Sequence record: PZ445487.1
Reading direction: 5' to 3' (one strand)
DNA from: a phage
Length of the DNA stretch: 64,000 nucleotides
Made by a program: the position numbers and the translations under genes. This document shows, in pieces, positions 1-64,000 of this stretch. The notes beneath the pieces were generated by a model. That model worked only from the letters and a program-made list of their open reading frames with translations. It ran no database searches and was not told where the DNA came from. Positions within the stretch are counted from its first letter, which is position 1, and each line of letters begins with the position of its first letter.

Positions 1-360
1 CATAGCGCCGAAGGAGCTAATCCAGCCGTCCAGATACAGAGACAACAACATCTTAAAGCTGTCATGGTTGCCTTGTGCCACCTTGATGATAAAGTTCGGA
101 CGCCAGTCATCGGGAACGGGGCGTCGCTTAAACTCATCAATGTTTCGCTTGGCACCCTCCCGCATCAGGCGAATGAACCCTTCAGCCCCGATGAAGCATA
201 TATCACCAGCCAGTTCAAGAACGTCCCGAGACTTCAACCCCTGAAAGATACTGTCAATGACCGCAGCGTCATGGGCTTCCTGTGTATCAAATCCACGCGG
301 TTTAAAGACCTTCTTATGCCCAAGATGAGTGTCACCAAGGTGCTTTACAATTCCCGCCAT
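1..360 (-). CDS. Calcineurin-like metallophosphoesterase, N-terminal 120 codons (gene runs off the window start); Mre11/SbcD-like motifs
   Basis: ATG at 360..358 preceded by GAGGA; open to position 1. Translation [15 protein letters not shown]...LAGDICFIG...VAQGNHDSF carries metallophosphatase motifs I-III (GDxHLG, GD, GNHD), as in Mre11/SbcD/T4 gp47-type nucleases. Not in ORF track because it has no stop in the window. Confidence 0.5.
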
Positions 361-701
361 TATGGTTTCCTCAGCCATTCTAAAATCGGTACGTTCACAA
401 ACCCTTTATGCCAACGATGCGGTTTGTGACCTCTATTATGTTCGAGCAAACACGTGTCTGGTGGGACACTGAAGTGGATGCCGTCGATGTCGTAGTAATG
501 TCCATCAATCAGAGTATACACATGACCTTCAATCTGGCTATAATGGATCTCTGCTTGAGGATACACATGCTTCAGAACCAGAGCAACCTGATAGCACTTT
601 CCGTTCTTCCCAACATACTCAACATCCACCTGTTGTGGGAAGACGTCTTTGATAAGATTTATCAATCTCGTGATGTCATTTACAACAACCGAACATTTCA
701 T
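360..701 (-). CDS. hypothetical protein (113 aa), His-rich
   Basis: ORF track 360..701; ATG at 701 abuts the stop of the upstream QueC-like gene; stop overlaps the start of the downstream phosphoesterase (TAATG). Confidence 0.5.
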
Positions 702-703
702 CT

Positions 704-1366
704 CTATGATAACTCATGGCGATGTCGAACACAGGCAGGGCAATCACAATTCTTTTTCAAAATTGGCAATTCACACCATGTCATTAAGTCATGTATTGGG
801 GACATGTGATGATAGAACCAAGATTTCTTGAGACTAATCAATGGATATAAAATTTCAATAGATCTTTCCCCGTCTCTGGTCATCATGTTGTATCCTTCAA
901 TAACTTTATTAAAGGCGGGTATCCAGTGTATTGCGTCATCGCCGTTAACATATGCCAAGATATACGTGGGTGGCAAGCCACTGCCTTTAAATTGCGTGTT
1001 TAATAACCATATCGGGGCTTGTGCTAAACAAGCGCGAAAACCACCGTTCGGGACGTTGATGCTACTGATAGGTTCTTGATGATGTGTCCAACGATACATG
1101 AGAAGTGGGGCATTTTTATTAATCCAGTTGTATATTTTATTCCTCGCCCAATTTTCGCGTTTAGATTTAAATTTATTATTTTCGAGGTGGCAATACACAG
1201 TATGAACTGAATATCCTTTCGATAGCAACCAAATCAACATGTATGTGCTATCCACCCCACCAGACCAGAACAACGTCACTTCTTGATTATTCTGCGGCAA
1301 TGGAGCATCCCCTTGAAGAACACGGTATACAAAATCACAATCAGATATTGAGACAACAATTTCCAT
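704..1366 (-). CDS. queC: PP-loop ATPase, QueC-like (7-cyano-7-deazaguanine synthase family)
   Basis: 220 aa; N-terminal LFWSGGVDSTYML resembles the QueC SGGxDS PP-loop, followed by VH.V....E as in E. coli QueC; C-terminal CDCPAC cysteine cluster resembles the QueC zinc site. Confidence 0.55.
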   Translation of the reverse strand: MEIVVSISDCDFVYRVLQGDAPLPQNNQEVTLFWSGGVDSTYMLIWLLSKGYSVHTVYCHLENNKFKSKRENWARNKIYNWINKNAPLLMYRWTHHQEPISSINVPNGGFRACLAQAPIWLLNTQFKGSGLPPTYILAYVNGDDAIHWIPAFNKVIEGYNMMTRDGERSIEILYPLISLKKSWFYHHMSPIHDLMTWCELPILKKNCDCPACVRHRHELS

Positions 1367-1662
1367 TAAAATATTCCTCTTAAAGAATCATTTATCCTGC
1401 GCAATTCGTTTTCCACTTTTATCTTCATATTTTTATCGTCGTTCACGAAAATCATTTTATCTAAATCTTCGCCATTAATCTTTGTATAAAAATAAATGTC
1501 ATGCTCAAAGAAAATCGTTTTTCCAACAGAACGCATGGCAAAGAACGTTGCGATAGTTCTTGGTAAAGGTTTGAATTTAATGGCATTGAAACGCAAAGCC
1601 TGATAGAGAGGTTTTAATGTTCCTAAGCGAATACAATGCTGGATAATTTCTTGCTCTTTCAT
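1366..1662 (-). CDS. hypothetical protein (98 aa)
   Basis: ORF track; same strand and tightly packed with neighbours; start overlaps upstream stop. Confidence 0.45.
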   Translation of the reverse strand: MKEQEIIQHCIRLGTLKPLYQALRFNAIKFKPLPRTIATFFAMRSVGKTIFFEHDIYFYTKINGEDLDKMIFVNDDKNMKIKVENELRRINDSLRGIF

Positions 1663-1718
1663 TTGTTGTGTGCCATAAAGATATGATGGTACAATGATAA
1701 TACATTATACAAATAGAA

Positions 1719-1740
1719 AAGCCCCTTTCGGGGCTTATTT
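1719..1740. terminator. stem-loop aagcccc-tttc-ggggctt followed by T-rich tract
   Basis: Perfect 7-bp GC-rich stem seen directly; overlaps stop of gene 1735..2025. Confidence 0.45.
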
Positions 1741-2025
1741 GTCTTCAGATTCGTACAAACGCCAATTGCCGATGCTAAACCATTCCCCTACATTATTTGA
1801 ATATCTGGTTGTTCGGACTCCTCCGACTTCATACGCCCATTTGAAGAATTTCCATTTGGACGATAAAGAAGGACATTCGCTTCCAGATTTCAAAGAACAC
1901 GCTGTGAGCCAACGTGTAATACTGAGAGCCTGAAAAATCGGATGGATAAATGAAGAATACAATATCCAAAGCGTTATGACAACAAAAACAATGGTCGTGA
2001 TCACCCCGACAATTTGAAAGAACAT
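1735..2025 (-). CDS. small membrane protein (96 aa)
   Basis: ATG at 2025 preceded by GGAGG at 7-nt spacing; N-terminal hydrophobic segment FFQIVGVITTIVFVVITLWIL. Confidence 0.5.
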   Translation of the reverse strand: MFFQIVGVITTIVFVVITLWILYSSFIHPIFQALSITRWLTACSLKSGSECPSLSSKWKFFKWAYEVGGVRTTRYSNNVGEWFSIGNWRLYESEDK

Positions 2026-2102
2026 TTAAGAACCTCCAAAATATTGAACACAGACTATGAAGAAAACTATGATTGTAAACAACCATGAAAACAAGGAAAG
2101 AT

Positions 2103-2735
2103 TCATCCTTCTACCTTCAGCCCCATCAGGTCTTCCATGGTTTTCTGAATGCGTAGCCAGTCAAGCGCCGCATCATAACGAGGATCATGATAGACCATGC
2201 CTTCCAGTTCCCACGCCTTGATACCAGCATATCGATCCTGCTGCCCAACACCCTTCAGCCAGCTTACGATGTCAAATGTGTGGTGATAGTCCCAAGGTTC
2301 GTTGGAATCTTGCTTACACGTCACCTCAATGATGTGCTGAGCCTTGCGTAGGTCAAACAGATTCCTATCACACCAGTCAACCGATCGCGGGTCGATCCCA
2401 AGGCGATGGCATCCCCTGCGAATTTCATCGGCCAATTTGAAAATAGAAATATCCTTGTCGGTCGGATATAGACTGATAGTTCGGGCGGCGTCGCACGGGT
2501 TGCGTTTACCTGTACCCAGCCACCATTCCACAGTGCCCTGGTCTTTCACACGGCCAAGTTCAATCTGTTCTTTGACATTCAGTTTGATAAATGTCGTGCG
2601 CTCTACAACAAGCTGCTGAAGAGTATAACGCTTGGTCAGGTCGGCGATAGTCTGTGCCCAAGACAACATGACAGCATCATCCCAACGACCGAGAGTTTCG
2701 CTATCAGCGACGGCCAAGAAATTAGATTTATACAT
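2103..2735 (-). CDS. 3'-5' exonuclease, DnaQ/DEDDh family (T4 DexA-like)
   Basis: 210 aa; Exo I-like motif AVADSETLG (DxE), WW motif (TVEWWLG), C-terminal YHDPRYDAALD (H-x4-D Exo III motif). Confidence 0.6.
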   Translation of the reverse strand: MYKSNFLAVADSETLGRWDDAVMLSWAQTIADLTKRYTLQQLVVERTTFIKLNVKEQIELGRVKDQGTVEWWLGTGKRNPCDAARTISLYPTDKDISIFKLADEIRRGCHRLGIDPRSVDWCDRNLFDLRKAQHIIEVTCKQDSNEPWDYHHTFDIVSWLKGVGQQDRYAGIKAWELEGMVYHDPRYDAALDWLRIQKTMEDLMGLKVEG

Positions 2736-3072
2736 CAGTTTCCCCTGCTTTCTCTAAAAGGAGTTTCAAAGGATATGTCCCACAAGCGGTGGCATACTCG
2801 ACTTTGAAATATGAATTATCGTTCATGGCGAAATTTCGATGTGGGAAATATTCCCCGTCATCCAACCCGCCTAATCCCCCGCCGACGCGATATTGTTTCA
2901 ACTCAACTTCGCCGCCATAACGGAGTTGGGCATATAGGCCGATAGGAGCGCGAACGTAATGCTCCAGCCATACCCAATTTCCGTCGTGTAAACGTGTAGG
3001 GATAAATGCAAAACGCACCTTGGGATGAAGAACGGCTTTGGCGAGCATCTCTTCTGTTATTTCACGCTTCAT
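2728..3072 (-). CDS. hypothetical protein (114 aa)
   Basis: ORF track; overlapping start/stop with neighbours in an operon-like arrangement. Confidence 0.45.
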   Translation of the reverse strand: MKREITEEMLAKAVLHPKVRFAFIPTRLHDGNWVWLEHYVRAPIGLYAQLRYGGEVELKQYRVGGGLGGLDDGEYFPHRNFAMNDNSYFKVEYATACGTYPLKLLLEKAGETDV

Positions 3073-3674
3073 CCAATACCTTCCTCTTCGATGATATCTT
3101 CTTCACTAGCGACGACAGAGATTCCGTAGTCCACCATCTGGGAAAGTTCTTGTAAATCTTGTTCAAACCCGTCACCCTGTCGGATATAAAAGACGGGTAC
3201 GACACGACGCCTGGTATCTTCGAAGATAGTCTCCGCGATTTTATTAATCTGACTCACTACATGAAACAGTTTCAAACCACCGATGCCACAGCCGATGGCG
3301 GGTAAACCAACATAGACTGTTTCGTCAGTTTTTGCCTCAATGATATCGTGAACTTGTTCAAACATAATCTGAACTGAACTGATAATGGAAGGCATGCGTG
3401 CGTTAGGACCAGGGTAGAACTGAGTATACAAATTGAATCCCCAGACACCAGTGTCATGATCAAACGCATAGGACATGTTCCCCAAACGTTGTTCCGGACC
3501 ACGTTCATCTAATTGGTCGGCTCGGTAAATTTCTGGGAAATCTAATCGAACATGGTTGGCGATACCTGCGCCCATCACAGACCAACAATTTGCTCCATGA
3601 GCGAAAGCATTGATGAGATTAAAACTCGTAGCGGCTTTCAGTAAATCGCCGTTTGTGATAACATATGTGGTCAT
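3069..3674 (-). CDS. macro-domain protein (ADP-ribose binding/hydrolase fold)
   Basis: Start moved to ATG 3674 (GGAG at 9 nt; ATGA overlap with upstream stop). Motifs NAFAHGANCWSVMGAGIA and LPAIGCGIGGL resemble the macro-domain signatures (NAAN...GGGV and PxIGTGxxG). Confidence 0.6.
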   Translation of the reverse strand: MTTYVITNGDLLKAATSFNLINAFAHGANCWSVMGAGIANHVRLDFPEIYRADQLDERGPEQRLGNMSYAFDHDTGVWGFNLYTQFYPGPNARMPSIISSVQIMFEQVHDIIEAKTDETVYVGLPAIGCGIGGLKLFHVVSQINKIAETIFEDTRRRVVPVFYIRQGDGFEQDLQELSQMVDYGISVVASEEDIIEEEGIG

Positions 3675-3907
3675 GCGTAACGTCTCCATTGTATAATTTC
3701 GTTGTTGACACAGCTAACCTGGATGATACACATATTCTGGCGATGGTCAGTGAGTGTCATAATAAAACTATCTGTCTGTGTCATAACGCAATTGACAGAT
3801 ATTCCTCGCATCATCAAACGAACACAGATTTCTTGATATAATCGTTTCATGTATCCTGAAACTGAAGCGGACTCATACACGCGTTCAAATTCATATAACT
3901 CGTTCAT
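3671..3907 (-). CDS. hypothetical protein (78 aa)
   Basis: ORF track; overlaps neighbours by 4 nt at both ends. Confidence 0.4.
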   Translation of the reverse strand: MNELYEFERVYESASVSGYMKRLYQEICVRLMMRGISVNCVMTQTDSFIMTLTDHRQNMCIIQVSCVNNEIIQWRRYA

Positions 3908-4128
3908 TTATTCAGACCATCAATAGCGTGTTCAGAAATATATTCAACAAATTGGTTATCAGCTGCCATCTTTAAAAGTTCAAATAATTCCGTTCCAACG
4001 GTACTCCCAAACATCCCTTCCAATACACCCTGAACATCTTCATCTATTTCTTCGATGACGAGTCCATACGATTTCAGGCGGCGTGAAATAGCACGGAACT
4101 GGGCAATATCACCAATTTCATTTGCCAT
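3904..4128 (-). CDS. hypothetical protein (74 aa)
   Basis: ORF track; ATGA-type overlap with downstream gene. Confidence 0.4.
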   Translation of the reverse strand: MANEIGDIAQFRAISRRLKSYGLVIEEIDEDVQGVLEGMFGSTVGTELFELLKMAADNQFVEYISEHAIDGLNK

Positions 4129-4177
4129 GTTATTTGTCTCATTATGGGGTTAGGCGGCAATTATACCGCCAATTTAT

Positions 4178-4591
4178 TCAATAGAGGTCTTCGGAAAAGA
4201 GTTTTTTGAAAGGAGTGTTCTTCAAACGGACCTGATTAGTTTGTCCGGCTTCACGGGCGACCACAGCGGCCTCTTCACGGGACATCCATTGCCCATAGTT
4301 ATCAATAAACCCTTGTTCACGAGTGTGGGTGGTTTCGATAATACCTGCTTCCTTCAATCGTTTGAGTTGCGTGTTCATCAATTTGTCGTGATGTCGGGCG
4401 CTTACAACGATCACATCACCATATTTGTTGGCAGCAGCCACAACACGCCGATCAAACTTGGTTGGGTCAGGTATATCACGAGCATACAAGGCGATGTGAG
4501 TGTCGTCCACGTCCCCTTTCACTTCAGAGTATAATTGACACCCATTAGGAGATCCAGTAGGCAAAGAACGAAAATATCCAAGTAATTTCAT
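4178..4591 (-). CDS. hypothetical protein (137 aa)
   Basis: ORF track; same strand as flanking genes; no motif recognised. Confidence 0.45.
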   Translation of the reverse strand: MKLLGYFRSLPTGSPNGCQLYSEVKGDVDDTHIALYARDIPDPTKFDRRVVAAANKYGDVIVVSARHHDKLMNTQLKRLKEAGIIETTHTREQGFIDNYGQWMSREEAAVVAREAGQTNQVRLKNTPFKKLFSEDLY

Positions 4592-4594
4592 AAT

Positions 4595-4906
4595 CTAATC
4601 TATCCATATTTCAGGTTCAGGAATATCGACCATCTCCACGGTTTGATTCTTTAATTCGTGGAAACAATCTCCAAGGAATTGTAATTTACCATCAGTCAAG
4701 AACAAATGACAACGACTCGCCGGATGAGAATGATTCACCAACAGACTAGGAGTGAAAGTCGGTGATTCGAGATCGTGATTCCATTGCCATATTGGGCCAG
4801 GCATTTGCCCTGAAATGCGATAAGGATGAAGCATATTACATCCAGGACAATGAAAATATATGGAACCACCCATTGATAATAATTTTGGAGTCAATAATTT
4901 TGACAT
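4595..4906 (-). CDS. hypothetical protein with CxxC zinc-ribbon-like motif (103 aa)
   Basis: Start moved to ATG 4906 (GGAGG at 7 nt); contains HCPGC...C...C. Confidence 0.45.
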   Translation of the reverse strand: MSKLLTPKLLSMGGSIYFHCPGCNMLHPYRISGQMPGPIWQWNHDLESPTFTPSLLVNHSHPASRCHLFLTDGKLQFLGDCFHELKNQTVEMVDIPEPEIWID

Positions 4907-4907
4907 A

Positions 4908-5186
4908 TCACGCCTCCACTTCTTCATCAGGATTGTATGGGTGTAATTCTCCAATTAACTTAGGGAATAATGCGAATCCAAATAAATTAAATGAACGCAT
5001 GGTGCCAACCATACCCACTTCATCCGATTCGGTTACATCAGAAAGAGCGCAAAGAGGTATCCATAAATCTTGTTGGCCTTCATGATTGACAAAAGCAACT
5101 TCCTCTTTAATAAAACGAGGGCATAAGATATCGAACAACCAATAGAAGAAAGTCAGCAATGAGAGACTGCGGAAATATACAAACAT
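4908..5186 (-). CDS. small membrane protein (92 aa)
   Basis: Start moved to ATG 5186; hydrophobic LSLLTFFYWLFDIL segment; stop adjacent to next start. Confidence 0.4.
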   Translation of the reverse strand: MFVYFRSLSLLTFFYWLFDILCPRFIKEEVAFVNHEGQQDLWIPLCALSDVTESDEVGMVGTMRSFNLFGFALFPKLIGELHPYNPDEEVEA

Positions 5187-5228
5187 GGTGAACCCCTTGC
5201 TTGTTTGGAGGGAATTCACCCTCCGGAT

Positions 5229-6560
5229 TTATAGGCCCAATGCCTTTTCAAGATCATCTAAATCTTCAGTATAAAGATCGATGTCTTGCTTATTATTTAA
5301 TTCTTCTCGTTGAACTTCTAAATTCTTTATCTGGTTCAACAAACGTTCACGGGCATCTAGTGTAATTGATGATAAAGACATCTTGAATAAATCATCGAGA
5401 TCGCCATCAAAATCAGGATAGTCTGTCTGGAATAACGCTTTCAGTTCCGTGAGGCTCCGGCGCATATCTGTAACGACAGCCCACCCAATGAATATGGCAC
5501 GATTGTTCAAACGGTGTATTTTGTCGGTCAATTCCTTGATAAGATACTGACGTCTATCTTCATAGCGACTCAGGCGATAATTGAAAAATGGAAGCAACAT
5601 ATCTTTCCAACCATCGTAACGGTGAATAACACCATCTTCATCCCAAGCTGTCCACACGGGCTTATTAGCTGAGTAGAGGCGGAACATTTGTTCAACCTGT
5701 TCGTCATTCAACTTAGACAATTCACCCCGCTTGAATACAACAGTGATATCCCAACCATCTTCGGTCGTATCGTTAGCATATTCAGTGAGTATGCCGGATT
5801 TGTACAACGGCAACAACACTTTGGTCTCATAGGTTTTAGAGAACCAACCAATAGGAACCTCGGTGATGTTCAGAGTGGTTGCATTGACGCGGGTGAACAA
5901 ACCACGACTGTATGCTCTTCCTTCCTCAGTATAGCCTGTCTCTCCTTTGAAACCATTCCAGTACGGTTTTAAGTCCTTCGGGTCTTCGCCACGGAGAAGT
6001 GCTCTCAGGGCACTGAGTACGGACTTAACGCAGTGACATGGGGTGTCGGTGGCATAACCCGAGCCGATACCATTGATACCATTCACGAGAAACATGGGCA
6101 GGATGGGTAAAAAGAATTTCGGCTCCAGTTTCTCTTCCCCAAGATAATTGTATTCCAATATCCCATCGTCCTCCTTTCGGAAGATTTTACGGATAACTTC
6201 AGACACTGCCACTGAAATATAACGAGCGGAAGACGCTTCGCGCCCCATGATTGAACCAAACTGTCCGTCGCGGTCAAAGTATGGGATGTTATTCGTACCT
6301 GGGAACCCCTGAGCCATGTTCACGATCGTACCGCTCATGTTCTCACCACCGGATTTGTAATTCGTGCGAGCGGCGGCGAACATGCCAAGGCGGTCAACAA
6401 TCTCCTCCTTGTTGTATTCAAGAGCAGCGAAGAGTATCTTGCGCTGGCTTGGCTTCAGGCTGTCAATCAGCTGAGGGATTTGACGGATGCTGTTGACCAC
6501 GGAAAACTCCTTGTGGTCAGTGTTGACAAAGTCCGTTACAGTAATGCTCTTGGCAACCAT
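5229..6560 (-). CDS. 52: DNA topoisomerase II medium subunit (T4 gp52-like, GyrA-type)
   Basis: 443 aa from ATG 6560 (GAGG 9 nt upstream), versus 442 aa for T4 gp52; motifs IDSLKPSQRKILFAAL, GQFGS...ARYI, FFLPILPMFLVNGINGIGSGYAT parallel T4 gp52. Confidence 0.85.
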   Translation of the reverse strand: MVAKSITVTDFVNTDHKEFSVVNSIRQIPQLIDSLKPSQRKILFAALEYNKEEIVDRLGMFAAARTNYKSGGENMSGTIVNMAQGFPGTNNIPYFDRDGQFGSIMGREASSARYISVAVSEVIRKIFRKEDDGILEYNYLGEEKLEPKFFLPILPMFLVNGINGIGSGYATDTPCHCVKSVLSALRALLRGEDPKDLKPYWNGFKGETGYTEEGRAYSRGLFTRVNATTLNITEVPIGWFSKTYETKVLLPLYKSGILTEYANDTTEDGWDITVVFKRGELSKLNDEQVEQMFRLYSANKPVWTAWDEDGVIHRYDGWKDMLLPFFNYRLSRYEDRRQYLIKELTDKIHRLNNRAIFIGWAVVTDMRRSLTELKALFQTDYPDFDGDLDDLFKMSLSSITLDARERLLNQIKNLEVQREELNNKQDIDLYTEDLDDLEKALGL

Positions 6561-6561
6561 C

Positions 6562-8475
6562 TTATTCATCCTCGGTTTCAAATAGGCAAACATCGCTAAA
6601 CCAGGTTTTGCGGTAATCGGCGGCCTCATCACCGAAGCCATTCTTCAGTGACTGCTTGTATCCATCGTCCAGCGTGACCGTCGTAGTATACGCATCCAGG
6701 TTGTTTAGAATACGCTTGAAGTCTTCAGTGCTGTTACCGCCAAGACCTTTCAGATATTTCTTCTTCGTGATCTTCTTGGCGTCAGGTGTCTTCAGGAACT
6801 CCTCATATTCGGCATTGTTCATGAATTCATGCATTATATTACCACACCACACGCGCATGTATGGGGTACGAAGGAGCTTCAGCCTACCCTGACGAACGTA
6901 TTCAGGCCAGAACGTACAATACAGAGTTATTAACAACCCACGGATGTGAATGCCGTCGTCATCCGCGTCTGTTGCCACGACGGTCTGTGGATAGCGACTG
7001 ATATCAAGCGGCTGGCCTGGCACAGCACCGCCGTGAATGGTGCATAAATTCTTGAATTCTTCGTTCGCCATCACTTTTGAGCGCGGGGCGTTCAAGCAGT
7101 TGATAAACTTACCACGAAGCGGGAACAAACCAATTTTCTTGGTATCACGAGCGTTCAGGATAGGGTTGGATGCGCTATCACCTTCTGTCAGTAGCAGCGA
7201 ACACCCACTGCGGTCGCCTCTGGCGGTCGCCGGATAATACTTCTCAATCTCACGATAATCCCGTTTGCTGATATCCTTCTTCGCCTTTTCAAATTCGGCA
7301 TCTTCTTGTTCATTGCGTAATGAAGCCAGTTCTTTACTCAGCCCTGCTGTCACGAACTCAAGCGCCTTACGAATCAGACGTTCGCTTGGCTTGTAGGTCG
7401 TGCCAAACTGGCTAACAGGAGTCGTCATGCGCTCCTTGGTCTGGCTGTCAAAGCGAGGGTTGTTGATGTCGGCGGCGATGAACAATGACATGTGGTTCTT
7501 GATCATCGCTGGCTTCAGTTCGGTCTTGAACTTCTTAACCAGCTGAGGGCGTATAGCCGCCACGATCTGGTCAGCAACATAATCAACGTGAGGTCCACCG
7601 ATGTGCGTGGCGATTGAGTTCACGTATGATGCATGCATGAACGCACCAGATGAGGGAGTGATAGCAACAGACCAATCATCCGTTTCATCAACAGCCGAGC
7701 CAGCGTAGAAGTAATCAACGAAATGACCAAATCGATCAATGCGGATTTGCTTGCCGTTGAGAACAACCTTCAGGCGCGGGTTGCATGCCGCCACTTCGAA
7801 TGCACGACGGTAAATCATGAGCAGGTTGTTCTGGTCAAGCCCCTTAACACCCAGGCGCGCATAATCAGGGATCCAGGCAATAGTGGTGCCGAACTCTTTC
7901 GGTGTATTGCCGATGACCGGATTGGACTTCTTGCTCATGTTGTCTTCAAACAGCTGAGTATAAGACTTCTTGCCGTCACTGGTAGCAACGCGGAACCACT
8001 TTGAGAACACGTTGACGAGCGAAGCCCCTTCACCGTTCTGGCCGCCGGACTTCTGGTTGTTGTACTCCTCGTCCTCATCGTTGAAGTTGCTGCCCGCATA
8101 GAGCGAGCCAAACAACATCTCAGGGAGCCACTCATTGGTGACGCCATGCTTGACCACAGGGATACCCCCGTTGTCAGAAACGATGATTTGACCGTTCATA
8201 GGGGAGACCGTGACGGTGATTTCCGTCAAGCCTTTACCCTCAGAGGTCTTGCTGTGGTCAACACAGTTGGTGATGATTTCATCAAACTGTTTGATCAGCG
8301 CAGGGGAGTACTCAAAGTTGTCACGGAAGATGACTTTGTCTTTGGTTGGGTCATACACCCACACCGTCCCCACAGACGAACGGATACTGCCCAGATGACG
8401 CTCTGGGCGAAGTAGGATATGCTCTATGTGAGTGAGCTTTTTGTATTTGCGTTCAATATCAATTTTGTTGGACAT
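6562..8475 (-). CDS. 39: DNA topoisomerase II large subunit (T4 gp39/gp60-like, GyrB-type ATPase)
   Basis: 637 aa; GHKL ATPase and TOPRIM-like content; immediately upstream of gp52 on the same strand. Confidence 0.85.
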   Translation of the reverse strand: MSNKIDIERKYKKLTHIEHILLRPERHLGSIRSSVGTVWVYDPTKDKVIFRDNFEYSPALIKQFDEIITNCVDHSKTSEGKGLTEITVTVSPMNGQIIVSDNGGIPVVKHGVTNEWLPEMLFGSLYAGSNFNDEDEEYNNQKSGGQNGEGASLVNVFSKWFRVATSDGKKSYTQLFEDNMSKKSNPVIGNTPKEFGTTIAWIPDYARLGVKGLDQNNLLMIYRRAFEVAACNPRLKVVLNGKQIRIDRFGHFVDYFYAGSAVDETDDWSVAITPSSGAFMHASYVNSIATHIGGPHVDYVADQIVAAIRPQLVKKFKTELKPAMIKNHMSLFIAADINNPRFDSQTKERMTTPVSQFGTTYKPSERLIRKALEFVTAGLSKELASLRNEQEDAEFEKAKKDISKRDYREIEKYYPATARGDRSGCSLLLTEGDSASNPILNARDTKKIGLFPLRGKFINCLNAPRSKVMANEEFKNLCTIHGGAVPGQPLDISRYPQTVVATDADDDGIHIRGLLITLYCTFWPEYVRQGRLKLLRTPYMRVWCGNIMHEFMNNAEYEEFLKTPDAKKITKKKYLKGLGGNSTEDFKRILNNLDAYTTTVTLDDGYKQSLKNGFGDEAADYRKTWFSDVCLFETEDE

Positions 8476-8524
8476 CGGCCTATCCCGTCAATGGTAAACA
8501 CACAAGATTATGTATGGGGTTGGC

Positions 8525-9103
8525 TTATAGACCAAATTTACCACGCCACTTTTCAACTTTGTGTTCTATGGCATGTTCTACTTTAACGATCGTGTTGATA
8601 TGGTTTTGATTATACCCACACGCCAATTTGGCAGTATTGCGTATCAGATTTGAAACCAGGTCCACCATATTATCTTCTGAACGTTGAGGTTGGTTCAGTA
8701 AACGAGTGATGCGGCCTTTGTAATGATTAACCATCGCAAGATATTTGTCTATAGTTTCAACACCACTGCAGAACCAATAATCCTCCAACGTATGTTGGCT
8801 GAGATCAGTTGTGTGATTGGCCGTAGCCAAAGCAAACACCATGGAGTCAAAGATTTCTTCTTTGGTCATAGACCCATGTTGTTGAACTTGTTGATAATCC
8901 ACAACATATAATAGATCCAGAGCCGAGATGATAACGTCCGCCACTTCACCGTTCAGGGGTTCGGATGCAGCGATTCCATAAAGCACATCTGATAGTTCAC
9001 AAGACTCTTCCACGAGTTTGCAATATACAAACACAGGAGAACGATTAGGATCGCGCTGGCTGAGTTCATATGATGTGTTGAAGATAATTTTTAGAAAATT
9101 CAT
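8525..9103 (-). CDS. MazG-like all-alpha NTP pyrophosphohydrolase (T4 gp56 dCTPase analogue?)
   Basis: 192 aa; KLVEESCELSDVL and EVADVIISALDLLY resemble the paired E-x-x-E / E-x-x-D helices of the MazG/HisE family. Confidence 0.45.
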   Translation of the reverse strand: MNFLKIIFNTSYELSQRDPNRSPVFVYCKLVEESCELSDVLYGIAASEPLNGEVADVIISALDLLYVVDYQQVQQHGSMTKEEIFDSMVFALATANHTTDLSQHTLEDYWFCSGVETIDKYLAMVNHYKGRITRLLNQPQRSEDNMVDLVSNLIRNTAKLACGYNQNHINTIVKVEHAIEHKVEKWRGKFGL

Positions 9104-9116
9104 TTCAAATATCCTT

Positions 9117-9599
9117 CTAGACGGAAGCGGTTAATATGCTGTATGATAAAATCCATAGAGTTTTGAAAACTGTATTTCCCTGATGCTCATATGCATGAAT
9201 AAGGGGAAGACGGCTGTGGGCCAATTGGAATCTCAACTTGGATGGCATTGTCAGCAATTTTTGACTCGTCGCTGCGATAATGTCTCGTTTAAATTTGGGA
9301 TCATCAGGGGACAATACAACGATGCGTGACTTGGCCAGGGTTTGTCCAAATTGCTTGGCGTCGTTCCCGTAAAGACTACGCAAGTCGTCGTGGCGATATT
9401 TTAGCCAATACCAGTAGCCTTCTATTGAGTTGAAATTACCATCAACAGTATCCATGGGATGGTATGCAAAATGGGAAAGGAATCTGCCTAGTTCTGTGCG
9501 ACTTCGACTGTATATGTTGTAATGGGTCTTACCTTCACTATCCGGCGTCATACGTTCTTTTGGAACATTGAGTAATGGGAGCATGATATAGGGTCTCAA
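9117..9599 (-). CDS. hypothetical protein (about 160 aa; start uncertain)
   Basis: ORF track; first codon of the listed ORF is TTG; internal ATGs at 9584 and 9551 lack clear SD. Confidence 0.45.
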   Translation of the reverse strand: MRPYIMLPLLNVPKERMTPDSEGKTHYNIYSRSRTELGRFLSHFAYHPMDTVDGNFNSIEGYWYWLKYRHDDLRSLYGNDAKQFGQTLAKSRIVVLSPDDPKFKRDIIAATSQKLLTMPSKLRFQLAHSRLPLIHAYEHQGNTVFKTLWILSYSILTASV

Positions 9600-9863
9600 A
9601 TCAAAATTGCTGTGTGTGTGTTAAATCAGATCTTTTTGTACGCTTTCAAAGCACTAATAACCGAGACGCCGCCAAATAGAACTAACAATATGAATCGTTC
9701 CATCCTGAAATCAGGAAGGGAAAGCAGTCCCACAAGGCTGTCTAAAGCAATCATGAACGTTACTCCAGTCAGCATGCCCAACTTAAAGGAGTTGGAACCT
9801 CTTTTGCAACGTAGCATAAATCACCTCCGATTCAAATGGGGAGTTCTCTCCCCACACAGATAT

Positions 9864-10373
9864 CTAGCCCAGAAACACTACTAAAGTCAAATTTGTGAGA
9901 CTGGTCCGAGCATCCTGCAACATTTCACGGGCAGCGGCTAAACGTTTTACATCATGTAGAGTGTCAGAGAACACGATTATGTTAGCCTTATCGATCCTGG
10001 TCCCCATGAAATGGGTGATTGTCGTCGTGCTCTCTTTCTTGTCGACATCAGGGATAAGTAATTCTTCGCCCGTCTGAGGGTTGCGGGAAGGATAGAAGAA
10101 TGCATCACGTTCACGAGAAGTATGGAAGACGCCAAACACATATGCGTCGTTTTCGACCTGAAACTTTTTAGAAAGTAGTTTCTTCAGAGCGGCTGTATGT
10201 CCGGTCTGGCGGAGCATTCTGTAGTAGAGCATGTTGCCGGAGCAAATAGGGTCTATCACTCCCCTAATTTGACGTTCCTTTTGTATCTCATACGCATCTG
10301 CCACAAGCTGCTGGATCATATCGACATGGGCATTCATGGAGATTTCTATTTTACGTTTGATCATAGATTGCAT
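9864..10373 (-). CDS. hypothetical protein (169 aa)
   Basis: ATG 10373 preceded by GAGGA at 8 nt. Confidence 0.5.
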   Translation of the reverse strand: MQSMIKRKIEISMNAHVDMIQQLVADAYEIQKERQIRGVIDPICSGNMLYYRMLRQTGHTAALKKLLSKKFQVENDAYVFGVFHTSRERDAFFYPSRNPQTGEELLIPDVDKKESTTTITHFMGTRIDKANIIVFSDTLHDVKRLAAAREMLQDARTSLTNLTLVVFLG

Positions 10374-10424
10374 TTGGTATATCCTCAGTTAGGTTCCGCT
10401 CATGGGGAACGGGTCCATTATACA

Positions 10425-10462
10425 CCCAATGCTGGAAATGAAAAAGAGGCCGAAGCCTCTTT
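10425..10462 (-). terminator. rho-independent terminator-like hairpin (aaagaggc-cgaa-gcctcttt) with T-rich tract on the minus strand
   Basis: 8-bp perfect stem directly at the stop of gene 10461..10682. Confidence 0.5.
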
Positions 10463-10682
10463 AATCGTCGTATTGGCCTGTCCTGAAATTCCATTTTCGC
10501 GCCTTGGATAAATCCAAATCTTTGAAAATGCTGCCAAAGATCTTTTTAAAATCAGACTCTTCTTCAAGATCTTTTGGTTTTTTGACAGGCTCCTTAACCA
10601 TACCGCCTTCGGGTTTCCCCACATCGGCGGTCGTGGTTGCCGGAGCAGAAGAGTCTTCAAGGAAATCCTGGAAGCTCTTCAT
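10461..10682 (-). CDS. hypothetical acidic/lysine-rich protein (73 aa)
   Basis: ORF track; ATG 10682 right after the stop of the Ig-like gene; followed by terminator hairpin. Confidence 0.4.
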   Translation of the reverse strand: MKSFQDFLEDSSAPATTTADVGKPEGGMVKEPVKKPKDLEEESDFKKIFGSIFKDLDLSKARKWNFRTGQYDD

Positions 10683-10685
10683 AAA

Positions 10686-11507
10686 TTACACCACAGCCAT
10701 TTCACAACGAGTAGACGTGACAGAATGGCCATCTGCATCAGAAACAACACACCAATATTCGCCTTCATTTGCGGCTTCAACTGCTGTGATAACCAGGTTA
10801 GCAGTGGCGGCGGTGGCATTAGTGCCAGCATCGATAACTGACCCCGCACCCCCAGGAGTATCAGAGAAATGCCACACATAAGTGTATGGAGTTGTACCGC
10901 CCGCAGCAACAACACTAAAGGTTCCGTCTTGTCCAGAAGTCACGTCTTTGGTGGCAGGTAAATCAGTCGACAGCGATAGAGCGCCTGCAACTGTAATAAC
11001 CGTAGAATCTGTGTGATTCCCTTCAACCGTGACACCATAAACCGTTACAGTTCCTGAAGCCAGCAATTTGAATTTACCACCACCGACATGTACAGCTTTC
11101 GTAATATCACCAGAATACCAATTAACGCCTTGATATGTGGCATTGGCAGGGGATACCGTCGCTAGCAATTCAACAAATTGTCCGATCTCTCCGCTGGCTG
11201 TAGCTGGAGTAATCACAAGTCCGGTGGTTAAAATAGCATTCGGATCGTGGATTTCATAAGATACTTGAAAGCCGATAGGCTTGGTGGGATCCACTTTGGT
11301 GACACCGTCCGCTTGTAAATTGCTCTTGGTGAGCAGAGCGTCAAGACCTTTACATTCGGTCAGGATCTCATCAGGATCTTGGTTGAGGCTGGTCTTTTGC
11401 CAACCCTTTGCAACACCCGTCACGACATGATTGCGTTCGGTTTCGGGTTTGTTGCGGACAACTTCCGGTGCGACTAATACTGTGATTGTTGGCATGGTTT
11501 CCTCCAC
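10686..11507 (-). CDS. Ig-like domain protein (Hoc-like surface or decoration protein?)
   Basis: 273 aa rich in T/S/G/V beta-strand pattern; C-terminal EGEYWCVVSDADGHSVTSTRCEMAV is a typical Ig-domain Y-x-C motif. Confidence 0.55.
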   Translation of the reverse strand: MEETMPTITVLVAPEVVRNKPETERNHVVTGVAKGWQKTSLNQDPDEILTECKGLDALLTKSNLQADGVTKVDPTKPIGFQVSYEIHDPNAILTTGLVITPATASGEIGQFVELLATVSPANATYQGVNWYSGDITKAVHVGGGKFKLLASGTVTVYGVTVEGNHTDSTVITVAGALSLSTDLPATKDVTSGQDGTFSVVAAGGTTPYTYVWHFSDTPGGAGSVIDAGTNATAATANLVITAVEAANEGEYWCVVSDADGHSVTSTRCEMAVV

Positions 11508-11866
11508 TCATCCAAATCGTTGTTCAGAGCCATCATCAGCTCATTATCTGGTTCGTATGAACCGGAACATAAATCATCTCGCCAAACTCCTAACGTCAAC
11601 AGCGCTGCTTTAAGACGAGGATGTTGGTTCTTATCCGTTTTCAACACCAACATTCGGCACACGGCTTCGGTTTCAAAGGTATTGAAAAGAATAATCAATT
11701 GATTGATAAGTACTCGAGGACTTTTCCCTGGCACAAATCTTTTCAATGATTGATTAATTAGCGAAATTCGCTGAATGTCTACCATCAAATCATCTCTTGA
11801 GACACCAGGGGTGATATAATGTCTTAGAGCGTACTCCATCAAATTGCTTTCGTCAACGATAGCCAT
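11474..11866 (-). CDS. hypothetical protein (130 aa)
   Basis: ORF track; same-strand packing. Confidence 0.45.
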   Translation of the reverse strand: MAIVDESNLMEYALRHYITPGVSRDDLMVDIQRISLINQSLKRFVPGKSPRVLINQLIILFNTFETEAVCRMLVLKTDKNQHPRLKAALLTLGVWRDDLCSGSYEPDNELMMALNNDLDEWRKPCQQSQY

Positions 11867-11898
11867 ATTGAATTATAATCAGCAGTTATACACTGGGA

Positions 11899-12312
11899 TT
11901 ATTTAATCTGCAGTTTTTCAGCCAATTGCGAGATTATTTCATTACGGTCAGTCGCGTCGATACCCAGGGGTTCCGCAAGTGTTTTAAGATCATTGATATC
12001 GAGCAAAAGAAGAACTTCAACTGTAATATCGGTTGATACCACAGTACCTGGTTTCATCGGCTTACCGAATTTATCTAACCCATAACGGCGCAAAGTTCCG
12101 GCAAGTCCGGTGAGTTCCTCTAGAAGCTCCTTAGAGCCGTCTTTATATTCACACACCCAACCGTAGTCACCAGCGTAGACAATACCGCCGTCGCCGCCCT
12201 GAGGCACGTTATCCACCACGCGTTGCAGATAACTGGGAAGTTTATTTTCTTCCTGTGCAGTGATTTCTTGGATGGTTTGGGTGTTTTCAATTTTCTTTTG
12301 TGTCTTCGCCAT
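11899..12312 (-). CDS. hypothetical protein (137 aa)
   Basis: Start moved to ATG 12312 (GGAG upstream); the longer ORF start would overlap the upstream gene. Confidence 0.5.
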   Translation of the reverse strand: MAKTQKKIENTQTIQEITAQEENKLPSYLQRVVDNVPQGGDGGIVYAGDYGWVCEYKDGSKELLEELTGLAGTLRRYGLDKFGKPMKPGTVVSTDITVEVLLLLDINDLKTLAEPLGIDATDRNEIISQLAEKLQIK

Positions 12313-12586
12313 GATCAGTTCTCCTATAGACTGTAATATATTTACCACAACAATTGCAGCAATAAACATGCATGGAATATCCGTCGTCGTTAAAGTCACA
12401 GCCGCCACAACGACAAAATAATTTCACGAACTGGTCGCCTATGACTTCTCTCGGAGGAAAATTCCTGAACGAGTATTCCTTGAGTTCTCCATCAAATTGG
12501 AATGAATCAACAAGGAACTTTGTTTTTCGGCGCAGTGATCCAAATGCCTGTTGCTCATACACGAAGTAAACATCTCTGGTTTCCAT
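12287..12586 (-). CDS. Cys-rich zinc-finger-like protein (99 aa)
   Basis: CRCGGCDF...CCNCCGKY cysteine clusters; ORF track. Confidence 0.45.
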   Translation of the reverse strand: METRDVYFVYEQQAFGSLRRKTKFLVDSFQFDGELKEYSFRNFPPREVIGDQFVKLFCRCGGCDFNDDGYSMHVYCCNCCGKYITVYRRTDHGEDTKEN

Positions 12587-12639
12587 ATCGACCTCAAAGA
12601 AAAGGAGGCCGAAGCCCCCTCTTTTATGTCAGTTCGCGG

Positions 12640-14223
12640 TTACTTGTATAGACCTTCAACATCAATGGATTTATGTTGGCGGTTGTATTCCGTGGTGTAA
12701 TCGTCTAATACCAGATATTCACAGCAGCGGATTTTACTGGAGCCATAATCATCAGTGATAGACACGATATCTTTCGGGTTCAGTTTGCAACGGACAACGC
12801 GTTGTCCCAGGCTACCAAAACATTGTTTCAGATAAGCCAGAGAACAAACGTGAAGACCGTAAGAGCACAGATCTTTGTTGTTATCGTTCACGAATGAGCG
12901 AGCCATCCGAACAATGGTGCCAGGAGCATTACTAACTTTTCCTGTGCGCTTGTCCATGTAGTTACCGCGAACGGATTTATACAGAATGATATCACCGTCT
13001 TCATGAATTTCGATATCCGAATATGCCATGAATTCATAGATTCGACCGGACTGAACCAGCGCGGCGCTCGGGTTTTGGAACATTTTGTCCAGGAAACGAC
13101 CCAAGCGTTCCAAGTTCGGATAATCGCCTTTTAATGCCAAAGCCAAAATGCGTTTGGCAACGGAAGTTCCGGTGATATCATAGCCACCCCAGCGAACACG
13201 ATTGTCTGAAAGGTCAACCATGCCTGTGGTGAATTGTTTGATGGCTTCACGCGGTTTCATCAGAGTGTACGCTGTTTTGACGTCACGATTTTTAATCGCT
13301 TCAACAATACGGTCATACGCCTGGTGGCTCGTTGTGATCGTTTCCGGTTTACCATCAACCACGATCACGATACTTTCCGGCAAAATCATGATCTGGTGTT
13401 CGTTCAGGAACACAGACAGATCTTTTTCATTAAATGAATTCTGAGTTTGCTTGTCGCCTGTTTCTCCAACAACTGCAACAGTCTTGACCACGAATAATAC
13501 GGATGACAATGCCAGACGAAGTGTACGGCCTAAAATTACATCAAAGTAACCCACGCGCCGACGGGCATCAAGGGAACCGCGCATCGGGTATGTTTCGCCG
13601 TCATGTTGTACACTGATTACCACGCCATCATTGACTTTGGTAACGCCATCAACCAGTGCTGTCGCCAATTCGGCCAACGGCGAAATATTTTCTTCATTGA
13701 AGCGGCTTGACCGAGTTTCTAACGGTTTCAGTTCTTCGCTTCTGAAAAGTTTGGCCTGAATAGCAGCAGAGCTATCGTAACGCATACAGATAAACACTGT
13801 TTGGTTTTCCAGGAAACGGCCAACATACCATTCTTCGCCTTCAGAATCGACAGACACCGAACCTTCCAGAACTTCATAGGTGTCGGGGATTTTCCCTTCT
13901 TCAGTCAATTCTTTAATTGGCGAAATCACGACCACGTTATTAGATTCTTTGATGATACGAACCATCAGGGCGCGGGCAATTGTTTTGGCACTGACGCCAT
14001 AAACTGATGCCAGAGAAGAATTGCTTTCACCTTTGCTGCTCTTGGTTTGTATTTCTTGAATCTGTTCAGTGGTCAGAGACTTAATCGAAGCTGGATCCAC
14101 TCCCAGTTCTTTATCCGACACGCGTTGTATCATTGAGCGCGGTACGCCCAATTCACTGGCTATTGAACTTTGACTTCTGTTCTCATTCAACAGCTTGAGA
14201 ATACGTTTTTCTATAGCATTCAT
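12640..14223 (-). CDS. rIIB: rIIB-like protein
   Basis: 527 aa; C-terminus (EDGDIILYKSVRGNY...GKVSNAPGTIVRMARSFVNDNN...SYGLHVCSLAYL...RVVRCKLNPKDIVSI) parallels the T4 rIIB C-terminal region; N-terminal HTH-like segment; directly downstream of rIIA. Confidence 0.8.
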   Translation of the reverse strand: MNAIEKRILKLLNENRSQSSIASELGVPRSMIQRVSDKELGVDPASIKSLTTEQIQEIQTKSSKGESNSSLASVYGVSAKTIARALMVRIIKESNNVVVISPIKELTEEGKIPDTYEVLEGSVSVDSEGEEWYVGRFLENQTVFICMRYDSSAAIQAKLFRSEELKPLETRSSRFNEENISPLAELATALVDGVTKVNDGVVISVQHDGETYPMRGSLDARRRVGYFDVILGRTLRLALSSVLFVVKTVAVVGETGDKQTQNSFNEKDLSVFLNEHQIMILPESIVIVVDGKPETITTSHQAYDRIVEAIKNRDVKTAYTLMKPREAIKQFTTGMVDLSDNRVRWGGYDITGTSVAKRILALALKGDYPNLERLGRFLDKMFQNPSAALVQSGRIYEFMAYSDIEIHEDGDIILYKSVRGNYMDKRTGKVSNAPGTIVRMARSFVNDNNKDLCSYGLHVCSLAYLKQCFGSLGQRVVRCKLNPKDIVSITDDYGSSKIRCCEYLVLDDYTTEYNRQHKSIDVEGLYK

Positions 14224-14255
14224 CTTGTAGTTCTCACTGTGGGGTAATGGGGCTA

Positions 14256-16997
14256 TTATGCCCCGAGAATACGTTTTGAAATAGCCTTCACAAATCTAGT
14301 GGCATCTTCAATCGCGTTGTGTGCCGAAGGCTGATATGTTGACATCATGAATTTCACCAAACGATGACATTCAACTCGGTATCGGTTTTTGGCCTTTTGC
14401 TTTTGAGATATAGTGCTAGTGACCTTTATCTCATCAAATCCTTCAGCAGTTAATTTTTCATTCAATAAATCAACAACTTGAGTTAACTGGTTACAGGCGC
14501 GGAAAAATCTCGTAGTTGAGAAAGGCATTTCTATATGATAATGTAATTCCTCAACAGCCTTGCGGAAATAACCGTACCCCGATCCAGACGGATTTCGTTT
14601 GGCCAGCATACGAACAATCTTCCATTCTTCTTCAGTGATTTGTTGTTTCGCATAACTGATGATTGCTTTTGCCCTGTGTTGATGATGGGCATAGCCATCC
14701 GTAACTTTTCCATGGGAATCAATCAACAGCTTGGCACCATAATCAATGCGATGAGACATGATGTTTATGCCCTTGCGAAGTTTCAGGAGTTTCTTAGATT
14801 CAAGCGCCTGAAATTCATCTTTATAATGCTCAAGCAACATATCAAACACTGCGTCAATGGGGATGAATACTTCTGGGAATTTCTTCATCATCGGAACAGA
14901 TTTACGACGCGCAAGAACGATTGTTGGATGTGCTCCCAGCAAATCAAACAGGTTTTCGTTTCCATTCTCGCCGAACTTCGTTCTTTCCATCGCTTCACGC
15001 AAATGTCCAGCCGCGGATTGTCGTAAGGTATTACCATGAATTTTATGGATACCTTCTCGGCCAGATACTTCGATATATACGATCTTTTTGCCCGAATCAA
15101 TAATATCTGAAACGGTTTTTCCATCTAATTCATAAACGCGGTCGAAGTTAAATGAATTGTAATGGAAACTAAACATCCCAGGATCTTTTTCAACGGTCGG
15201 GCGAACATATTCCATTTCATGCATGAAATAGACTTCATCCGGATTGAATAAATCGCCAAAGACCTCGATCAGTTTATCGGCAAAGACCAGGTAGTCCGGC
15301 GTTGTTTCTTGTACACCGATCCATGATTCAAAATAAGACTTCAATTCCTCATGGTTGGTAAATGATTCTTTATGTGCCGCCAGCTGATTCCGATTACTGA
15401 AATAATTTTCATTCGGTTTGACGACGATAACGACATTGAAGTTATTGCGTGCTGTTTGTATCTTCAGGTTTCGAGCACGATTCGAGTTATCAATAATAAC
15501 AGCAATTTTTGATTTAGATTTCAACCAATTTCCGACAGAGTTCACATAAATGCTGTCGTGTACTACACCGTTGTCGTGTACTTCAATTTCGTAAGGACTA
15601 CCAATAGACCGGAAAGGTGCATCCAAAGAGTAATCGCGCACGACGTCCGGCGCTCCGATATAACGGAACGTGCCTTTGTAGAAACGGTTATCTGCAGGAA
15701 ATTCCCGTTCGACCAATTTACGGAAACCACTACCGAACATATCAGTCAGCTGAGTCTTTTTCATATACAACATAAGAGGACCCATAGATTCGGCCTGGCG
15801 AAGTTCATACATCTTCGCCTGCATAATATTGTCAGCCACATGCTTGAACACGCGGTTCAGGCTTTCACGGGTGAACTCGTCATATGACAAGTCTTCACGT
15901 GATGGAGGAACATTCAATTCTCCAAGTTCGAAGAAGGTATAGGAACTCGGGAATTTTTCCAGCACGGTGCATATTTCAGAGTCCAATTGGTCGAGATCTA
16001 TCGGGTAAGAAACCCCGCCCATGACAGCATAGTGGATGTTGTCGGAATCTAACTTCGGTTGGATATATGTGTTGCCTACACGGTTTTCGAAGTTGATGTC
16101 AGACCAACGGAAAGAATAACTGGCGTTTTCAACCTTCGGTCGCATTGAAGGTCGCATCACTCGACCCAAACGGACCAACTCTTGTTCAAAGGCGGTAAAA
16201 CGCTGATTCTTTACAGGAACTTTAACAGTCAGGCCGTTGAACTCATCAGTGTCCTCCGGTTTAGGATCACGGGTATCTAAATCCTTGGTAATGAGATCCA
16301 CAGTTGGGATTCTGTCCGCATTCAGATACATCAGGAAACGATACAGTTTCCCTTCATAGCGACTTTCTACTGTAAATGAATCAGATACAGCAAATGGGGA
16401 TTTAGAACCTAGCCCAAACGCCCCTATTTGCCCGTCGTCGTCCTCTTTTGTACTATGGAAGAGTGTTGTATACAAACCAGGTCCACGAATGATCTCGCCA
16501 TCCTCAGCGCGGAATACCAGTACCCCATTATAATAACCAGGTGTACCAATAACAGCAGTGCTATCAGGGATTTCGTCTTCCTTCACGACGATATTACCTT
16601 CAACCAGCACTTCATCTTCACGCGCTGTAATAGGCTCGCCGATGATCATTTCTAATGGAAGACCAACCCCATAATCTTTAATTTCCAGCCAGGGTTCCAT
16701 AACATCCGGTAAATGTACAACAACAGGAGTTCCCTTGGGGGCAAGATGTTTGCTGTATCGTTGAGGCATAGGAGTGAGAGGAGCATAATGCGATGGCATC
16801 CAGCGTTGTTGGCGATCACGCATATTATGTGAGTCTATACCATTACACAACGTCTCACGCAAAGACGCCGCCTCTTTATATTTGTAGAGACTTGAAAATA
16901 ATGTTTCAAATAATTTATCCGTCATCTTGACATTGAATGTCTGTCCGACGATGGTAGAAGAAGAGCGCACGAAATGCTCGGACTTGCGCATTTTCAT
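14256..16997 (-). CDS. rIIA: rIIA-like protein (GHKL-ATPase-type)
   Basis: 913 aa; position immediately upstream of rIIB; ATG 16997 with AGGAA upstream. Confidence 0.8.
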   Translation of the reverse strand: MKMRKSEHFVRSSSTIVGQTFNVKMTDKLFETLFSSLYKYKEAASLRETLCNGIDSHNMRDRQQRWMPSHYAPLTPMPQRYSKHLAPKGTPVVVHLPDVMEPWLEIKDYGVGLPLEMIIGEPITAREDEVLVEGNIVVKEDEIPDSTAVIGTPGYYNGVLVFRAEDGEIIRGPGLYTTLFHSTKEDDDGQIGAFGLGSKSPFAVSDSFTVESRYEGKLYRFLMYLNADRIPTVDLITKDLDTRDPKPEDTDEFNGLTVKVPVKNQRFTAFEQELVRLGRVMRPSMRPKVENASYSFRWSDINFENRVGNTYIQPKLDSDNIHYAVMGGVSYPIDLDQLDSEICTVLEKFPSSYTFFELGELNVPPSREDLSYDEFTRESLNRVFKHVADNIMQAKMYELRQAESMGPLMLYMKKTQLTDMFGSGFRKLVEREFPADNRFYKGTFRYIGAPDVVRDYSLDAPFRSIGSPYEIEVHDNGVVHDSIYVNSVGNWLKSKSKIAVIIDNSNRARNLKIQTARNNFNVVIVVKPNENYFSNRNQLAAHKESFTNHEELKSYFESWIGVQETTPDYLVFADKLIEVFGDLFNPDEVYFMHEMEYVRPTVEKDPGMFSFHYNSFNFDRVYELDGKTVSDIIDSGKKIVYIEVSGREGIHKIHGNTLRQSAAGHLREAMERTKFGENGNENLFDLLGAHPTIVLARRKSVPMMKKFPEVFIPIDAVFDMLLEHYKDEFQALESKKLLKLRKGINIMSHRIDYGAKLLIDSHGKVTDGYAHHQHRAKAIISYAKQQITEEEWKIVRMLAKRNPSGSGYGYFRKAVEELHYHIEMPFSTTRFFRACNQLTQVVDLLNEKLTAEGFDEIKVTSTISQKQKAKNRYRVECHRLVKFMMSTYQPSAHNAIEDATRFVKAISKRILGA

Positions 16998-17074
16998 AGT
17001 ATAGAATTCCTGTTCAGATCAAAGAAGAACACATTATTGGGTAAGGTTATGATACTGGCGGGTGGTTCAATAGA

Positions 17075-17096
17075 AAAGCCTCCAATCGGAGGCTTT
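17075..17096. terminator. perfect 9-bp hairpin aaagcctcc-aatc-ggaggcttt
   Basis: Seen directly between gene 17105..17458 and rIIA. Confidence 0.5.
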
Positions 17097-17104
17097 AATC
17101 AGGA

Positions 17105-17458
17105 TTAACTTCCCTGAACGTTTACAACGGTGGCGTTGAAATTGAATATCGGGTGGGTGGCACCTGGCTCTAACGTCTCTTCCAGATAACCCACAATATT
17201 GCGTGTCACAGATTTCGGCTCTGCGCGGGAAGGCTTCGTTGCGCCGAGGTCAATAATGCTCGAAGTGACTTGTTCAACCTGAGTGTGATTGACAACAAAA
17301 TGATAACGACTACCGAAGGCCGCAACTTCAACTTCTGTTATTTCTAAACCACTCAATTCAGAGCTGTTCAACTGCTTCACATTCAATTGAGAGCGGAGGT
17401 GCTCTACAATATTGCTGTAAACATATTGTGGTGTGATCAGCTGTTCAATAGAACTCAT
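17105..17458 (-). CDS. hypothetical protein (117 aa)
   Basis: ATG 17458 with GAGGA at 7 nt. Confidence 0.5.
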   Translation of the reverse strand: MSSIEQLITPQYVYSNIVEHLRSQLNVKQLNSSELSGLEITEVEVAAFGSRYHFVVNHTQVEQVTSSIIDLGATKPSRAEPKSVTRNIVGYLEETLEPGATHPIFNFNATVVNVQGS

Positions 17459-17627
17459 GACATATCCTCATTTCTTTGGGGGTTTATTGTTACTTAAACG
17501 GATCACCTCTGCTCGAAGGAAGAGGATTTCATCGGCCATCATTTTACCTTCTTGAAACATAACATGACATCGTGATGATCTGGGTTCACCTTCCGATAAT
17601 GCGTAAAGGCGATATTCGGGGATGACA

Positions 17628-17834
17628 TCATTTACGGCGTTTCTTTTTGTTCTTTCCATGGGTCTTGGCCTTTTTAGGACGACTGACGGAAGGACGAGCA
17701 TGCCCAGGTTCCCCAGGGGTACACCCTTGTGCATAACGATGATCATCCCAGAGACGACCATTATGCGTCATATCTTCAGCCATGGCGGACAAAGCAAGGG
17801 TTGCTACAGCCGCAGCAGATAATGGTTTAGACAT
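17628..17834 (-). CDS. small secreted/exported basic peptide (68 aa)
   Basis: ATG 17834 preceded by AAGGAG at about 6 nt; N-terminus MSKPLSAAAVATLALSAMA is signal-peptide-like; C-terminus KKAKTHGKNKKKRRK highly basic. Overlaps alternative frame 17468..17761. Confidence 0.4.
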   Translation of the reverse strand: MSKPLSAAAVATLALSAMAEDMTHNGRLWDDHRYAQGCTPGEPGHARPSVSRPKKAKTHGKNKKKRRK

Positions 17835-18273
17835 TTGTTTCTCCTTTTGCTGCATACGACAGAGCTTTTACGATCATAACAGCCAAACCGATAGGATCGT
17901 ATGCATTGTCGAATTCTTGTTCTATGTTCTGACGAATTTCATCAGAAGATTGTACTTCAGAGCAGTTCTTACTCTGTCTGCGTTGCTCTTGCTCGACTAG
18001 ATCTTTGAACAGAAGGTCTTTGAAAGAATACTCATCGAAGTTTTCAAGATACCGTTGGATGCTTGGTTGTTTTACATCCATCGTTTGACGCAAATTGCTA
18101 ATAGTTGAACTTGCCTGTTCGCGGTGTTTGTTCATAACAGCAAAGTTAACGGGCTTGCCCCAAGCATTCATCACTGGATTAGAGCATACTTGGCCAAAGA
18201 GATCTTGGAAGGCATCATCCATGTGGATCAACGCAGTGGCCAATTCCTCATAAGTCGGTTTTTGAGTAGTCAT
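17827..18273 (-). CDS. hypothetical protein (148 aa)
   Basis: ORF track; same-strand packing. Confidence 0.5.
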   Translation of the reverse strand: MTTQKPTYEELATALIHMDDAFQDLFGQVCSNPVMNAWGKPVNFAVMNKHREQASSTISNLRQTMDVKQPSIQRYLENFDEYSFKDLLFKDLVEQEQRRQSKNCSEVQSSDEIRQNIEQEFDNAYDPIGLAVMIVKALSYAAKGETNV

Positions 18274-18635
18274 TTTCGTTTACTCCGATTTTTATATTTC
18301 TTAGCCTGACGTTTATGTTGGGCGGCTCCATATAGGCGCGGCGGCTTTTGATAACGTTGTGACGCAATTATGTCTCTGTCATCGGCTTCACAATACGAAA
18401 TATCTGCCTTCCGTAACTGAGCCACCGCTTGAGATACCAAGGTTTTGCGTTCACTTTCTACCAGATCATCACAAATTATCATGCGTTCACCTGGTTCACA
18501 ACAACGTTTAGGAATATCGTCTACACTGATACATTCTACTTCAACACCTTTCAACTTTTCTTGAAGGATAATGGCCATAGTCCGAGCGCCGATTCCTCCT
18601 CCAATAATCGCTATCTTTCTTGTCTTGTCTGTCAT
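18270..18635 (-). CDS. hypothetical protein with N-terminal Rossmann-like GxGxxG motif
   Basis: KIAIIGGGIGARTMA dinucleotide-binding-like motif; start ambiguous (TTG 18665, ATG 18647 or 18635). Confidence 0.4.
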   Translation of the reverse strand: MTDKTRKIAIIGGGIGARTMAIILQEKLKGVEVECISVDDIPKRCCEPGERMIICDDLVESERKTLVSQAVAQLRKADISYCEADDRDIIASQRYQKPPRLYGAAQHKRQAKKYKNRSKRK

Positions 18636-18650
18636 GTTCTTGCCCATGAA

Positions 18651-18695
18651 AAGGGGATAGAGCAATAATACCCTATCCCCATTTATTGAAGAACT
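18651..18695 (-). promoter_or_regulatory. conserved intergenic hairpin element (ggggatag / ctatcccc, loop with TATTAT) preceded on the sense strand by TTCAATAAA
   Basis: One of three similar elements upstream of minus-strand genes (also 21637..21680 and 26262..26300). Confidence 0.35.
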
Positions 18696-18696
18696 A

Positions 18697-19119
18697 TTAG
18701 TCTTCCGAACCTACAACCCCACCACGCAGATCCTGTGCTGGCTTACCATCAGGTGCCATGACATAGATGGTATTGATAGTCTCAAACCAAGACAATAAAT
18801 CAACTCCTTCGGTGTATGGCGTTACCGGAACAGAAGTTTTGATTTCTTTCTGTTCATCCTTCAAATCCGGATGACTTCCCGATAGGGTTAACCAAGCGAA
18901 TCTTCCATTGGGATAAATAATGCCTTCTTTGAACATTACAATCTTTTTGCGAGGATTATTGGCTTCACCCAGGCACACCACCAGATGATGGATCATTTCG
19001 GGGCGCGTCAACAACGTGTCATCTTTGATAATGCCCTGCTTGACAGCAGAGATTACCACTTCATCCAGCAACGCCTGTTGCTGTTCCAGCGTCAGAGATT
19101 CGGTTAGTTTCACGCTCAT
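18697..19119 (-). CDS. hypothetical protein (140 aa)
   Basis: Start moved to ATG 19119, just after the stop of the upstream gene. Confidence 0.5.
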   Translation of the reverse strand: MSVKLTESLTLEQQQALLDEVVISAVKQGIIKDDTLLTRPEMIHHLVVCLGEANNPRKKIVMFKEGIIYPNGRFAWLTLSGSHPDLKDEQKEIKTSVPVTPYTEGVDLLSWFETINTIYVMAPDGKPAQDLRGGVVGSED

Positions 19120-19123
19120 AAGA

Positions 19124-19693
19124 TCAGCCTTTGAAGTTAATCGGAGTCTGGACACCAGAGTCAAATGCGGCCTGGGTGCGGGTGTCACTCACCACCTGAC
19201 ATGTCTTGTCAAGATCGATACGCGGATATCCAAAGATTCCTGCTATCAGAGAACCAGGGAACTGGCCAAGTTTAGTTTCATAGATCGCACATGCGTCCAA
19301 TTTTTTAGTTTGGCTAATGCGGAATTCATCCCGACCTGAGCTGATAACAACCTGAATCTCTTTGTACAAAGATGAATCAAACTGAATATTCTGTTCCTGA
19401 ATCCATTGCATTACTGCTTTAGAACCGTCTGCGCCATAACGGCCTTGGAAAGTATCTTTGATCACTTCCTTCAAACCGTTTTTGTACATGTCAGGAATCT
19501 GCGCCGTCTCCTGAACTTTGAGCGTGTAGTTGCTCAGGTGGTTTTCAGAATCTTTGTTGAACTTTTTGACCTGTTGTTCAATGCGGTTGAAGTCATTGAA
19601 ATAGCTAACCACACTGCCAATCCCAATTACAGCAAATGCTAGAATCGCCAACCCAACAATCCAACCAATTGAAATACCTTTACGTTGTGACAT
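19124..19693 (-). CDS. membrane-anchored protein (189 aa, N-terminal TM helix)
   Basis: N-terminal ISIGWIVGLAILAFAVIGIGSVV hydrophobic helix; ORF track. Confidence 0.55.
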   Translation of the reverse strand: MSQRKGISIGWIVGLAILAFAVIGIGSVVSYFNDFNRIEQQVKKFNKDSENHLSNYTLKVQETAQIPDMYKNGLKEVIKDTFQGRYGADGSKAVMQWIQEQNIQFDSSLYKEIQVVISSGRDEFRISQTKKLDACAIYETKLGQFPGSLIAGIFGYPRIDLDKTCQVVSDTRTQAAFDSGVQTPINFKG

Positions 19694-19708
19694 CTTTACT
19701 TCCTCTTG

Positions 19709-20818
19709 TTAAAACAAACGTTTATAAGTTCGACCATTGTACTGCATGCGGCCTAATATGAAAACTGCGGTAAAAGGGATACATCCAAACAGCACGACGA
19801 TAATCACTTCCCAAGTTTTAAGATCTCGCCATTTCAGATATTCCATTTCCTTCATCTCAACTCGGTTGTATCCCTTACTGATATTGACCGCAACTTCTTG
19901 GAACACGGATATGCCCATTGGTTTCCCAGTCAATGAAAGTCCGTTACGAGAATGGAGTTCCATGTTGTTCATGCCGTCGGCAAATGACGTAGACTTACCC
20001 CAATTAATTTTCATATCCTTTGAAATATCGGTGACTACAATAACATCGTTCTTTTTACCGCCAGACCATGCATATAGAAGTCCCTGAAAATATTCAACAG
20101 GCTGGCCAGAAGTCACAACCCAAACGATATTAACCTGACGTGAAGCACCTAATGTTTTCAGAGTATTGTTCAGATAATCATTCCAGTAATCAACAGGAAT
20201 GTCCATCCCTGACATATTCAGAACACGAGTTACTCGGTAATAATCATACACCCTCGGATATGAAGGGATATGCTCTTTGAACTTCTCGGCGAATTTCTGG
20301 TCAGATTTAGAGAATAATGAATCTTTGTTGCCCAGCACATAATTCATATATGAATGTTCACGTGCCGCAGGTTCCCCGATTTTAACTTGTGCCCAACGCG
20401 GAGGCTCTGTAGTACCCTGACGATCAATACGGTCAATGCTCAGATCACCGACGGTTGTTAATACGTCCCAATCAACGTCATAAGAGTGCTCATAGCATGT
20501 GCTGCAATGACGCGTTTGTGTACAAGATCGGTTATTTCCTGAACCTGTACAAGATGTTGTGTAATAACACATACATTCATAAGAATGTTCACAACCCACC
20601 TTATTCCGTTGCTTATCAGTTACATATCCATTCAGGATTTCCACGTCCCCAGAACTACCAAGGGAGAAAGCAGCATATAATCCCGACTGGATAAGGCAAG
20701 ACAATACGATAACAATGGCCGTGGCGATCAAAGTCTCCTTTGGCTCATGAGTCTTGCGGTGATATATCACAAACAAGATGGCCAAAATTACAGGAACCAC
20801 AAACAGAAGGTAAATCAT
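19709..20818 (-). CDS. membrane protein with N- and C-terminal TM helices and Cys-rich central domain (369 aa)
   Basis: N-terminal LLFVVPVILAILFVIY and C-terminal VIIVVLFGCIPFTAVFILG hydrophobic segments; central region with at least 10 Cys. Confidence 0.55.
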   Translation of the reverse strand: MIYLLFVVPVILAILFVIYHRKTHEPKETLIATAIVIVLSCLIQSGLYAAFSLGSSGDVEILNGYVTDKQRNKVGCEHSYECMCYYTTSCTGSGNNRSCTQTRHCSTCYEHSYDVDWDVLTTVGDLSIDRIDRQGTTEPPRWAQVKIGEPAAREHSYMNYVLGNKDSLFSKSDQKFAEKFKEHIPSYPRVYDYYRVTRVLNMSGMDIPVDYWNDYLNNTLKTLGASRQVNIVWVVTSGQPVEYFQGLLYAWSGGKKNDVIVVTDISKDMKINWGKSTSFADGMNNMELHSRNGLSLTGKPMGISVFQEVAVNISKGYNRVEMKEMEYLKWRDLKTWEVIIVVLFGCIPFTAVFILGRMQYNGRTYKRLF

Positions 20819-21201
20819 AACACACCATCCACGAGTTGTTCCTTCGTCATACCAAGAAGTTGATTTTTATGCTCAGATTTAGCCCCATTTTTCAACAACA
20901 GATCCCAACGTTCTTCATGATACTGTGGAGTCATTGCATCGTCAAAAGAAACATGGTGGAGATGCATAATTGTTGCAACGGTATGAAGAACGATTGCTGT
21001 TTCTCTTTTTAAAGCACGTGTATCCGTGATATGGTCTTCATATTCGATTCCCATCAAATCGAGTTCTTTTCGGATATATGCTATAGACAAATCACCTTCA
21101 GAATGCAATTTAACAATAGTCGCTTTCTTAGGATGTAACACGCCGTCTGTTTCTTTCATGAACAGATCGTACAGGTACTGTTTGTATTCGGACTGTGTCA
21201 T
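20815..21201 (-). CDS. hypothetical protein (128 aa)
   Basis: ORF track; 4-nt overlaps with neighbours. Confidence 0.5.
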   Translation of the reverse strand: MTQSEYKQYLYDLFMKETDGVLHPKKATIVKLHSEGDLSIAYIRKELDLMGIEYEDHITDTRALKRETAIVLHTVATIMHLHHVSFDDAMTPQYHEERWDLLLKNGAKSEHKNQLLGMTKEQLVDGVL

Positions 21202-21410
21202 TTAGATTCTCCCATGACGATAACAGGAGCGCCATTACGGAAACAACTATATTCTGCAGGAAGACCTTCGCGAACCTTCTGGGCGAACGCTTCAGAAACA
21301 ACCAAACGACCAACCAGAGGTTCTTTTTGTTTTGGGGTGGACTCAAAGTAATCACCAAAAGTCGCTTCCATATCGAGCACAGACATGTCTTCAATTCGTT
21401 GCATTGCCAT
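21198..21410 (-). CDS. hypothetical protein (70 aa)
   Basis: ORF track; ATGA-type overlap. Confidence 0.4.
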   Translation of the reverse strand: MAMQRIEDMSVLDMEATFGDYFESTPKQKEPLVGRLVVSEAFAQKVREGLPAEYSCFRNGAPVIVMGESK

Positions 21411-21421
21411 GATATAGGACC

Positions 21422-21613
21422 TCAGTATAATTTCGTATAAACTTGTTTAACGCCAATATCGGCAGGAGCTGTGCTCTGCTGCATATTATAGAATGCCAAA
21501 TCTGCTTGTTCTTTGTTTTCAAAATCAACTACAACTGTGTGTACTGATATTGCTTCACCCTGTCCATAAGCATAACAACGGCTGGTGACCAATATTTTGT
21601 ATTGAGGTGTCAT
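21422..21613 (-). CDS. hypothetical protein (63 aa)
   Basis: ORF track. Confidence 0.4.
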   Translation of the reverse strand: MTPQYKILVTSRCYAYGQGEAISVHTVVVDFENKEQADLAFYNMQQSTAPADIGVKQVYTKLY

Positions 21614-21636
21614 AAAATCAATCCTTGCAAAAAGAA

Positions 21637-21680
21637 AGGGGAACGGGCTAATAATAACCCATTCCCCTTTATTGAAGAAC
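21637..21680 (-). promoter_or_regulatory. conserved intergenic hairpin element (aggggaa / ttcccct, loop with TATTATT) plus TTCAATAAA
   Basis: Paralogue of the element at 18651..18695; upstream of gene 21422..21613. Confidence 0.35.
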
Positions 21681-21695
21681 GCAATCGCAATCAGA

Positions 21696-21863
21696 TTACT
21701 TTTTCTTCAGCTCGTCCAGTTTGGCTTCGATTTGTTCCAGGATGTCTTTACCCTTCTGAACAATCACTTCACCGTCTTGCGCGTGTTTGCGAAAGACCAG
21801 AGCGCCAGCGATGAAGCCGACAACCACACCAGGAAGCGCATAAACCAACAGATCTTGTAACAT
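21696..21863 (-). CDS. small membrane protein (55 aa)
   Basis: Not in ORF track (<60 aa). ATG 21863 preceded by GAGGA at 8 nt; translation MLQDLLVYALPGVVVGFIAGALVF... has one TM helix. Confidence 0.4.
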   Translation of the reverse strand: MLQDLLVYALPGVVVGFIAGALVFRKHAQDGEVIVQKGKDILEQIEAKLDELKKK

Positions 21864-21898
21864 GATAATATCCTCACTTTATAGCGAGGATATTTATA

Positions 21899-23140
21899 TC
21901 AGCGTTTCAAGAGTGTCATGAGGTTCACACTTTTAGAAGGATACACAGTACCATTTCGGCTCATGGTGTCCAATTTACCAACTGACAAACAAACCTCAGA
22001 CGGTTCCCAACGTGTACCCTGCTGTAAATGCCAGATATGTAGAGGAACACCCGTCTCAAAGAACACGGGCATCTTCCACTTCTGGACGCCTGGAACGTGC
22101 CCTGCAGGAGCCTTCTCACATAACAGGGTATCTGGTAGCCAGAGTGAACGGGCTTCCCAGAGAGGTGCACAGGAGTATTCAGGCCAAATACGTTCCATAT
22201 AATCGATCTCGTCCCATGTACGCTCGGCGTCCCACCCGATGTAACGGGTATTCTTCAGTCGGAAGAATTTCTTCAACCAACAAGCACCGGAGGTCTCAAA
22301 GTTCAGACGATTGATAAACGTGATGTGGCCAAACTCTTCAACGCATTCCTGAAACGCTTTCTCAAGGTCGGTTTCGAGTATATCACATTCTTCGTCTGTA
22401 ATAGGACAACCGTTAATCTTTTTCTTCCCGTGCTTGGTCACCCAATCATCACGGTTGGATAAGAATGCCGCGCCGTTACGATTGGATTCGCTACCATCAC
22501 GGTCACGCAACATGAAACCAGGGACGTCTATATCCCATATGTTACCGAAGACCATGTTCAGGGCTTCCAGGAAGTTCCATGCGCTCAGGCGACCGAAGTA
22601 TTTCCATGACATCGCCGTATTCCACAGTTCGGTGAATTGGTCTTCCTTGGTAGTGCATTCCAACATCCAACGAAAAGAATCCATTTGGGTTTTACCACCC
22701 AACCAATCGATATAGGACTGAACGCACGGAATCATCTTCGACTTACGATAACGACAATCTGTATCGAAGCGCATACGATCAAAGTTCAGGTTATACCAAT
22801 CAGAAAATCGCTGAAACTCTTTCGGAGATTGTGGGGGTACAGGAAATTCACTGTAAATTGTCCATGGTCCAATCCCATTATAGCAACAACCCCACAAAAA
22901 GGCCATCCAAATCTTGCGCTCGATCTTCTCGAGCTGTGTGATGCCTTCTGTAACCTCGATGGCATAATCCATCAGACGGACTTGCTGGTTATGCTCTTCA
23001 GTGTAGGATAGCGCCTCCACCCATGCCTTGAGCAGGTACATGCGATTTTCTGGCTTACGATAATCTACTGCCAGATCAATCGGGTATTTCCATTTTTCAG
23101 GGGCTTTATATCCCTGCGGCATTTTAGAAATGTGTATCAT
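21899..23140 (-). CDS. hypothetical protein (413 aa), Trp/Cys-rich
   Basis: Long ORF on the coding strand; no motif recognised. Confidence 0.55.
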   Translation of the reverse strand: MIHISKMPQGYKAPEKWKYPIDLAVDYRKPENRMYLLKAWVEALSYTEEHNQQVRLMDYAIEVTEGITQLEKIERKIWMAFLWGCCYNGIGPWTIYSEFPVPPQSPKEFQRFSDWYNLNFDRMRFDTDCRYRKSKMIPCVQSYIDWLGGKTQMDSFRWMLECTTKEDQFTELWNTAMSWKYFGRLSAWNFLEALNMVFGNIWDIDVPGFMLRDRDGSESNRNGAAFLSNRDDWVTKHGKKKINGCPITDEECDILETDLEKAFQECVEEFGHITFINRLNFETSGACWLKKFFRLKNTRYIGWDAERTWDEIDYMERIWPEYSCAPLWEARSLWLPDTLLCEKAPAGHVPGVQKWKMPVFFETGVPLHIWHLQQGTRWEPSEVCLSVGKLDTMSRNGTVYPSKSVNLMTLLKR

Positions 23141-23322
23141 CCGATTTTACTCCCGAGTTCAACACGGAACGCCAGATAGAAGAAAGTGGCGATCGATACT
23201 GGACAGATCACCAAGAATGGGCGCTGTTGCACCCCTTCTGTGACCATGACGCCGACCAGCGAAACCGTAAAGATAACGAACATCAGCATCATGAAGATAA
23301 AATCAACATGCTTGATTTTCAT
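23137..23322 (-). CDS. small membrane protein (61 aa)
   Basis: Two hydrophobic segments; ATGA overlap with downstream gene. Confidence 0.4.
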   Translation of the reverse strand: MKIKHVDFIFMMLMFVIFTVSLVGVMVTEGVQQRPFLVICPVSIATFFYLAFRVELGSKIG

Positions 23323-23689
23323 CTTTCACTTCCTCTACAGGAGAAACAACTTCAGGCTCAGCTTCGGGAGCCAGCTGAATTTCTTCGGGGCTTACTACGG
23401 GCTGTCCCAGAGACCAGATAGGCAGGAAACGACGATCATTCGTCACCAACCAAATTTGCTTGGCGGTTTTCGTCTTTTCGGAAATAAAATGCTGGGCATT
23501 GACCTGGGTACGAGCCAAACCCACCTGACGCCAAGAACCGAAATCCTTAGAAGAAGGATTGGTATTCAGTTGAAATTGTGGGACGATTTTATTCTGTTCC
23601 GGATAATAACGGACAGCGTTAATCATCTTCGCATCACCACGGTAATCAATAGCAACAGCGACAACGTTGCGTGGAATGAGGATTTTCAT
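23303..23689 (-). CDS. hypothetical protein (128 aa)
   Basis: ORF track. Confidence 0.45.
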   Translation of the reverse strand: MKILIPRNVVAVAIDYRGDAKMINAVRYYPEQNKIVPQFQLNTNPSSKDFGSWRQVGLARTQVNAQHFISEKTKTAKQIWLVTNDRRFLPIWSLGQPVVSPEEIQLAPEAEPEVVSPVEEVKDENQAC

Positions 23690-23690
23690 T

Positions 23691-23894
23691 TTAATTCCTT
23701 TTGAAACTCTGAATTATGTTATAGACGAAAGGCGTTAATAAGATAGCACCCCCCAAATAATATAACGCGTAAACGTTCAATATTTCGGTTGAATCCAACT
23801 CAACGATGCCCAAATATTTCATGACACCGACAAGCACAGCTGTGATACACATCACCAATCCGACGAACACAAAATATTTAGACATCTGTTTCAT
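23691..23894 (-). CDS. small membrane protein (67 aa)
   Basis: Two hydrophobic helices (FVFVGLVMCITAVLVGV, YYLGGAILLTPFVY). Confidence 0.45.
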   Translation of the reverse strand: MKQMSKYFVFVGLVMCITAVLVGVMKYLGIVELDSTEILNVYALYYLGGAILLTPFVYNIIQSFKRN

Positions 23895-23896
23895 TT

Positions 23897-24802
23897 CTAA
23901 CCCTTACTCAACAGGCCGAGAAGGGATACAGAGGACTTTGTTACCTCTCCCTTGGCGCTCGCCTTGGTTTTAGATTTGGTCGCCTTCTCAGGGACTCGAT
24001 GCGCTAGAGGATCATCCCCACCGACTTCACGCGTCATTGGGTCAGTTTCACAGAATCCGTAGAAATCTTTGATGTCCAGACCCATGGCGTGAAACTCACC
24101 ACGCATTTGATGATGAATAGCGTTGCCAATCACCCATAAAGGTGCATCAAACGGCATCATGGCTAATTCGCTATCATTTCCTGTTTTGAATTCTTGAGTG
24201 TTTGTAGGCGATTGACGGTACAACACGTCTTGCCCGCTGTAGTCATTGACCACCACTTCCCAACCCAGCACCAGCATTTCAGTCTTCGACTTCTCAAACT
24301 CCTTGGAGTAAGATTCGTTGCGTGACCAGCCGGAGTCCCCTGCTTCCTTACCAGAGCGACCACGGATGCGTGCATCATACTGATAGCGGTCTGGGTATGC
24401 AAAATAAAGCAACGCCAGAGATTCAATCGGATAGTTCTTGAACATCCATTCAGGACGCCATTTATCCGATAGCATGAGGGGTTCACCCTCGCACACCAAA
24501 GTGTAACCCTGAGCCAGCCAGCCTTTGACCAGATCACGGGCGATATCACCCGAGCCTGTGGCGGCGTGGATGGCGTCCATGGAAGTCCAGGAAGCCAGGC
24601 CGGATTTGTTGGACACAGTATACTGGCCAACGAAGATTAACTTCAGCTCTTCGAACTTCAGGCCGAATGGGCGCGTCTTGTCACCAATGGTGTAGGTGAG
24701 TTCAGTAGGCTCCAGCTTAGTTCGGAGCCATTCGATGAACTGGACTACTCTCGTACCCTTGCCCGTGGCCGAGGTGCCTTTCACTACAATTATTTTAGCC
24801 AT
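23897..24802 (-). CDS. P-loop kinase (dNMP kinase gp1-like or 5-hydroxymethyluracil DNA kinase-like)
   Basis: N-terminal Walker A IIVVKGTSATGKGT resembles the T4 gp1 N-terminus pattern. Confidence 0.55.
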   Translation of the reverse strand: MAKIIVVKGTSATGKGTRVVQFIEWLRTKLEPTELTYTIGDKTRPFGLKFEELKLIFVGQYTVSNKSGLASWTSMDAIHAATGSGDIARDLVKGWLAQGYTLVCEGEPLMLSDKWRPEWMFKNYPIESLALLYFAYPDRYQYDARIRGRSGKEAGDSGWSRNESYSKEFEKSKTEMLVLGWEVVVNDYSGQDVLYRQSPTNTQEFKTGNDSELAMMPFDAPLWVIGNAIHHQMRGEFHAMGLDIKDFYGFCETDPMTREVGGDDPLAHRVPEKATKSKTKASAKGEVTKSSVSLLGLLSKG

Positions 24803-25050
24803 TATGCATCTTCCTCAATACGCCAGCTCACACCGCCCAACCAGGGAGACCAGAAAACAGCAACCTGTGGACGTTCGTTTTCTACAAACTTCACTTTATA
24901 CTGGTCTTCAAAGTTATAGAAAATTTCATCGTCATCTGGTGCCATACCGTTTTCTATCAGAACACGCTTTAACTCCAGCGCCGCACCAACGGAAGTGGGT
25001 GTGGTTTGTTTACGAATGAAGTTGTTCACATGGATAATAACGCCATCCAT
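24802..25050 (-). CDS. hypothetical protein (82 aa; start uncertain)
   Basis: Start moved to ATG 25050 to avoid overlap with the HAD gene; stop overlaps kinase start. Confidence 0.35.
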   Translation of the reverse strand: MDGVIIHVNNFIRKQTTPTSVGAALELKRVLIENGMAPDDDEIFYNFEDQYKVKFVENERPQVAVFWSPWLGGVSWRIEEDA

Positions 25051-25117
25051 ATCGCTATCACCGGAACGCTTGTCTGGGGTTTCCCCAAACTTAGATTGTT
25101 CTTGCACGATGTCCTCC

Positions 25118-25900
25118 TCAACGGACGTATTGATAATGGCCAATCAGGCGATTCACCACTTCGACAATATTACGGTTCAGGAAGTCGAAGTGGTTCTGGC
25201 CTTCTACTGGTTTAATATAAAGCATATCTTCCGAGTTCGAAAGATCCAGTTTTTCATAATTTCCCTGAGGAACAAAGATGACAAAAATATTGTTCATCGC
25301 ACAGGGTTCAACGTATTTCGGGTTATCATCAATTAAAACATCACCTGCCAAAAGATGCTTTTCGTCGGTGCTGACAAACCCGTTGAAGATGCCAGGGAAC
25401 TTGTCATAGACAAACTGGCGCTTGCTGCGCTCGTGTTCTGGCTCACACTTAGATACTGCGATCAATTCAACATTTTCAAAGTCTTCGAGTAGGATCTTCT
25501 TCAGATTCACCAGGAACTCGTAAGCGCCTGGAAGCGGGTTCATCTTGGCATACAGGTCCGGCATGCGCCACCAATCCATAGGATCACGTCCTGTAGGTGA
25601 ATCCATCCATTGACCAGCAACAAACACACGGCGTGTCAACCATGCTGGGTGAGCGCGTTCCCGCATGAGGATCGCCAGATCACCAGCATGAGCCATATAG
25701 CACTCTTTGGTGATTGGTTGAAATTCAGATGGGTAGTCGTGACAACCCATGTTTTCCGCAGCAGCTTTTGAATTGGAAATATTAAACCAATCCACCCAAG
25801 GGGAGAGGCTATCAACCAAAGTCAAGTCTACGTCTACCAGGATACGATACATTCCACCGATTTTAGAATTGGCATCATACAGACCAACATGATTATTCAT
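25118..25900 (-). CDS. HAD-superfamily phosphatase (5'-deoxynucleotidase-like)
   Basis: Start ATG 25900 (GGAG at 8 nt); motif I ILVDVDLTLVD (DxDxT) and later LIDDNPKY (DD motif). Confidence 0.5.
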   Translation of the reverse strand: MNNHVGLYDANSKIGGMYRILVDVDLTLVDSLSPWVDWFNISNSKAAAENMGCHDYPSEFQPITKECYMAHAGDLAILMRERAHPAWLTRRVFVAGQWMDSPTGRDPMDWWRMPDLYAKMNPLPGAYEFLVNLKKILLEDFENVELIAVSKCEPEHERSKRQFVYDKFPGIFNGFVSTDEKHLLAGDVLIDDNPKYVEPCAMNNIFVIFVPQGNYEKLDLSNSEDMLYIKPVEGQNHFDFLNRNIVEVVNRLIGHYQYVR

Positions 25901-26237
25901 CAGACTTCTCCACTTGATCATAACCAGTTGCGGTGCATTGCTCTTCTGTGCAATCTGCATACAGAACCACAGAAGATTCCTTCACGTAAGTGGTGCAGTG
26001 ATAGGTTTCATCTTCCTGGATGGAATCATCATAATTGCAAACAGTTTGCAACGGACCAGGAGTGGTGTTGTCCAAAGCTGCATGTGCCTTGATGGTGTCT
26101 TCCATCTTATTCACCGCTTGCTGATTGGTGAACGTCGGCGCATCGAGGTCAACAGTAGACGCAACGTCCAGAAGGGTAGAGCATGCAGTGGTAGAGAAAG
26201 CCAGAGCACACACCAGAAGAATCTTATTGAGTTTCAT
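25893..26237 (-). CDS. putative lipoprotein (114 aa)
   Basis: Start ATG 26237; N-terminus MKLNKILLVCALAFSTTAC is signal-peptide plus lipobox-like. Confidence 0.5.
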   Translation of the reverse strand: MKLNKILLVCALAFSTTACSTLLDVASTVDLDAPTFTNQQAVNKMEDTIKAHAALDNTTPGPLQTVCNYDDSIQEDETYHCTTYVKESSVVLYADCTEEQCTATGYDQVEKSDE

Positions 26238-26261
26238 AACAATACCTGTTGTCAAAGGGAT

Positions 26262-26300
26262 AACAGGGGGAATTATATCCCCCTTTGGTTTATTGAATCA
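26262..26300 (-). promoter_or_regulatory. hairpin ggggg-aattatat-ccccc (sense loop GATATAAT) between DNA polymerase stop and lipoprotein start
   Basis: Third copy of the TTCAATAAA-plus-hairpin motif; the -10-like TATAAT lies in the loop. Confidence 0.35.
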
Positions 26301-29294
26301 ACCTTTCTTGCCCATCATGGACAACAGATTAACTCGACGTTTATGAGACCAACCAACCACATCCAAGATAGACTGAATTGGCTCTATAAAGGTCTTTTCA
26401 AACGTGGTGTGGTAATCCACCCATTTATCCAATCCCAATTCTGGAGGAAGGAAGTCAGGGAAGGCTATGCGATCATTCCCCACAGGATTGCCAGGTTTCA
26501 GGTTGATGATTTTAACCTTATCACCGGATTCGATAGGCGGAAGACCGAGATCTTCGTGCTTATCGATCAGCTTGTTGTACATAATACAAGCCTTGGCAGC
26601 AAAGTGCGTACCGCTGATGTAATTCCCGTTCGCGTCTAACCACTTCTCAATATCGCTCACACCAGATGCCTGAGCGATATCATCCACGGTGAGTTCCATA
26701 TATTCCTTTTTGTATCCAGCGATTAATTCCTGAACCTCCGCCTCAGTACCGAGCAGGACTTTCTCATAACATTTGACAAGACGCTCACGACACCATTCCG
26801 GCGTTGTAGATTTACGCGCTTCCAGACCTTTGAATTTGATCTTTGGTTTCTCATACTTGATGCCTTCGCTATCGTATACTGCCATGCAATACATCTTCTT
26901 GGCTCGCCATACAGCAGACGATGCGATGACCTCACGTTCCCAGACCATGCGCTGCTCAAACCCGTTCATGGTATTACACAGCAATTGCGCCCATTCACTA
27001 GTTTTTGGTTGGTAATTCTCTTTGATCCATTGGTCGATGTTATCAACAAGTTTATGATGATCCTTTTCATCAGGCCATAATTGCTTGACCAGGCGTTCAA
27101 TGCAAATATAATTGGAGTCTGTATCACCTGCGATAACAAAATCCTGACCAGTAGTACCACAAAGTTTGTTCAGATAATCATCAGTGTGGCGTTTGTTCCA
27201 TTTATTGATCAGCTGGCCGGAAGTGGTAATTGCTTCAGCGATGTTGATGTTGAAGTATTCTTTAAACCAGACGTTAGAAATTGCACCATATCCTGCGTTC
27301 ATCAAGATCTTCAGACCTTGTTGTAACGTATCTTGGGCAACTCCCAAATCTTCCCACTTGTGCATGACTTCGGTCAGGTGATCAAGGTCGATATGCTTGT
27401 GTTCTTCATACCATTCAGGATCGTAGAAACGAGACTTCATGGCGGATTCAAGGTGGAAATCACCTTTAGACATTTCCTTACACCAACCAGCCCATTGCTC
27501 ATACTTCAGGCCAGTTGCTTTCTCTCCTTTACGGTCAGCGTATATGCCTCGCATAATTTCGGAAAGGAAGGACATCTTCTCATTACTGAAGAACTGAACG
27601 TTCGGGGTAAAAGAAACGTTATAACGGCGTAACGTTTCAAAATGGAATTCACCCAGCGCGACCAATTCATCAACAACTTGTATGCGTTCATCAATAGCAC
27701 GCTGCAGCTTGTCGTGAAGATTTTTGAGATGACGGCGCTTGTTCATAGGCGTTGTCATATCATTCATCGCTTTGGTCAATTCTTCACACATGGACTCAAT
27801 GATATCGCGACGTGTGTGCTTGTCAGAAACGATAGTCTCAGGACCAAGGTTGTATTGCTGTATGATGTGGGGATACAGGGAGTTTAAGTCCTCAGAGAAT
27901 ACCCAGAAATATATCCCTGGTGCAACCTCCATGACATATGCGCCTTCAAAGTCCGTTGGACCATCATATACACGCTGTATTTTAGGGACAATCCCCTTTT
28001 CATAAAGACGATAGTAACACATCGCCAGCCATGGTGCTACAGTCCCAAGACCGTCTTCATAGTTAGATTTGGTGCGATACGCCAATACGAACATCAGCTG
28101 TATCAAACGCAGCTTTTGTTCTAAACGCCACACGAGTTTGACGTCTTTGATACCATATCGGGTGTGTTTGCAATAATCATTAAAATATAGATCATACAAT
28201 GACTTGCTTTCACTATAATCCAACTTCTTCTCACCGAGTTCACAATAAGCGATCCAATCCAGTGAGTATTTTTCGCGGGTCGTGTACGTGTGTTTCTTGT
28301 AAACTTGCATGTAGTCCATCATAGGACAACCGACGAATTGATAAGAAGTCACGTCGCCTTTACGGTCTTTGATGAAACGTTTCTTGAGTTTGCTCCAAGG
28401 ACTGAGACGCTCTGCCTGAGTTTCACCGAGAACCTGCGTAATACGTTCAACCAAGTACGGGCTATCAAACGTTTCGATGTTCCAGCCAGTCCAACCATCA
28501 AATTGACGTTCAGACCAATAATCTAAGAAAGCGCGAAGAAGTTCTTGTTCAGTAGTGTATTCTTTGTATTCAACCTCAAGACCACCTATCTCTTCATCAT
28601 TTGGATCATATTTGAATTTATGGCGATCCTTAGAGCACGGCATACCCCAGACATAGAACTTGTTGGTGTTCATGTCTTGAAGCTGGATGAGCGTAATAGG
28701 GAAGGCGGCATTCATGTTCTGTGTGATCTTCCCATTACTATCAATGATAGGGAACTGGTCAGTCACGTTGTTGGAAATAAAGGAACCTGGGAAATGCTCT
28801 CGAACGAAATCATGGTTGGCCAACACTTGCTTATGAAATCGGCGAACACGCGCCTCGCTCCCCTTAAACGTGTGGGATTCAATCGTCGCGTGAGGAAATG
28901 GACCTTTAGTCATTTCTCCATCGCGCCACCCAGCCGAGAAAACTTCGATATCCACGTTGGCGATGTGAATATTTGAGTAATCGGGGGTAATCATCCCAGG
29001 AAAACTATGCGCTATGAATTGATATGCATAATCCGTTTGCCCGTAAACGGCAGCGCCTTCGACCTCCTTATATTCCTCCAGATAGTTGTCGGCGTCACGC
29101 ATTGACGCAAATTTTTTAGACACCAACGGTTCATTGAGGAGGCCAATCTTTTCAACTTTGGAATAATCGGCTGTGGGTAAATACAAGGTGGGTTCGAATT
29201 TCTTACGCAACATACGGCGATTGCCGTTGTCGTCTGCAATACGAATCAGAAGGTCGTTACCCTGTCGGGCAACGTTCGTATAGAAAACAGTCAT
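26298..29294 (-). CDS. 43: DNA polymerase (T4 gp43-like, family B)
   Basis: 998 aa from ATG 29294 (MTVFYTNVARQGNDLLIRIADDNGNRRMLRK parallels the T4 gp43 N-terminus); the ORF-track start at 29453 adds 53 unsupported residues. Confidence 0.9.
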   Translation of the reverse strand: MTVFYTNVARQGNDLLIRIADDNGNRRMLRKKFEPTLYLPTADYSKVEKIGLLNEPLVSKKFASMRDADNYLEEYKEVEGAAVYGQTDYAYQFIAHSFPGMITPDYSNIHIANVDIEVFSAGWRDGEMTKGPFPHATIESHTFKGSEARVRRFHKQVLANHDFVREHFPGSFISNNVTDQFPIIDSNGKITQNMNAAFPITLIQLQDMNTNKFYVWGMPCSKDRHKFKYDPNDEEIGGLEVEYKEYTTEQELLRAFLDYWSERQFDGWTGWNIETFDSPYLVERITQVLGETQAERLSPWSKLKKRFIKDRKGDVTSYQFVGCPMMDYMQVYKKHTYTTREKYSLDWIAYCELGEKKLDYSESKSLYDLYFNDYCKHTRYGIKDVKLVWRLEQKLRLIQLMFVLAYRTKSNYEDGLGTVAPWLAMCYYRLYEKGIVPKIQRVYDGPTDFEGAYVMEVAPGIYFWVFSEDLNSLYPHIIQQYNLGPETIVSDKHTRRDIIESMCEELTKAMNDMTTPMNKRRHLKNLHDKLQRAIDERIQVVDELVALGEFHFETLRRYNVSFTPNVQFFSNEKMSFLSEIMRGIYADRKGEKATGLKYEQWAGWCKEMSKGDFHLESAMKSRFYDPEWYEEHKHIDLDHLTEVMHKWEDLGVAQDTLQQGLKILMNAGYGAISNVWFKEYFNINIAEAITTSGQLINKWNKRHTDDYLNKLCGTTGQDFVIAGDTDSNYICIERLVKQLWPDEKDHHKLVDNIDQWIKENYQPKTSEWAQLLCNTMNGFEQRMVWEREVIASSAVWRAKKMYCMAVYDSEGIKYEKPKIKFKGLEARKSTTPEWCRERLVKCYEKVLLGTEAEVQELIAGYKKEYMELTVDDIAQASGVSDIEKWLDANGNYISGTHFAAKACIMYNKLIDKHEDLGLPPIESGDKVKIINLKPGNPVGNDRIAFPDFLPPELGLDKWVDYHTTFEKTFIEPIQSILDVVGWSHKRRVNLLSMMGKKG

Positions 29295-29373
29295 TGTTTG
29301 TCTCCGGTTAACCGTGCCGTTAGCACGTCCCCGTAATTTAGCCGAGGAACGTTCAATGACCAAGGAGTTTATT

Positions 29374-29946
29374 ATGGCAATCCCCTTTGTGAGTATGATC
29401 CCAGGGGCGCTCAAGCAACTCTGGAACCTCGGGACTGATTTGATCCAATACAAGCGGGAAGTTGTTCAGGCCAAACACGATGTCAAGCTAGAGGCTATCA
29501 AGTCCTCCTCAGATTGGGAGCTGTCTAAGATCACCGAAGTCGGCGGGTCTTGGAAAGACGAATTCTGGACTATCGTGTTAGCTGTTCCCGCTATCCTCGT
29601 CATGACTGCTCCGGTTGTGGAACTAATTCTGTTCCCTGATGAGTATCATAAAGGGGATTTCATCAAAGCAGTAATCGACGGCCTCCAGGCGCTCGATACC
29701 GCACCTGAATGGTATACCTATTCGTTATTGACAGCAATTAGTGCATCATTCGGTATCAAGGGGTATAACCATTACAAAAGCAACAGCCGGAAGGCGCAAG
29801 CTGTGGATGCTCTCAAGCAGTTTGGGGTCAAAGTGGTTAACAAAGATCCCACTGTTGTTACTCAGTCGGGTTCTCCCGATCTTGAGTCTGCTCCCCCAGC
29901 TGGGTCTACTGCGACCTCTGGTGCGTGGCCTGATCTGAAGAAATAA
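29374..29946 (+). CDS. hypothetical protein with central TM segment (190 aa)
   Basis: ATG 29374 preceded by AAGGAG at 6 nt; divergent from the polymerase; FWTIVLAVPAILVMTAPVV hydrophobic. Confidence 0.5.
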   Translation: MAIPFVSMIPGALKQLWNLGTDLIQYKREVVQAKHDVKLEAIKSSSDWELSKITEVGGSWKDEFWTIVLAVPAILVMTAPVVELILFPDEYHKGDFIKAVIDGLQALDTAPEWYTYSLLTAISASFGIKGYNHYKSNSRKAQAVDALKQFGVKVVNKDPTVVTQSGSPDLESAPPAGSTATSGAWPDLKK

Positions 29947-29987
29947 GTTAGAGGGGAGGAAACTCCCCTTTCTTTTGGTGTTAAGGA

Positions 29988-30200
29988 ATGAAAGTGGTAA
30001 ACAAGAGATTGCTGGTCACCCAAGGCGGGGCGACGATAGTGAGAGGAAGGATTTACGAACAGATTCAGCTGGGTGATCATAAGACACGCCTGACTGTCAA
30101 AGCACCGGACGGCGGATGGCCCACAAAGGTGGTTGTCCCCGACGGCCTCATAGAACGAGGGAAAGCAGTGTACAAAGGAGCAGAGTTCAAAATTTATTAA
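29988..30200 (+). CDS. hypothetical protein (70 aa)
   Basis: ORF track; AAGGA upstream. Confidence 0.45.
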   Translation: MKVVNKRLLVTQGGATIVRGRIYEQIQLGDHKTRLTVKAPDGGWPTKVVVPDGLIERGKAVYKGAEFKIY

Positions 30201-30295
30201 AATATTTATTGAATAAAGTTTACTTCTTCAATAACTGGCGTATACTTCTAATTGTAGTACGAACAAACAACAATCTGAAGAGAAGGAAATACATC

Positions 30296-30853
30296 ATGGC
30301 AATCGAAATTATCGCTCAATCTAAATCCGGCAAAACTGTATTGTTCGGCACCGAAGAAGGCCGTGTAATCACCACTTTGGGCACAGTTGACGGCAGCAAC
30401 CCCGTAAAAGGCGGTCGCTTCCTGGTTGAGTACGGTTCTCGTGTCGTGATGGTAAGTAAAATTGATGGGCGTGATATCACCGCTCCTCGTCAAGAATTCT
30501 TTGATTCACGTTCTGCCGCCATGCAATTCTTTCTCTTCCAGAAACGTCATGAACTCTTTGTAGAAGCGAAAGACGCAGGTCTGGACGACGAAACGGCTGA
30601 GCTGATTGCCGAAGGTAAAATGACTCTTGAGACTGCTCTGGGAGACATGGATTGCGAAGCCGAAGCGCATTATATTGAATATTCCGCATATCAGAACGAA
30701 TGTGAAGATGATCCGGAAGACGACGGATTCGACCCTGACCTCCACGGCGGCGAAGACGATAACACCCCTTCCTTAGAAGTTCTGATGGCTGGCGGCCAGG
30801 CCGCTTGGGAATGGCAGAACGAGAAGAACGCCTGGCTGGATTCCCGTATCTAA
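30296..30853 (+). CDS. hypothetical acidic protein (185 aa)
   Basis: Start moved to ATG 30296 (AGAAGGAAAT upstream); acidic C-terminus. Confidence 0.5.
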   Translation: MAIEIIAQSKSGKTVLFGTEEGRVITTLGTVDGSNPVKGGRFLVEYGSRVVMVSKIDGRDITAPRQEFFDSRSAAMQFFLFQKRHELFVEAKDAGLDDETAELIAEGKMTLETALGDMDCEAEAHYIEYSAYQNECEDDPEDDGFDPDLHGGEDDNTPSLEVLMAGGQAAWEWQNEKNAWLDSRI

Positions 30854-30860
30854 TTGACTG

Positions 30861-30885
30861 AAGCCCCTTCGGGGGCTTACTTTGA
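30861..30885 (+). terminator. rho-independent terminator (aagcccc-ttcg-ggggctt, then T-rich)
   Basis: Perfect 7-bp stem directly after the stop at 30853. Confidence 0.55.
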
Positions 30886-30901
30886 ACTGAAGGACTATAT
30901 C

Positions 30902-31054
30902 ATGATTTTAATCTTATGGTTTGTATTCACATTTCTGGCCATGGCCGACATCGGCAAGTATCACGTTCTCCCAAGCGACCTGACCGTCCTGCTATACGGC
31001 ATAGTTTCGTTTGTGCTGGGTTCCTTGCGCGCCCATATGAGGACTATATCATGA
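30902..31054 (+). CDS. small membrane protein (50 aa)
   Basis: ATG 30902 after AAGGACTATATC; two hydrophobic helices; ATGA overlap with next gene. Confidence 0.4.
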   Translation: MILILWFVFTFLAMADIGKYHVLPSDLTVLLYGIVSFVLGSLRAHMRTIS

Positions 31055-31593
31055 GCACCCCAAAAACTCCTGTCCGTATCGCTGTTGAGCCTCTGCTGGT
31101 TGATGCTGAGAATGCTGCTGAGCAGTACGCGAACAAAATCATCAAGAACATAATGGACGATCTAGCATCCAACGGCTGGGACGTTGAGAAGTGCGCTCCG
31201 TGGCCATCTTCGGTTGGCGTCAAGTTTGGTGATCCAGATTACCAACGAATGAAATCAAAACACGCACTCTACCGTTCTTTGACCCAGGCAGTGAATCCTT
31301 CTTACACACCTGGGAAGCCGGATATTGTCAAAGCTGATCCTGAACGCCATGCTCTATTTGTCAAGGAAGCACGTCGAAACGCTGCGATGCAATATGAGTC
31401 TTTCATTTGTAAACTGGAAGACAAAATTGGTGGGCACAGCGCGGCTGTGCTGAATGGTTCCCATATATGGGGTTATTCAATCCTAACCGTGACTACACCA
31501 GAGGGGATCGAGCGCTGGAAGACTCAGACGATTATCAATGTGTCCAAGCTGGGCAAACTCTTTAACCAATATCCAACGAGGAAGGTGAAATGA
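31051..31593 (+). CDS. hypothetical protein (180 aa)
   Basis: ATG 31051 preceded by the same GGACTATATC context as the previous gene. Confidence 0.5.
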   Translation: MSTPKTPVRIAVEPLLVDAENAAEQYANKIIKNIMDDLASNGWDVEKCAPWPSSVGVKFGDPDYQRMKSKHALYRSLTQAVNPSYTPGKPDIVKADPERHALFVKEARRNAAMQYESFICKLEDKIGGHSAAVLNGSHIWGYSILTVTTPEGIERWKTQTIINVSKLGKLFNQYPTRKVK

Positions 31594-31964
31594 TGAAAAA
31601 CTTCGCACAAGAATTACAGACTACGATTGACCAGGCTCAGATTTGGGAAGCCATGGGGATAGTTGAAAAAGCCGTTGATATCTTTGTTTGCAAAATGAAG
31701 AAGCAACTCGTTTCCCAAGCAAATCGCGGAGTTGAAATTGATGACATGGTGTACGCTGTTGGTGGCCACAGGTTTGACGAAATATTAACCGCATTTCAAC
31801 AGGCATATAAGTCTCAAAAATACCCAACAGACAAGCAAGTCGAAAAGTTCAAAACATTGTTGGTGGCGAGTCTTCTGAAGGAAGGTTTGAAGTTCGAATT
31901 ACACAAGGATGAAAGAACAGATGTCGTAACAATGAGATTCACAGTACACACAAACGATATCTAA
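31590..31964 (+). CDS. hypothetical protein (124 aa)
   Basis: ORF track; ATGA overlap with upstream gene. Confidence 0.5.
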   Translation: MMKNFAQELQTTIDQAQIWEAMGIVEKAVDIFVCKMKKQLVSQANRGVEIDDMVYAVGGHRFDEILTAFQQAYKSQKYPTDKQVEKFKTLLVASLLKEGLKFELHKDERTDVVTMRFTVHTNDI

Positions 31965-31995
31965 AACAAAGGGGCATTAAGCCCCTTTGTTTATT
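31965..31995. terminator. bidirectional terminator hairpin (aaaggggc-attaa-gcccctt) between convergent genes
   Basis: 8-bp stem flanked by A-run and T-run. Confidence 0.55.
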
Positions 31996-32449
31996 TCCCA
32001 TCCCAAAAGTCGTCTTCATCGTCTACTTCATCAAACGCAGAATCCAATTCTTCGTCAGAGTACTCTGGAAGACGACCATTCTGTTTCAGATATTCAATTT
32101 CGTCATCTTCCAATTGAAGATCCGTGGCTATAAACAGCGCCCCTGTTTCTTCATCGTGCTCAATACTGTAAGATGTATATTCAGCACCCTGGACTGTAAT
32201 GATGATAGACGTCGGGTCTTCTGGGTCCACATGGGCTTCAAACGGGATACCGTCAATCGGGGCGTCCTCTAAAAATGTAGCAAGAGCTACGGCGGCGCGG
32301 ACGACGTCTGTCCCTTGCACGGAAGCATAAATCTCTTCAGCGCCTGTTTCCCCGCGCTCAAAGAATTCAATCGTAGTCCCGTCTTGAACACCAGTCCAGA
32401 TAGGCATGTCTGCTGGGGAATCCGCTTCAAATAATTTCGAAATTGGCAT
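31991..32449 (-). CDS. hypothetical acidic protein (152 aa)
   Basis: ORF track; highly acidic C-terminus. Confidence 0.5.
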   Translation of the reverse strand: MPISKLFEADSPADMPIWTGVQDGTTIEFFERGETGAEEIYASVQGTDVVRAAVALATFLEDAPIDGIPFEAHVDPEDPTSIIITVQGAEYTSYSIEHDEETGALFIATDLQLEDDEIEYLKQNGRLPEYSDEELDSAFDEVDDEDDFWDGK

Positions 32450-32484
32450 GGTAATGTCCTCTTGAATAAACCGCTTTGGACTAT

Positions 32485-32934
32485 TTAGGCTTCTCTGGTC
32501 GCCAACCCTGGCTTAAACACCACCATTTCCTCAACGTTATTGGCACTCATAGAGGCTATAGAATCGAACCCTTTGTTGATAAGTTCTTTCACATTATCAT
32601 GTATCTTACCAGGCTTTATCCCCAACTCTCGCATTTTATTTTCCCACACCGAAACATTGTTGGAATCTATTACAAGAGTCTTCTTGGCCTTGACACGAAA
32701 TGCCATGACAATAGGTTCACCAGATTGACGATAGCGCACGGCATTTTCTGCGTAGATCTGTGCCTTTTCTGGATCCCCCGTCAGGTAAAACCCAGCACCC
32801 ATCGTACCAGAGTCAGTCTGGCCAAATTTTTCAAAATCAAAGATATCGAATTCAACATTAGACCCATGATACAAAACGATATTCGTAAAATCAGGTAACG
32901 TTGATTCGCGATAAAATTCTAGAAAGGTTTTCAT
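32485..32934 (-). CDS. ADP-ribosyltransferase-fold protein (PARP-like H-Y-E class; Tpt1/KptA C-domain-like)
   Basis: 149 aa; VLYHGSNVEF ... MGAGFYLTGDPEKAQIYAENA parallels the PARP/Tpt1 NAD-binding signature (HGS, GxGxYFA, second Tyr). Confidence 0.4.
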   Translation of the reverse strand: MKTFLEFYRESTLPDFTNIVLYHGSNVEFDIFDFEKFGQTDSGTMGAGFYLTGDPEKAQIYAENAVRYRQSGEPIVMAFRVKAKKTLVIDSNNVSVWENKMRELGIKPGKIHDNVKELINKGFDSIASMSANNVEEMVVFKPGLATREA

Positions 32935-32973
32935 AGATACCCCACACTGGTCGTATGGGGTATTTAGGATGGA

Positions 32974-34167
32974 TTAGCTGGGGACAAACTCATTCACAGG
33001 AACATGTTCAGGTATTGATAATTCAGGACAAGCAGCTTTCATCGCTTCCAGATATGGCTTGCTACCCACGATCCAAAACAATGAGTTCTCATTAAGCAAT
33101 TCTGGTTTGTGTTCCTGTATCCATGTCATCACCTTCCCTTCATAACGAGGATGCAACTCAATATCTCCCCACTGGTAATCCATGAGGTCGTTGTAACGAA
33201 CCCAATTAGTGGTATGAAGATCCCAATGGTGTACCTCAAAACGAGGAAGCACGATATCCGGCTCGTTCTTTGGCCTGATACCACTTAGGAGGCCAGCCAG
33301 CGAAACGCTCTTAGAGGCATGCTGGAGATCCTTCTTACCATACACATAGTCTGGGTTGTCGTGATAGCGACGAGTGAAATCAGTTATGTGAGGGAGGTTT
33401 GCTTGCTTACCGATAATGCGCAAACGACTTTCAATGAAATCTAATCGGTTTGGGCCAATCCCGATCAGATAAACATTCTTCAGATTTGGTTTCGGATGCA
33501 TCGCCAAACCTGTCAGGATACTGGTGCATGAATTACAAGAACCAGCAGGAATGATCAGATCAGTGATATGGTCTGGGATATTGGCAACCTGCTCGCCACC
33601 CAGCATATGGAATCCAGCAATGCGTTCTGGTGAATGAACGGTATGATCCAATGTAATGCCATATTCCAGATAATACGCCTTTGGATTTAATTGTTCAATG
33701 AGTTTCTTACAGCGCGGCTGAATGGTGCTATTGTAACCAGATCCAACAAAGTTGAACTCACTACCAAACCATGCTGACATTGAAACCATATCATGATTCA
33801 TGCATGTGGTTGGTTTAGTGGCACCCAGCACAGTGGTTGTCTTACCGCCGAAATGCCGTGAGACTGCCGTCGCCATAGGGGACTGCGGACTACCAACGAC
33901 AGTACCATGGATAAGATCTGGGGATCCTCCAGCTTTCAGATGCTCCATCATGAGCCAGATGGCCTGACGGAGTTTGCTGCCATTGATCCCCTGCTTGCCA
34001 TTCATATAGCATGACAAAGGCGCGAAGTAATCTTCACGTTTGAACCAAACCTGCTGATTGGTTTCTGGATTGGCAATGAGTTCGCACGGGGTGTGTTTGT
34101 AGAGATAATCTTCCCAATGAACCAGATCGCGGTTGAGGGAAAGAGTATCGAAGATGGTTTTGTTCAT
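32974..34167 (-). CDS. PLP-dependent enzyme, fold-type II (ACC deaminase / D-cysteine desulfhydrase-like)
   Basis: 397 aa; NGSKLRQAIWLMMEHLKAGG resembles the GGNKxRKLEF PLP-lysine motif. Confidence 0.5.
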   Translation of the reverse strand: MNKTIFDTLSLNRDLVHWEDYLYKHTPCELIANPETNQQVWFKREDYFAPLSCYMNGKQGINGSKLRQAIWLMMEHLKAGGSPDLIHGTVVGSPQSPMATAVSRHFGGKTTTVLGATKPTTCMNHDMVSMSAWFGSEFNFVGSGYNSTIQPRCKKLIEQLNPKAYYLEYGITLDHTVHSPERIAGFHMLGGEQVANIPDHITDLIIPAGSCNSCTSILTGLAMHPKPNLKNVYLIGIGPNRLDFIESRLRIIGKQANLPHITDFTRRYHDNPDYVYGKKDLQHASKSVSLAGLLSGIRPKNEPDIVLPRFEVHHWDLHTTNWVRYNDLMDYQWGDIELHPRYEGKVMTWIQEHKPELLNENSLFWIVGSKPYLEAMKAACPELSIPEHVPVNEFVPS

Positions 34168-34236
34168 TCTATTTCTCCTGTAGGCATTGGCTTATCATAG
34201 CGTATCTACAGGAGTATAGAAAAGGAGAATCTCAGA

Positions 34237-34923
34237 TTACTTAGTCAGGAAGTCCAGCAGACGGCGGAAGAACGATTTGCGATCTACTGGTTTCTTCGAT
34301 TCCGGTACAGGATATTGAAGGATAGGTGGGAGTTCAGGGTATCCACCAGGGAAACATTTATCCAGATCATTTAAACTACAACTGGCCAGAGGAGTCGGCT
34401 TCAAAGATTTAATTGCCTGATTCAAATCGGAATTATCCACGACACCCACTTCTTCACCGACCGTAACGCATGGTTTGATTAGAACGGATTTCTTAGATTG
34501 CTCATATTGATGAGCGATATCCAGATATTTCTTGCGCTCTGCGTAGAAATCAACATTCTTTACTTTACGGCGGCGAGCAGTAGAACTCTCTTCACCATAG
34601 AAATCATAACCATTTTTGAATAACCAATTCACGGCTTGCTCAAATGAATTGAATACCATATACAGGCCGCGCCGCCCGTTGACCATATCGTCTTCGCTGG
34701 AATAACCGATGAACACCGCTTGGCCTTTCTTGTTCAGATCAAATGGGGTGCAGACGCCCGTATCATCTAGGGAACGCGGTGCGAGGTGCCCGTCTCTGTA
34801 AATGTAAGCCGGATACAAGAACTCATTCAGAGTGCGCTTGTTGCCTTTATATGTGTACAGACGAGCAAATGGAGGCAGATCACAAACAACATCATTGTAA
34901 TCCCAAATTGTTACATTGCGCAT
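34237..34923 (-). CDS. hypothetical protein (228 aa)
   Basis: ORF track. Confidence 0.5.
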   Translation of the reverse strand: MRNVTIWDYNDVVCDLPPFARLYTYKGNKRTLNEFLYPAYIYRDGHLAPRSLDDTGVCTPFDLNKKGQAVFIGYSSEDDMVNGRRGLYMVFNSFEQAVNWLFKNGYDFYGEESSTARRRKVKNVDFYAERKKYLDIAHQYEQSKKSVLIKPCVTVGEEVGVVDNSDLNQAIKSLKPTPLASCSLNDLDKCFPGGYPELPPILQYPVPESKKPVDRKSFFRRLLDFLTK

Positions 34924-34994
34924 GGTGTTTCCTCAAATCAATGAAGGGGTTTATAAACGGTTAAATTTTAAACCCCTCTTCCTCATTGAACAAA

Positions 34995-35513
34995 TCAAAT
35001 ACTAGTCATATAGAGTGGGACAACCTGCTCAGCGATCAACACGACCTCGGTAATGGTAAAATCACCACCATAAGAGTACAGTTTCATTTGCGCCCCGTTG
35101 GTCGCCAGGTTCCCATCCTTGTCAACGCTGAAGAATGTAATGAAAGACAAAGTGTCCGGCGGCGGTACGCTAGCATCACGACTTCTTGATAACTGGTTCC
35201 CCACAGAACCCACAAAATCTAATATCATGGTTCTATTAGAAGTAGACCCAGACCATGATCCGACAATATTAACCTTCACAGGAAGAATAGAATCATAGGG
35301 AAACGCATGAAATTTGTGATCTGATAATTTAAAGAACGGAGCCAAACCAGTAGGAGAAGAAGGGTTCGGAGTCTTCCCATCCAACACAGTTAACAAATCT
35401 ATTCCAGTTGCCCCAGAAGTTAGAAGTTGTGACAAACCGGAAAATCTGACTTCTGTTTTGATGCGATGGGTCTGAAGCATATTCCCCAAATAGGGAGATA
35501 TCAAAATGGCCAT
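34995..35513 (-). CDS. hypothetical protein (172 aa)
   Basis: ORF track. Confidence 0.5.
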   Translation of the reverse strand: MAILISPYLGNMLQTHRIKTEVRFSGLSQLLTSGATGIDLLTVLDGKTPNPSSPTGLAPFFKLSDHKFHAFPYDSILPVKVNIVGSWSGSTSNRTMILDFVGSVGNQLSRSRDASVPPPDTLSFITFFSVDKDGNLATNGAQMKLYSYGGDFTITEVVLIAEQVVPLYMTSI

Positions 35514-35522
35514 ACTCCCTCC

Positions 35523-35756
35523 TTAAGAAACGATAACCGTCGCATCAGAATTAATTGCCTTAACCCATCCCACCGTCGGCGGGGTTAAAACGACCATATT
35601 TCCTTGATATATGACATGCGCGTTGTTACCCGTTGGAGTGCTGGGGCTATCACACAGATACACAGAACCGTGAGTCACTTGAAGAGTTTTCAAAGATGTG
35701 CCGTCTGAGACTTGCGTCCATGTACTTGCGTTTGGTGTGATCTTAGCAGTTGCCAT
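35523..35756 (-). CDS. hypothetical protein (77 aa)
   Basis: ORF track. Confidence 0.4.
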   Translation of the reverse strand: MATAKITPNASTWTQVSDGTSLKTLQVTHGSVYLCDSPSTPTGNNAHVIYQGNMVVLTPPTVGWVKAINSDATVIVS

Positions 35757-35884
35757 AATAGACCTCCTTTACAAGTCAGATCTATTTATTACAGACAAAA
35801 AGAAACCCGATCATCCTGATCGGGCTATGTTAAACCATCGTGGGGATGGAAAGACTACTCACAGCAATTTCTGATAATGGGCGT

Positions 35885-35913
35885 TGGGAGAGTGCGTCGG
35901 GAATCGAACCCGA
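35885..35913 (-). other. orphan tRNA 3'-module (T-arm tcggg/cccga, 7-nt acceptor strand, no cloverleaf completed)
   Basis: Sense reads ...TCGGG-TTCGATT-CCCGA-CGCACTC-T-CCCA; nearest complementary 5' acceptor strand (GAGTGTG) is about 150 nt upstream at 36034..36040. Confidence 0.3.
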
Positions 35914-36047
35914 AACCGTCAGGACAATGAAAAGCTATTGCATTTCACCTTGCATATCCTCCGGCTTTCTTAACTTCCTTAACCCCAGATTGTTATGAAG
36001 TCGGCATGCACACCTTCTTCATCTTCAGGAAGTCACACTCATTGTTC

Positions 36048-36136
36048 TGGTTGCTTCAACTGGATTCGAACCAGTGACCTCAGGCACCTTGTTCTCTCGA
36101 AACTTTCCTGCGCTCTACCACTCGAGCTATGAAGCA
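36048..36136 (-). tRNA. tRNA-like gene with non-canonical anticodon domain (possible pseudo-tRNA or insertion)
   Basis: Perfect 7-bp acceptor stem (TGCTTCA/TGAAGCA), D-arm GCTC-GAGTGGTA-GAGC, T-arm ACTGG-TTCGAAT-CCAGT and encoded CCA; the anticodon region is a 4-bp stem CAGG/CCTG enclosing 22 nt, and no 5-7-5 anticodon hairpin is found. Confidence 0.4.
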
Positions 36137-36139
36137 ATT

Positions 36140-36228
36140 TGGCGGAAGGTGAAGGATTCGAACCTTCGGGGGCTAAAAGCCCCACTCGATTAGCAGTCGA
36201 GTCCCTTAAACCTCTCGGGCAACCTTCC
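36140..36228 (-). tRNA. tRNA-Ser (anticodon GCU), class II, encoded CCA
   Basis: Hand-folded: acceptor GGAAGGT/ACCTTCC, anticodon arm CTCGA-CTGCTAA-TCGAG, long variable arm TGGGGC-TTTTA-GCCCCC, T-arm GAAGG-TTCGAAT-CCTTC, discriminator G, CCA. Confidence 0.85.
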
Positions 36229-36232
36229 AATT

Positions 36233-36316
36233 TGGAGCGGGAGAACAGGATTCGAACCTGTCCAGTGATCGTCGCCGATGATCAGTCGGCTACTGGCCAA
36301 CCCCTATGGCTCCCGC
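36233..36316 (-). tRNA. tRNA-Ile-like (anticodon GAU), atypical (12-nt variable region, one-nt bulge before acceptor 3' strand)
   Basis: Acceptor GCGGGAG/CTCCCGC (7 bp), anticodon arm GCCGA-CTGATCA-TCGGC (perfect), T-arm ACAGG-TTCGAAT-CCTGT, CCA encoded; D-stem has one A.A mismatch. Confidence 0.45.
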
Positions 36317-36319
36317 GAA

Positions 36320-36930
36320 ATTAGGACGGGCTTCACACCCGATTGTGCATTTGATCTGCCGTAGCCCAACTCCCCGCGCTTATCAGCGCCGATTGGTTAA
36401 CTGGCACCAGTGCCTTCTGGTTCGATCTCCTGGAACTTTACAGGCTTCGCGCCCGACCATTTCTGGAAGTTGGGGCATCGTTTTCGATGTGGAGTCACCC
36501 CATTTTATACACAGCTGGCTGCAACGCTTACTGTGTTTGGTCTACCACCACGTGCTGGGCCACGCTTGAGGACATCGGCCATCCTTCCTCAGCTAATCCA
36601 CGCAGTGATAGATTTGTATCAGAGTGTCCGGTGTAGCTTTCCGTGAGGTGCGCACTACTGTAGCCTCTACACTCTGAATTTGGTGGGCGTTACTTTCGTC
36701 GGGTTCAGATTCCGTTCGGCTATTGGACGTCGCTCGAGAGAACTTGTCGTTCGCGTACTTCGTGCTTACTTGCTTTCGTTTCACACCCATTGTTTGTCGT
36801 CGGGCGGGGGATTCAAACCCCAATCTTTAGTTTGCGTTTCTTCAAAGCTATCATATGTTCACTTTGAATACTAGACTCCCCTGGACATCAAAACAGGATC
36901 TCTATTCCATCCTGCAAGACCCGACATAAT
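36320..36930 (-). other. GC-rich ORF-poor spacer between tRNA genes with a T-arm-like motif (ggggattcaaacccc at 36806..36820)
   Basis: No convincing ORF; only a low-complexity 76-aa frame; candidate stable RNA. Confidence 0.3.
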
Positions 36931-36932
36931 CC

Positions 36933-37008
36933 TGGCGACGACGGCAGGACTTGAACCTGCGACATACGATTTAACAGACCGCCGTTCTACCGACTGAACT
37001 ACATCGTC
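36933..37008 (-). tRNA. tRNA-Asn (anticodon GUU), encoded CCA
   Basis: Hand-folded: acceptor GACGATG/CGTCGTC, D-arm GTTC-AGTCGGTA-GAAC, anticodon arm GCGGT-CTGTTAA-ATCGT, T-arm GCAGG-TTCAAGT-CCTGC, discriminator G, CCA. Confidence 0.8.
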
Positions 37009-37182
37009 TCTATTCTTACTTTCGTAAACATTCTTTATTCTGCATGAAGACCCAGGGCAGGATCATAACGATCGTAAGTTTTTGGATGAGACCCGTTCTT
37101 GATGCTCACCATCCGACCTTCCCAACTAGCGCGAATTCTGTTGGAAATTACCACCCAAATATTCTTCATAATATAGAACCCT

Positions 37183-37383
37183 TCAACTATGTTTATTCGC
37201 TTCGATCGCCCCTAATTGGGCGTCCGCGTCAGCTTTGGTGTCATGTGTCCCAAGAACTTTAGTCTTGGTGTGGTCAAGGACAACCCACTTATCGCCTCGC
37301 TTTTCAACAAACTCAACAATCTCTTTGTTGTCAGTAGCGAGACCATCCCACTCAGTAAGAAACTCACCGAACGTTTTCATCAT
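37183..37383 (-). CDS. small hypothetical protein (about 66 aa) inside the tRNA island
   Basis: ATG 37383/37380 after GGTGAG; CTAAATA-like motif (plus-strand tatttag at 37412..37418) upstream. Confidence 0.3.
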   Translation of the reverse strand: MMKTFGEFLTEWDGLATDNKEIVEFVEKRGDKWVVLDHTKTKVLGTHDTKADADAQLGAIEANKHS

Positions 37384-37420
37384 ACTCACCAATTGTTTAT
37401 TGAACAACTGGTTTATTTAG

Positions 37421-37495
37421 TGGTGACCCTGGCTGGACTTGAACCAGCGACCAATCCCTTATGAGGGGGCTGCTCTACCACTGAGCTACAGGACC
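37421..37495 (-). tRNA. tRNA-Met or tRNA-Ile2 (anticodon CAU), encoded CCA
   Basis: Hand-folded: acceptor GGTCCTG/CAGGGTC (two G.U), D-arm GCTC-AGTGGTA-GAGC, anticodon loop CTCATAA (one C.A mismatch in stem), T-arm GCTGG-TTCAAGT-CCAGC. Confidence 0.7.
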
Positions 37496-37941
37496 TTTTG
37501 TTTCTTCAAATTATCTAACACATGTGGATTGGATTTCAACATCTTCTTCATGTTGGCCTCCTTACTCAGCAATTGTAAATTCCACAATACGCAATTATAC
37601 TTATTTTCATCAACATGATCTATTTCAAACCCTTCTGGGACTAGACCATTAAATGCAACCCAGACAAACCAGTGTAGATATTTCCTGAAATATTTGCCCT
37701 TATATTCTACTTTGATTTGCAAATAACCAGTTCCATTGTCTACGCCCACCAAATATCTTTCAGGTAGTTTTTGTTCATATTCTCCAAACTGATTTTTACG
37801 GCGTATAGTCAGTTCTGGCTTTTTAATTTTTCCATAGTTGCTGACAAATACATGAATGCCAATTTTGTCTAAATACAACTCTTTCCAAATCTCTTCCATA
37901 ACAACTACCCACAGCAATATGAATTTGTTGTGTCCAATCAA
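37486..37941 (-). mobile_element. HNH homing endonuclease gene (free-standing, abutting tRNA-Met)
   Basis: EIDHVDENKYNCVLWNLQLLSKEANMKK is a classic HNH motif; AT-rich relative to surroundings; 3' end overlaps the 5' end of tRNA-Met; start ambiguous (ATG 37899 or alternative start 37941). Confidence 0.55.
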
Positions 37942-38132
37942 GGACTGTCAACCTTTTATCCCGTTTGTGCATGATCAGTTCATGCAGGCCTCTTTGTGCG
38001 CCTCACGGCAACGCGCTTCTGTAGGTCATTGACTTGCACCGTAGTCTCACCACAGGCGTTTATTTTTCCAGGGCTTTCCACTTACAAGTCTTAACCAGAT
38101 CGGGATACGGGCTTGTAAGATCAGATTGGACA

Positions 38133-38210
38133 CAACTTTGATGGCTCTAGGACTAAAGATCCCGCGTCACCCATAGACTTGGTTTATAAAATCTAGAGCC
38201 ATCAAAGTTG
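38133..38210. repeat. perfect 18-bp inverted repeat (caactttgatggctctag / ctagagccatcaaagttg) enclosing 42 nt
   Basis: Seen directly; arms at 38133..38150 and 38193..38210. Confidence 0.7.
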
Positions 38211-38585
38211 CAACCAATGTCGCAACTCGCACTTCAGCGTCTTCGTCTCGCTTCAGCACTTGTCCTCTACGCTCGGACCAAACGAGGCTGGCCGACAGAA
38301 ACATGACACCACTCATCACTAGAGCGAGGATGTGGTTGATAGCCACGATGCTATATCTCTGTCGCAGAGTGATCACACTTGTCAGGATGATCACTGTTTT
38401 GCGAACTTGAAAATACTGCGCCTGTCTCGGGTTTCCCCTTAGTTCGGCCTCTCATTGTTCGTCTAGTCAGGGAGCTACCCTTGATGACCAGCTTATTTTG
38501 AGATCTTCGCCAGCACCCACTAGTGTCTAGAATATGTAGGTGTCGAGGTCTGCAAGGCATTGCCCTATTTCATACAACGCTCTCT

Positions 38586-38730
38586 CAAGTACGCAAATCG
38601 AAGTTCTCTGGGCTTAACAGGTTCGACCCAACATGTTGTATATCGCCTAACTTACTCATGGGACGGCCACTTCTGTGTACAGACCTTGAGGGTTAAAAGA
38701 TATACCCAAAGAACTTCGATTTGCGTTGTG
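38586..38730. repeat. long-range inverted repeat (17-bp core acgcaaatcgaagttct / agaacttcgatttgcgt) enclosing about 100 nt, followed by hairpin gtgggggc-aaa-cccccac
   Basis: Core arms at 38591..38607 and 38710..38726; hairpin at 38728..38745. Confidence 0.6.
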
Positions 38731-38884
38731 GGGGCAAACCCCCACACGGCTACTTCTTTGACAGGGATTGCTAGCCCTGGGGATTCCACTGTTTAAGGCT
38801 TTATCCCATAACGCCCGAGGCGCGTTTTAACTTATTGAAGCTTGCATAACTGCAAACTGATGCGCTGTGAGACACATCTTTGAG

Positions 38885-38992
38885 GGCACTCAGTGTACGA
38901 CAGGCTCCGATATTTCATAGGGCATTACTGCCTCGGATTTAAGTTGCCTTTCTCCTGAAACTCCATACAGTCTCGCGTCTGACGCGGAATGC
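38885..38992. repeat. long-range inverted repeat (atctttgagggca / tgccctcaaagat) enclosing about 82 nt
   Basis: Arms at 38885..38897 and 38980..38992. Confidence 0.55.
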
Positions 38993-39003
38993 CCTCAAAG
39001 ATA

Positions 39004-39031
39004 TGGAGCCGTTTTAGGGAGTCGAACCCAA
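39004..39031 (-). other. orphan tRNA 3'-module with encoded CCA (T-arm TTGGG-TTCGACT-CCCTA, acceptor AAACGGC)
   Basis: No canonical D/anticodon arms within 120 nt upstream; a possible 5' partner GCCGTTA lies at 39121..39127. Confidence 0.3.
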
Positions 39032-39130
39032 ATGCTTGGCCAGCGCTGACCTTACATCCCATCTGACTTAGGCAACCCACCTCTGCTTACTCAGGAGCTT
39101 ATCCCCTTTGGACAGTCAGATATAACGGCT

Positions 39131-39158
39131 TTGGGATTGGAGGAAGGACTCGAACCTT
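39131..39158 (-). other. orphan tRNA 3'-module with encoded CCA (T-arm GAAGG-TTCGAGT-CCTTC, acceptor CTCCAAT)
   Basis: Upstream 41 nt is too short for D plus anticodon arms and no 5-7-5 hairpin is found. Confidence 0.3.
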
Positions 39159-39231
39159 CTCATGTACGCTCCTGATTTCTCAGAAGTAGTCTGCTCCCAT
39201 CGACCTATTAAGTACACGCTCCGCTCATTGT

Positions 39232-39262
39232 CGGCGGGAGATTATTAATCACACCCTCCCGC
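39232..39262. repeat. hairpin ggcgggag-(15 nt)-ctcccgcc
   Basis: 8-bp GC-rich stem seen directly. Confidence 0.5.
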
Positions 39263-39545
39263 CTATTTTAGTGCGCCGAATTTTGTTATGAGGAATCGGA
39301 AGACCTCACTGGTGTATGGCTATTAAGCTACTGCCAGGAACGTGTTATCATTAGCGATTATTTTTGTGGTCAGTTTCTAAAAACCCGCAAAGTCACGCAC
39401 AACGAAAACGAAAACCTGTTTGAGTCCTAAACCTACCTGTCTTGGTCTCACATCGCTATGAGTGGCCAGGACTCAAACAGCTTGCCGTTCAGTGAGTTAA
39501 CTATACTTTGTAACCCGTTATTGATAAAACCTTTTATTTTTGTTG

Positions 39546-39569
39546 ACGAGGGTGTGGAATCGAACCACA
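39546..39569 (-). other. orphan tRNA 3'-module without CCA (T-arm TGTGG-TTCGATT-CCACA)
   Basis: Possible 5' acceptor partner about 100 nt upstream (39644..39650). Confidence 0.25.
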
Positions 39570-40273
39570 CTTCTGAGCGCCACCCCGTGTCACCAATGCA
39601 CCACCTCACCATCGATTTGCCGGAACTTACGCATCCGGCCTCGTCCTGTCGGTGTTCTTCTGAATCCGGGAAGATCAGCAGGAACTATGAATCAAGTTAA
39701 TTCAACCAACAGGAATCCTCTTGTTGCCCTTTGACGCAACATTATGAACCCTCTATGAAGACTCATAATGTTGTCGGCGTGATGGAGATTAGCGCCCCCG
39801 ACCTCCCCTTATATGTTGGTGTCGACTTGCCAACGGGGTGCTCTCGTTTTTCTGAGCTAATCACGCTACAACAGGGAGTTTCGTTCTCCGACGGTCAAGT
39901 GCGTCCACTGACACCAGCGAGGTGGCTATTACGCCTCTATTCACACAAGCCCCTGAGACTAGGGGTTAACTGGTTTTGGGCTGCAAACCCGACTCCCACT
40001 GTGTTATTTCCCTCATGTTTAATACTTTACCGCAGCCCAGCTAATTTGAAAAGTCCTCTCCCCTTTGAGCTACACTGCCCACAGCAGTGCGGACGAACCT
40101 TCACTCAAAACCGGATGCGCCGAAGTGGGCAACTGTTTACCGGACTGATCAGGTAGACCCAGGAGAGAGCAGGTAATCCCGATCAGGAGGATGAGGAGTA
40201 ACATCATGTAAAACATAGTGTTCCCTCCCTTCCATGCAACTAACTTTACTACAATTATTTATTGAATAAAGCG

Positions 40274-40846
40274 TTATTTTACCACTTTTAACTTCACATC
40301 GCGCTCAATCAGATACACATATTCACGGGCGGCGGCCTGTGACATATAATGAGTGGAAGGAGTGCTGTGTTTGTTCAGTGTCTCTTTTAATTCAACGCGC
40401 TCAGCCCACCCATTGATGGAGGTGCCGTAGAAACCGATCACGGCGGCAAAATAAATGTGTTGAGAGCCTGGCTCGACAATATAATTTATCGTGAAGCAAG
40501 TGTCAGAACGGATTGCCTCCAATTTGATTCCAACGCGGGTGATCGGTAAATCATTAGCAACACATAAATGACGAAAGCGGTCACGGCGAGATTGTGTTGA
40601 CTGCATTAATTCACCCATTAGTGTCGCAGTGGCATCGATATTAAAAGAGAATGTCGAAGATGTTTTGAAGTCAGACTTTGCAAGTTCTACCCCAGAAGAA
40701 AGTACACGACGGTAATTGACATCTTTATTTGTCAGACGCTTTATTTCGGTGCGAATTTTCTCAAATGGCACTTCAGACATTACTTTCCCTTCATATTTTT
40801 CTAACAAAGGGATGATATGTTTTAATACAGCAGTGTTGATATGCAT
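40274..40846 (-). CDS. hypothetical protein (190 aa)
   Basis: ORF track; divergent from the late structural module. Confidence 0.5.
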   Translation of the reverse strand: MHINTAVLKHIIPLLEKYEGKVMSEVPFEKIRTEIKRLTNKDVNYRRVLSSGVELAKSDFKTSSTFSFNIDATATLMGELMQSTQSRRDRFRHLCVANDLPITRVGIKLEAIRSDTCFTINYIVEPGSQHIYFAAVIGFYGTSINGWAERVELKETLNKHSTPSTHYMSQAAAREYVYLIERDVKLKVVK

Positions 40847-41151
40847 GAGAGGTTCCTTGATAACGGTTGTTTGTCCAGACTATTATATTCGTACAAGTGT
40901 TATTGAATTAAAGGCCAACAAAATAGGAGCGTGATTTATTAATAGGTAAAAACTACTTTTCTACAACATCAAGAAACTGTATCTTAACGCGGTGCCCTTC
41001 GAGTTGTGAGTGTTAACGAACAACGAGAAGCAGCCTCCATGGCTGTGGAATGGGACTGCCTGTCAAGGCGGTGTTACGAGCGAGGGCGTCAGCCCCCTCG
41101 CGAGTATATTCGAATAAATTAAACGCGCGCGAGCGTTTTGATTCCCGTTGG

Positions 41152-41162
41152 CTAAATATCTT
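41152..41162 (+). promoter_or_regulatory. late-promoter-like motif CTAAATAtCtt upstream of gp6
   Basis: T4-type late promoters are TATAAATA; CTAAATA-plus-pyrimidine-run recurs upstream of late genes here. Confidence 0.45.
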
Positions 41163-41198
41163 CAACACCATATTCAAACTCAGGTGATGGAGATTATC

Positions 41199-42980
41199 AT
41201 GGCCACGCAAACAGTTCCTTCACTCGACGTCAGAGCATTTGAATACATTATTAAACAGCGAATGAAAGCTGATCCCACCTTTAAAGATTATGACTTTGAA
41301 GGTTCTGGTCTTAGTGCGATTATTCGTTTGTTGGCATCTGACGCGAACGCCATAGCCTTTATGCAAAACATGCTTAATGGTGAAGGCCATTTGAAGACAG
41401 CAAATCAACGTTCAAACGTCGGTTTATCTGCTGCATTTCTTTCCTACACGCCTGACAACTATCGGGCAGCATACATGTATGTCAACATCAAAGTTACGCC
41501 TTATGACGCCAGCACAGCCCCCAATGAGATCATCATGGATCGGCGCGTAATGTTCGTTGGGGCAAAAGACGGCAGTTCCTACAACTTTACTGTTGAGAAA
41601 CCAGTGTCGGCAACGTTGACTGCAGACGGTTATTACATGTTCAACAATGTAAAGTTGGTACAGGGGAATTGGTTGTACAAGACATATGATGTTGAAGGAA
41701 GCGCGATTTCAACATATACGATTCCTTCTGGGAATGTCGATATCAATCATATGGTCGTGCAAGTACAAGAATCAGAGTCTTCCGACGTTTCGACGACATA
41801 TCAACGTTACAACAGTCCATTTGATCTGAGCCAATATGCCTACCTGTATTTCGTAGAATTGGGTATTGATGGTCTGTATGTGTTTGAATTCGGAGATGGT
41901 TATCTTTCGCGTCGAGTAGAAGATGGGAACGTCATATTCCTTCAATACTTAGAAACTTCTGGTGCTGATGGGAATGATATTACAAGCCTGTCATCAGCGT
42001 CATCCATAGGCGGGTTTAACCAGGTCGACGTAGAATTGGTTTCCGAACGTAGCGCAGGTGGAGACGATCCGGAATCTATTGAGGACACTAAACGGTTGGC
42101 TCCTTTAGCTTATCAGGCTGATGGTGCTGCGGTTACAGAAACAGATTATGGTGTATTGACTGAAAGGTTATTCTCCAACGTCTCCCGAGCTAAATCATAT
42201 GGTGGTGACACGCTGTCTCCTCCTGATTCTGGCTATGTTTACATCGCTGTTATACCTTCTGTTGGTGAGACACTTTCGGACGCTGAGAAGGCCGATATCG
42301 TTGCTGCTCTGGACAAGTATAATGTGGGATCTATTACCCCCAAAATAGTAGACTCCGAGATCACATATATCCAAGTCTCAACGACTATATTTTGGGATCC
42401 TACTTCTACAGTCTACGTTGAAGAACAGATGAAAGTTGTTGTTGGAAACAGTATCGTTAAATGGGGTGAAAATAATCTCGGCGGATTTGACCAATTGTTT
42501 GACAAAGAAATATTGCAGGAAGCAATTACGAAAATGGAACGTTCTATCAACTCGAATATTACTTCAGTTGGTTATAAACGCCATTTCAAACCTGATTATG
42601 GAGTCTTAGACAGTTTCACATTCAGTTATGGACGAAGTATCAAACCTGGTTCTGTGAAAATAACGGGGTTCAAACCGCTTCCTGCCGAGGTGGATTTCAC
42701 TTACTACATGCGCGACAATAATGGCGATTTGAACATGTATAAAGTGAATAACAATGACACGACAAAAGAGTTTTTAGTTCAAAAAACAGGGGTTGTGGAT
42801 TATGCAAATGGGGTTGTAGACCTTCAACAGATCACGGTCTCCAACTATAACCCTGAAGGGGTGACCATAGTCGTGTTACCGGATGGACTGAACCAGAACA
42901 TACAGGCTACACAAAACCAAGTATTCAAGATTGGTGATGTGGTTGTTACGCCAGAGGTGCGCTATGTCCAAAGATCTTAA
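41199..42980 (+). CDS. 6: baseplate wedge protein (T4 gp6-like)
   Basis: 593 aa from ATG 41199 (GGAG at 6 nt); FKDYDFEGSGLSAIIRLLA...TANQRSNVGLSAAFLSYTP parallels the T4 gp6 N-terminal region. Confidence 0.8.
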   Translation: MATQTVPSLDVRAFEYIIKQRMKADPTFKDYDFEGSGLSAIIRLLASDANAIAFMQNMLNGEGHLKTANQRSNVGLSAAFLSYTPDNYRAAYMYVNIKVTPYDASTAPNEIIMDRRVMFVGAKDGSSYNFTVEKPVSATLTADGYYMFNNVKLVQGNWLYKTYDVEGSAISTYTIPSGNVDINHMVVQVQESESSDVSTTYQRYNSPFDLSQYAYLYFVELGIDGLYVFEFGDGYLSRRVEDGNVIFLQYLETSGADGNDITSLSSASSIGGFNQVDVELVSERSAGGDDPESIEDTKRLAPLAYQADGAAVTETDYGVLTERLFSNVSRAKSYGGDTLSPPDSGYVYIAVIPSVGETLSDAEKADIVAALDKYNVGSITPKIVDSEITYIQVSTTIFWDPTSTVYVEEQMKVVVGNSIVKWGENNLGGFDQLFDKEILQEAITKMERSINSNITSVGYKRHFKPDYGVLDSFTFSYGRSIKPGSVKITGFKPLPAEVDFTYYMRDNNGDLNMYKVNNNDTTKEFLVQKTGVVDYANGVVDLQQITVSNYNPEGVTIVVLPDGLNQNIQATQNQVFKIGDVVVTPEVRYVQRS

Positions 42981-43818
42981 TAATGGACACAACGGGGTTA
43001 AGTATGAAACTCCGTTGTTCTACCAGAATGATTTCCCTCTGTTCATAGAATTTATGGACACGTTCTTCAATTGGTTGTATAGACAGCAGGGGTTTACTCA
43101 AGAAGAGATCTTGGCATATCTGGCAGATACGTCTAGTTGGATGAATCCTGAGAGTGAAGATTCTCCAGTTAAGCAGCTGATTGATTTAAAGGCTGACAAG
43201 ACCCCAGGCTCAGAGGCCAAGGATTATTTGTCAGATAAATTTTTGGTCAGAACATTTGAGAACATGATGGCTCTGGATGCCGAAGAACTTTTAGATGCCG
43301 ACGGAAGGCCGCTACTGTCAATAGAAGATAAGAACAAACAGATAGATGACTGGTATAATGATTTTGGTTTCCAACGAACTGTTGATAAATCATTTCAGGA
43401 ATTTGGTCATTTTATCCCAGTTGGTTCGGATTCTTTATTGACGGCCACGGGCGATACGTTCTCTGTTTATATCGAAGGAACGAAACGAAGAACTCTGGAT
43501 CATCCGCGTTGGCTGAAATTGTTGAAACACATCTATAAAATACGTGGAACAAAGAAAGCGATTGAATTGTTCTTTTGGATATATTTCGGTTGTCCAGTCA
43601 GCGTCTATTTTACGAAAGAAGACATAGGCGGTCTGGACGGAAATTTTGAATGTGACGGCACGACAGGGATGCGTGATGATTACTATTATGATGAATACAC
43701 TTATGTTATAGGAGTCCCAGGCGACGTATCTGATTTTGAAGGTGTGTTTGAGCGCGTCTTCCGTCAGCATTTTCATCCTGCTGGATTTACTGTATTCCTA
43801 GAAAGCACAAGGAGCTAA
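42964..43818 (+). CDS. baseplate-associated protein (284 aa)
   Basis: Start ATG 42964, overlapping the gp6 stop; position within the baseplate/fibre operon. Confidence 0.5.
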   Translation: MSKDLNNGHNGVKYETPLFYQNDFPLFIEFMDTFFNWLYRQQGFTQEEILAYLADTSSWMNPESEDSPVKQLIDLKADKTPGSEAKDYLSDKFLVRTFENMMALDAEELLDADGRPLLSIEDKNKQIDDWYNDFGFQRTVDKSFQEFGHFIPVGSDSLLTATGDTFSVYIEGTKRRTLDHPRWLKLLKHIYKIRGTKKAIELFFWIYFGCPVSVYFTKEDIGGLDGNFECDGTTGMRDDYYYDEYTYVIGVPGDVSDFEGVFERVFRQHFHPAGFTVFLESTRS

Positions 43819-43820
43819 AA

Positions 43821-45011
43821 ATGGCCGATTTCCTGAGTCAATATACAGGTCAGCAGATAGATCAGATATTGGGTTCTGTTGACGACAAAGTAAGTAAAAA
43901 CGACGTCATTGATGATTTTGAAGTCAGCGACTCATTGTTTCCACCGTCTGCTCGCCTGACATACGAGTTGAAAAGATCTGTTGACACAATCAATGATACT
44001 CTGGCCAACAAAGTTATTCGGACAGATAGTGGTGAACAAACAATCAATGGCAAAAAGACTTTCAATGCGTTGTTGGTGACCAATGGGGGCATACAAGTCC
44101 CTGCTGGAAAATCCGTTTCAATCACAGATGAACCAACGAACTCGACAGATGGTGTTAACCTGAGCATGTTGAGAAAGCATGGCGTCAGTGAAGACACAAC
44201 CCCGCCCGGTTCTGGTTTAGCTGGGGAGTTGTTGACATCCGGATATTACAAATTCAATTTGGATTTCACCAGATTGTCTGCGTATACCGGACCAACGTTG
44301 CCGACTTCAGTTCCAGTACAAACAGATTCTGGAGCGCATTATTGGACAATGACTGCATTTTTTGATGCGTTGTTTGCAGATAACCGATTTAATGGATATG
44401 TGACAACGACAGCGTATGATGCAGATATGCTGAGTTTAGAGTCCCAGATTAATAACATCAACACGTCGTTGAACGGGAAAGTCAACACCTCGACTTACAA
44501 CACTAAGATGGCGTCATTGGATTTGAGTATCTCCAATATCAATACGTCTCTGGGTAATAAAGTCGAGGTTAGCACGTACAACACGAAGATGACATCTCTG
44601 GATAACAGCATCAGTTCTCTTTCCAGTGATAAAGTTAGTGTATCAACGTATAATGCCAAGATGACCTCTATCGACAATAGTTTGGGGAACGCCGTTTATC
44701 GTACCAAAACGAATTTGTCGTCATACACGGTTTCGGCTTCTGGAACGACGGCTCTTCCAGATTTTGATTTGGTGAACCTTTGTCAAATACTGGTAACTGC
44801 GCAATGGGGGACAGGTAACGTTGTTGACACATATCGAGTAACCATAACTCGTGACGGAACGATCAAAACAGAGTTGTTGGTTCAGAAAAGTACGAGCGGT
44901 ACAGTGACGTTCACAGGGGCTGTGGTGGGTGGTAAATTGAGAATTTCCGTTGTTAATGCAAACACGACAACTGCTTGTTCTGTCGACTATTCTATTGCAG
45001 CTTCTTTCTAA
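43821..45011 (+). CDS. tail fibre protein with tandem 21-aa repeats
   Basis: AAGGAG RBS; repeats NINTSLNGKVNTSTYNTKMASLD / NINTSLGNKVEVSTYNTKMTSLD / KVSVSTYNAKMTSID. Confidence 0.7.
   Translation: MADFLSQYTGQQIDQILGSVDDKVSKNDVIDDFEVSDSLFPPSARLTYELKRSVDTINDTLANKVIRTDSGEQTINGKKTFNALLVTNGGIQVPAGKSVSITDEPTNSTDGVNLSMLRKHGVSEDTTPPGSGLAGELLTSGYYKFNLDFTRLSAYTGPTLPTSVPVQTDSGAHYWTMTAFFDALFADNRFNGYVTTTAYDADMLSLESQINNINTSLNGKVNTSTYNTKMASLDLSISNINTSLGNKVEVSTYNTKMTSLDNSISSLSSDKVSVSTYNAKMTSIDNSLGNAVYRTKTNLSSYTVSASGTTALPDFDLVNLCQILVTAQWGTGNVVDTYRVTITRDGTIKTELLVQKSTSGTVTFTGAVVGGKLRISVVNANTTTACSVDYSIAASF
44451..44690 (+). repeat. three tandem copies of an approximately 63-nt (21-codon) repeat inside the tail fibre gene
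   Basis: Seen directly in nucleotide and protein sequence. Confidence 0.6.
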
Positions 45012-45013
45012 AA

Positions 45014-45053
45014 CTAAATACCCCTAGATGACATGAATACATTTAGGGGTATT
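45014..45053 (+). promoter_or_regulatory. late promoter motif CTAAATACCCC overlapping a 9-bp hairpin (atacccctA...Taggggtat) upstream of TSP4
   Basis: Same architecture upstream of TSP3 and TSP2. Confidence 0.5.
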
Positions 45054-45057
45054 ACAA

Positions 45058-48000
45058 ATGGCCAACAAACCAACACAGCCTCTTTTCCCTTTGGGTTTAG
45101 AAACTTCTGAGTCTTCGAACATAAAAGGCTTCAACAACTCCGGCACTATTGAGCATTCCCCTGGTGCCGTAATGACATTTCCTGAAGATACTGAAGTTAC
45201 AGGTCTTCCATCTTCTGTGCGTTACAATCCTGATAGTGATGAATTTGAAGGTTATTACGAAAACGGTGGTTGGTTGTCTTTGGGGGGTGGTGGAATACGC
45301 TGGGAAACGCTCCCTCACGCTCCCTCTAGCAATTTGTTAGAAGGTCGTGGATATCTCATTAATAATACCACAGGGACATCTACAGTGGTTCTCCCTTCCC
45401 CTACGCGTATTGGGGATTCCGTTACTATTTGTGATGCTTATGGGAAATTTGCCACTTACCCATTGACCGTGTCTCCTTCTGGAAATAATTTGTATGGCTC
45501 CACTGAAGACATGGCTATAACAACTGATAACGTATCAGCAACGTTCACTTGGTCTGGACCTGAACAAGGTTGGGTTATTACATCCGGCGTCGGTCTTGGT
45601 CAAGGCCGTGTCTACAGTCGTGAAATCTTTACACAAATTTTGGCGTCTGAAACAAGTGCTGTCACTCTCAATACTCCACCAACAATTGTGGACGTGTATG
45701 CTGACGGAAAACGTCTTGCGGAATCCAAATATTCATTAGATGGGAATGTAATCACTTTCAGTCCTTCTTTGCCAGCCAGCACTGAATTGCAGGTAATAGA
45801 ATATACTCCTATTCAATTGGGTAATGGCGGTGGTTCTGGTTCTTCTACGATTACCTGGGTCTATAATGGGGGTTCAGCGATTGGCGGTGAAACCGAAATC
45901 ACGTTAGACATCGTTGTTGATGATGTTCCGGCCATTGATATAAACGGAAGTCGCCAGTATAAAAATCTGGGGTTCACATTCGATCCATTAACCAGTAAAA
46001 TCACTCTTGCGCAAGAACTGGATGCAGAGGATGAAGTTGTTGTAATTATCAATGGAACGCCAAACATCTATAATCAAATTGATTATACTTTGCGGGAAGT
46101 GGCTCGCGTAACCAATGTTAAAGATACAGAGGTCATTTATTTTAGTGTTGGTGCTGTGTTAAGCGGGTATAAAGTTATCTATGATAAAGTAACACAGAGA
46201 TCATATTTTATTCCAGAGCTACCGACTGGAACCACGGCAGTCAGCCTTAGTTCTTCGGCTATACTTGTGCATTCTGCTGGTAGTGTTGATCTGGGCGCAT
46301 TAGCTGTATCTCGTGAAGAATATGTTACATTGTCTGGGACATTTGATTCTGGTGCTGTCATCAATACTAAAAATGAATTACTCACCCATACTGATGGAAA
46401 GTATCGTTGGGATGGTACACTTCCTAAAACTGTAGCTGCTGGCTCAACTCCAGCAACAACTGGAGGTGTTGGTTCGGGAGCGTGGTTGAGTGTTGGTGAT
46501 GCATCTCTGAAAAGTAATTTAAATAAACCAAATGGCTTATCTTATATAGGAACCGTATCATCAGTTTCTGAATTATCATCAATAGCAGGATTAATTGGTG
46601 ATTCTATAATTCTTGATTCGTATGTTGACGGGTTTAATCTTGGTGGCGGTGTTATGGTGGCTGTTAACTCAGATACTGTGGTGGATAATATCGTTACTTT
46701 CCAAGGCAATGGTGTCGTTTGGAAAAGGAAATTATTCAACGGTGTGGCGGATGTGTACGAAGCTGGTTATACTGGAACCGGAGATTTGGCTATATTCATC
46801 AATAAAATAAATGCCGTCGGATTTGACTGTATAGTCCCTGTTTCTGGTGAGATAACAACACCGATTATTTTTGATATAGCAAAAGGTGCACTTATTGGAA
46901 AAAATAAATGTACTCTAATAGAATCTGCATCTGCAACGGGCGACTACTATCTAACCATCGTTAATACAGACACGGATTACACCAATAGAGATGTAATTAA
47001 CGCAACTGCGTTAATGACTGGAGTGTCATTTGTTGGAAAAGGGACCAGGAAATTGGCGATCGGTGGTTCTACCAGTGGAGAAGTCTCAGAGTTAAGAATA
47101 TCTAATTGCGGGTTTATCTCAACTGCTGGAATTGAGTTTCTTGATAATGCATATCGTATTCTTTTTGATAAATGTGCGTTGTCCAGAAGTTTTACAAATT
47201 CTGTTATTTTCAATTCACCAGCGAATTCCGGTGAAGTTATAAAATTTAATCATTGTTGGATGGTTGACAACGGTGGACCTTTTACATTCAAGAATGGACA
47301 ATTTATATTCGATAGCTGCTCTCTACCAGCAGGTAAAAAATCAGGATATTTTGACCCTGTTGTTGCGTTATCAGATAACGCAACAACAGTTTTCACAAAT
47401 GGCAACATTGAGTACCAACCTGGTCAGAGTTTCGTTGGGTTTACTGTAGATGGTAGTTCACGATTAAGCATCAGTGATTCGACAATACTGTTGCCGAATG
47501 ATTATTCTACAGTACCTATTGTAAACAACGGGGATGGGGTTGTTAGTCTAAATAATTGCTCGTTACCTCTCTATGGAAGCACAACGATTGCTACTGGGTT
47601 TGCCACACGGCAGTTGATAGGTGGGTTGAGTAAAAAAATAATGTCCAGAGGTTGCTATCCACGAGCAGGGTTTATAACAAGTAACTGGAATTTAGGGTGC
47701 ATTGTAAGCCCTTATATTAATAGTGTTAGTAATGGCTCAGGGCAGTTTGAAAATATATCTAACTGGACACTCTCACAAACTGGAACAGACGTTGTCACTG
47801 TTACTACAGGAAACGATGTTCCTAACGATTTAATGTTTTCAACTTCTTTTGTCTTATCCGTACCAACAGTGGGTGCAGCGGCTAATTTCACCCAGACAAT
47901 CATTGACTGTGAGCCTGGGCGTTATTTTCAACTTGGGTTTTGGGCTAAAAATACAACAACCACCCTGGCATCAATTAGATTCCTGGACCAGCAAGGAAAT

Positions 48001-48168
48001 GCTGTCGCGGATTCCATAGGATATAACATCCCAGTAGGAAACACGTTCAACTTTTATGCTTTGGTGGATTGCGTTCCGCCAGGAGCTTACAAAGCTGAAA
48101 TTAATTTCAATGTTTCCTCTATTGTTGGTGGTATCGCAATACACAATGTCATTTACGGATTGATATGA
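45058..48168 (+). CDS. tailspike protein TSP4-like (1036 aa)
   Basis: Size equals the 1036 aa I recall for CBA120 TSP4; long N-terminal extension plus shared module (VKDTEVIYF...AVSREEYVTL...GKYRWDG) and beta-helix-like C-terminus. Confidence 0.8.
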   Translation: MANKPTQPLFPLGLETSESSNIKGFNNSGTIEHSPGAVMTFPEDTEVTGLPSSVRYNPDSDEFEGYYENGGWLSLGGGGIRWETLPHAPSSNLLEGRGYLINNTTGTSTVVLPSPTRIGDSVTICDAYGKFATYPLTVSPSGNNLYGSTEDMAITTDNVSATFTWSGPEQGWVITSGVGLGQGRVYSREIFTQILASETSAVTLNTPPTIVDVYADGKRLAESKYSLDGNVITFSPSLPASTELQVIEYTPIQLGNGGGSGSSTITWVYNGGSAIGGETEITLDIVVDDVPAIDINGSRQYKNLGFTFDPLTSKITLAQELDAEDEVVVIINGTPNIYNQIDYTLREVARVTNVKDTEVIYFSVGAVLSGYKVIYDKVTQRSYFIPELPTGTTAVSLSSSAILVHSAGSVDLGALAVSREEYVTLSGTFDSGAVINTKNELLTHTDGKYRWDGTLPKTVAAGSTPATTGGVGSGAWLSVGDASLKSNLNKPNGLSYIGTVSSVSELSSIAGLIGDSIILDSYVDGFNLGGGVMVAVNSDTVVDNIVTFQGNGVVWKRKLFNGVADVYEAGYTGTGDLAIFINKINAVGFDCIVPVSGEITTPIIFDIAKGALIGKNKCTLIESASATGDYYLTIVNTDTDYTNRDVINATALMTGVSFVGKGTRKLAIGGSTSGEVSELRISNCGFISTAGIEFLDNAYRILFDKCALSRSFTNSVIFNSPANSGEVIKFNHCWMVDNGGPFTFKNGQFIFDSCSLPAGKKSGYFDPVVALSDNATTVFTNGNIEYQPGQSFVGFTVDGSSRLSISDSTILLPNDYSTVPIVNNGDGVVSLNNCSLPLYGSTTIATGFATRQLIGGLSKKIMSRGCYPRAGFITSNWNLGCIVSPYINSVSNGSGQFENISNWTLSQTGTDVVTVTTGNDVPNDLMFSTSFVLSVPTVGAAANFTQTIIDCEPGRYFQLGFWAKNTTTTLASIRFLDQQGNAVADSIGYNIPVGNTFNFYALVDCVPPGAYKAEINFNVSSIVGGIAIHNVIYGLI

Positions 48169-48179
48169 TTAACAACCAT

Positions 48180-48207
48180 CCCCCGCTTTTGGCGGGGGTC
48201 TTATTAT
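48180..48207 (+). terminator. rho-independent terminator (cccccgc-tttt-gcggggg plus T-rich)
   Basis: Directly after the TSP4 stop. Confidence 0.6.
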
Positions 48208-48264
48208 AAATTTTATTGGTTCTCAGACTAAATACCCCATATTGGTCATCCTTTATGGGGTATT
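48208..48264 (+). promoter_or_regulatory. 57-nt conserved element: late promoter CTAAATACCCC (48228..48238) plus hairpin ataccccat/atggggtat
   Basis: Nearly identical to 50202..50258. Confidence 0.5.
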
Positions 48265-48267
48265 AAC

Positions 48268-50151
48268 ATGATTTCTCAATTCAATCAACCACGCGGCTCC
48301 ACTTCCATAGAAGTTAACAAACAATCTATCGCTCGAAATTTCGGTGTCAAAGAAGACGAAGTCATTTATTTCACTGCTGGTATTGATCTCAGTGGATTTA
48401 AAGTAATTTATGATGAGTCTACCCAACGGGCTTATTCTCTCCCTTTCGGTATTGTTTCAGGGACAACTGCAATTAGTCTGGATGAAAGAGCTATCCTCAC
48501 TCATTCCGCTGGCTCTGTTGACCTTGGGGAATTAGCAGTAAGCCGCGAAGAATATGTGACTTTACCTGGTTCTTTTAATTTCGGCCATACCATTAATGTG
48601 AAAAATGAACTTCTTGTTCACGATGATAAAAAATATCGATGGGATGGTTCTTTGCCAAAGGTAGTTGCCGCTGGTTCTACTCCAGATAGTTCAGGTGGTG
48701 TTGGTTTAGGTGCATGGTTGAGTGTTGGTGACGCGGCATTGAGGGCTGAGTTAAATACAAAGGTCTCAGATGGAACCTTCCCTGCAACTATAAAATATAA
48801 ATATGGGTTGCCATCTGTTATTGATGGTGCTATATACAGAACTGTACAAGATAAGCTGGATGATTTTGTTTTTCTGGAAGACTTTGGAGGCAAGGATGAT
48901 GCTGGTAGTACCGACAATAGCATAGCGTTTCGGAAGGCTTTTGCTTCTGGTGCAAGAAAAATTAGGCTGCGTGGTTCTGGTGTTTATGGTATGGCGACCA
49001 GAGATATTGAGCTTCCAGCAAAATATGAAATTATCGGCAATGCAAAAAATCCAGAAATCAAATATTTAGGCACAGATACATCATTCACTATGTTCACCCT
49101 CACTGGTAGTGGGCCTGCTTCTAACCAGTGGAAACAGGGTGGCATGTTCCGTGATTTAATCATTTCTTCTGATGTGAAGATCAACTGGATGCTAGGCCGA
49201 CATGTACAGAACTTGGATTATGATCGTGTATTCTTCTACAACTCAGCTACTGTGCTGAACAACTATCACTATGTGAACTTTACTCGATGCGAGCGTTGGG
49301 GTAGTGCCTTCATTGGTCGTGCTGATTTGAACACAATACAGTTCATTAGTGAGTCACCTAAGTTCCACTTGTGCTTTAGCTCTGGTTCACCAATTGATGT
49401 GTGGGACACAGCAGACTTGGCAATCACCAAGTGTACTATGTTCGCAGGTGATTATGCAGTTCGTACCCGTGTAACACAGAAACAGGTAACAGCACCAGAC
49501 TTGTTCGCAGGATACCCTGTGCTCATCACGTGTAGTGTGTTCGATGCGGTACGTGGCCATGCTTGGGATTTGGAGGGTTCGGTCTACTCTACCATCACTG
49601 GCAACCTTGTGAGTGCTGGACGTGATACAAACAGTCACGGTGCATACATCAAGGGCGGGCGTAGTTTGTCACTTACTGGCAATGTGTTCACTTACTGTGG
49701 TAACTATGGATTGGTCCTCGAAGATGTACAGCAGTCTGGTTTCGTTGGTAATGTCTTCAACGGTAATAAGACAGGCGGTCTAGGAACCCTCGCCTGCAAA
49801 GACCTCAGCATTGTTGGTGGTAGTATGGGTACAACCTATGTACGTGGTGGGTACTACACTCAGCCTGTAGGTTATTCTGATATATCAAGTAACTCAACTG
49901 GCATTTTACTTAGTGGTGTTGCTTTCGATGAAGCCTTAACTACTAAGGTCTACTTGGACACTAGCATCACTACAAGGAACAAAGTTATTAACTGCTCAGG
50001 TGTTCCTGATACAATAGCTCGTGGTAGTACAGCCAATAGACCTGCCAATCCACAGGCAAGTTATCAATATTATGATACTACTTTAGGCATTCCTATCTGG
50101 TGGAACTCAGTTAGCGGCACATGGAAAAACGCGGCTGGAGCTGATGTTTGA
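48268..50151 (+). CDS. tailspike protein TSP3-like (627 aa)
   Basis: Size equals the 627 aa I recall for CBA120 TSP3; shared N-terminal module; beta-helix-like C-terminus. Confidence 0.8.
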   Translation: MISQFNQPRGSTSIEVNKQSIARNFGVKEDEVIYFTAGIDLSGFKVIYDESTQRAYSLPFGIVSGTTAISLDERAILTHSAGSVDLGELAVSREEYVTLPGSFNFGHTINVKNELLVHDDKKYRWDGSLPKVVAAGSTPDSSGGVGLGAWLSVGDAALRAELNTKVSDGTFPATIKYKYGLPSVIDGAIYRTVQDKLDDFVFLEDFGGKDDAGSTDNSIAFRKAFASGARKIRLRGSGVYGMATRDIELPAKYEIIGNAKNPEIKYLGTDTSFTMFTLTGSGPASNQWKQGGMFRDLIISSDVKINWMLGRHVQNLDYDRVFFYNSATVLNNYHYVNFTRCERWGSAFIGRADLNTIQFISESPKFHLCFSSGSPIDVWDTADLAITKCTMFAGDYAVRTRVTQKQVTAPDLFAGYPVLITCSVFDAVRGHAWDLEGSVYSTITGNLVSAGRDTNSHGAYIKGGRSLSLTGNVFTYCGNYGLVLEDVQQSGFVGNVFNGNKTGGLGTLACKDLSIVGGSMGTTYVRGGYYTQPVGYSDISSNSTGILLSGVAFDEALTTKVYLDTSITTRNKVINCSGVPDTIARGSTANRPANPQASYQYYDTTLGIPIWWNSVSGTWKNAAGADV

Positions 50152-50162
50152 TTGTGATTAAT

Positions 50163-50190
50163 AACTCCGCTTCAGCGGGGTTATTATTAT
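50163..50190 (+). terminator. terminator-like hairpin (ctccgc-ttca-gcgggg) plus TTATTATTAT
   Basis: Directly after the TSP3 stop. Confidence 0.5.
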
Positions 50191-50201
50191 GCCTTTGTTC
50201 A

Positions 50202-50258
50202 TAAATTTTATTAGTTCAGACTAAATACCCCATATTGGCAAATCCTTTATGGGGTATT
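50202..50258 (+). promoter_or_regulatory. 57-nt conserved element: late promoter CTAAATACCCC (50221..50231) plus hairpin
   Basis: Paralogue of 48208..48264. Confidence 0.5.
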
Positions 50259-50263
50259 TTCAA

Positions 50264-53029
50264 ATGACTAGAAATGTAGAAGAATTATTCGGCGGTGTAA
50301 TCACAGCTCCCCACCAGATTCCTTTCACGTATAAATCAAATGTCGGTGGAGAAACTTTCCTTTCCTTGCCGTTCTATCCTGTCACTGGCGTAGTCACAAT
50401 CAACGGTGGTATGCAAGTTCCGTTAGACAACTTTGAAATCGAAGGAAATACATTGAATCTCGGACGCGCATTGTCCAAAGGCGATGTTGTGTATTGCTTA
50501 TTCGATAAAATTCTTTCGCCAGAAGATACAGCCAAAGGTATCCGCATATACAAATTTCAGGCCGTAGGAGGTGAAACCGAGTTCACTCCTGATTTCACAT
50601 CTTATGGAGTCCAATCTCTTTATATCGGTGGCGAGTACAAAACACCCGAAATTGAATATTCCTATGACAGCACGACAGGAAAAGTATCTTTGCAAACTGC
50701 ACTGTCTGCAGGCGTTTGGGTAGTCGCTGAAATGTCTGTTAAACAACCGAATATCAGTCCGGCGTTTGACCGAAGTATTCAAGAAATCGCCCGTTCTGCT
50801 AATGTGAAAGACTCTGAAGTCATCGTTAGTACGGACACCATATCTTTGTTGGATGGGAAGAAAGTTGTTTATGATATAGCGACGCAAACCAGTTATGGTT
50901 TACCAACCATTCCTGATGGTTCTGTCATTTCTTCTGTATCTGCTGGGAAATTGAATTACAACCCAGGTGATGTGCAGGTTGATTTGTTGCCTTTAGAAGA
51001 TTCATTTATTAACGTGATAAACACTCTGGGGCGCAATGATGGTGCCAAGTATATTGGAGAATGCCATTCTGTTGCTGATCTCAGGAATACTGAACCCACT
51101 ATGGATGGACAACGCATTATTCTTAAGCAACACACTGCGGGTACTCTTCTTGGTGGAGGGGTATTCCGTGCGTTAATTGATGGTACAGGAAAGACTGATA
51201 ATAACGGTACTGTGATCAAAACTGTTGGCGGCGCAGCATGGTTACGTGTTAATGCTGATAGAGTTAACCCATTCATGTTTGGTGCTTTGGGTGGTTCTAA
51301 TGATGATACTATTCCAGTACAATCTTGTGTGGATAGTGGTAAGGCCACACAATTAACTGATGCACATTACGTTAGCAATATCCAGTTAAAATATAATACG
51401 TCGTCTATTTATGGGTCTGGATTACATTACTCAAGGTTGCATCAGTTGCCTTCTGCTACTGGGAATTGTATTACCATAAAAGATACATGCTCCCTTATTG
51501 TATTAGACGCCTTTGGGGTATATGGCACAGGTGCACAACAAGGCACGTCATTTACTGCGGGTACAACAGGTATCTATGTAGAAACTCCTTCAGGTCTCTC
51601 AGCCGATTATCCGTTCCACACTACCGCAGACCCAAGACGCGACTTGTGTATTTCTAAAGTCCATATAGCAGGTTTTGATGAATATGGGTTAAATATTGAT
51701 AGTGGTAACTTTAGTGTTACTACAGATTCTCTTTTAGTCAACCACATCAATCAGGTGGGTGTCCGTTGTGCTACTACTGATTGGACTTGGACAAATATCC
51801 AGGTTAATACCTGCGGTAAACAATGTCTAGTTCTTGATGGTTGTGGTAATGGTCGTATTATTGGCGGTAAATTCATTTGGGCTAACTGGCAACCTTATGG
51901 TACAGTAGGACAGTTTCCAGGCATTACTATTAATAACAGCCAGAATATGGTTATTAATGGTATTGAGGTACAAGATTGTGGCGGGAATGGTATTGAGATT
52001 AGCGAGTCATATTCAATTTCCATGAACGGATTGAACACCAATCGTAACGGCATCAATGCTAACAACACTTTCTACAACATCGTATTTAACAAAAGTGATG
52101 CAGTTATCAACGGATTCGTAGGACTCAATTATGCCGCGAATAGTGGTTCAGGTGCTAACTCTAGTGCAGGCAATTTTCAGTTCCTGTCTAATGATTGTAG
52201 TGTCACCATTAATGGTGTGGTTGAGACTGGTTATATGGGCATTAACTTTATTGGTGATAACAATATTATCAACCCCACCAATTCCGACCTGAGCATTAAC
52301 GGATTGGTTAATTATTCCAAGACTGGTTTGCAAACCATGAACGAGACCCCTACATTTGATGGTGTTAGCACTACACCTGTTTATGTAAGTGTCCCATCTT
52401 CTGTGGGGCAAGTAAATGGTCTGAGACTATCACAAGCCAACAAAGATAAATTACTGTACTCAAGAACAGCAGGTCCAGAAGGTATTACCATGGCTGCTGT
52501 TATAGTACCTACCATATCTGGAGCTGAAGTATTTAACTTCATGGCCATTGGTTCAGGGTTTAGTGATACATCCAACAGTCTTCATCTTCAATTAGTTATA
52601 GACGCTTCTGGAAAACAAACAATTGCTTTGCTATTGGGGGGCGATGGTACAACCCAAATTTTATCTGGGGATTTACCTAACGACCTTAAACTACAAAGTG
52701 GTGTGCCATATCATATAGCTATTGGTGCTAAACCTGGATATTTCTGGTGGAGTATTCTTAATATTCAGACGGGTAAGAGAATCAGACGGTCATTCCGAGG
52801 CGCTTATTTAGCCGTACCATTTAATTCTATATTCGGATTAACTTCCTCATTAACATTCTTCTCGGATAGCAATGCTGGTGGGGATGCTTGTTCTGGGGTG
52901 GGCGCTAAAGTGTATGTTGGTATGTTCTCTTCTGAGAACGATTATGTAGCTTCACGATACTACAACCTGATTAATCCTGTAGACCCTACTAAGTTAATTA
53001 GTTACCGTATATTGGATTCTTCTATTTAA
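50264..53029 (+). CDS. tailspike protein TSP2-like (921 aa)
   Basis: Start at the second ATG (50264, MTRNVEELFGG) gives 921 aa, matching the size I recall for CBA120 TSP2; ORF-track start 50249 lies inside the promoter hairpin. Confidence 0.8.
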   Translation: MTRNVEELFGGVITAPHQIPFTYKSNVGGETFLSLPFYPVTGVVTINGGMQVPLDNFEIEGNTLNLGRALSKGDVVYCLFDKILSPEDTAKGIRIYKFQAVGGETEFTPDFTSYGVQSLYIGGEYKTPEIEYSYDSTTGKVSLQTALSAGVWVVAEMSVKQPNISPAFDRSIQEIARSANVKDSEVIVSTDTISLLDGKKVVYDIATQTSYGLPTIPDGSVISSVSAGKLNYNPGDVQVDLLPLEDSFINVINTLGRNDGAKYIGECHSVADLRNTEPTMDGQRIILKQHTAGTLLGGGVFRALIDGTGKTDNNGTVIKTVGGAAWLRVNADRVNPFMFGALGGSNDDTIPVQSCVDSGKATQLTDAHYVSNIQLKYNTSSIYGSGLHYSRLHQLPSATGNCITIKDTCSLIVLDAFGVYGTGAQQGTSFTAGTTGIYVETPSGLSADYPFHTTADPRRDLCISKVHIAGFDEYGLNIDSGNFSVTTDSLLVNHINQVGVRCATTDWTWTNIQVNTCGKQCLVLDGCGNGRIIGGKFIWANWQPYGTVGQFPGITINNSQNMVINGIEVQDCGGNGIEISESYSISMNGLNTNRNGINANNTFYNIVFNKSDAVINGFVGLNYAANSGSGANSSAGNFQFLSNDCSVTINGVVETGYMGINFIGDNNIINPTNSDLSINGLVNYSKTGLQTMNETPTFDGVSTTPVYVSVPSSVGQVNGLRLSQANKDKLLYSRTAGPEGITMAAVIVPTISGAEVFNFMAIGSGFSDTSNSLHLQLVIDASGKQTIALLLGGDGTTQILSGDLPNDLKLQSGVPYHIAIGAKPGYFWWSILNIQTGKRIRRSFRGAYLAVPFNSIFGLTSSLTFFSDSNAGGDACSGVGAKVYVGMFSSENDYVASRYYNLINPVDPTKLISYRILDSSI

Positions 53030-53036
53030 AAAATAT

Positions 53037-53062
53037 ACCCCTCTTCGGAGGGGTCTTTACTA
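53037..53062 (+). terminator. rho-independent terminator (acccctc-ttcg-gaggggt plus T-rich)
   Basis: Directly after the TSP2 stop. Confidence 0.55.
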
Positions 53063-53081
53063 GAAAAACAATGAGGTACTT

Positions 53082-55394
53082 ATGAACGAAATGTTTAGTC
53101 AAGGTGGTAAAGGTTCAACTGGAATCTTAACCAATAAACAAGCAGTAGCCAGACACTTTGGAGTTAAACAATCTGAGGTTGTTTATTTCTCAGTTGGTGT
53201 AGATTTAGGTGGGTATAAAGTTATCTATGACAAGGAAACGCAAAGAGCTTATTCCTTACCTGTTGGTATTGCTTCTGGTACTACTGCCGTCAGTCTTAGT
53301 ACTGCTGCTGTACTTGTACATTCAGCAGGTTCTGTAGACTTAGGTTCATTAGCTGTATCTAGGGAAGAATATGTAACTTTACCTGGTTCATTTGATTCTG
53401 GTTCTACGCTTAATGTTAAAAATGAATTACTTACTTATACGGATGGTAAGTATCGCTGGGATGGGATACTACCTAAAACTGTAGCTCCTGGTTCAACTCC
53501 TGCATCAACTGGCGGCGTTGGTTTAGGCGCGTGGATTAGTGTTGGTGATGCTTCTTTGAGAACACAACTGGCAAACGGCGATGGCTCGTTGATTGGAATT
53601 CATCCACAGGGAACGCTAAATAATGTATTAACTGTACGCACACCTGAACAGTACAATGCGGTAGGCGACGGAATAGCTGACGACACTTCAAAATTAAAAG
53701 AAATGCTTTCAGATATAAACAACGTTCCTGAAACACTTCCTGATGCTGCGGCTGTAAACTCATACATGGAGCAAGTAGCAGTAAAAATTGACCTGACCAA
53801 GTTATACCGTTTCACGGAGACGCTATACATACCACCAGGTGTTTCAATTGAAATACCAACATCAAACTTTTTTACTCGTGAGTGTAAGCAAGGATTGTTT
53901 TATGACCCAGTAGATAAGAATACAGCAGCAATTAGCTTAATGGTGTACCGTAAACAGCCAGATGGTTCATACAAACTCAATAAAGATGTAGATTATTATC
54001 CTACTGGGTTAGATATTGATAATGGGGATGCTATAACATGTGCCAGAAAAATTGATATTAATAACCTTAACCTGATTACAGCACCGGGTGTAAAGGTCGG
54101 TGTTAAATGGATAGGTGGGGCAGGTTGCACTACAAAAGGGTTATCCATTGGGGAGAATACAGGGAGCGATATTACAACAGCAAGACTGCCAAGAGTAGGA
54201 TTATTGCAGTCAGCATCATGGGGTTCTATTCATGAAAATCTACGTATCCTGTATAAAACTCAGGGCGCAGTGTTCATTGACTCTAATGGCGGGGCTGCTG
54301 TAAACAATGCTTACATTTCTCGCCTTGGTAATACTAATGGTGAGTTGGAACAAGCGGTGTATAAACCAGCAGGGTTTACTGAGGTAGGTGATGTTGCCGT
54401 CACTCAGTTTGCAGGTTCAGAGGTTAAGTTTAATAGCCCAATCATCGAACAAGCATCCTTCGACTTTGTTCACGCTGGTCGGGATACTGATTCCTATGGT
54501 TTATTTATGGTTGATAAACCCCATATTGAGTCATCTGGCGGGAAGAAAAAACATAGCTTCTATCTTATCAATACCAGTTCGAATGTTACGTTGTCAGGAG
54601 TAGGTCTTTCAGGACAAGACCCTGATTTGGATAGCATGTACTTCCTTAAAAACTGTCCAGAAACTGCCAGAAATGTTGTTAGAGGACAAATGCCAATAAG
54701 TGGCGTAAAACTCGTTAGGGGTACTGGTAATTACCCCACATTGGTACTCGACTGTACAAATATGGGAAGTCAATTCCAATTTGGAGAAGTTGGTGACATT
54801 TTCTATATCAAAGATGTTGTTGGTGTAAAAGCAGATACTCTTTATATAGACCCAGTGAATGGTAATAATTATAACTGGGGGACCAATGGGACTAAACCTA
54901 TACGGGAATTAACTAATATTGCAAAGATATGCCAGCTTTTTAGATGTAAAAGTGTTTATCTTAATGCTGGAGAATCAGTTATTACATCTAACACAGAATT
55001 GCCTATGGTGGTGTTTGAAGGTCCTGGAAGCTTAAAAGCAAATTCTGGTAGTAGTTTCCTTATTAAAGCAGGTGGCACATTATCACTAATTGGCCTTTCT
55101 GGAATATCTACAGATGGTGGTCATATGTTCAGGGTGTCCACAGTAGAGAAGGTAAATATACACACAAACTGTTCAGTTAATGCTGGTGCGGCTTATGTTG
55201 TTCTAAGTGAGGTTCAAGGTAATATTGAATACAGGCAATTATTTTATTCAGTAAACTGTTCTAAGTATATTGGTGCAACTGCTGGACAAACTATCGCTGG
55301 TATTATGGTTAAGACTGCAACAAGACCGACAGGAATCGATGCTGCTCCAGTTGATGGTAATGTTTCTCTAACCTATAAAATTATAGAATCATAA
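53082..55394 (+). CDS. tailspike protein TSP1-like (770 aa)
   Basis: Size equals the 770 aa I recall for CBA120 TSP1; shared N-terminal module (VKQSEVVYF...AVSREEYVTL...GKYRWDG). Confidence 0.8.
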   Translation: MNEMFSQGGKGSTGILTNKQAVARHFGVKQSEVVYFSVGVDLGGYKVIYDKETQRAYSLPVGIASGTTAVSLSTAAVLVHSAGSVDLGSLAVSREEYVTLPGSFDSGSTLNVKNELLTYTDGKYRWDGILPKTVAPGSTPASTGGVGLGAWISVGDASLRTQLANGDGSLIGIHPQGTLNNVLTVRTPEQYNAVGDGIADDTSKLKEMLSDINNVPETLPDAAAVNSYMEQVAVKIDLTKLYRFTETLYIPPGVSIEIPTSNFFTRECKQGLFYDPVDKNTAAISLMVYRKQPDGSYKLNKDVDYYPTGLDIDNGDAITCARKIDINNLNLITAPGVKVGVKWIGGAGCTTKGLSIGENTGSDITTARLPRVGLLQSASWGSIHENLRILYKTQGAVFIDSNGGAAVNNAYISRLGNTNGELEQAVYKPAGFTEVGDVAVTQFAGSEVKFNSPIIEQASFDFVHAGRDTDSYGLFMVDKPHIESSGGKKKHSFYLINTSSNVTLSGVGLSGQDPDLDSMYFLKNCPETARNVVRGQMPISGVKLVRGTGNYPTLVLDCTNMGSQFQFGEVGDIFYIKDVVGVKADTLYIDPVNGNNYNWGTNGTKPIRELTNIAKICQLFRCKSVYLNAGESVITSNTELPMVVFEGPGSLKANSGSSFLIKAGGTLSLIGLSGISTDGGHMFRVSTVEKVNIHTNCSVNAGAAYVVLSEVQGNIEYRQLFYSVNCSKYIGATAGQTIAGIMVKTATRPTGIDAAPVDGNVSLTYKIIES

Positions 55395-55395
55395 T

Positions 55396-55425
55396 AAAAA
55401 CCCCGCTTCGGCGGGGTTTTTATTT
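55396..55425 (+). terminator. strong rho-independent terminator (aaaaaccccgc-ttcg-gcggggttttt)
   Basis: Perfect GC stem plus U-tract after the TSP1 stop. Confidence 0.7.
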
Positions 55426-55448
55426 CTATCCTGTTTGTTGGCTGTATA

Positions 55449-55459
55449 CTAAATATCTC
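55449..55459 (+). promoter_or_regulatory. late-promoter-like motif CTAAATAtCtc upstream of the 1612-aa gene
   Basis: Motif family as above. Confidence 0.4.
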
Positions 55460-55488
55460 TATAAAATGGCACTCTATGGAGCATCAAA

Positions 55489-58400
55489 ATGCAATCTACA
55501 AATTTAAACCGTCGCCCGTATTGGGATGACTGGAATCCTGGGAAACGTTTTTCACGGATTCTTTTTCGTCCGATGCCTATCAAGGTTCAGACTCGCGAAC
55601 TGAACCAGATGCAGACTATTCTTCAGGATCAAATTGAAAAACTGGGCAACCATTTGTTCAAAGATGGTTCTATGGTTATCCCTGGCGGTTTGACGATCAC
55701 TAACGCCGCAGTCTCTTTGAAATTCACTTTGGCGGGTGGTACTGAATTCACCGATCTGGAAGGTATTTCTGAACTCTACGTTTTGGGGAAAGACAATAAC
55801 GCCAAAGCGCGTGTGTTGTCTCTTGAACGTGATCTGTCTGCTCCTGATACGATGTTAGCCATCCTTGAGATGACTGAAGCGGGTAATGCTGACGGATTCC
55901 ATGTTAACGATAATCTGTATTTCCAGACTTACGACGTGAATGATAATTTCATTCGTATTGGTTATGGTATCGCAGCTGCGGTGACTGGTTCTATCGTTGC
56001 TCGTATGACGAAAGGCGTTTACTTCATTCGTGGGATGTTCCTAGACGTTGATGACGCGACTCTTATCGTTGATAAAACTTCGAACACGTCTTCCCACCGC
56101 GTCGGATTTAAAGTCACTGAAACCATCGTGACTGAATCTGAAGACGAATCCCTTTATTCAAATGCTCAGGGAACGATTAACTCCAAAGCCCCAGGCGCTC
56201 ATCGTCTTCGAATAGATCTGGTCTTATCCCGATTTGACTATGACGCGGTGGTTGAAGACTTTGTTGAATTGGCCAAAGTCCGTGATGGTAAAATCCAGTC
56301 TATGGTGACTCAGTCTACCTATAATATTCTGGAAGACACGTTAGCCCAACGGACTTATGAAACCAATGGCGATTACAACGTTTCAACCCATCAGATCGAC
56401 ATCCGCGAACACCTGAAAGTCAATAACAATGGTGGTGTATTCAATGCTGCTGATGGCGGTGACGAAAGTAAATTCGTGTCTGTAATGAAACCAGGTATTT
56501 CCTATGTTCGTGGTCGCCGTATCGAAAACGTCGGGGAAGAGTTGGTGATCGTTGATAAGGCGCGGGATACCGATGTCCTGAACAACACTCCTGTTGCGGT
56601 GGCCACAGGCAATTATCTGGTCACTAAGAATTCTAAAGGTGTGCCAGTGATATCCCGCACCGTCCGATACAAATTACTGAATGCTTCAGGCGTTACCCAG
56701 GCTACAGCACTTTGTATATCAGCTGAACGTAATTCAACAGAATTTCGTCTGTATATGCGCGACCTGGTCGTTACTGGCGATGCATCCACTATCACCAAAG
56801 TGTCTTACGAAGAAAGCGGTATCACCATGTTCTCTGCTGAACTGGAATCCAATCAGTTTAACCAGAGTTCTATGATAGATCTGATCTTCTCTCTTCCGGT
56901 ATTCGGTGTCAAGACTTTAGCACCAACTGGCTCCGTGGATATCAACTACACTGTTCTCAGAACGTATAAAGTGACGTTGGACAACAGCGGCGCGGGTTCT
57001 ATTTCTGCTCCATTGGGATATAGTTTTTCCCCAGAATTTTCGTTATACTCTGCAGCGAAATCAGATGGTTCGGAAGCGCAGTTCGATATCTCTGGTTCTT
57101 TGTCTTTGACTGGTTCTCCGGTCGGTTCGGCGCTGCAGATTTCTCTGGGCAGTGGTAATGCTAACCAGTCAATCAATTTGCTGGCGCTGATGATTCGTAC
57201 CACGGCCACAATCAAAACGAAGACCATCACTGAAACAACTGAAACAGTGACGTTCACCTCGCAGACTAGCCGCCCTTTGGCGAATCACGATGGTTGGAAA
57301 TTGGTGTCGGTCAAAAACGATACTGGCGCAGACGTGACCTCCAGCTTCGTCCTAGATGGCGGACAGCGTGATGCAGGGTATTACAAGTCTAACTTGTTAT
57401 CCAGCGCTGGAGCAATCTCAGGGACGTATACAGTGGTGTATCAATACTTCGCCCACAGTTCCGGTGATTTCTTCTCTGCTGATTCGTATACTTCGATGGA
57501 TTATAAAGATATCCCGAATTATACATCTTCTACATCAGGCGCGGTGTACGGCCTGGCAGATAGTTTGGATTTCCGTCCGAAAATCACCAACGGAACTTCT
57601 GACACAGATATGGTTCGTCCAAACACTGCAGTTATTCTGGACACAGAATATTATCTGCCGCGTATTGACGCGATTTATCTGGCAGACAACGGCGTGTTCG
57701 GAGTGGCTCGTGGCATCAGTTCGAACAATCTGGCTTCTCCAGCAATCCCAGCGAACGCCATGCGTTTGTATGAATTGTTGATCCCGCCGTATACACCGAA
57801 TATTGATGATATTCAAATTCGAACTATTGATAATCGTCGTTATACGATGCGCGATATTGGTAAACTGGAAACCCGTATTTCCAATGTTGAATACTATACC
57901 TCTCTATCACAGCTGGAATCTTCAGCGATGACACAGCAAGTGTTCGACCCCATCACGGGCAATCCCCGTTTCAAAAATGGTATTGCAGCTGATCCGTTCA
58001 AAGACTTCCGGTTGATTGATGACTTGTCTGAAGATTGGATGGGTTCTATCGATACCGAAAACGGACGTCTACGCCCGTTTGTACAACAGAACGTTGTTGA
58101 CATGACTCCTGTTGGCTGGAACAAAGTGATGGATGGGATGGTGGTTTGTAATTACACGCCTGAAATCTCAGTGAACCAAGAATATGCGACGACGACGATC
58201 AACGTTAACCCGTATGCAGTATTCAATTGGGAAGGTTTCTTGAAGATTAACCCGACCACAGACTACTGGTTCGAAAACTATTATGTTGCGCCGCGTATTA
58301 TCAATGAAACGATCAACACCCGTGGTACTGTACAAGAAGGTTCAGTGTACGGAACATGGCGTACTGTTTCTGTTTCTGATCGTGTTTGGGAACCGCATGG

Positions 58401-60327
58401 TGCTGGTGGTGTGTGGTGGGGATATCGTTACCGCACGACTGTTTCTGCCCGTGATGTCACCACATATACATACACGGACAAAACAACCACGACCATGACT
58501 GGTGAACAGATTGTGGAGACGCAAGTTATCCCATACATGCGCGAGATCGATATTTCTTTCGACGCATCTGGGCTGCGACCTTTCACTCGTATGTATGCGT
58601 TCTTCTCTGGTCGTGACGTCAATCTGTATTGCAAACCGAATGGCGGTAATTTCGGAGACCCAATCACCACTGATGCCAATGGTGCTGTTAAGGGTGTATT
58701 CCGCGTTCCACAGAACGATACAATCAAGTTCAACACAGGCGACAACGTGTTCCGCTTAACGGATAGCCCTGTTGACAGTAAATCTGCGGATGATACACTG
58801 ACCAATGCAGAAATTGTTCATAAATCTTTCGGTAAGAAACAAGGTATTCAAAAGACCTTTGTCAACACTCGTGTCCTGGGTTACACTGCCAGTACTCGCA
58901 CCGAAACCAGCACTTCTGAAGTTGTGGTCGACCAATGGCGTGATCCGATTGCCCAATCGTTTATGGTGGCGACTAAGAATGGCGGCGAGTATATCGAAGG
59001 CGTGGAAGTATTCTTCTCTACCAAGTCACGTGATGTTCCGATCACTCTGGAAATTCGAGAGATGGAGAATGGCTTACCTTCTCACACAGTCATTACTCGT
59101 AAGACTTTGAACCCATCTGAAGTGACGATCTCTACAGACTCTTCCGGCGGTACGAAGTTCACCTTTGATTATCCGGTGTATCTGCAAGCATCTACTGAGT
59201 TTGCTATCGTTTTGTTGGCGAATACCCAGGATTACAACGCGTATATCGCGGAAATGGGCAAGAAAAACCTTCTGTCCAACGAATATATCGCCAAACAACC
59301 GTATACAGGGGTGTTCTTCACTTCTTCAAACGGTTCTACATGGTCTCCAAACCAAATGGCTGATATGAAATTCCGCATATATCGTTGTAACTTCGCTGCG
59401 GGGCAGAACGTTGTAACATTTGATCCGAAGCTCGGGCCAAAACAACGTCCGTTGGGATTGAATACTCTGAACTGCGTAAGCGGGTCTTCTGTTGTGACTG
59501 TGTTTGCACCTGGTCATGGTTTGGTTGCTGGGAACAATGTCACTCTTTCTGAATTGACAGGCGGTTGTGGCTTTACTCCTGAACAACTTAACAAAACGTT
59601 TACTGTGACAGATGCGAGCTATACTTCATTCAAGATTGACGTCGGTACGGCAGCAGACAGCAATGGACAAATCGGTGGAGATAATGCTTCTTTCTTGGGC
59701 AATTATCTGGTTGATATGTTCTATGCCAGCGTTACCAATTCGGCTCTGGAAGGTTCAATTCTGAAATTGGAATACCGTTATCGCGATGCCACTTCAAATT
59801 CTATGTCTGATTGGGCTGAGTTTGAAACTGACACTGACGTGGCATTGCCGACTGAAGGTATCTATCGTCAGGTCGGGGATTTCCAAATCCGAGCCACCAT
59901 GACGCGTAGTGAAAACAACGTGTACACTGCTCCAATGATTGATGGCGATGACCTGAGCGTAATCTTCAACTCATACGGTGTGGATCCATTTGAAGATGTC
60001 TTCAAATACGTGACAAAGGACATCGGATTTGATAATCCGTGTTCTACTGTGAAGTTGTTCTTTGGTGCAATGCTCCCATCTCAGTCTTCGATGAAGGTGC
60101 AGGTGAAACTTCTACGAGCAGGGCAAGAGATGGATAGTGTGGCTTGGGAAGACGTCACCCCAACTTCGCCTCTGGTTAACGACGGTTCCACATTCTTTGA
60201 ATATGAGTATGACAAGACTGTGGCGAGCAATAACCCGTTTGTTGGCCTGAAAGTCCGAGCGCTTGTACGGGGGAACCGCGTTGCTCCTCCTTCATTTAAA
60301 GACTTCCGTCTTATTGCTCTGGCATAA
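55489..60327 (+). CDS. large virion structural protein (1612 aa; putative baseplate or tail-associated)
   Basis: Single long ORF with GGAG RBS in the late structural module between tailspikes and neck genes; function inferred from position only. Confidence 0.75.
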   Translation: MQSTNLNRRPYWDDWNPGKRFSRILFRPMPIKVQTRELNQMQTILQDQIEKLGNHLFKDGSMVIPGGLTITNAAVSLKFTLAGGTEFTDLEGISELYVLGKDNNAKARVLSLERDLSAPDTMLAILEMTEAGNADGFHVNDNLYFQTYDVNDNFIRIGYGIAAAVTGSIVARMTKGVYFIRGMFLDVDDATLIVDKTSNTSSHRVGFKVTETIVTESEDESLYSNAQGTINSKAPGAHRLRIDLVLSRFDYDAVVEDFVELAKVRDGKIQSMVTQSTYNILEDTLAQRTYETNGDYNVSTHQIDIREHLKVNNNGGVFNAADGGDESKFVSVMKPGISYVRGRRIENVGEELVIVDKARDTDVLNNTPVAVATGNYLVTKNSKGVPVISRTVRYKLLNASGVTQATALCISAERNSTEFRLYMRDLVVTGDASTITKVSYEESGITMFSAELESNQFNQSSMIDLIFSLPVFGVKTLAPTGSVDINYTVLRTYKVTLDNSGAGSISAPLGYSFSPEFSLYSAAKSDGSEAQFDISGSLSLTGSPVGSALQISLGSGNANQSINLLALMIRTTATIKTKTITETTETVTFTSQTSRPLANHDGWKLVSVKNDTGADVTSSFVLDGGQRDAGYYKSNLLSSAGAISGTYTVVYQYFAHSSGDFFSADSYTSMDYKDIPNYTSSTSGAVYGLADSLDFRPKITNGTSDTDMVRPNTAVILDTEYYLPRIDAIYLADNGVFGVARGISSNNLASPAIPANAMRLYELLIPPYTPNIDDIQIRTIDNRRYTMRDIGKLETRISNVEYYTSLSQLESSAMTQQVFDPITGNPRFKNGIAADPFKDFRLIDDLSEDWMGSIDTENGRLRPFVQQNVVDMTPVGWNKVMDGMVVCNYTPEISVNQEYATTTINVNPYAVFNWEGFLKINPTTDYWFENYYVAPRIINETINTRGTVQEGSVYGTWRTVSVSDRVWEPHGAGGVWWGYRYRTTVSARDVTTYTYTDKTTTTMTGEQIVETQVIPYMREIDISFDASGLRPFTRMYAFFSGRDVNLYCKPNGGNFGDPITTDANGAVKGVFRVPQNDTIKFNTGDNVFRLTDSPVDSKSADDTLTNAEIVHKSFGKKQGIQKTFVNTRVLGYTASTRTETSTSEVVVDQWRDPIAQSFMVATKNGGEYIEGVEVFFSTKSRDVPITLEIREMENGLPSHTVITRKTLNPSEVTISTDSSGGTKFTFDYPVYLQASTEFAIVLLANTQDYNAYIAEMGKKNLLSNEYIAKQPYTGVFFTSSNGSTWSPNQMADMKFRIYRCNFAAGQNVVTFDPKLGPKQRPLGLNTLNCVSGSSVVTVFAPGHGLVAGNNVTLSELTGGCGFTPEQLNKTFTVTDASYTSFKIDVGTAADSNGQIGGDNASFLGNYLVDMFYASVTNSALEGSILKLEYRYRDATSNSMSDWAEFETDTDVALPTEGIYRQVGDFQIRATMTRSENNVYTAPMIDGDDLSVIFNSYGVDPFEDVFKYVTKDIGFDNPCSTVKLFFGAMLPSQSSMKVQVKLLRAGQEMDSVAWEDVTPTSPLVNDGSTFFEYEYDKTVASNNPFVGLKVRALVRGNRVAPPSFKDFRLIALA

Positions 60328-60379
60328 ATAATGTTGAAAGGTGGGCGTAAAGCCCACCAAACCAATAGAGGATAAAGAT

Positions 60380-60628
60380 ATGCGTGGAGTGAAAGTACAG
60401 GGGCACGCATCCATGTTGAGAAGCAGTTCTTGCCCTGGCGCGATTATTTGCACCGATCACGCCGCTGGCATGGCTGCATTGCAAGCCCGTCAACGCAATG
60501 AAACTCGTGAAGCCACCATTGTTGAACAATCAAACCAGATATCTAATCTGGAGGCGACAATCAAAATGATGGCCGAAAAGTTGGGGATCGAAATCCCCGA
60601 AGGAGGTCAGAATGGCGACGCAAGCTGA
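60380..60628 (+). CDS. hypothetical protein (82 aa)
   Basis: Start moved to ATG 60380 (GAGGA at 7 nt). Confidence 0.45.
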   Translation: MRGVKVQGHASMLRSSSCPGAIICTDHAAGMAALQARQRNETREATIVEQSNQISNLEATIKMMAEKLGIEIPEGGQNGDAS

Positions 60629-60953
60629 AAGAACGGGGCTTGACATCCGTGGTATCTTAACCGCTGTCGTGGCTTCTGCATTGGTCTCGGCAGCATCGTT
60701 CCTTTGGTTCATGGGCGGGATGGAAACGCGCGTGAATGTATTGGAACGAGATTCCAACAAGATGGATCAAGTTCTTCAGAAAGTGAATGACATGAGTGAA
60801 CGTATGGCGATCATGAATACTGACCTCGCATATGTCAAACAAAACATGGCTGAGTTAAAACTCAATAGCAGCAGTCTTTCAGATGATGTTCGCACACTGC
60901 GGATTACTGTATCTGATTTGCAGCAAAAGGGGAATAACAATGGCCGTCAATAA
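60612..60953 (+). CDS. membrane-anchored coiled-coil protein (113 aa)
   Basis: GAAGGAGG RBS; TM helix ILTAVVASALVSAASFLWF followed by heptad-like segment. Confidence 0.5.
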   Translation: MATQAERTGLDIRGILTAVVASALVSAASFLWFMGGMETRVNVLERDSNKMDQVLQKVNDMSERMAIMNTDLAYVKQNMAELKLNSSSLSDDVRTLRITVSDLQQKGNNNGRQ

Positions 60954-61692
60954 GATTCGAGACAAAAAATCTTTTATGAATTATGTCTTGCGTAAATTGG
61001 GCGCTCCTGTGATCCAAATTAACCTTGACAGTTCACAAGTCGAAGATGCAGTCGATGATGCTCTGCAGAAATTTTGGGAATATCATCGTGATGGTAGCCA
61101 AGATGCGTTCTTCCTGTACCAAGTTAAACAAGAAGATATCGACAAGGGATATATAGAATTTCCCGATGATATTGACGATGTGATTGAAGTTATCCCTGGA
61201 CCTCCTATTGAGTCAATCGGAAACTGGGCAACTCCTCAATGGCAAATGGCTCAAGCAATGCTTGTCCCCAAAGCAGCGCTGGTTTCTATTCGTCTCATTG
61301 ATTATGTTTCCATGCAACAACGCCTGTCGGATATCACAAGCGTCTTAAATGTTCGCCGTAATTTTGTGTACAAGAAGTTCCAGCGACGCCTTTACCCGCA
61401 GTTTGCTGCCATTGTTGATGAAACCCTGGCTTTTCGTTGTTATCAAAATATCGACCCCGAATCGGAAGAAAACGCTGAAGCATGGAATGATATGTGGTTG
61501 AAAGCGTATGCGACTGCATTGGTCAAGCGCCGTTGGGCAGAGGTGCTTAAGAAGGCAAGAGGCATCCGTCTCCCTGGTGGTATCGAACTGGATGGTGATA
61601 GTATGTTCAGTGAGGCCGAGACCGAGATAGAGCGGTTGGAGGAAGAATTGCGTACTGGCCAGCAATACCCTATCGATTTTATGATGGGATAA
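60940..61692 (+). CDS. 13: neck protein (T4 gp13-like)
   Basis: Start ATG 60940; MNYVLRKLGAPVIQINLDSSQVEDAVDDALQKFWEYHRDG parallels the T4 gp13 N-terminus, and C-terminal LPGGIELDG...EIERLEEEL parallels the gp13 C-terminus. Confidence 0.75.
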   Translation: MAVNKIRDKKSFMNYVLRKLGAPVIQINLDSSQVEDAVDDALQKFWEYHRDGSQDAFFLYQVKQEDIDKGYIEFPDDIDDVIEVIPGPPIESIGNWATPQWQMAQAMLVPKAALVSIRLIDYVSMQQRLSDITSVLNVRRNFVYKKFQRRLYPQFAAIVDETLAFRCYQNIDPESEENAEAWNDMWLKAYATALVKRRWAEVLKKARGIRLPGGIELDGDSMFSEAETEIERLEEELRTGQQYPIDFMMG

Positions 61693-61695
61693 GAG

Positions 61696-61722
61696 AAGGC
61701 GGGATAACCCGCCTTTCTTTTT
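61696..61722. terminator. bidirectional terminator hairpin (aaggcggg-ataa-cccgcctt plus T-run)
   Basis: Between convergent gp13 (+) and gene 61721..61933 (-). Confidence 0.55.
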
Positions 61723-61933
61723 ATAACTTGATGTCGCGTCCGGAAGGATCTGAATTTGCTAGAATATAACCATCAACCACGTTCTTTTCGTCCCACCATT
61801 CAATAAAATCATTTCCCTTTTCGCCTTTGATAAGACCCACAATGTTATATGAACCATCGGCGATTTTAGCATCTACACAGATAATTCTCACACGCCTTCC
61901 GTCACGAGTTTCTTTAATATCTTCAACCTTCAT
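61721..61933 (-). CDS. small hypothetical protein (70 aa) on the opposite strand inside the late module
   Basis: ATG 61933 with GAGGAA at 8 nt; flanked by terminator. Confidence 0.45.
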   Translation of the reverse strand: MKVEDIKETRDGRRVRIICVDAKIADGSYNIVGLIKGEKGNDFIEWWDEKNVVDGYILANSDPSGRDIKL

Positions 61934-61964
61934 TTATCAATTCCTCAAAAGAATTAATGATTGA

Positions 61965-61975
61965 CTAAATACCTT
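61965..61975 (+). promoter_or_regulatory. late-promoter-like motif CTAAATACCtt upstream of gp14
   Basis: Motif family as above. Confidence 0.4.
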
Positions 61976-61994
61976 CAAAATTGAGGGTAAAGTC

Positions 61995-62636
61995 ATGGCT
62001 ACTTCAAAATATTTCAACTATACAGCACATCAAGGTACTCAAAAATTAATTGATGACTTGGTGGTCGAGATGATACAATTGCGTGGGATTGACGTCAAGT
62101 ATATCCCACGTTCTATTGTTGAAAAATACCCAATTTTAAACGAGGCCGAACACAAATTCGACCAAGCGTTTGACATCGAAGTGTATATGCAGGATTATCA
62201 AGGCTTCAACACACAGATGTGGGAAAAGTTCGGCGGTATCCAATTACAAGATGAAGTGACATTCACTATTGCTCGTCGTCGTTTTTCAGAAGTTATTGGT
62301 AATGGTCCAGGCCTTGAACAAATGCCTCAAGAAGGTGATTTGATATATCTGCCTATGGCTAACAAAATATTTAAAGTGAATAACCCGAATAACGATGAAG
62401 AATTCATGCAATTTGGGAAATGGTACACATATTCCCTACCATGTACGTTGTTCCAATACGGTAACGAAGATTTCGATACAGGTGTATCTGAAATAGACGA
62501 TATCGATAAACGATTGCAGGATCTGGAAGGAGACGGTGTGTACAAAGACGCCAGCCTGCAAACGGATAACCAATTTGCGGACGAAATAGAGAAAGATCTT
62601 TCGCCCAATAAAATGAAGATAGACTTCGGGGAATAA
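61995..62636 (+). CDS. 14: neck protein (T4 gp14-like, by position)
   Basis: 213 aa between the gp13-like and gp15-like genes; GAGGG RBS. Confidence 0.55.
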   Translation: MATSKYFNYTAHQGTQKLIDDLVVEMIQLRGIDVKYIPRSIVEKYPILNEAEHKFDQAFDIEVYMQDYQGFNTQMWEKFGGIQLQDEVTFTIARRRFSEVIGNGPGLEQMPQEGDLIYLPMANKIFKVNNPNNDEEFMQFGKWYTYSLPCTLFQYGNEDFDTGVSEIDDIDKRLQDLEGDGVYKDASLQTDNQFADEIEKDLSPNKMKIDFGE

Positions 62637-62638
62637 TC

Positions 62639-63337
62639 ATGGCCAGACCATTTGAAAAATATTTCTATCATGAATCATTGTTGAAATACATACATGTGTT
62701 CAACGCTATCATGTCAGATTTAAAAGTCAAAACCGAACGTGGCTTGATGGAAATCCCGCTGCATATGGCCATTGGCCGCCGTAATGACCTCAACAGGAAC
62801 GTGCCAGCCAATATGCTGCCATTTGCAACAATGTCCTTTGGTCAGTTCGAAATCAATAAACAGGTGACGAAGTCATACCACAACCAAATATCGACCGCTA
62901 CGGCACGGTCCAAACAACGCATTCCGATCATTATAGATTTTGAATACAATATCAGAACTAAAAAATTGGTCGAAATGTTGCAAGTATTAGAACAAATTTA
63001 TTCTGTGTTCACTCCTTCTATTGATTGTCAGATAAAAGACAACGATACTTTATCTCAAGATCAGAACGTGAAGATAATGTTGGTAAATCACACGATTTCT
63101 GACAACTGGGAAGGAGACGCAACAGAATCACCACACATAGATTGTTCATTCAATTTTCAATTACATGGTCACATCTATGGAGAAGATTATTGGGTTGATG
63201 ATGGTTCGGGCGGTGGGGATCCAAACGTCATCAAAGAGATAATTATTGAAATGTCTAATGATTTGAACATGCCATGGTCGGAACTTCCTGAATGGTTCCG
63301 AGTTGATAAAGACGGCATACATCATCCGGAGGATTGA
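62639..63337 (+). CDS. 15: tail sheath stabiliser/completion protein (T4 gp15-like)
   Basis: LLKYIHVFNAIMSDLKVKTE and IIDFEYNIRTKKLVEMLQVLEQIYSVF parallel T4 gp15 segments. Confidence 0.65.
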   Translation: MARPFEKYFYHESLLKYIHVFNAIMSDLKVKTERGLMEIPLHMAIGRRNDLNRNVPANMLPFATMSFGQFEINKQVTKSYHNQISTATARSKQRIPIIIDFEYNIRTKKLVEMLQVLEQIYSVFTPSIDCQIKDNDTLSQDQNVKIMLVNHTISDNWEGDATESPHIDCSFNFQLHGHIYGEDYWVDDGSGGGDPNVIKEIIIEMSNDLNMPWSELPEWFRVDKDGIHHPED

Positions 63338-63339
63338 TC

Positions 63340-64000
63340 ATGAGCAATATGTCAGAAAGGTTACTCGCCACACTTGATGCGGTGACTGCCCGAGACGAAG
63401 TTGGGAAGGAGGCAATGGAGGCTGTCGCCCCTCGTCCAGGTATTGACTTCGATGAAAATACAGGTGAATGGTTTGGTGAACGTCCGGAAGGGTATCAGCC
63501 GATTCCTGAACCGCCTTCATTGGAGGATATTGCTTCCAAGGAATCCAAAGTACCTGAGTTTGCGGACACTGATGCTACAACGGATTACAAACGGATACGC
63601 GACACAACATATGCCATGCAAGAAGCCACAATGTTCATGATGGGACAAGCCGCTAAATTGGCTGCATCCACAGAAGCTCCGCGAGCATTTTCTGTTTTCC
63701 GTGAATTGGGTGAACTCATGCGAGGTCTGAATAAAGACTTGATGGAAAACCAGAAAACCATCAAGGCAGTAACAGGTGATAAAGAACCACCTGTTGATGA
63801 CACGACAGTGGATGTTACAACTTCACCAGACGGAACAACAACAGTATCGGTTGGGAAAAAGGCGCGATCTTCTCGCGATTTATTGAAGACGATCGAAGAT
63901 GCACGCCGCCGCGCTGAAGAAAGAGCACAAGCAAAGGCCGCACAACAACCAGAAGATGAAATCATTGATGGTGAAACAGTTGATGTGAAGGAAGAAGACG
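63340..64000 (+). CDS. 16: terminase small subunit (T4 gp16-like), 5' portion (runs off window end)
   Basis: ATG 63340 with GGAGGA at 7 nt; TDYKRIRDTTYAMQEATMFMMGQAAKLAASTEAPRAFSVFRELGELMRGLNKDL parallels the T4 gp16 central region as recalled. Confidence 0.5.
   Translation, partial: MSNMSERLLATLDAVTARDEVGKEAMEAVAPRPGIDFDENTGEWFGERPEGYQPIPEPPSLEDIASKESKVPEFADTDATTDYKRIRDTTYAMQEATMFMMGQAAKLAASTEAPRAFSVFRELGELMRGLNKDLMENQKTIKAVTGDKEPPVDDTTVDVTTSPDGTTTVSVGKKARSSRDLLKTIEDARRRAEERAQAKAAQQPEDEIIDGETVDVKEED

Follow-up and report, generated by a model that had tools for sequence, protein, structure and literature searches.

Gene content and order of the locus

The DNA analyzed (64,000 nt, here called the window) corresponds with 100% identity to the reverse strand of Escherichia phage CBA120 (NC_016570.1) and spans the start of that record. 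All five open reading frames (ORFs) that a sequence-only reading had connected with thymidine hypermodification or dTTP exclusion were found as genes on the minus strand with the same boundaries. The genes (for the kinase, HAD protein, transferase, PLP enzyme, and MazG-like protein) are conserved in more than 270 phage genomes, and the ORFs are therefore not due to chance. The genes of the locus, and two further ones in the window, are:

26298..29294, minus strand: B-family DNA polymerase, T4 gp43 homolog, orf237 (from annotation and translation)
25893..26237, minus strand: orf238, DUF7292, lipoprotein-like (signal peptide plus Cys)
25118..25900, minus strand: HAD 5'(3')-deoxyribonucleotidase-like phosphatase, orf240, 260 aa
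24802..25107, minus strand: orf242, DUF7254
23897..24802, minus strand: predicted 5-hmdU DNA kinase 2 (HMUD2), orf243, 301 aa (PF18747)
23691..23894, minus strand: orf244, small conserved ORF, membrane-like
23303..23689, minus strand: orf245, small conserved ORF
23137..23322, minus strand: orf247, small conserved ORF, membrane
21899..23140, minus strand: predicted amino acid:DNA transferase (aGPT-Pplase clade 2), orf248, 413 aa (PF18724)
21696..21863, minus strand: orf249
32974..34167, minus strand: predicted PLP-dependent O-serinyl-thymidine decarboxylase, orf228, 397 aa (gp226 orthology)
8525..9103, minus strand: 'MazG-like' all-alpha NTP pyrophosphatase, orf013, 192 aa

The polymerase gene, immediately upstream and of the same orientation, is the first of a co-directional string, in which orf238 overlaps the start of the HAD gene by 8 nt and orf244, orf245, and orf247 fill positions 23137..23894 between the kinase and the transferase. 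A terminator-like hairpin of 16 bp (21635..21670) after orf249 closes the string that runs from polymerase to transferase. A promoter scan of the region gave 16 hits versus 13.6 expected from shuffled sequences, i.e. no enrichment, and none of the five proteins had a match in NCBIfam. We considered orf242, whose relatives are labeled 'putative thioredoxin', as a thioredoxin-like reductant for the unexplained conversion of hmU to T, and rejected it because the protein contains no cysteine.

Enzymes of the 5-NeOmdU pathway

The virion DNA of CBA120 carries 5-(2-aminoethoxy)methyl-deoxyuridine (5-NeOmdU) (PMC5889632), and the phage does not incorporate 3H-thymidine (PMC3184105). The modified nucleoside replaces approximately 40% of T, and this partial modification is reported to be sequence-dependent. 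The corresponding pathway of phage ViI has been reconstituted in vitro with its purified proteins (PMC8989533), and CBA120 was analyzed in the ViI papers too (Lee et al. 2018 PNAS, 2021 NAR).

The orf243 protein matched PF18747 with an E-value of 1.8e-149 (497 bits, cut-off 25), residues 1–300 aligning to profile positions 1–298 of 298 and thus over the full length. A Walker A motif, GTSATGKGT, is found at residues 9–17. orf243 and ViI gp243 share 86% identity and the same gene neighborhood; gp243, as shown with the purified protein, phosphorylates 5-hmdU in DNA to 5-PmdU (PMC8989533). As judged by its sequence, orf243 is the ortholog of gp243 and a 5-hmdU DNA kinase 2; the sequence-only reading had listed the P-loop kinase in a cluster that may include a 5-hmdU DNA kinase. 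RefSeq and PHROG label the same protein 'guanylate kinase', and this label, together with the P-loop fold, would fit a cluster devoted to ordinary nucleotide salvage, in which orf243 would be a guanylate or dNMP kinase with free nucleotides as substrates, the HAD protein would serve as a housekeeping nucleotidase, and the DNA would be left untouched. We regard this as highly improbable, since orf243 matched none of the guanylate- or thymidylate-kinase families of Pfam, the DNA-kinase family being the only one found, since its close relative gp243 donates phosphate to 5-hmdU in DNA, and since CBA120 DNA contains 5-NeOmdU. The salvage explanation has, moreover, already been refuted for the ViI ortholog. 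The database label is accordingly corrected: orf243 is not a guanylate kinase.

The 413-aa protein, named earlier as a further candidate for the pathway, turned out to be the transferase. It matched PF18724 with an E-value of 1.9e-57 (195 bits, cut-off 26.2) and is 86% identical to ViI gp247, the activity of which has been demonstrated with purified protein (PMC8989533). The Glu/Cys pair E282 and C287 is invariant in an alignment reaching down to a mycobacteriophage homolog of 27% identity. Neither residue is dispensable in ViI gp247 or M6 gp51 (PMC8989533), and their counterparts in PaMx11 gp46 are E243 and C247 (PMC11472151). When the sequences of the kinase, the transferase, and the PLP enzyme were compared with solved structures, nothing useful emerged, even with a small profile; the link between orf248 and the structure of PaMx11 gp46 is therefore limited to their common Pfam family and Glu/Cys motif. 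By orthology, orf248 is a serine:DNA transferase that would form O-serinyl-thymidine by putting the serine hydroxyl in place of the 5-PmdU phosphate; the identity to gp247 and the 5-NeOmdU found in CBA120 DNA point to serine as the nucleophile and to an O-linked product.

The expected PLP-dependent step was likewise accounted for. orf228 is 94% identical to ViI gp226 over 394 residues and keeps the Schiff-base lysine, K92 in ViI (within GINGSKLRQ) being K65 of orf228; the activity of gp226 and its K92 have been described (PMC8989533). The match to the PALP model (31.4 bits) was below the cut-off of 35, and a sequence search gave no relative of solved structure. As the predicted ortholog of gp226, orf228, a candidate PLP enzyme of fold type II, is an O-serinyl-thymidine decarboxylase that would yield 5-NeOmdU.

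Taken together, the region is very probably the post-replicative half of the 5-NeOmdU pathway, to which possible roles of nucleotide-pool enzymes and of tail-mediated recruitment may be added (see below). The enzyme activities in CBA120 are transferred from the ViI orthologs. 5-hmdUTP would be used in place of dTTP during phage replication, as shown for the ViI orthologs and CBA120 DNA, after which the DNA kinase would phosphorylate 5-hmdU in the polymer. The transferase (aGPT-Pplase2, also called ADDT) would use its Cys/Glu pair to expel the phosphate via an exocyclic methylene intermediate and add the hydroxyl of free serine, and the PLP enzyme would decarboxylate O-serinyl-thymidine to 5-NeOmdU. 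The other pathway genes are located beyond the window: HMUDK1 (orf074, which is not a small terminase subunit as its database label states), a thymidylate-synthase (TS) homolog (orf073), a dUTPase_2 protein (orf070), a dCMP deaminase (orf037), and aGPT-Pplase1 (orf156).

In ViI, the members are the 5-hmdU DNA kinases gp67 and gp243, the serine:DNA transferase gp247, the PLP decarboxylase gp226, and the aGPT-Pplase1 gp160. With orthologs 86–94% identical, gene order and neighbors shared, and the same product in virion DNA, we found no difference in the pathway itself, whereas the tails and the HAD and MazG-like genes described below are undiscussed in the ViI papers. The comparison with the characterized ViI enzymes (PF18747 and PF18724 matched, gp226 94% identical) thus upheld the assignment of the cluster to thymidine hypermodification of the ViI/CBA120 type. 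This three-enzyme core is correct and already known; as stated, the cluster is textbook knowledge for this phage group, and its analysis corrects labels without adding new biology.

The HAD and MazG-like proteins

The longest ORF of the HAD gene extends to 25960, and the homologs and the GenBank record begin at 25900. The orf240 protein matched NT5C (PF06941) with 33 bits (cut-off 24.8). Both the HAD catalytic motifs and the predicted fold of the family are present; compared with solved members, motifs I and II are separated by approximately 70 additional residues. Structurally, orf240 comes closest to 5'(3')-deoxyribonucleotidases that prefer pyrimidines. On its motifs and predicted fold, orf240 is a 5'(3')-deoxyribonucleotidase and a candidate dTMP/dNMP phosphatase. 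It may be a deoxyribonucleotide 5'-monophosphatase of the nucleotide pool, with dTMP as its most likely substrate, and so help keep thymidine nucleotides from replication.

orf013 matched no Pfam family. It matched PHROG 1247, and a match to MazZ was weak (E 0.23). A metal-binding EExxE...ExxD motif is present, the predicted fold is all-alpha and dimeric-dUTPase-like, and orf013 is a candidate dUTP/dTTP hydrolase; it could act in the same way as orf240 at the triphosphate level. The gene adjoins topoisomerase genes outside the cluster, 15 kb away. A second gene of the dUTPase family, orf070, adjoins the dUMP hydroxymethylase gene and is no weaker a candidate for a dTTPase than orf013. Profile comparison of orf013 with orf070 and with orf157, another NTP-pyrophosphatase-like protein of CBA120, detected no similarity and was uninformative.

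A combination of thymidine exclusion and dUMP hydroxymethylase is also found in the Bacillus hmU phages (SP5C, phi-e, and the SPO1 group), which have a dTMPase and a dTTPase-dUTPase. CBA120, which excludes 3H-thymidine, likewise encodes a nucleotidase and an NTP pyrophosphatase, the likeness being one of predicted activities. For these two CBA120 genes only, it is possible, if doubtful, that orf240 is a general dNMP phosphatase or has a different phosphate ester as its substrate (5-PmdU in DNA, for instance) and that orf013 is unrelated to thymidine exclusion. NT5C-like phage proteins form a large PHROG in which no function is assigned, and they occur also in phages that are not known to modify T, which counts against an exclusion role; the annotation of the homolog in PhiW-14, gp18, notes a similarity to a protein of rV5. 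The distance of orf013 from the pathway genes fits the same explanation, as do the view of Kutter et al., who credited dUTPase with thymidine exclusion (PMC3184105), and the position of orf070 beside the hydroxymethylase gene. The pyrimidine preference of the closest structural matches of orf240 argues for the exclusion role instead, as do the dTMPase made by classical hmU phages (PMC8989533) and the conserved position of the HAD gene, which stays beside that of kinase 2 in four divergent lineages, with identity falling to approximately 35%. In addition, orf240 lacks the polymerase-like tail in the CBA120 motif scan described below, which argues against DNA as its substrate.

Polymerase-like tails and predicted sliding-clamp binding

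In T4-type replisomes, the C-terminus of the polymerase is a peptide that binds the sliding clamp, gp45 (PMC6212786). The C-termini of T4 gp43, gp33, and gp55 and an internal loop of T4 ligase all bind gp45 (PMC2988020; PMC6212786). The RB69 and T4 peptides occupy a hydrophobic pocket on the clamp's C-face. The clamp of CBA120 is orf163 (89839..90507 of the record), and its counterpart in Vibrio phage 144E46.1 is p0018. When the gp45-binding tail of T4 gp43, EKASLDFLFG (PMC6212786), was compared with the CBA120 polymerase, the corresponding tail of orf237 was KRRVNLLSMMGKKG, encoded at 26301..26342. The kinase orf243 ends in SSVSLLGLLSKG (23900..23935) and the transferase orf248 in KSVNLMTLLKR (21902..21934). 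In the PLP enzyme orf228, the motif scan placed a polymerase-like motif in an internal loop, SKSVSLAGLLSGI (approximately residues 285–297, encoded at 33277..33315), and aGPT-Pplase1 ends in a peptide of the polymerase type. RSINLLEKMKK is a further CBA120 tail peptide of this group. The codons of the shared tails differ between the genes, so that the similarity is at the level of the peptide. Among 82 cluster representatives of HMUD2, the terminal motif was conserved behind a hypervariable linker.

The scan of the whole CBA120 genome found the motif only in the polymerase, HMUD2, ADDT, the PLP loop, and orf058, with aGPT-Pplase1 as a variant. Five to seven matches were observed versus 0.09–0.18 expected from shuffled sequences, all of them in real genes, with patterns that had been defined post hoc, after the sequences had been seen. 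A PSSM scan is circular for its six training proteins, and we therefore placed the weight on independent genomes. The ligase, RNase H, gp55, and clamp-loader homologs of CBA120 showed no convincing motif, the best being RNase H with a PSSM score of 11.5. The gp33 homolog ends in ...KSKKLI. The peptide is carried by DNA-acting enzymes, and those predicted to act on the nucleotide pool lack it.

The CBA120-type tail was also found in phiMAM1 and phiEa2809. In Vibrio phage 144E46.1 (Ackermannviridae), the polymerase, the gp33 homolog (...KTRKLF), HMUD2, ADDT, aGPT-Pplase1, and p0073 all end in [KR][KR]L[WF], the loop of the PLP ortholog is replaced by KTRRLF, and the gp55 homolog contains ...AKLF.... 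In PhiW-14, endings like LG[GAS]FF were present on the polymerase, the gp33 homolog (...SLGGFAAT), an exonuclease, the HMUDK gp37, the aGPT gp109, and gp72. Aeromonas phage TSW001 has a CBA120-like polymerase tail together with enzymes that end in KKLW, showing that the tails of polymerase and enzymes need not match. No shared tail was found in M6, which has an A-family polymerase.

PhiW-14 resembles CBA120 in its T4-like replisome, in enzymes that end like its own polymerase and gp33 homolog, and in its alpha-putrescinylthymine pathway (gp37 kinase, gp109 putrescine:DNA transferase, and gp72), where 5-hmdU DNA is the substrate of the same enzyme families. It differs in using putrescine as the nucleophile, in the LGGFF-type tail, in having a single kinase of the HMUDK1 type, and in that no PLP step was detected.

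These patterns suggest that the DNA-acting enzymes may be recruited to newly replicated DNA through a peptide that they have in common with the polymerase C-terminus. For phages whose replisome is of the T4 type (Ackermannviridae and PhiW-14), we consider it rather probable that the 5-hmdU DNA kinase, both aGPT-Pplases, and the PLP decarboxylase are clients of the clamp and that modification is coupled to the fork. The T4 clamp clients likewise carry a short hydrophobic peptide resembling the polymerase tail, placed either in an inserted loop or, after a variable linker, at the very C-terminal end, and the same reasoning from the polymerase tail led to the structure of T4 ligase with gp45. In contrast to the T4 clients, the candidate clients considered here are base-modifying enzymes, and their peptides (VNLLSMM, KKLW, and LGGFF) differ from the LDFLF of T4. 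The eukaryotic DNMT1 offers an analogy, as a clamp-binding peptide brings this DNA-modifying enzyme to new DNA through PCNA; the proteins and the chemistry are unrelated to those of CBA120, and the likeness is one of analogy only.

Alternatively, though we think it unlikely, the shared peptides may bind another partner (SSB, helicase, or the packaging machinery), may be basic DNA-binding tails or degradation signals, or may be an over-read pattern. The Vibrio-type tail is very basic, the gp33 and gp55 homologs of CBA120 do not have the CBA120-type motif, TSW001 mixes tail types, and the patterns are post hoc. Against this stands the finding that a single orthologous set carries three unrelated tails in three lineages, each matching the C-terminus of the polymerase, and in two lineages that of gp33 as well, polymerase and gp33 being the classical gp45-binding epitopes of T4. 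The internal-loop version parallels T4 ligase, the matches all fell in real genes where 0.1–0.2 were expected, and the tail is missing in M6, a PolA phage. All of these points favor clamp binding.

The reconstitution of the ViI pathway in vitro succeeded without a clamp (PMC8989533), and the tail is thus not needed for catalysis. If the enzymes are tethered to the clamp, this would provide a concrete and testable mechanism by which post-replicative hypermodification reaches each new duplex before packaging. It would also bear on the question of why hmU is only partly hypermodified, the remainder being converted to T; a split between tethered HMUD2 and untethered HMUDK1 might contribute to the partial (~40%) modification. 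The clamp 'toolbelt' would then extend to base-modifying enzymes, which would be relevant to the dispute over whether T4 alpha-glucosyltransferase binds gp45, an interaction that was reported and then not reproduced (bioRxiv 10.64898/2025.12.06.692756). A tail shared by modifying enzymes and polymerase appears to be new, as we found no report of it, or of clamp tethering of these enzymes, in the searchable literature. C-terminal tags placed on these enzymes could hide such a peptide in vivo.

Thymidine hypermodification genes of CBA120

Window bases 21800-26300 were 100% identical to the reverse strand of Escherichia phage CBA120 (NC_016570.1 / JN593240.1), whose record start falls inside the window (record = 174302 - window where window >= 16998, and 16998 - window below). 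All open reading frames named in the sequence-only reading were present on the minus strand, and each coincided with an annotated CBA120 gene:

8525..9103, minus strand, orf013, MazG-like protein
21899..23140, minus strand, orf248, 413-aa transferase (ADDT)
23897..24802, minus strand, orf243, kinase 2 (HMUD2)
25118..25900, minus strand, orf240, HAD protein
32974..34167, minus strand, orf228, PLP enzyme

A one-strand string of genes, whose neighbours lie a few bases apart or overlap by as little, runs from the DNA polymerase (26298..29294) to orf249 (21696..21863) and ends at a 16-bp terminator-like hairpin (21635..21670).

The P-loop kinase orf243, proposed as a 5-hmdU DNA kinase, gave a full-length match to PF18747 "5-hmdU DNA kinase 2" (E 1.8e-149) and hit no nucleotide-kinase family in the Pfam search; its Walker A motif is GTSATGKGT, and it shares 86% identity with gp243 of Salmonella phage ViI (NC_015296). 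The further candidate orf248 matched PF18724 "amino acid:DNA transferase" (E 1.9e-57) and is 86% identical to ViI gp247; its E282 and C287, invariant as far as a mycobacteriophage homologue at 27% identity, correspond to E243 and C247 of the PaMx11 gp46 structure (PMC11472151). The PLP-dependent orf228 scored slightly under the cut-off for the PLP family PALP, but is 94% identical to ViI gp226 and carries the Schiff-base lysine (K65, the equivalent of ViI K92). The order of the three genes is that of their ViI orthologues.

Both gp243 and gp67 of ViI phosphorylate 5-hmdU within DNA. Serine is placed on 5-PmdU by purified gp247, in a Cys/Glu-dependent mechanism that gives O-serinyl-thymidine, and purified gp226 decarboxylates this to 5-NeOmdU (Lee et al. 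2021, PMC8989533). In CBA120 virion DNA a 301-Da nucleoside replaces approximately 40% of T (Lee et al. 2018, PMC5889632), and Lee et al. 2021 (PMC8989533) made use of CBA120, which in their words "natively synthesizes 5-NeOmdU". The observed cluster is confirmed, and families, ViI orthology, catalytic residues and the 5-NeOmdU in CBA120 DNA support its interpretation as ViI/CBA120-type hypermodification. Since these activities and the CBA120 nucleoside are published, the cluster is already known. Further pathway genes lie outside the window:

record 36770..37432, orf074, PF18748 HMUDK1, gp67 orthologue
orf073, thymidylate-synthase homologue, dUMP hydroxymethylase
orf072, small P-loop kinase
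orf070, dUTPase_2 protein
orf037, dCMP deaminase
orf156, PF18723, aGPT-Pplase1, gp160 orthologue

Several database labels lack support. RefSeq and PHROGs call orf243 (23897..24802) 'guanylate kinase', and the HMUDK1 genes CBA120 orf074 and M6 gp54 (M6 record 41685..42248) are labelled 'terminase small subunit'. HMUD2 homologues of 495-527 aa with an endonuclease-like N-terminal extension (P0179-P0181; phrog_15209) could be homing-endonuclease fusions or mis-joined genes of Limestonevirus/Taipeivirus-like phages.

The HAD and MazG-like proteins

Because CBA120 cannot incorporate 3H-thymidine (PMC3184105) and classical hmU phages make dTMPase and dTTPase (PMC8989533), the most likely predicted role of orf240 is that of a dTMP-directed nucleotidase. 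Related HAD proteins were also found in phages with no known T modification. We reasonably infer that the HAD and MazG-like proteins act in thymidine exclusion.

In Pseudomonas phage M6, the HD-superfamily hydrolase gp59 (locus L021 21039..21674) directly follows the thymidylate-synthase homologue and may be a functional counterpart of the CBA120 nucleotide-pool hydrolases. The conserved orf242 (DUF7254; 24802..25107, minus strand) separates the HAD gene from that of kinase 2; it is annotated 'putative thioredoxin' in related phages, yet is devoid of cysteine. The orf028 product (704..1366, minus strand) is annotated 'QueC-like queuosine biosynthesis' in a phage that modifies thymidine, not deazaguanine; its PP-loop ATPase matches are weak (QueC 23.5 bits, ThiI 20.9 bits).

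Polymerase-like tails on the modification enzymes

The sequence-only reading did not mention that kinase, transferase and DNA polymerase have similar C-terminal ends, with a related internal peptide in the PLP enzyme (consensus V-[SN]-L-[LAM]-x-[LM]-[LM]):

21902..21934, minus strand, transferase C-terminus, ...KSVNLMTLLKR
23900..23935, minus strand, kinase 2 C-terminus, ...SSVSLLGLLSKG
26301..26342, minus strand, DNA polymerase C-terminus, ...KRRVNLLSMMGKKG
33277..33315, minus strand, PLP enzyme internal loop, ...SKSVSLAGLLSGI...

The likeness is at the peptide level, since the codons of the four copies differ. With patterns set post hoc, on sequences already seen, the strict form occurred at only five sites in a six-frame scan of the complete CBA120 genome: these four proteins and orf058, a 70-aa Cys-rich protein. 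The aGPT-Pplase1 ends in ...RSINLLEKMKK, and the gp33 homologue in ...KSKKLI, resembling the Vibrio-type tail. No polymerase-like tail was found on CBA120 HMUDK1, HAD protein, MazG-like protein, thymidylate-synthase homologue, dUTPase_2 or dCMP deaminase, and no such motif in the gp55 homologue. The next-best PSSM match (15.8), an internal QSINLLALMIRT in the 1612-aa virion protein orf209 (record 113975..118813, window about 55489..60327), is probably due to chance.

Across lineages the protein set is kept while the peptide varies: CBA120 type (also in phiMAM1 and phiEa2809), KKLW in a Vibrio Ackermannviridae phage and LGGFF in PhiW-14. In the whole genome of Vibrio phage 144E46.1, [KR][KR]L[WF] ends exactly six proteins (polymerase, gp33 homologue, HMUD2, ADDT, aGPT-Pplase1 and p0073), and the PLP enzyme has KTRRLF in a loop at the aligned position. 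PhiW-14, of another genus, has a third type common to polymerase, gp33 homologue, exonuclease, gp37, gp109 and gp72:

polymerase, ...KLGAFFV
gp33 homologue, ...SLGGFAAT
kinase gp37, ...GLGGFFKG
putrescine transferase gp109, ...GLGSFFR
gp72, ...TLAQFAP

Among 82 cluster representatives of the HMUD2 family the terminal motif is retained and the linker is hypervariable. The polymerase of phage M6 belongs to the A family; there the enzyme orthologues are shorter, and no common tail was found on them. Simple polymerase/enzyme tail matching does not explain Aeromonas phage TSW001 (loci L013/L014), where the polymerase ends CBA120-like (...KKKVNVLKFFKQKEA), and the transferase and next gene end in Vibrio-like ...KKLW.

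The sliding clamp as a candidate partner

The C-termini of T4 DNA polymerase gp43, gp33 and gp55 are interchangeable peptides binding the clamp gp45 (PMC2988020), and T4 ligase binds gp45 via an internal loop whose resemblance to the gp43 C-terminus led to its recognition (PMC6212786); the clamp is therefore the likely partner of the tails. These sequence patterns are most economically read as marking the DNA-acting hypermodification enzymes as candidate sliding-clamp clients, a new and testable lead. ViI pathway catalysis in vitro does not need the clamp (PMC8989533), and a claimed interaction of T4 alpha-glucosyltransferase with gp45 could not be reproduced (bioRxiv 10.64898/2025.12.06.692756). 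A literature search of incomplete coverage found no paper tying these enzymes to the clamp. Two small Cys-rich proteins from DNA ligase regions each bear their own lineage's polymerase-type tail, and may be further clients of the clamp:

CBA120 record 28731..28943 (outside the window; locus L005 11732..11944), minus strand, orf058, near the ligase gene
144E46.1 record 56741..57007, p0073, orf058 counterpart

Follow-up and report, generated by a model that had tools for sequence, protein, structure and literature searches.

A conserved protein encoded beside the DNA polymerase gene of phage CBA120 and its relatives: a predicted exported lipoprotein that may protect the envelope of the infected cell

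The stretch of DNA analysed here (the window, 64,000 nucleotides) belongs to Escherichia phage CBA120 (Kuttervirus, Ackermannviridae), and is 100% identical to the CBA120 record (JN593240 / NC_016570) over the 2 kb surrounding orf238, the gene that is our subject. This gene, also known as CBA120_gp186 and carrying the RefSeq label 'hypothetical protein', lies on the minus strand with its ATG at 26237 and its TAA stop codon at 25893-25895. An earlier reading of the sequence alone had placed an open reading frame at 25893-26237, immediately downstream of the DNA polymerase; these coordinates are exact, and the polymerase stop lies 60 nt upstream of the ATG. A TTG at 26255 was considered as an alternative start and rejected, as all relatives begin at the MK... 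codon, and the Maynard record has a ribosome-binding site some 10 nt ahead of that codon. The features of the locus, along with a second small gene of the window, are as follows:

25118 to 25900, minus strand: orf240, the gene downstream of orf238, an NT5C-like 5'(3')-deoxyribonucleotidase (sequence, annotation, Pfam NT5C)
25893 to 26237, minus strand: orf238 / CBA120_gp186, coding sequence of the predicted DUF7292 lipoprotein, 114 aa plus stop (translation, 100% CBA120 identity, Pfam/PHROG, dN/dS)
25896 to 26180, minus strand: predicted mature periplasmic part, a low-confidence tether of about 15 residues and then a globular acidic domain (AlphaFold2 model, invariant Cys67/81/96/101)
26181 to 26237, minus strand: predicted signal peptide (residues 1-18) and lipobox Cys19 (codon 26181-26183), reading MKLNKILLVCALAFSTTA up to the predicted cleavage site and then C (motif, hydropathy, homologues)
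26238 to 26297, minus strand: spacer of 60 nt between the polymerase stop and the orf238 ATG, with a hairpin and a weak AGG ribosome-binding site (pattern scan)
26298 to 29294, minus strand: orf237, the gene upstream of orf238, a family-B DNA polymerase (annotation)
17628 to 17834, minus strand: orf258, 68 aa, phrog_4377 (translation, annotated CDS)

The ATG of orf240 overlaps the stop codon of orf238 by 8 nt (ATGAATAA), which suggests that the two genes are translationally coupled. The order of genes is fixed in the genomes examined, running from the polymerase through DUF7292, the NT5C nucleotidase, DUF7254 and 5-hmdU DNA kinase 2 to, further along, an amino-acid:DNA transferase, and corresponds to the replication and thymidine-hypermodification block described for phage ViI. 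The endolysin gene is about 93 kb away in the CBA120 record. The spacer upstream of orf238 contains a GC-rich hairpin (26265-26284) with TATAAT as its loop, and a pattern scan of the minus strand recovered a sigma70-like match, TTGATT-18-TATAAT, from 26301 to 26272, whose first hexamer extends 4 nt past the spacer into the polymerase stop region. When the spacers of five diverged genomes were folded singly, all five gave a hairpin at the same position, with differing stem sequences, dG values of -14 to -18 kcal/mol and z scores of -2.1 to -4.0; RNAalifold, applied to the spacers as aligned with MAFFT, yielded weak covariation, with the hairpins out of register. The T4 late-promoter motif TATAAATA matches twice in the window, in no excess over chance and nowhere near orf238, and these matches thus carry no information on the timing of the gene. 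Literature searches recovered neither a Kuttervirus transcriptome nor transcriptome or proteome data on orf238. Judging from the order of the genes and from the 8 nt that it shares with orf240, orf238 would be expressed along with the DNA polymerase and the nucleotide-metabolism genes, and so probably ahead of the late genes.

The orf238 protein is a full-length member of the Pfam family DUF7292 (E=2.4e-53; 179.4 bits, the cut-off being 27), with residues 1-113 aligned to positions 1-111 of the 112 in the profile, and likewise belongs to phrog_3748 (E=3e-64). Relatives in the phages barely, bering, Maynard, Marshall, May, RC-2014 and LIMEstone1 are annotated either as 'putative lipoprotein' or as having a signal peptide, so that the gene is already catalogued, both as DUF7292 and, in several records, by its likely nature; a literature search found no paper that names DUF7292. 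An exhaustive profile search across 1.84 billion representatives returned only six clusters, and both of the contigs examined were Ackermann-like, which means that there are no bacterial homologues to lend a function to orf238. Among phages, a homologue is found in 278 records, as against 279 that have a polymerase at least 60% identical to that of CBA120. The carriers span Kuttervirus, Agtrevirus, Limestonevirus, Taipeivirus-type Klebsiella phages, Miltonvirus and Nezavisimistyvirus, infecting six host genera across which the protein is conserved, and DUF7292 thus amounts to a core gene among the enterobacterial Ackermannviridae. In the Vibrio members of the family the polymerase is directly followed by the next gene of the block (annotated 'unknown function'), with no DUF7292 between them. 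The DUF7292 profile had no match at the polymerase loci of Vibrio phages D503 and YC or over positions 1-136105 of the 147,890 of YC, and genome-wide tblastn with the CBA120 protein or the distant member P0029 matched no Vibrio phage record.

Over four genome pairs the orf238 protein retains 58, 41, 41 and 36% identity, versus 86, 69, 65 and 61% for the polymerase; it diverges faster than the polymerase and at about the rate of the neighbouring nucleotidase. The dN/dS ratios of 0.077 (CBA120-AG3) and 0.046 (AG3-LIMEstone1), next to 0.07-0.11 for the nucleotidase, clearly point to purifying selection on a functional gene, and these comparisons gave no sign of the diversifying selection typical of a protein engaged in an arms race.

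The N-terminus of the protein, MKLNK-ILLVCALAFSTTA-C, combines two lysines with a hydrophobic core of 13 residues (Kyte-Doolittle peak of 2.6), an alanine at -1 and a cysteine at position 19, and thus has the charged N-region and core expected of lipoproteins. The lipobox criterion applied was [LVI][ASTVI][GAS]-C with the cysteine at about position 15-35 and a core of 7-22 residues. The TTA-C19 motif satisfies the broad PROSITE-type lipoprotein pattern, in the form that we take it to have, with a non-canonical threonine at -3. The same regular expression matches about eight times among the six-frame ORFs of the 64-kb window, so that by itself it is weak evidence; of these matches, only that in orf238 shares its reading frame with a gene that is known or annotated. 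More telling is the behaviour of the motif in the family. While the hydrophobic segment is variable and occurs in several unrelated versions, the lipobox cysteine is kept in 31 of the 33 distinct homologues, with A, G or S at -1, and the canonical leucine appears at -3 in 11 of them (LSAC, LSGC, LTAC, LAGC) where CBA120 has threonine. The two most distant homologues, which are encoded on Ackermann-like metagenomic contigs in the same gene neighbourhood as orf238, are without a lipobox and have instead signals of the signal peptidase I type, ending in SVSA before M and in AAFA before F.

These patterns bear on the objection that the protein is not exported at all, its N-terminus being hydrophobic by chance or serving as the membrane anchor of a cytoplasmic protein, a reading for which the threonine at -3 in CBA120 might be cited. 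The constancy of the cysteine that closes these variable hydrophobic segments, the leucine at -3 in the homologues noted above, the classical AxA-type cleavage sites of the two distant members and four invariant cysteines placed to pair across hairpins (see below) all speak against it, and we regard it as very improbable. Since even the distant members possess a cleavable signal in the same neighbourhood, export appears to be a conserved property of the family; it is predicted export, and not lipidation, that is the ancestral constant of DUF7292, with the lipid anchor as the rule in the phages of enterobacteria. Taken together, the motif analysis, the conservation of the lipobox cysteine, the four invariant cysteines and the 'putative lipoprotein' annotations of relatives make the prediction of an exported, lipid-anchored product well supported. 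The signal peptide with a lipobox-like STTAC that the sequence-only reading had proposed accordingly stands, as the TTA/C19 motif with its family-wide cysteine. In Enterobacterales the lack of an aspartate at +2 directs lipoproteins to the outer membrane. The +2 residue of the homologues is serine in 22 and alanine in nine and is never aspartate, which predicts the outer membrane as the destination of the DUF7292 proteins. The product would thus be exported by the Sec pathway, receive its lipid on Cys19, be cleaved by signal peptidase II and be delivered by the Lol pathway to the inner leaflet of the outer membrane.

The same reading had pointed to a second exported small basic peptide at 17628-17834. 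This ORF is real, being orf258 of CBA120, an annotated CDS. Its product has an Ala-rich N-terminus with a putative signal peptide ending AMA/ED and a very basic tail rich in Lys and Arg (pI 10.6), and its export is plausible on these features. It is found in 171 phage records, almost all of them of the Kuttervirus type.

The mature orf238 protein would comprise 96 aa and is strongly acidic (pI 4.05), a property common to all DUF7292 members (mature pI 4.05-4.54); its C-terminus is acidic and hydrophilic (...GYDQVEKSDE), with hydropathy below 0 from residue 94 on. An AlphaFold2 model (pLDDT of about 90 over residues 31-110; pTM 0.60) has a helix (38-55) lying against an antiparallel sheet of four strands formed by two hairpins (strands 63-70 / 78-85 and 90-96 / 101-108), giving a cystatin-like arrangement. 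Cys67, Cys81, Cys96 and Cys101 are invariant, also in the non-lipidated members. In the strand register of the model they are opposed across the hairpins, which suggests that they probably form two disulfides, Cys67-Cys81 and Cys96-Cys101, in keeping with a periplasmic protein. The short flexible tether would keep this compact and very acidic domain in the periplasm.

Comparisons with known structures gave fold-level matches only. Foldseek searches with the model found no significant match in the PDB and only the protein's own family in BFVD, and the DUF7292 family profile matched none of the PDB chain sequences, a set that presumably includes the chains of the Llp and Spackle crystal structures. 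The fold class is a generic one, common to the colicin M immunity protein, PepSY and the cystatin inhibitors. The colicin M immunity protein Cmi (PDB 2xgl), which has this fold class in common with the orf238 domain, is among the closest known systems. As for the cystatin superfamily, the QxVxG motif is missing at the equivalent hairpin of orf238, and the likeness does not go past the common fold.

Given that the domain is small, acidic and rich in disulfides, it might be of the binding or inhibitor type, with the periplasm of the infected cell as its site of action; the missing cystatin QxVxG motif counts against reading it as an inhibitor. Our favoured proposal, which we hold only tentatively, is that orf238 protects the envelope of the infected cell from phages of the same kind, by superinfection exclusion or by resistance to lysis from without. 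An annotation for 'superinfection exclusion' is already attached to another CBA120 gene, orf127 (Pfam GP17), which counts against an exclusion role for orf238. If protection is indeed its role, the likeliest mode would be the neutralisation of something that enters the periplasm, rather than the masking of a surface receptor.

For such a mode the most specific candidate is the basic peptidoglycan-hydrolase domain of the gp5 tail spike, which would make the orf238 product an analogue, and not a relative, of T4 Spackle. In CBA120 gp5 this domain is not a lysozyme but a CHAP domain (Pfam PF05257, residues 187-262), located between the OB domain and the beta-helix, and its core has a pI of 9.6 versus the 4.05 of the lipoprotein. 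The gp5 proteins of the Vibrio phages YC and K361, the latter of the same group as D503, are without the CHAP insert (corresponding to CBA120 residues ~120-337), and the full-length, CHAP-bearing gp5 is found in 279 records versus 278 for DUF7292, a co-occurrence that rests on a single phylogenetic split, enterobacterial versus Vibrio, and that many clade-specific genes would match. A further point for this candidate is that CBA120, as described by Kutter et al., tolerates a high multiplicity of infection and lyses late. The gene for T4 Spackle, 61.3 (sp), stands among the replication genes of the T4 map. Spackle itself is an early periplasmic, disulfide-containing protein, a soluble helical bundle of 75 aa with one disulfide, that attaches to a basic patch of the T4 gp5 lysozyme. 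The two systems have in common a small exported protein of a virulent myovirus that is stabilised by disulfides, a gene located among replication genes and a basic enzyme domain on gp5. They differ in that the orf238 product would be lipid-anchored, is predicted to consist of one helix and four strands, and has four conserved cysteines, with CHAP as the enzyme of its gp5; it belongs to neither the fold nor the sequence family of Spackle and has no PDB sequence match. The location in the replication cluster and away from adsorption genes, the presence and charge of the gp5 hydrolase, the CHAP co-occurrence and the anchor-free distant homologues lead us to favour a Spackle-like over an Llp-like mode, as proteins without an anchor suit an inhibitor of a soluble target better than they suit a protein that jams a membrane protein. 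That the orf238 product inhibits the gp5 CHAP domain specifically is nevertheless, taken on its own, an unlikely proposition.

The sequence-only reading had likened the protein to T5 Llp and lambdoid Cor, which are phage lipoproteins of the outer membrane, facing the periplasm and containing intramolecular disulfides. On this view it would be a receptor blocker that switches the receptor to a form useless to incoming or released phage. A lipoprotein of a virulent phage that is directed to the outer membrane and is probably made ahead of the late genes would be in keeping with such a role, T5 Llp acts in exactly this manner from the periplasmic side, and the strong purifying selection and conservation across six host genera would suit a conserved outer-membrane target. 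The likeness is, however, borne out by no property that would mark membership of either group: the orf238 product has no similarity in sequence or fold to Llp or Cor, and its gene is not adjacent to one for a receptor-binding protein, the position that characterises llp and cor, its neighbours being the polymerase and the nucleotidase in all genera examined. Moreover, distant DUF7292 members are not lipid-anchored, whereas Llp is lipidated in vivo. The known receptors of phages of the CBA120 type are the O-antigen or the capsule, recognised by tailspikes, and no protein receptor is known for them. Mature T5 Llp, which jams FhuA and whose gene lies directly downstream of that for the receptor-binding protein, is 61 aa in length, compared with 96 aa for the mature orf238 protein. 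A receptor blocker thus seems improbable to us. A further reading, that the gene serves another form of envelope takeover or defence, such as the inhibition of a protease or peptidoglycan hydrolase in the host periplasm, or immunity to a colicin-like agent or to unrelated phages, draws on the predicted periplasmic location, on the fold class common to the colicin M immunity protein, PepSY and the cystatin inhibitors, and on the distribution of DUF7292, present in enterobacterial Ackermannviridae and missing in the two Vibrio lineages checked. Nothing speaks for it specifically and the fold matches are generic, and we accord it a minor share of the probability.

A role in lysis would make the product an o-spanin whose inner-membrane partner has a distant gene, another disruptor of the outer membrane, or a periplasmic sensor or antiholin of lysis inhibition. 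The survey of Kongari et al. places CBA120, PhaxI, ECML-4, Vi01, Maynard, SFP10, SJ2, SJ3, AG3 and RC-2014 on its 'spanin-less' list and reports orphan lipoprotein genes without a linked i-spanin in such genomes; Kutter et al. describe a T4-like lysis inhibition of CBA120 at high multiplicity, with neither holin nor antiholin identified. The 'Rz-like spanin' annotated in CBA120 (orf133) is without a lipobox, and o-spanins of the T4 type are structured and have conserved cysteines. Indeed, orf238 resembles the outer-membrane subunits of spanins (lambda Rz1, T4 PseT.2) as a predicted phage outer-membrane lipoprotein, and the T4 type also in its conserved cysteines and secondary structure. It differs from them in having no adjacent or embedded i-spanin gene, as no gene for a type-II membrane protein adjoins it and its neighbours encode the polymerase and the nucleotidase, and in the lack of a proline-rich region, the predicted domain being compact, with intramolecular disulfides and only three prolines. 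It also has no C-terminal transmembrane segment and hence is not a unimolecular spanin, the distant members are devoid of the lipid anchor, which is indispensable to an o-spanin, and the gene is probably grouped in transcription with replication genes and not with the remote endolysin. On balance a lysis-related function appears rather unlikely. Two other candidates for lysis genes were considered. The annotated Kuttervirus pair 'i-spanin / Rz-like spanin' does not decide the matter of spanins, as the 'Rz-like' member has LNMC in place of a lipobox and both resemble ordinary secreted proteins. The divergent orf236 (29374-29946, plus strand), which had been suspected to be a GTA-type three-TM holin close to orf238, was dropped in view of its having no Pfam match.

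As it stands, orf238 encodes a catalogued domain, for which the lipoprotein prediction is correct but unremarkable. The present analysis adds predicted export as the constant of the family, the predicted fold and disulfides, the status of DUF7292 as a core gene of the enterobacterial Ackermannviridae, the suggestion that the CHAP domain of gp5 may be inhibited, and the alternative of a role in lysis. Members of the Ackermannviridae, among them CBA120, ViI and LIMEstone, are widely used or have been proposed as biocontrol agents against E. coli O157, Salmonella, Klebsiella and Dickeya. Given that the genes for lysis and exclusion in this family are largely unassigned, that the original description of CBA120 identified no holin or antiholin and reported T4-like lysis inhibition, and that the 2018 spanin survey (Kongari et al.) lists the family as spanin-less, the predicted DUF7292 lipoprotein is among the few concrete candidates for an envelope function in the Ackermannviridae. 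With a low probability, DUF7292 would prove to be either a new exclusion factor, namely a cystatin-like inhibitor tethered to the outer membrane that acts on the incoming papain-fold CHAP domain and is convergent with Spackle, or the missing outer-membrane component of lysis or lysis inhibition. Were orf238 to block secondary infection, relatives would interfere mutually, which would affect the design of phage cocktails; and were it to inhibit the CHAP enzyme of the tail, the strategy of Spackle would have arisen twice, against different hydrolases.

The lipoprotein gene orf238 of Escherichia phage CBA120 (window 25893-26237, minus strand) pairs with different relatives in its two parts. In the mature part (25896-26180) the CBA120 gene is near-identical to that of phage Det7 (pN 0.009, pS 0.066) and divergent from that of phage AG3 (pS 0.55), whereas in the signal-peptide region (26181-26237) it is unrelated to the Det7 version (pN 0.33, pS 0.78) and shares almost the same nucleotides with AG3 (pS 0.07). 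By these sequence comparisons orf238 is a mosaic gene, and the opposite pairing of the two parts suggests recombination within it, with a breakpoint close to the lipobox.

The spacer separating orf238 from the upstream family-B DNA polymerase gene (26238-26297) contains a stable, GC-rich hairpin at 26265-26284, directly 3' of the polymerase stop codon. A hairpin occupies the equivalent position at four other loci (L003, L004, L005 and L014), giving five diverged genomes in which the stems vary (GGGGGA/TCCCCC, GGGGGC/GCCCCC, GTGGGG/CCCCAC and GGCTGTA/TACAGCC) and the folding energies range from -14 to -18 kcal/mol (z -2.1 to -4.0). Every loop in the five genomes carries a -10-like hexamer (TATAAT, TATACT, GATAAT or TAATAT), which in CBA120 forms part of a sigma70-like match, TTGATT-18-TATAAT. 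Judging from these features, the post-polymerase hairpin could function as an attenuator or terminator, as the promoter of the lipoprotein operon, or as both. Downstream of orf238 lies a set of thymidine-hypermodification genes, with two tiny membrane proteins scattered among them:

21899-25900, minus strand: thymidine-hypermodification gene set, comprising the four members that follow
within the set, minus strand: NT5C-like nucleotidase
within the set, minus strand: DUF7254 protein, labelled 'thioredoxin' in some records
within the set, minus strand: 5-hmdU DNA kinase 2 (PF18747, E=1.8e-149)
within the set, minus strand: amino-acid:DNA transferase (PF18724)
23691-23894 and 23137-23322: tiny membrane proteins, each with two TM segments

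Arithmetic extrapolated from one alignment places the window in reverse-complement orientation to the CBA120 record and across the record ends, such that window 16998-64000 would match record 157304-110302 and window 1-16997 would match record 16997-1. If this mapping holds, the window would derive from a genome copy that was circularly permuted or opened at a different point.

Further genes lie away from this locus, in CBA120 and in phage barely:

CBA120 record 75151-76157 (L016 25151-26157), outside the window: pair annotated as 'i-spanin' and 'Rz-like spanin / lipoprotein'
phage barely 60748-61754 (L010 2749-3755): equivalent spanin-annotated pair
CBA120 record 30806-30988 (L015), outside the window, minus strand: unannotated ORF of 60 codons with a textbook lipoprotein signal MLKALILFLSLVFTVSFISSC
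window 17628-17834, minus strand: orf258, 68 aa; its N-terminus is Ala-rich and resembles a signal (...LSAMA|ED), and its tail KKAKTHGKNKKKRRK is extremely basic

The spanin identity of the annotated pair does not look right: the small 'Rz-like' protein has LNMC, without A, G or S at -1, behind a signal peptide that looks SPase-I-type, the large 'i-spanin' protein begins with an ordinary signal-like segment, and neither member has a Pfam family. The 60-codon ORF overlaps the orf063/orf064 junction and, on its sequence, may be either spurious or an overlooked small gene. CBA120 gp5 (record 46626-48239, L015; outside the window) is annotated as 'baseplate hub subunit and tail lysozyme'; the domain it carries is a CHAP amidase/peptidase rather than a lysozyme. 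In two Vibrio Ackermannviridae, K361 and YC, gp5 lacks this insert of ~220 residues. The orf258 gene is restricted to Kuttervirus-type genomes (171 records), and it is pure speculation that its product, a putative secreted cationic peptide in a family listed as spanin-less, might have membrane activity.

What the first reader, a model, noticed from the sequence alone, without database searches (positions are those of the whole stretch)
32485..32934. Compact PARP-like (H-Y-E) ADP-ribosyltransferase-fold protein next to a PLP enzyme
A 149-aa protein carries the HGS, GxGxYxT and second-Tyr signature of PARP/Tpt1/DarT-type NAD-binding domains but lacks the Tpt1 RNA-binding N-domain. It could ADP-ribosylate a host target or a nucleic acid. 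It sits a few kb upstream of the tRNA island, so an RNA-directed role (Tpt1-like 2'-phosphotransferase chemistry) is also conceivable.
Basis: partly seen in the sequence, partly recalled or inferred. Interest (0 to 1): 0.65.

Follow-up and report, generated by a model that had tools for sequence, protein, structure and literature searches.

The report
Virion-packaged ADP-ribosyltransferase of phage CBA120
The 149-residue protein is a real, probably active ADP-ribosyltransferase of a known phage family that is made late, found in phage particles and most likely injected with the DNA to modify a host molecule; it is unrelated to the neighbouring PLP enzyme and tRNA genes.

Summary

The context points to a particle-borne effector:
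- A late promoter (CTAAATA) sits in the 39-nt gap after the PLP gene.
- A hairpin buries the ribosome-binding site on read-through transcripts only.
- Orthologues were detected in purified virions of Sajous1 and LIMEstone1.
- The N-terminus MKTFLEFYRE resembles the T4 capsid targeting sequence MKTYQEFIAE.
- In uncultured T4-like phages, 38-41% identical homologues lie beside the head genes, among small ORFs that share only this N-terminus.

The PLP neighbour is the orthologue of ViI gp226, the proven O-serinyl-thymidine decarboxylase of DNA hypermodification. No functional link to it is evident, nor to the tRNA island.

Best reading: a late-made, head-packaged, injected mono-ADP-ribosyltransferase that works like T4 Alt, with an unknown target. 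It is a new member of a known kind. Interest is moderate.

The parts
32485..32934 (-). CDS of the 149-aa ADP-ribosyltransferase (CBA120 orf229/gp178; 16.8 kDa, pI 5.45)
   Evidence: ORF; 100% identical to the CBA120 annotation; Pfam ART-PolyVal 41.9 bits vs cut-off 31.2; phrog_4700; mass and pI
32905..32934 (-). Codons 1-10, MKTFLEFYRE: N-terminal segment resembling the T4 capsid targeting sequence MKTYQEFIAE. It lies outside the ART fold (pLDDT 48 for residues 1-10).
   Evidence: 6/10 identical to the T4 CTS (CTS quoted in PMC8442874). M1-K2-T3-F4-L5 are at least 90% conserved while residues 8-18 vary. The motif is kept in 34-48% identical homologues. Only 3 of 6152 Met codons in the six-frame CBA120 translation carry MK[TS]F.[ED]F.
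32509..32880 (-). ART catalytic domain, residues 19-142, with H23 (32866-32868), Y50 (32785-32787), Y61 (32752-32754) and E136 (32527-32529)
32961..32967 (-). Late promoter box CTAAATA, 26 nt before the ATG, inside the 39-nt gap between the PLP gene and the ART gene
   Evidence: 18 of 25 CTAAATA sites in the genome lie 21-37 nt before an ORF start, mostly of structural genes, against 17.6% for permuted 7-mers. The SPTD1 GenBank record annotates 'Kuttervirus late gene promoter' at the same place. The box is invariant in 8 phages spanning several Ackermannviridae lineages.
32937..32963 (-). Hairpin AAATACCCCATAC-loop-GTGTGGGGTAT whose 3' arm holds the Shine-Dalgarno GGGG. Its 5' arm overlaps the promoter box and the first transcribed bases.
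   Evidence: RNAfold gives -18.7 kcal/mol for a read-through leader and -2.1 for leaders starting 6-8 nt after the box. Both arms are invariant and the loop is variable in 8 phages, with one U.G to U-A change. The same box-CCCCAT...ATGGGGTAT design precedes the tailspike genes.
32482..32488 (-). Second late promoter box CTAAATA, overlapping the ART stop codon and serving orf230
   Evidence: annotated as a Kuttervirus late gene promoter in SPTD1
31991..32449 (-). orf230/gp179, a 152-aa very acidic protein (pI 4.05) that is adjacent in all Ackermannviridae relatives examined and is also found in virions. It is a possible partner. Its fold is unassigned.
31968..31988 (.). Bidirectional terminator-like hairpin that closes the late ART/orf230 transcripts against the convergent orf231
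37183..37380 (-). orf223, 65 aa, N-terminus MKTFGEFLTE (L-T-E at positions 8-10), with its own CTAAATA box: a second CTS-type small ORF of the same phage
10461..10682 (-). orf007, 73 aa, N-terminus MKSFQDFLED, directly after the Hoc-like Ig-domain head protein gene: a third CTS-type small ORF

Best explanation
gp178 is a stand-alone member of the ART-PolyVal family, in the H-Y-[EDQ] clade that also holds diphtheria toxin and the PARPs. It has an intact NAD+ site (H23, Y50, Y61, E136). It is expressed only late. It has its own late promoter, and the ribosome-binding site is buried in a hairpin on any transcript that reads through from the PLP gene; late transcripts should start inside that hairpin and so leave the site free. 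Its first ten residues act like the T4 internal-protein capsid targeting sequence, so the enzyme is incorporated into the prohead, perhaps trimmed by the T4-gp21-like protease, and kept in the mature particle. At the next infection it enters the cell with the DNA. There it uses host NAD+ to mono-ADP-ribosylate a host macromolecule, most probably a protein, before any phage gene is expressed. The purpose would be host take-over or neutralising a defence. Functionally it parallels T4 Alt and the ART modules of injected polyvalent proteins. Shown here: fold and family, conserved catalytic residues, and the late promoter/hairpin anatomy. Taken from published proteomes of relatives: presence in virions. 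Inferred: CTS-driven head packaging, cleavage, injection, enzymatic activity and the class of target.
For: Family and fold:
- Pfam ART-PolyVal scores above its cut-off.
- A profile search found 1978 cluster representatives at E<=0.001, many of them 2000-7000-aa multidomain proteins carrying one to five copies of the domain.
- The AF2 model has pLDDT 85.
- H, Y, Y and E are conserved family-wide.

Late expression:
- The CTAAATA box shows 18/25 positional enrichment against 17.6% in controls.
- The SPTD1 record carries an independent promoter annotation at the same site.
- Box and hairpin arms are invariant across lineages while the loop varies.
- Predicted stability is -18.7 kcal/mol for read-through leaders against -2.1 for late leaders.

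Virion presence:
- CsCl-purified Sajous1 virions gave gp116 (the orthologue) 10 spectra and gp115 31 spectra. The adjacent PLP gp117 and gp118 were not listed.
- LIMEstone1 ORF173 and ORF174 were detected, and the authors state that all 12 unknown structural proteins have structural counterparts in ViI.
- ViI labels Vi01_183 and Vi01_184 'phage associated protein', whereas the neighbours are 'putative uncharacterised protein'.

Capsid targeting:
- The N-terminus is 6/10 identical to the T4 CTS.
- [LI]-x-E sits at positions 8-10 in 12 of 27 distinct N-termini, the same place as I-A-E in T4.
- CBA120 encodes T4-type scaffold, prohead protease and a gp55-like late sigma factor.
- The looser CTS-like orf109 is a virion protein in Sajous1, as gp215 with 32 spectra.
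- In IMG/VR T4-like contigs the homologue follows the gp22 scaffold and gp23 capsid genes. It lies within a run of unrelated small ORFs that all start MK[ST]F[KR][QN][FY].

Concept: head-packaged phage ARTs are already proposed in PMC5512222 and PMC9503650.
Against: - No activity, NAD+ binding or target has been measured for any member of this subfamily that I could find.
- The spectral counts are modest (10 spectra; 1 peptide in LIMEstone1). The Sajous1 preparation also contained non-structural proteins such as RegB, so contamination is not excluded.
- In CBA120 itself positions 8-10 are Y-R-E, not the canonical [LI]-x-E, so cleavage is uncertain.
- T4 internal proteins are basic, whereas this protein is mildly acidic (pI 5.45).
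- The late transcription start site is inferred from T4 spacing, not mapped.
- Location in the head rather than the tail is not shown. The gene cluster also encodes a tail needle-knob-like protein.
- CBA120 has a second, Alt-like ART (orf140), so an RNA-polymerase role may already be filled.
Confidence: 0.6

Rival explanations
1. The enzyme consumes NAD+ or processes an NAD-derived small molecule rather than transferring ADP-ribose to a macromolecule. It could be an NADase, an NAD+ phosphorylase, or a destroyer of an immune signal. It would be delivered by the virion to pre-empt NAD-dependent host defences or to shut down host metabolism.
Against: The best matches are protein-modifying enzymes (DT, PARP10/15, tankyrase, SAIP). 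The full H-Y-Y-E set typical of transferases is kept. Depleting NAD+ at the start of one's own infection would be costly for a phage that depends on host metabolism.
Confidence: 0.15
2. It acts on nucleic acid. It would ADP-ribosylate DNA (DarT- or pierisin-like) or remove or transfer RNA 2'-phosphates (Tpt1-like), possibly linked to the tRNA island or to the phage's hypermodified DNA and the adjacent PLP decarboxylase.
For: The gene is adjacent to the DNA-hypermodification decarboxylase and 3.2 kb from four tRNA genes. Some H-Y-E enzymes can modify DNA ends (general knowledge).
Against: - There is no Tpt1 N-terminal lobe, and the second active-site position is Y rather than the H of the H-H-h clade.
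- No Pfam hit to DarT or PTS_2-RNA was found.
- 5-NeOmdU synthesis was reconstituted from kinase, transferase and decarboxylase alone.
- A separate late promoter and a translational block uncouple the gene from the PLP gene.
- Homologues in T4-like contigs have no PLP or tRNA neighbours.
- PLP gp117 is not listed among the Sajous1 virion proteins, whereas the ART is.
Confidence: 0.07
3. It is a minor structural or assembly protein whose ART fold is no longer catalytic (a pseudo-enzyme, like TASOR or RCD1), or a virion contaminant with an intracellular late function.
Against: H23 is invariant in 277/277 domains, and G24, S/T25, G48, Y50, Y61 and E136 are strongly conserved. This conservation is hard to explain without NAD+ chemistry. 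Pseudo-PARPs typically lose these residues.
Confidence: 0.08

Closest known systems
ART-PolyVal domain (Pfam PF18760; Tox-ART-HYD2-related ARTs of phage and plasmid polyvalent proteins; Iyer et al. 2017, PMC5512222)
   Same: Sequence family membership, above the Pfam cut-off. H in strand 1, Y in strand 2 and an acidic residue in strand 5. A predicted role as an effector delivered with the invading DNA.
   Different: It is a 149-aa single-domain protein rather than a module of a 2-15-domain giant. Strand 5 carries E, whereas the family description gives D. Delivery appears to use a short N-terminal targeting peptide instead of fusion to MuF, a metallopeptidase or other modules.
T4 Alt (head-packaged, injected ADP-ribosyltransferase)
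   Same: Made late, carried in the particle, and presumed to act on host proteins immediately on injection.
   Different: Alt belongs to the R-S-E clade, is about 75 kDa and shares no sequence similarity. CBA120 separately encodes an Alt-like ART (orf140).
T4 internal proteins IPI/IPII/IPIII and their capsid targeting sequence (MKTYQEFIAE)
   Same: A roughly 10-residue N-terminal peptide of the same pattern, M-K-T-aromatic-x-E-F-hydrophobic-x-E. In homologue-bearing T4-like contigs the genes lie in a variable array of unrelated small ORFs that share only that peptide, beside the head genes.
   Different: T4 IPs are basic, non-enzymatic or anti-restriction proteins. Here the cargo is an enzyme. 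In CBA120, position 8 is Y rather than I or L. Neither processing nor location in the head has been shown.
AcrIF11 (132-137-aa phage/plasmid ADP-ribosyltransferase that modifies Cas8f N250)
   Different: No detectable sequence relationship. AcrIF11Pae1 uses H-F-H-D rather than H-Y-Y-E. It is expressed from an early anti-CRISPR locus and is not known to be packaged. The hosts of CBA120 are not known to rely on type I-F CRISPR.
Diphtheria toxin / PARP catalytic domains
   Different: No translocation, receptor-binding or regulatory domains, and about 15-20% identity only. Nothing suggests poly-ADP-ribosylation.

Membership tests
ART-PolyVal (PF18760) | Score above the curated Pfam gathering threshold | tested here: met
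   41.9 bits against a cut-off of 31.2, residues 19-142. UniRef already names the cluster 'ART-PolyVal-like domain-containing protein'.
ART-PolyVal (PF18760) | Active site H (strand 1), Y (strand 2) and an acidic residue (strand 5; D in Iyer et al. 2017) | tested here: met
   H23, Y50 and E136. E, not D, is found in 58 of 63 aligned relatives. The D configuration is quoted.
ART-PolyVal (PF18760) | Occurs as a module of large multidomain 'polyvalent' proteins | tested here: not met
   This protein is single-domain, 149 aa. Many relatives are 2000-7000-aa proteins with up to 5 copies. Solo forms are also common.
H-Y-[EDQ] clade of the ART superfamily (diphtheria toxin / PARP-like) | H-G-[ST], G-x-G-x-Y-x-[TS], a second aromatic residue 11 residues later, and E-x-hydrophobic strand 5 | tested here: met
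H-Y-[EDQ] clade of the ART superfamily (diphtheria toxin / PARP-like) | ART fold | tested here: met
   [not shown]
H-Y-[EDQ] clade of the ART superfamily (diphtheria toxin / PARP-like) | NAD+ binding and ADP-ribose transfer | not testable with these tools
   Requires biochemistry.
Tpt1/KptA RNA 2'-phosphotransferase (H-H-h clade) | N-terminal RNA-binding lobe plus an H-H-h active site | tested here: not met
   [not shown]
DarT DNA ADP-ribosyltransferase | Sequence or fold membership in DarT | tested here: not met
   [not shown]
T4 Alt/ModA/ModB (R-S-E clade) | R-S-E catalytic triad | tested here: not met
   The protein has an H-Y-E configuration. The Alt-like PHROG 832 hit belongs to a different CBA120 gene, orf140.
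T4-type CTS-bearing internal head proteins | N-terminal ~10-residue peptide of the MKTYQEFIAE type | tested here: met
   MKTFLEFYRE, 6/10 identical. Conserved in orthologues and in 34-48% identical homologues.
T4-type CTS-bearing internal head proteins | Prohead-protease site [LI]-x-E closing the CTS | tested here: inconclusive
   Y-R-E in CBA120. L-R-E, L-K-E, L-Q-E, L-A-E or I-T-E at positions 8-10 in 12 of 27 distinct N-termini. The cleavage rule comes from general knowledge of T4 gp21.
T4-type CTS-bearing internal head proteins | Physical presence inside the capsid and processing | not testable with these tools
   Virion association of orthologues is reported by mass spectrometry. Head versus tail location and the mature N-terminus are unknown.

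The most novel reading that the evidence does not exclude
Ackermannviridae and a group of uncultured T4-like phages deliver effector domains as separate small proteins, each addressed to the capsid by a T4-like CTS. In other phages the same domains are fused into giant polyvalent proteins. gp178 would then be an injected enzymatic anti-defence factor. It would ADP-ribosylate a host immune or surveillance protein within seconds of DNA entry, before any phage transcription, possibly helped or held in check by the co-packaged acidic gp179.
Probability: 0.2. Interest if true: 0.7.

Novelty: new member of a known kind. Interest (0 to 1): 0.4.

Why it matters
I found no experimentally characterised member of the ART-PolyVal family, although it is the commonest predicted protein-modifying module of injected phage and plasmid polyvalent proteins. 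CBA120 is a genetically tractable, well-studied E. coli O157:H7 phage, and here the domain occurs alone as a 17-kDa protein. That makes it a convenient entry point for finding what these enzymes modify. If the N-terminal peptide is a working capsid-targeting signal, it would extend the T4 CTS principle to another phage family. It would also give a handle for packaging foreign proteins into Ackermannviridae particles that are already used as reporter and biocontrol phages. For annotation, the result separates this gene from the DNA-hypermodification pathway next door.

Tried and rejected
- Sequence searches of the protein and of its orthologue profile against PDB chains gave only chance hits.
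- NCBIfam has no model for the ART, PLP, orf227, orf230 or orf140 proteins.
- P0046 is a 1071-aa protein with three ART-PolyVal copies. I suspected it was the cyanophage A4 chain 9k3a_B because the lengths match, but it has no PDB sequence match.
- The published Sajous1 'ferrojan horse operon' gp214-217 is a different locus, orthologous to CBA120 orf111-orf108, not this cluster. The relevant Sajous1 genes are gp115-gp120.
- I recalled that the Det7 genome announcement described the late promoter or a virion proteome. It does neither.
- The T4 late box TATAAATA is rare here, 5 in the genome, and absent upstream of this gene. CTAAATA is the relevant box.
- The sigma-70 promoter scan of the region was at background level, 7 found against 8.1 expected.
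- Isolated phages other than Ackermannviridae hold essentially no close homologue. Context outside the family therefore had to come from IMG/VR contigs.

Full report
**Identity of the window and the gene.** The region 31900-35600 is 100% identical to Escherichia phage CBA120 (Kuttervirus, Ackermannviridae). More than 150 related phages match at 80-99%. The reported ORF, 32485..32934 on the minus strand, is CBA120 orf229/gp178, annotated 'hypothetical protein'. A few related GenBank records call the orthologue 'ADP-ribose transferase', 'putative structural protein' or 'unknown structural protein'. UniRef already labels its cluster 'ART-PolyVal-like domain-containing protein'.

- Pfam places residues 19-142 in ART-PolyVal (PF18760) at 41.9 bits, against a cut-off of 31.2. 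DUF3990, of the same clan, falls just below its own cut-off.
- A profile of 22 orthologues found 1978 cluster representatives at E<=0.001 among 1.84 billion proteins. Many are 2000-7000-residue proteins, and many others are stand-alone proteins of about 150 residues.
- I re-aligned the 279 domains found in the 170 proteins held. H23 is invariant (277/277). G24 is kept in 97%, S/T25 in 99%, G48 in 95%, Y50 in 88% (most others F or W) and Y61 in 77% (most others W or F). E136 is kept in 58 of the 63 domains that align through the C-terminus.

**Fold.** An AlphaFold2 model built on the orthologue alignment has mean pLDDT 85 and pTM 0.79. Only the first ten residues are poorly defined.
- Foldseek against the PDB returns PARP1, PARP2, PARP4, tankyrases, exotoxin A, MbcT, the anti-CRISPR 6kyf and a cyanophage pre-ejectosome protein.
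- Lower down come PARP10 at 7.6, MbcT at 7.4 and AcrIF11 at 6.4. Tpt1/KptA scores only 5.9 and 4.2, and DarT 3.5.

The model therefore sits with the protein-modifying H-Y-E enzymes. It does not sit with the RNA 2'-phosphotransferases, which belong to the H-H-h clade, or with DarT. Iyer et al. described the polyvalent-protein ARTs as H-Y-D. This subgroup uses E.

**The PLP neighbour.** The gene at 32974..34167(-) is the orthologue of ViI gp226 (YP_004327553 = Vi01_182), which lies immediately upstream of the ART orthologue Vi01_183. ViI gp226 was purified and shown to decarboxylate O-serinyl-thymidine in DNA to give 5-NeOmdU. The whole pathway was reconstituted from 5-hmdU DNA kinase, an amino-acid:DNA transferase and this decarboxylase (PMC8989533). 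No ADP-ribosyltransferase is needed. The adjacency is real but has an independent explanation.

**Regulatory anatomy.** The 39-nt gap between the PLP and ART genes reads, on the coding strand, CCTAAATACCCCATACGACCAGTGTGGGGTATCT-ATG.
- I rebuilt the full CBA120 genome from the window and the public record. CTAAATA occurs 25 times, and 18 of these lie 21-37 nt upstream of an ATG that opens an ORF.
- Those ORFs are mostly structural or late-type genes: scaffold, sheath, baseplate, three tailspikes, the 1612-aa structural protein and a RuvC-like resolvase.
- Permuted 7-mers show this arrangement in 17.6% of cases. The only controls near 70% are one-base shifts of the same motif.
- The SPTD1 GenBank record independently annotates a 7-nt 'Kuttervirus late gene promoter' at exactly the two equivalent places, before the ART gene and before orf230. 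[quoted passage not shown]
- CBA120 encodes gp55-like late sigma and gp33-like factors.
- The PLP gene has no such box.

The sequence from the box onward forms a hairpin whose 3' arm contains the Shine-Dalgarno GGGG. A read-through leader folds at -18.7 kcal/mol. Leaders that begin 6-8 nt after the box, the T4 late-promoter spacing (general knowledge), lose the 5' arm and fold at -2.1 kcal/mol. In eight phages spanning several Ackermannviridae lineages, the box and both arms are invariant while five loop positions vary. One phage converts a U.G pair to U-A. The same design precedes the tailspike genes. It resembles the classical T4 arrangement at gene e, soc and gene 49, which I cite from general knowledge. 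The inference is that gp178 is translated only from late transcripts and is deliberately kept off while the upstream DNA-modification gene is expressed. A bidirectional terminator follows orf230.

**Virion association.**
- CsCl-purified virions of the Kuttervirus Sajous1 gave 10 spectra for gp116 and 31 for gp115. The knob-like gp119 gave 16 and gp120 gave 4 (PMC10892097).
- The Sajous1 gene map shows that gp116 is the ART orthologue and gp115 the orf230 orthologue. PLP gp117 and gp118, which lie between them and gp119, are not listed.
- In Dickeya phage LIMEstone1, ORF173 (17.33 kDa) and ORF174 (16.62 kDa) were each identified by one peptide among 39 virion proteins. The authors state that all 12 unknown structural proteins have structural counterparts in ViI (PMC3296691).
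- The LIMEstone1 record carries 'unknown structural protein' on the orthologue.
- ViI labels Vi01_183 and Vi01_184 'phage associated protein', unlike their neighbours.

The counts are modest, and the Sajous1 sample also contained some non-structural proteins. I therefore rate virion association as likely (about 0.85) rather than proven.

**The N-terminus.** Residues 1-10, MKTFLEFYRE, lie outside the ART fold. M1-K2-T3-F4-L5 are at least 90% conserved among orthologues, while residues 8-18 vary. The T4 capsid targeting sequence is MKTYQEFIAE. It is cleaved once by the prohead protease and suffices to load foreign proteins into T4 heads (PMC8442874).
- The match is 6 of 10 identities, with conservative changes at positions 4 and 8.
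- Among 6152 Met codons in all six frames of CBA120, only three are followed by K-[TS]-F-x-[ED]-F. All three are annotated gene starts: the ART, orf223 (MKTFGEFLTE) and orf007 (MKSFQDFLED).
- orf223 has its own CTAAATA box. orf007 directly follows the Hoc-like head gene.
- A looser match, orf109 (MKPFIEYFKE), also has a late box. Its Sajous1 orthologue gp215 gave 32 spectra.
- Homologues that are 34-48% identical keep the peptide: MKTFEQFLKE, MKTFLEYITE, MLTFEAYLAE.
- In 12 of 27 distinct N-termini, positions 8-10 are [LI]-x-E, the T4 gp21 cleavage motif at the T4 position. CBA120 itself has Y-R-E.

**Context outside Ackermannviridae.** In IMG/VR, seven short contigs (L026-L032) carry homologues that are 38-41% identical.
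- In L027 the homologue scores 38.1 bits against Pfam ART-PolyVal. It follows a T4-type scaffold protein (T4_CASP, 237.6 bits), the gp23 major capsid protein (465.6 bits) and a gp19-like protein.
- It is followed by three further small ORFs starting MKSFKQF... or MKSFKEY..., and then by UvsY and UvsW.
- These small ORFs are otherwise unrelated to the ART. One hits a PHROG profile of 3925 positions, a length typical of polyvalent proteins.

This looks like the variable internal-protein loci of T-even phages, which I know from general knowledge and did not re-check here. None of these contigs has a PLP or tRNA neighbour. So the link between the targeting peptide and the ART is conserved, while the PLP and tRNA adjacency is not.

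**Most likely mechanism.** gp178 is synthesised late and addressed to the prohead core by its N-terminal peptide, then possibly trimmed by the T4-like protease encoded by orf190. It is retained in the particle and enters the next cell with the DNA. There it would use NAD+ to mono-ADP-ribosylate a host macromolecule, most probably a protein. The analogy is with T4 Alt and with the predicted role of ART modules in polyvalent proteins.
- Shown here: fold, family, catalytic residues and the promoter/hairpin anatomy.
- Taken from published proteomes of relatives: presence in virions.
- Inferred: capsid targeting, cleavage, injection, activity and target class.
- Unknown: the target. CBA120 also encodes an Alt-like ART (orf140, phrog_832), so RNA polymerase is not the only candidate. 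AcrIF11 shows that a minimal phage ART can be a specific anti-defence enzyme.

**Rivals.** An NADase or phosphorylase activity is not excluded (MbcT and RES neighbours). A nucleic-acid target is less well supported, for the reasons given above. A pseudo-enzyme is unlikely given the invariant H23 and the conserved Y, Y and E. Head versus tail location remains open.

**The acidic neighbour.** orf230/gp179 (pI 4.05) has its own late box and is more abundant in virions than the ART. It has an invariant L6-F7-E8 near its N-terminus. Its model is of medium confidence and has no significant structural neighbour. Whether it is a partner, inhibitor or independent cargo cannot be decided here.

**Novelty.** The family, its likely chemistry and the idea of head-packaged phage ARTs are all published, and the protein is already labelled by UniRef. 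This analysis adds three things. First, it assigns the protein to the virion and to late, translationally gated expression. Second, it identifies the T4-CTS-like address and its conservation with the ART in distant T4-like phages. Third, it dissociates the gene from the PLP and tRNA context. I found no mention of a capsid targeting sequence in the main review of viral ARTs, but my literature access is partial. I class the protein as a new member of a known kind, of moderate interest.

Noticed in passing
window 32974-34167 (-): The 'PLP enzyme' is the orthologue of ViI gp226, the experimentally proven PLP-dependent O-serinyl-thymidine decarboxylase that makes 5-NeOmdU in DNA. CBA120 annotates it only as a hypothetical protein, and it scores below Pfam's PALP cut-off (31.4 against 35).
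   Followed up: yes
window 34168-34236 (-): The leader of the PLP gene contains a 9-bp hairpin, CTCCTGTAG...CTACAGGAG, that sequesters its own AGGAG ribosome-binding site. A TATGAT -10-like hexamer sits in the loop region. This may be another case of start-site-dependent translational gating.
   Followed up: no
window 45014, 48228, 50221 (minus strand; CBA120 record 129288, 126074, 124081): The tailspike genes carry the same late box followed by CCCCAT/CCCCTA ... ATGGGGTAT/TAGGGGTAT hairpins that pair the promoter-proximal bases with the Shine-Dalgarno region. The design seems general for a subset of CBA120 late genes.
   Followed up: partly
window 37183-37380 (-) and 10461-10682 (-): Two further small ORFs, orf223 (65 aa) and orf007 (73 aa), start with the T4-CTS-like peptide (MKTFGEFLTE, MKSFQDFLED). 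orf223 lies between tRNA genes and has its own late box. Both are candidate internal head proteins.
   Followed up: partly
L026-L032 (IMG/VR contigs), e.g. L027 3631-5385: Uncultured T4-like phages have an internal-protein-like array beside the gp22/gp23 head genes. It consists of several unrelated small ORFs that share only MK[ST]F[KR][QN][FY] at the N-terminus, one of which is the ART homologue.
   Followed up: partly
L028 5551-5997; L030 538-984; L031 775-1221; CBA120 record 58286-58639 (orf108, outside the window): A ferritin/Dps-like gene sits next to the ART homologue in several T4-like contigs. In CBA120 the Dps-like orf108 is next to the CTS-like orf109. Both have late boxes, and both orthologues (gp217, gp215) were found in Sajous1 virions.
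   Followed up: partly
[not shown]
   Followed up: partly
CBA120 record 77347-77853 (orf140, outside the window; L006 10548-11054): A second ART gene is present in the same phage. It matches the C-terminal part of the Alt-like PHROG 832 'RNA polymerase ADP-ribosylase', and it has no Pfam or NCBIfam hit.
   Followed up: partly
window 34995-35513 (-): orf226 matches the Sf6-type tail needle knob (Pfam 101.4 bits) although the phage is a myovirus. Its orthologues are found in virions (Sajous1 gp119, 16 spectra; LIMEstone1 ORF169). The CBA120 record gives two alternative starts for it.
   Followed up: no
window 34237-34923 (-): orf227 (228 aa) has a weak, sub-threshold match to NDUS4 / ETC complex I subunit (20.9 bits against 31.9). 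It was not listed in the Sajous1 virion proteome, and its function is unknown.
   Followed up: no
phage records OR844942.1 and MN871475.1: Records named 'Enterococcus phage Efm 3-10' and 'Pseudomonas phage Pa-sanjiao' carry this Kuttervirus region at 98-100% identity. They are probably contaminated or mislabelled.
   Followed up: no
L003 4486-4941 (ViI Vi01_184; P0174): The ViI orthologue of orf230 diverges completely over about 22 residues (41-62) and then returns to the consensus. This pattern is typical of a compensated double frameshift, so it is probably a sequencing error in the ViI record.
   Followed up: no
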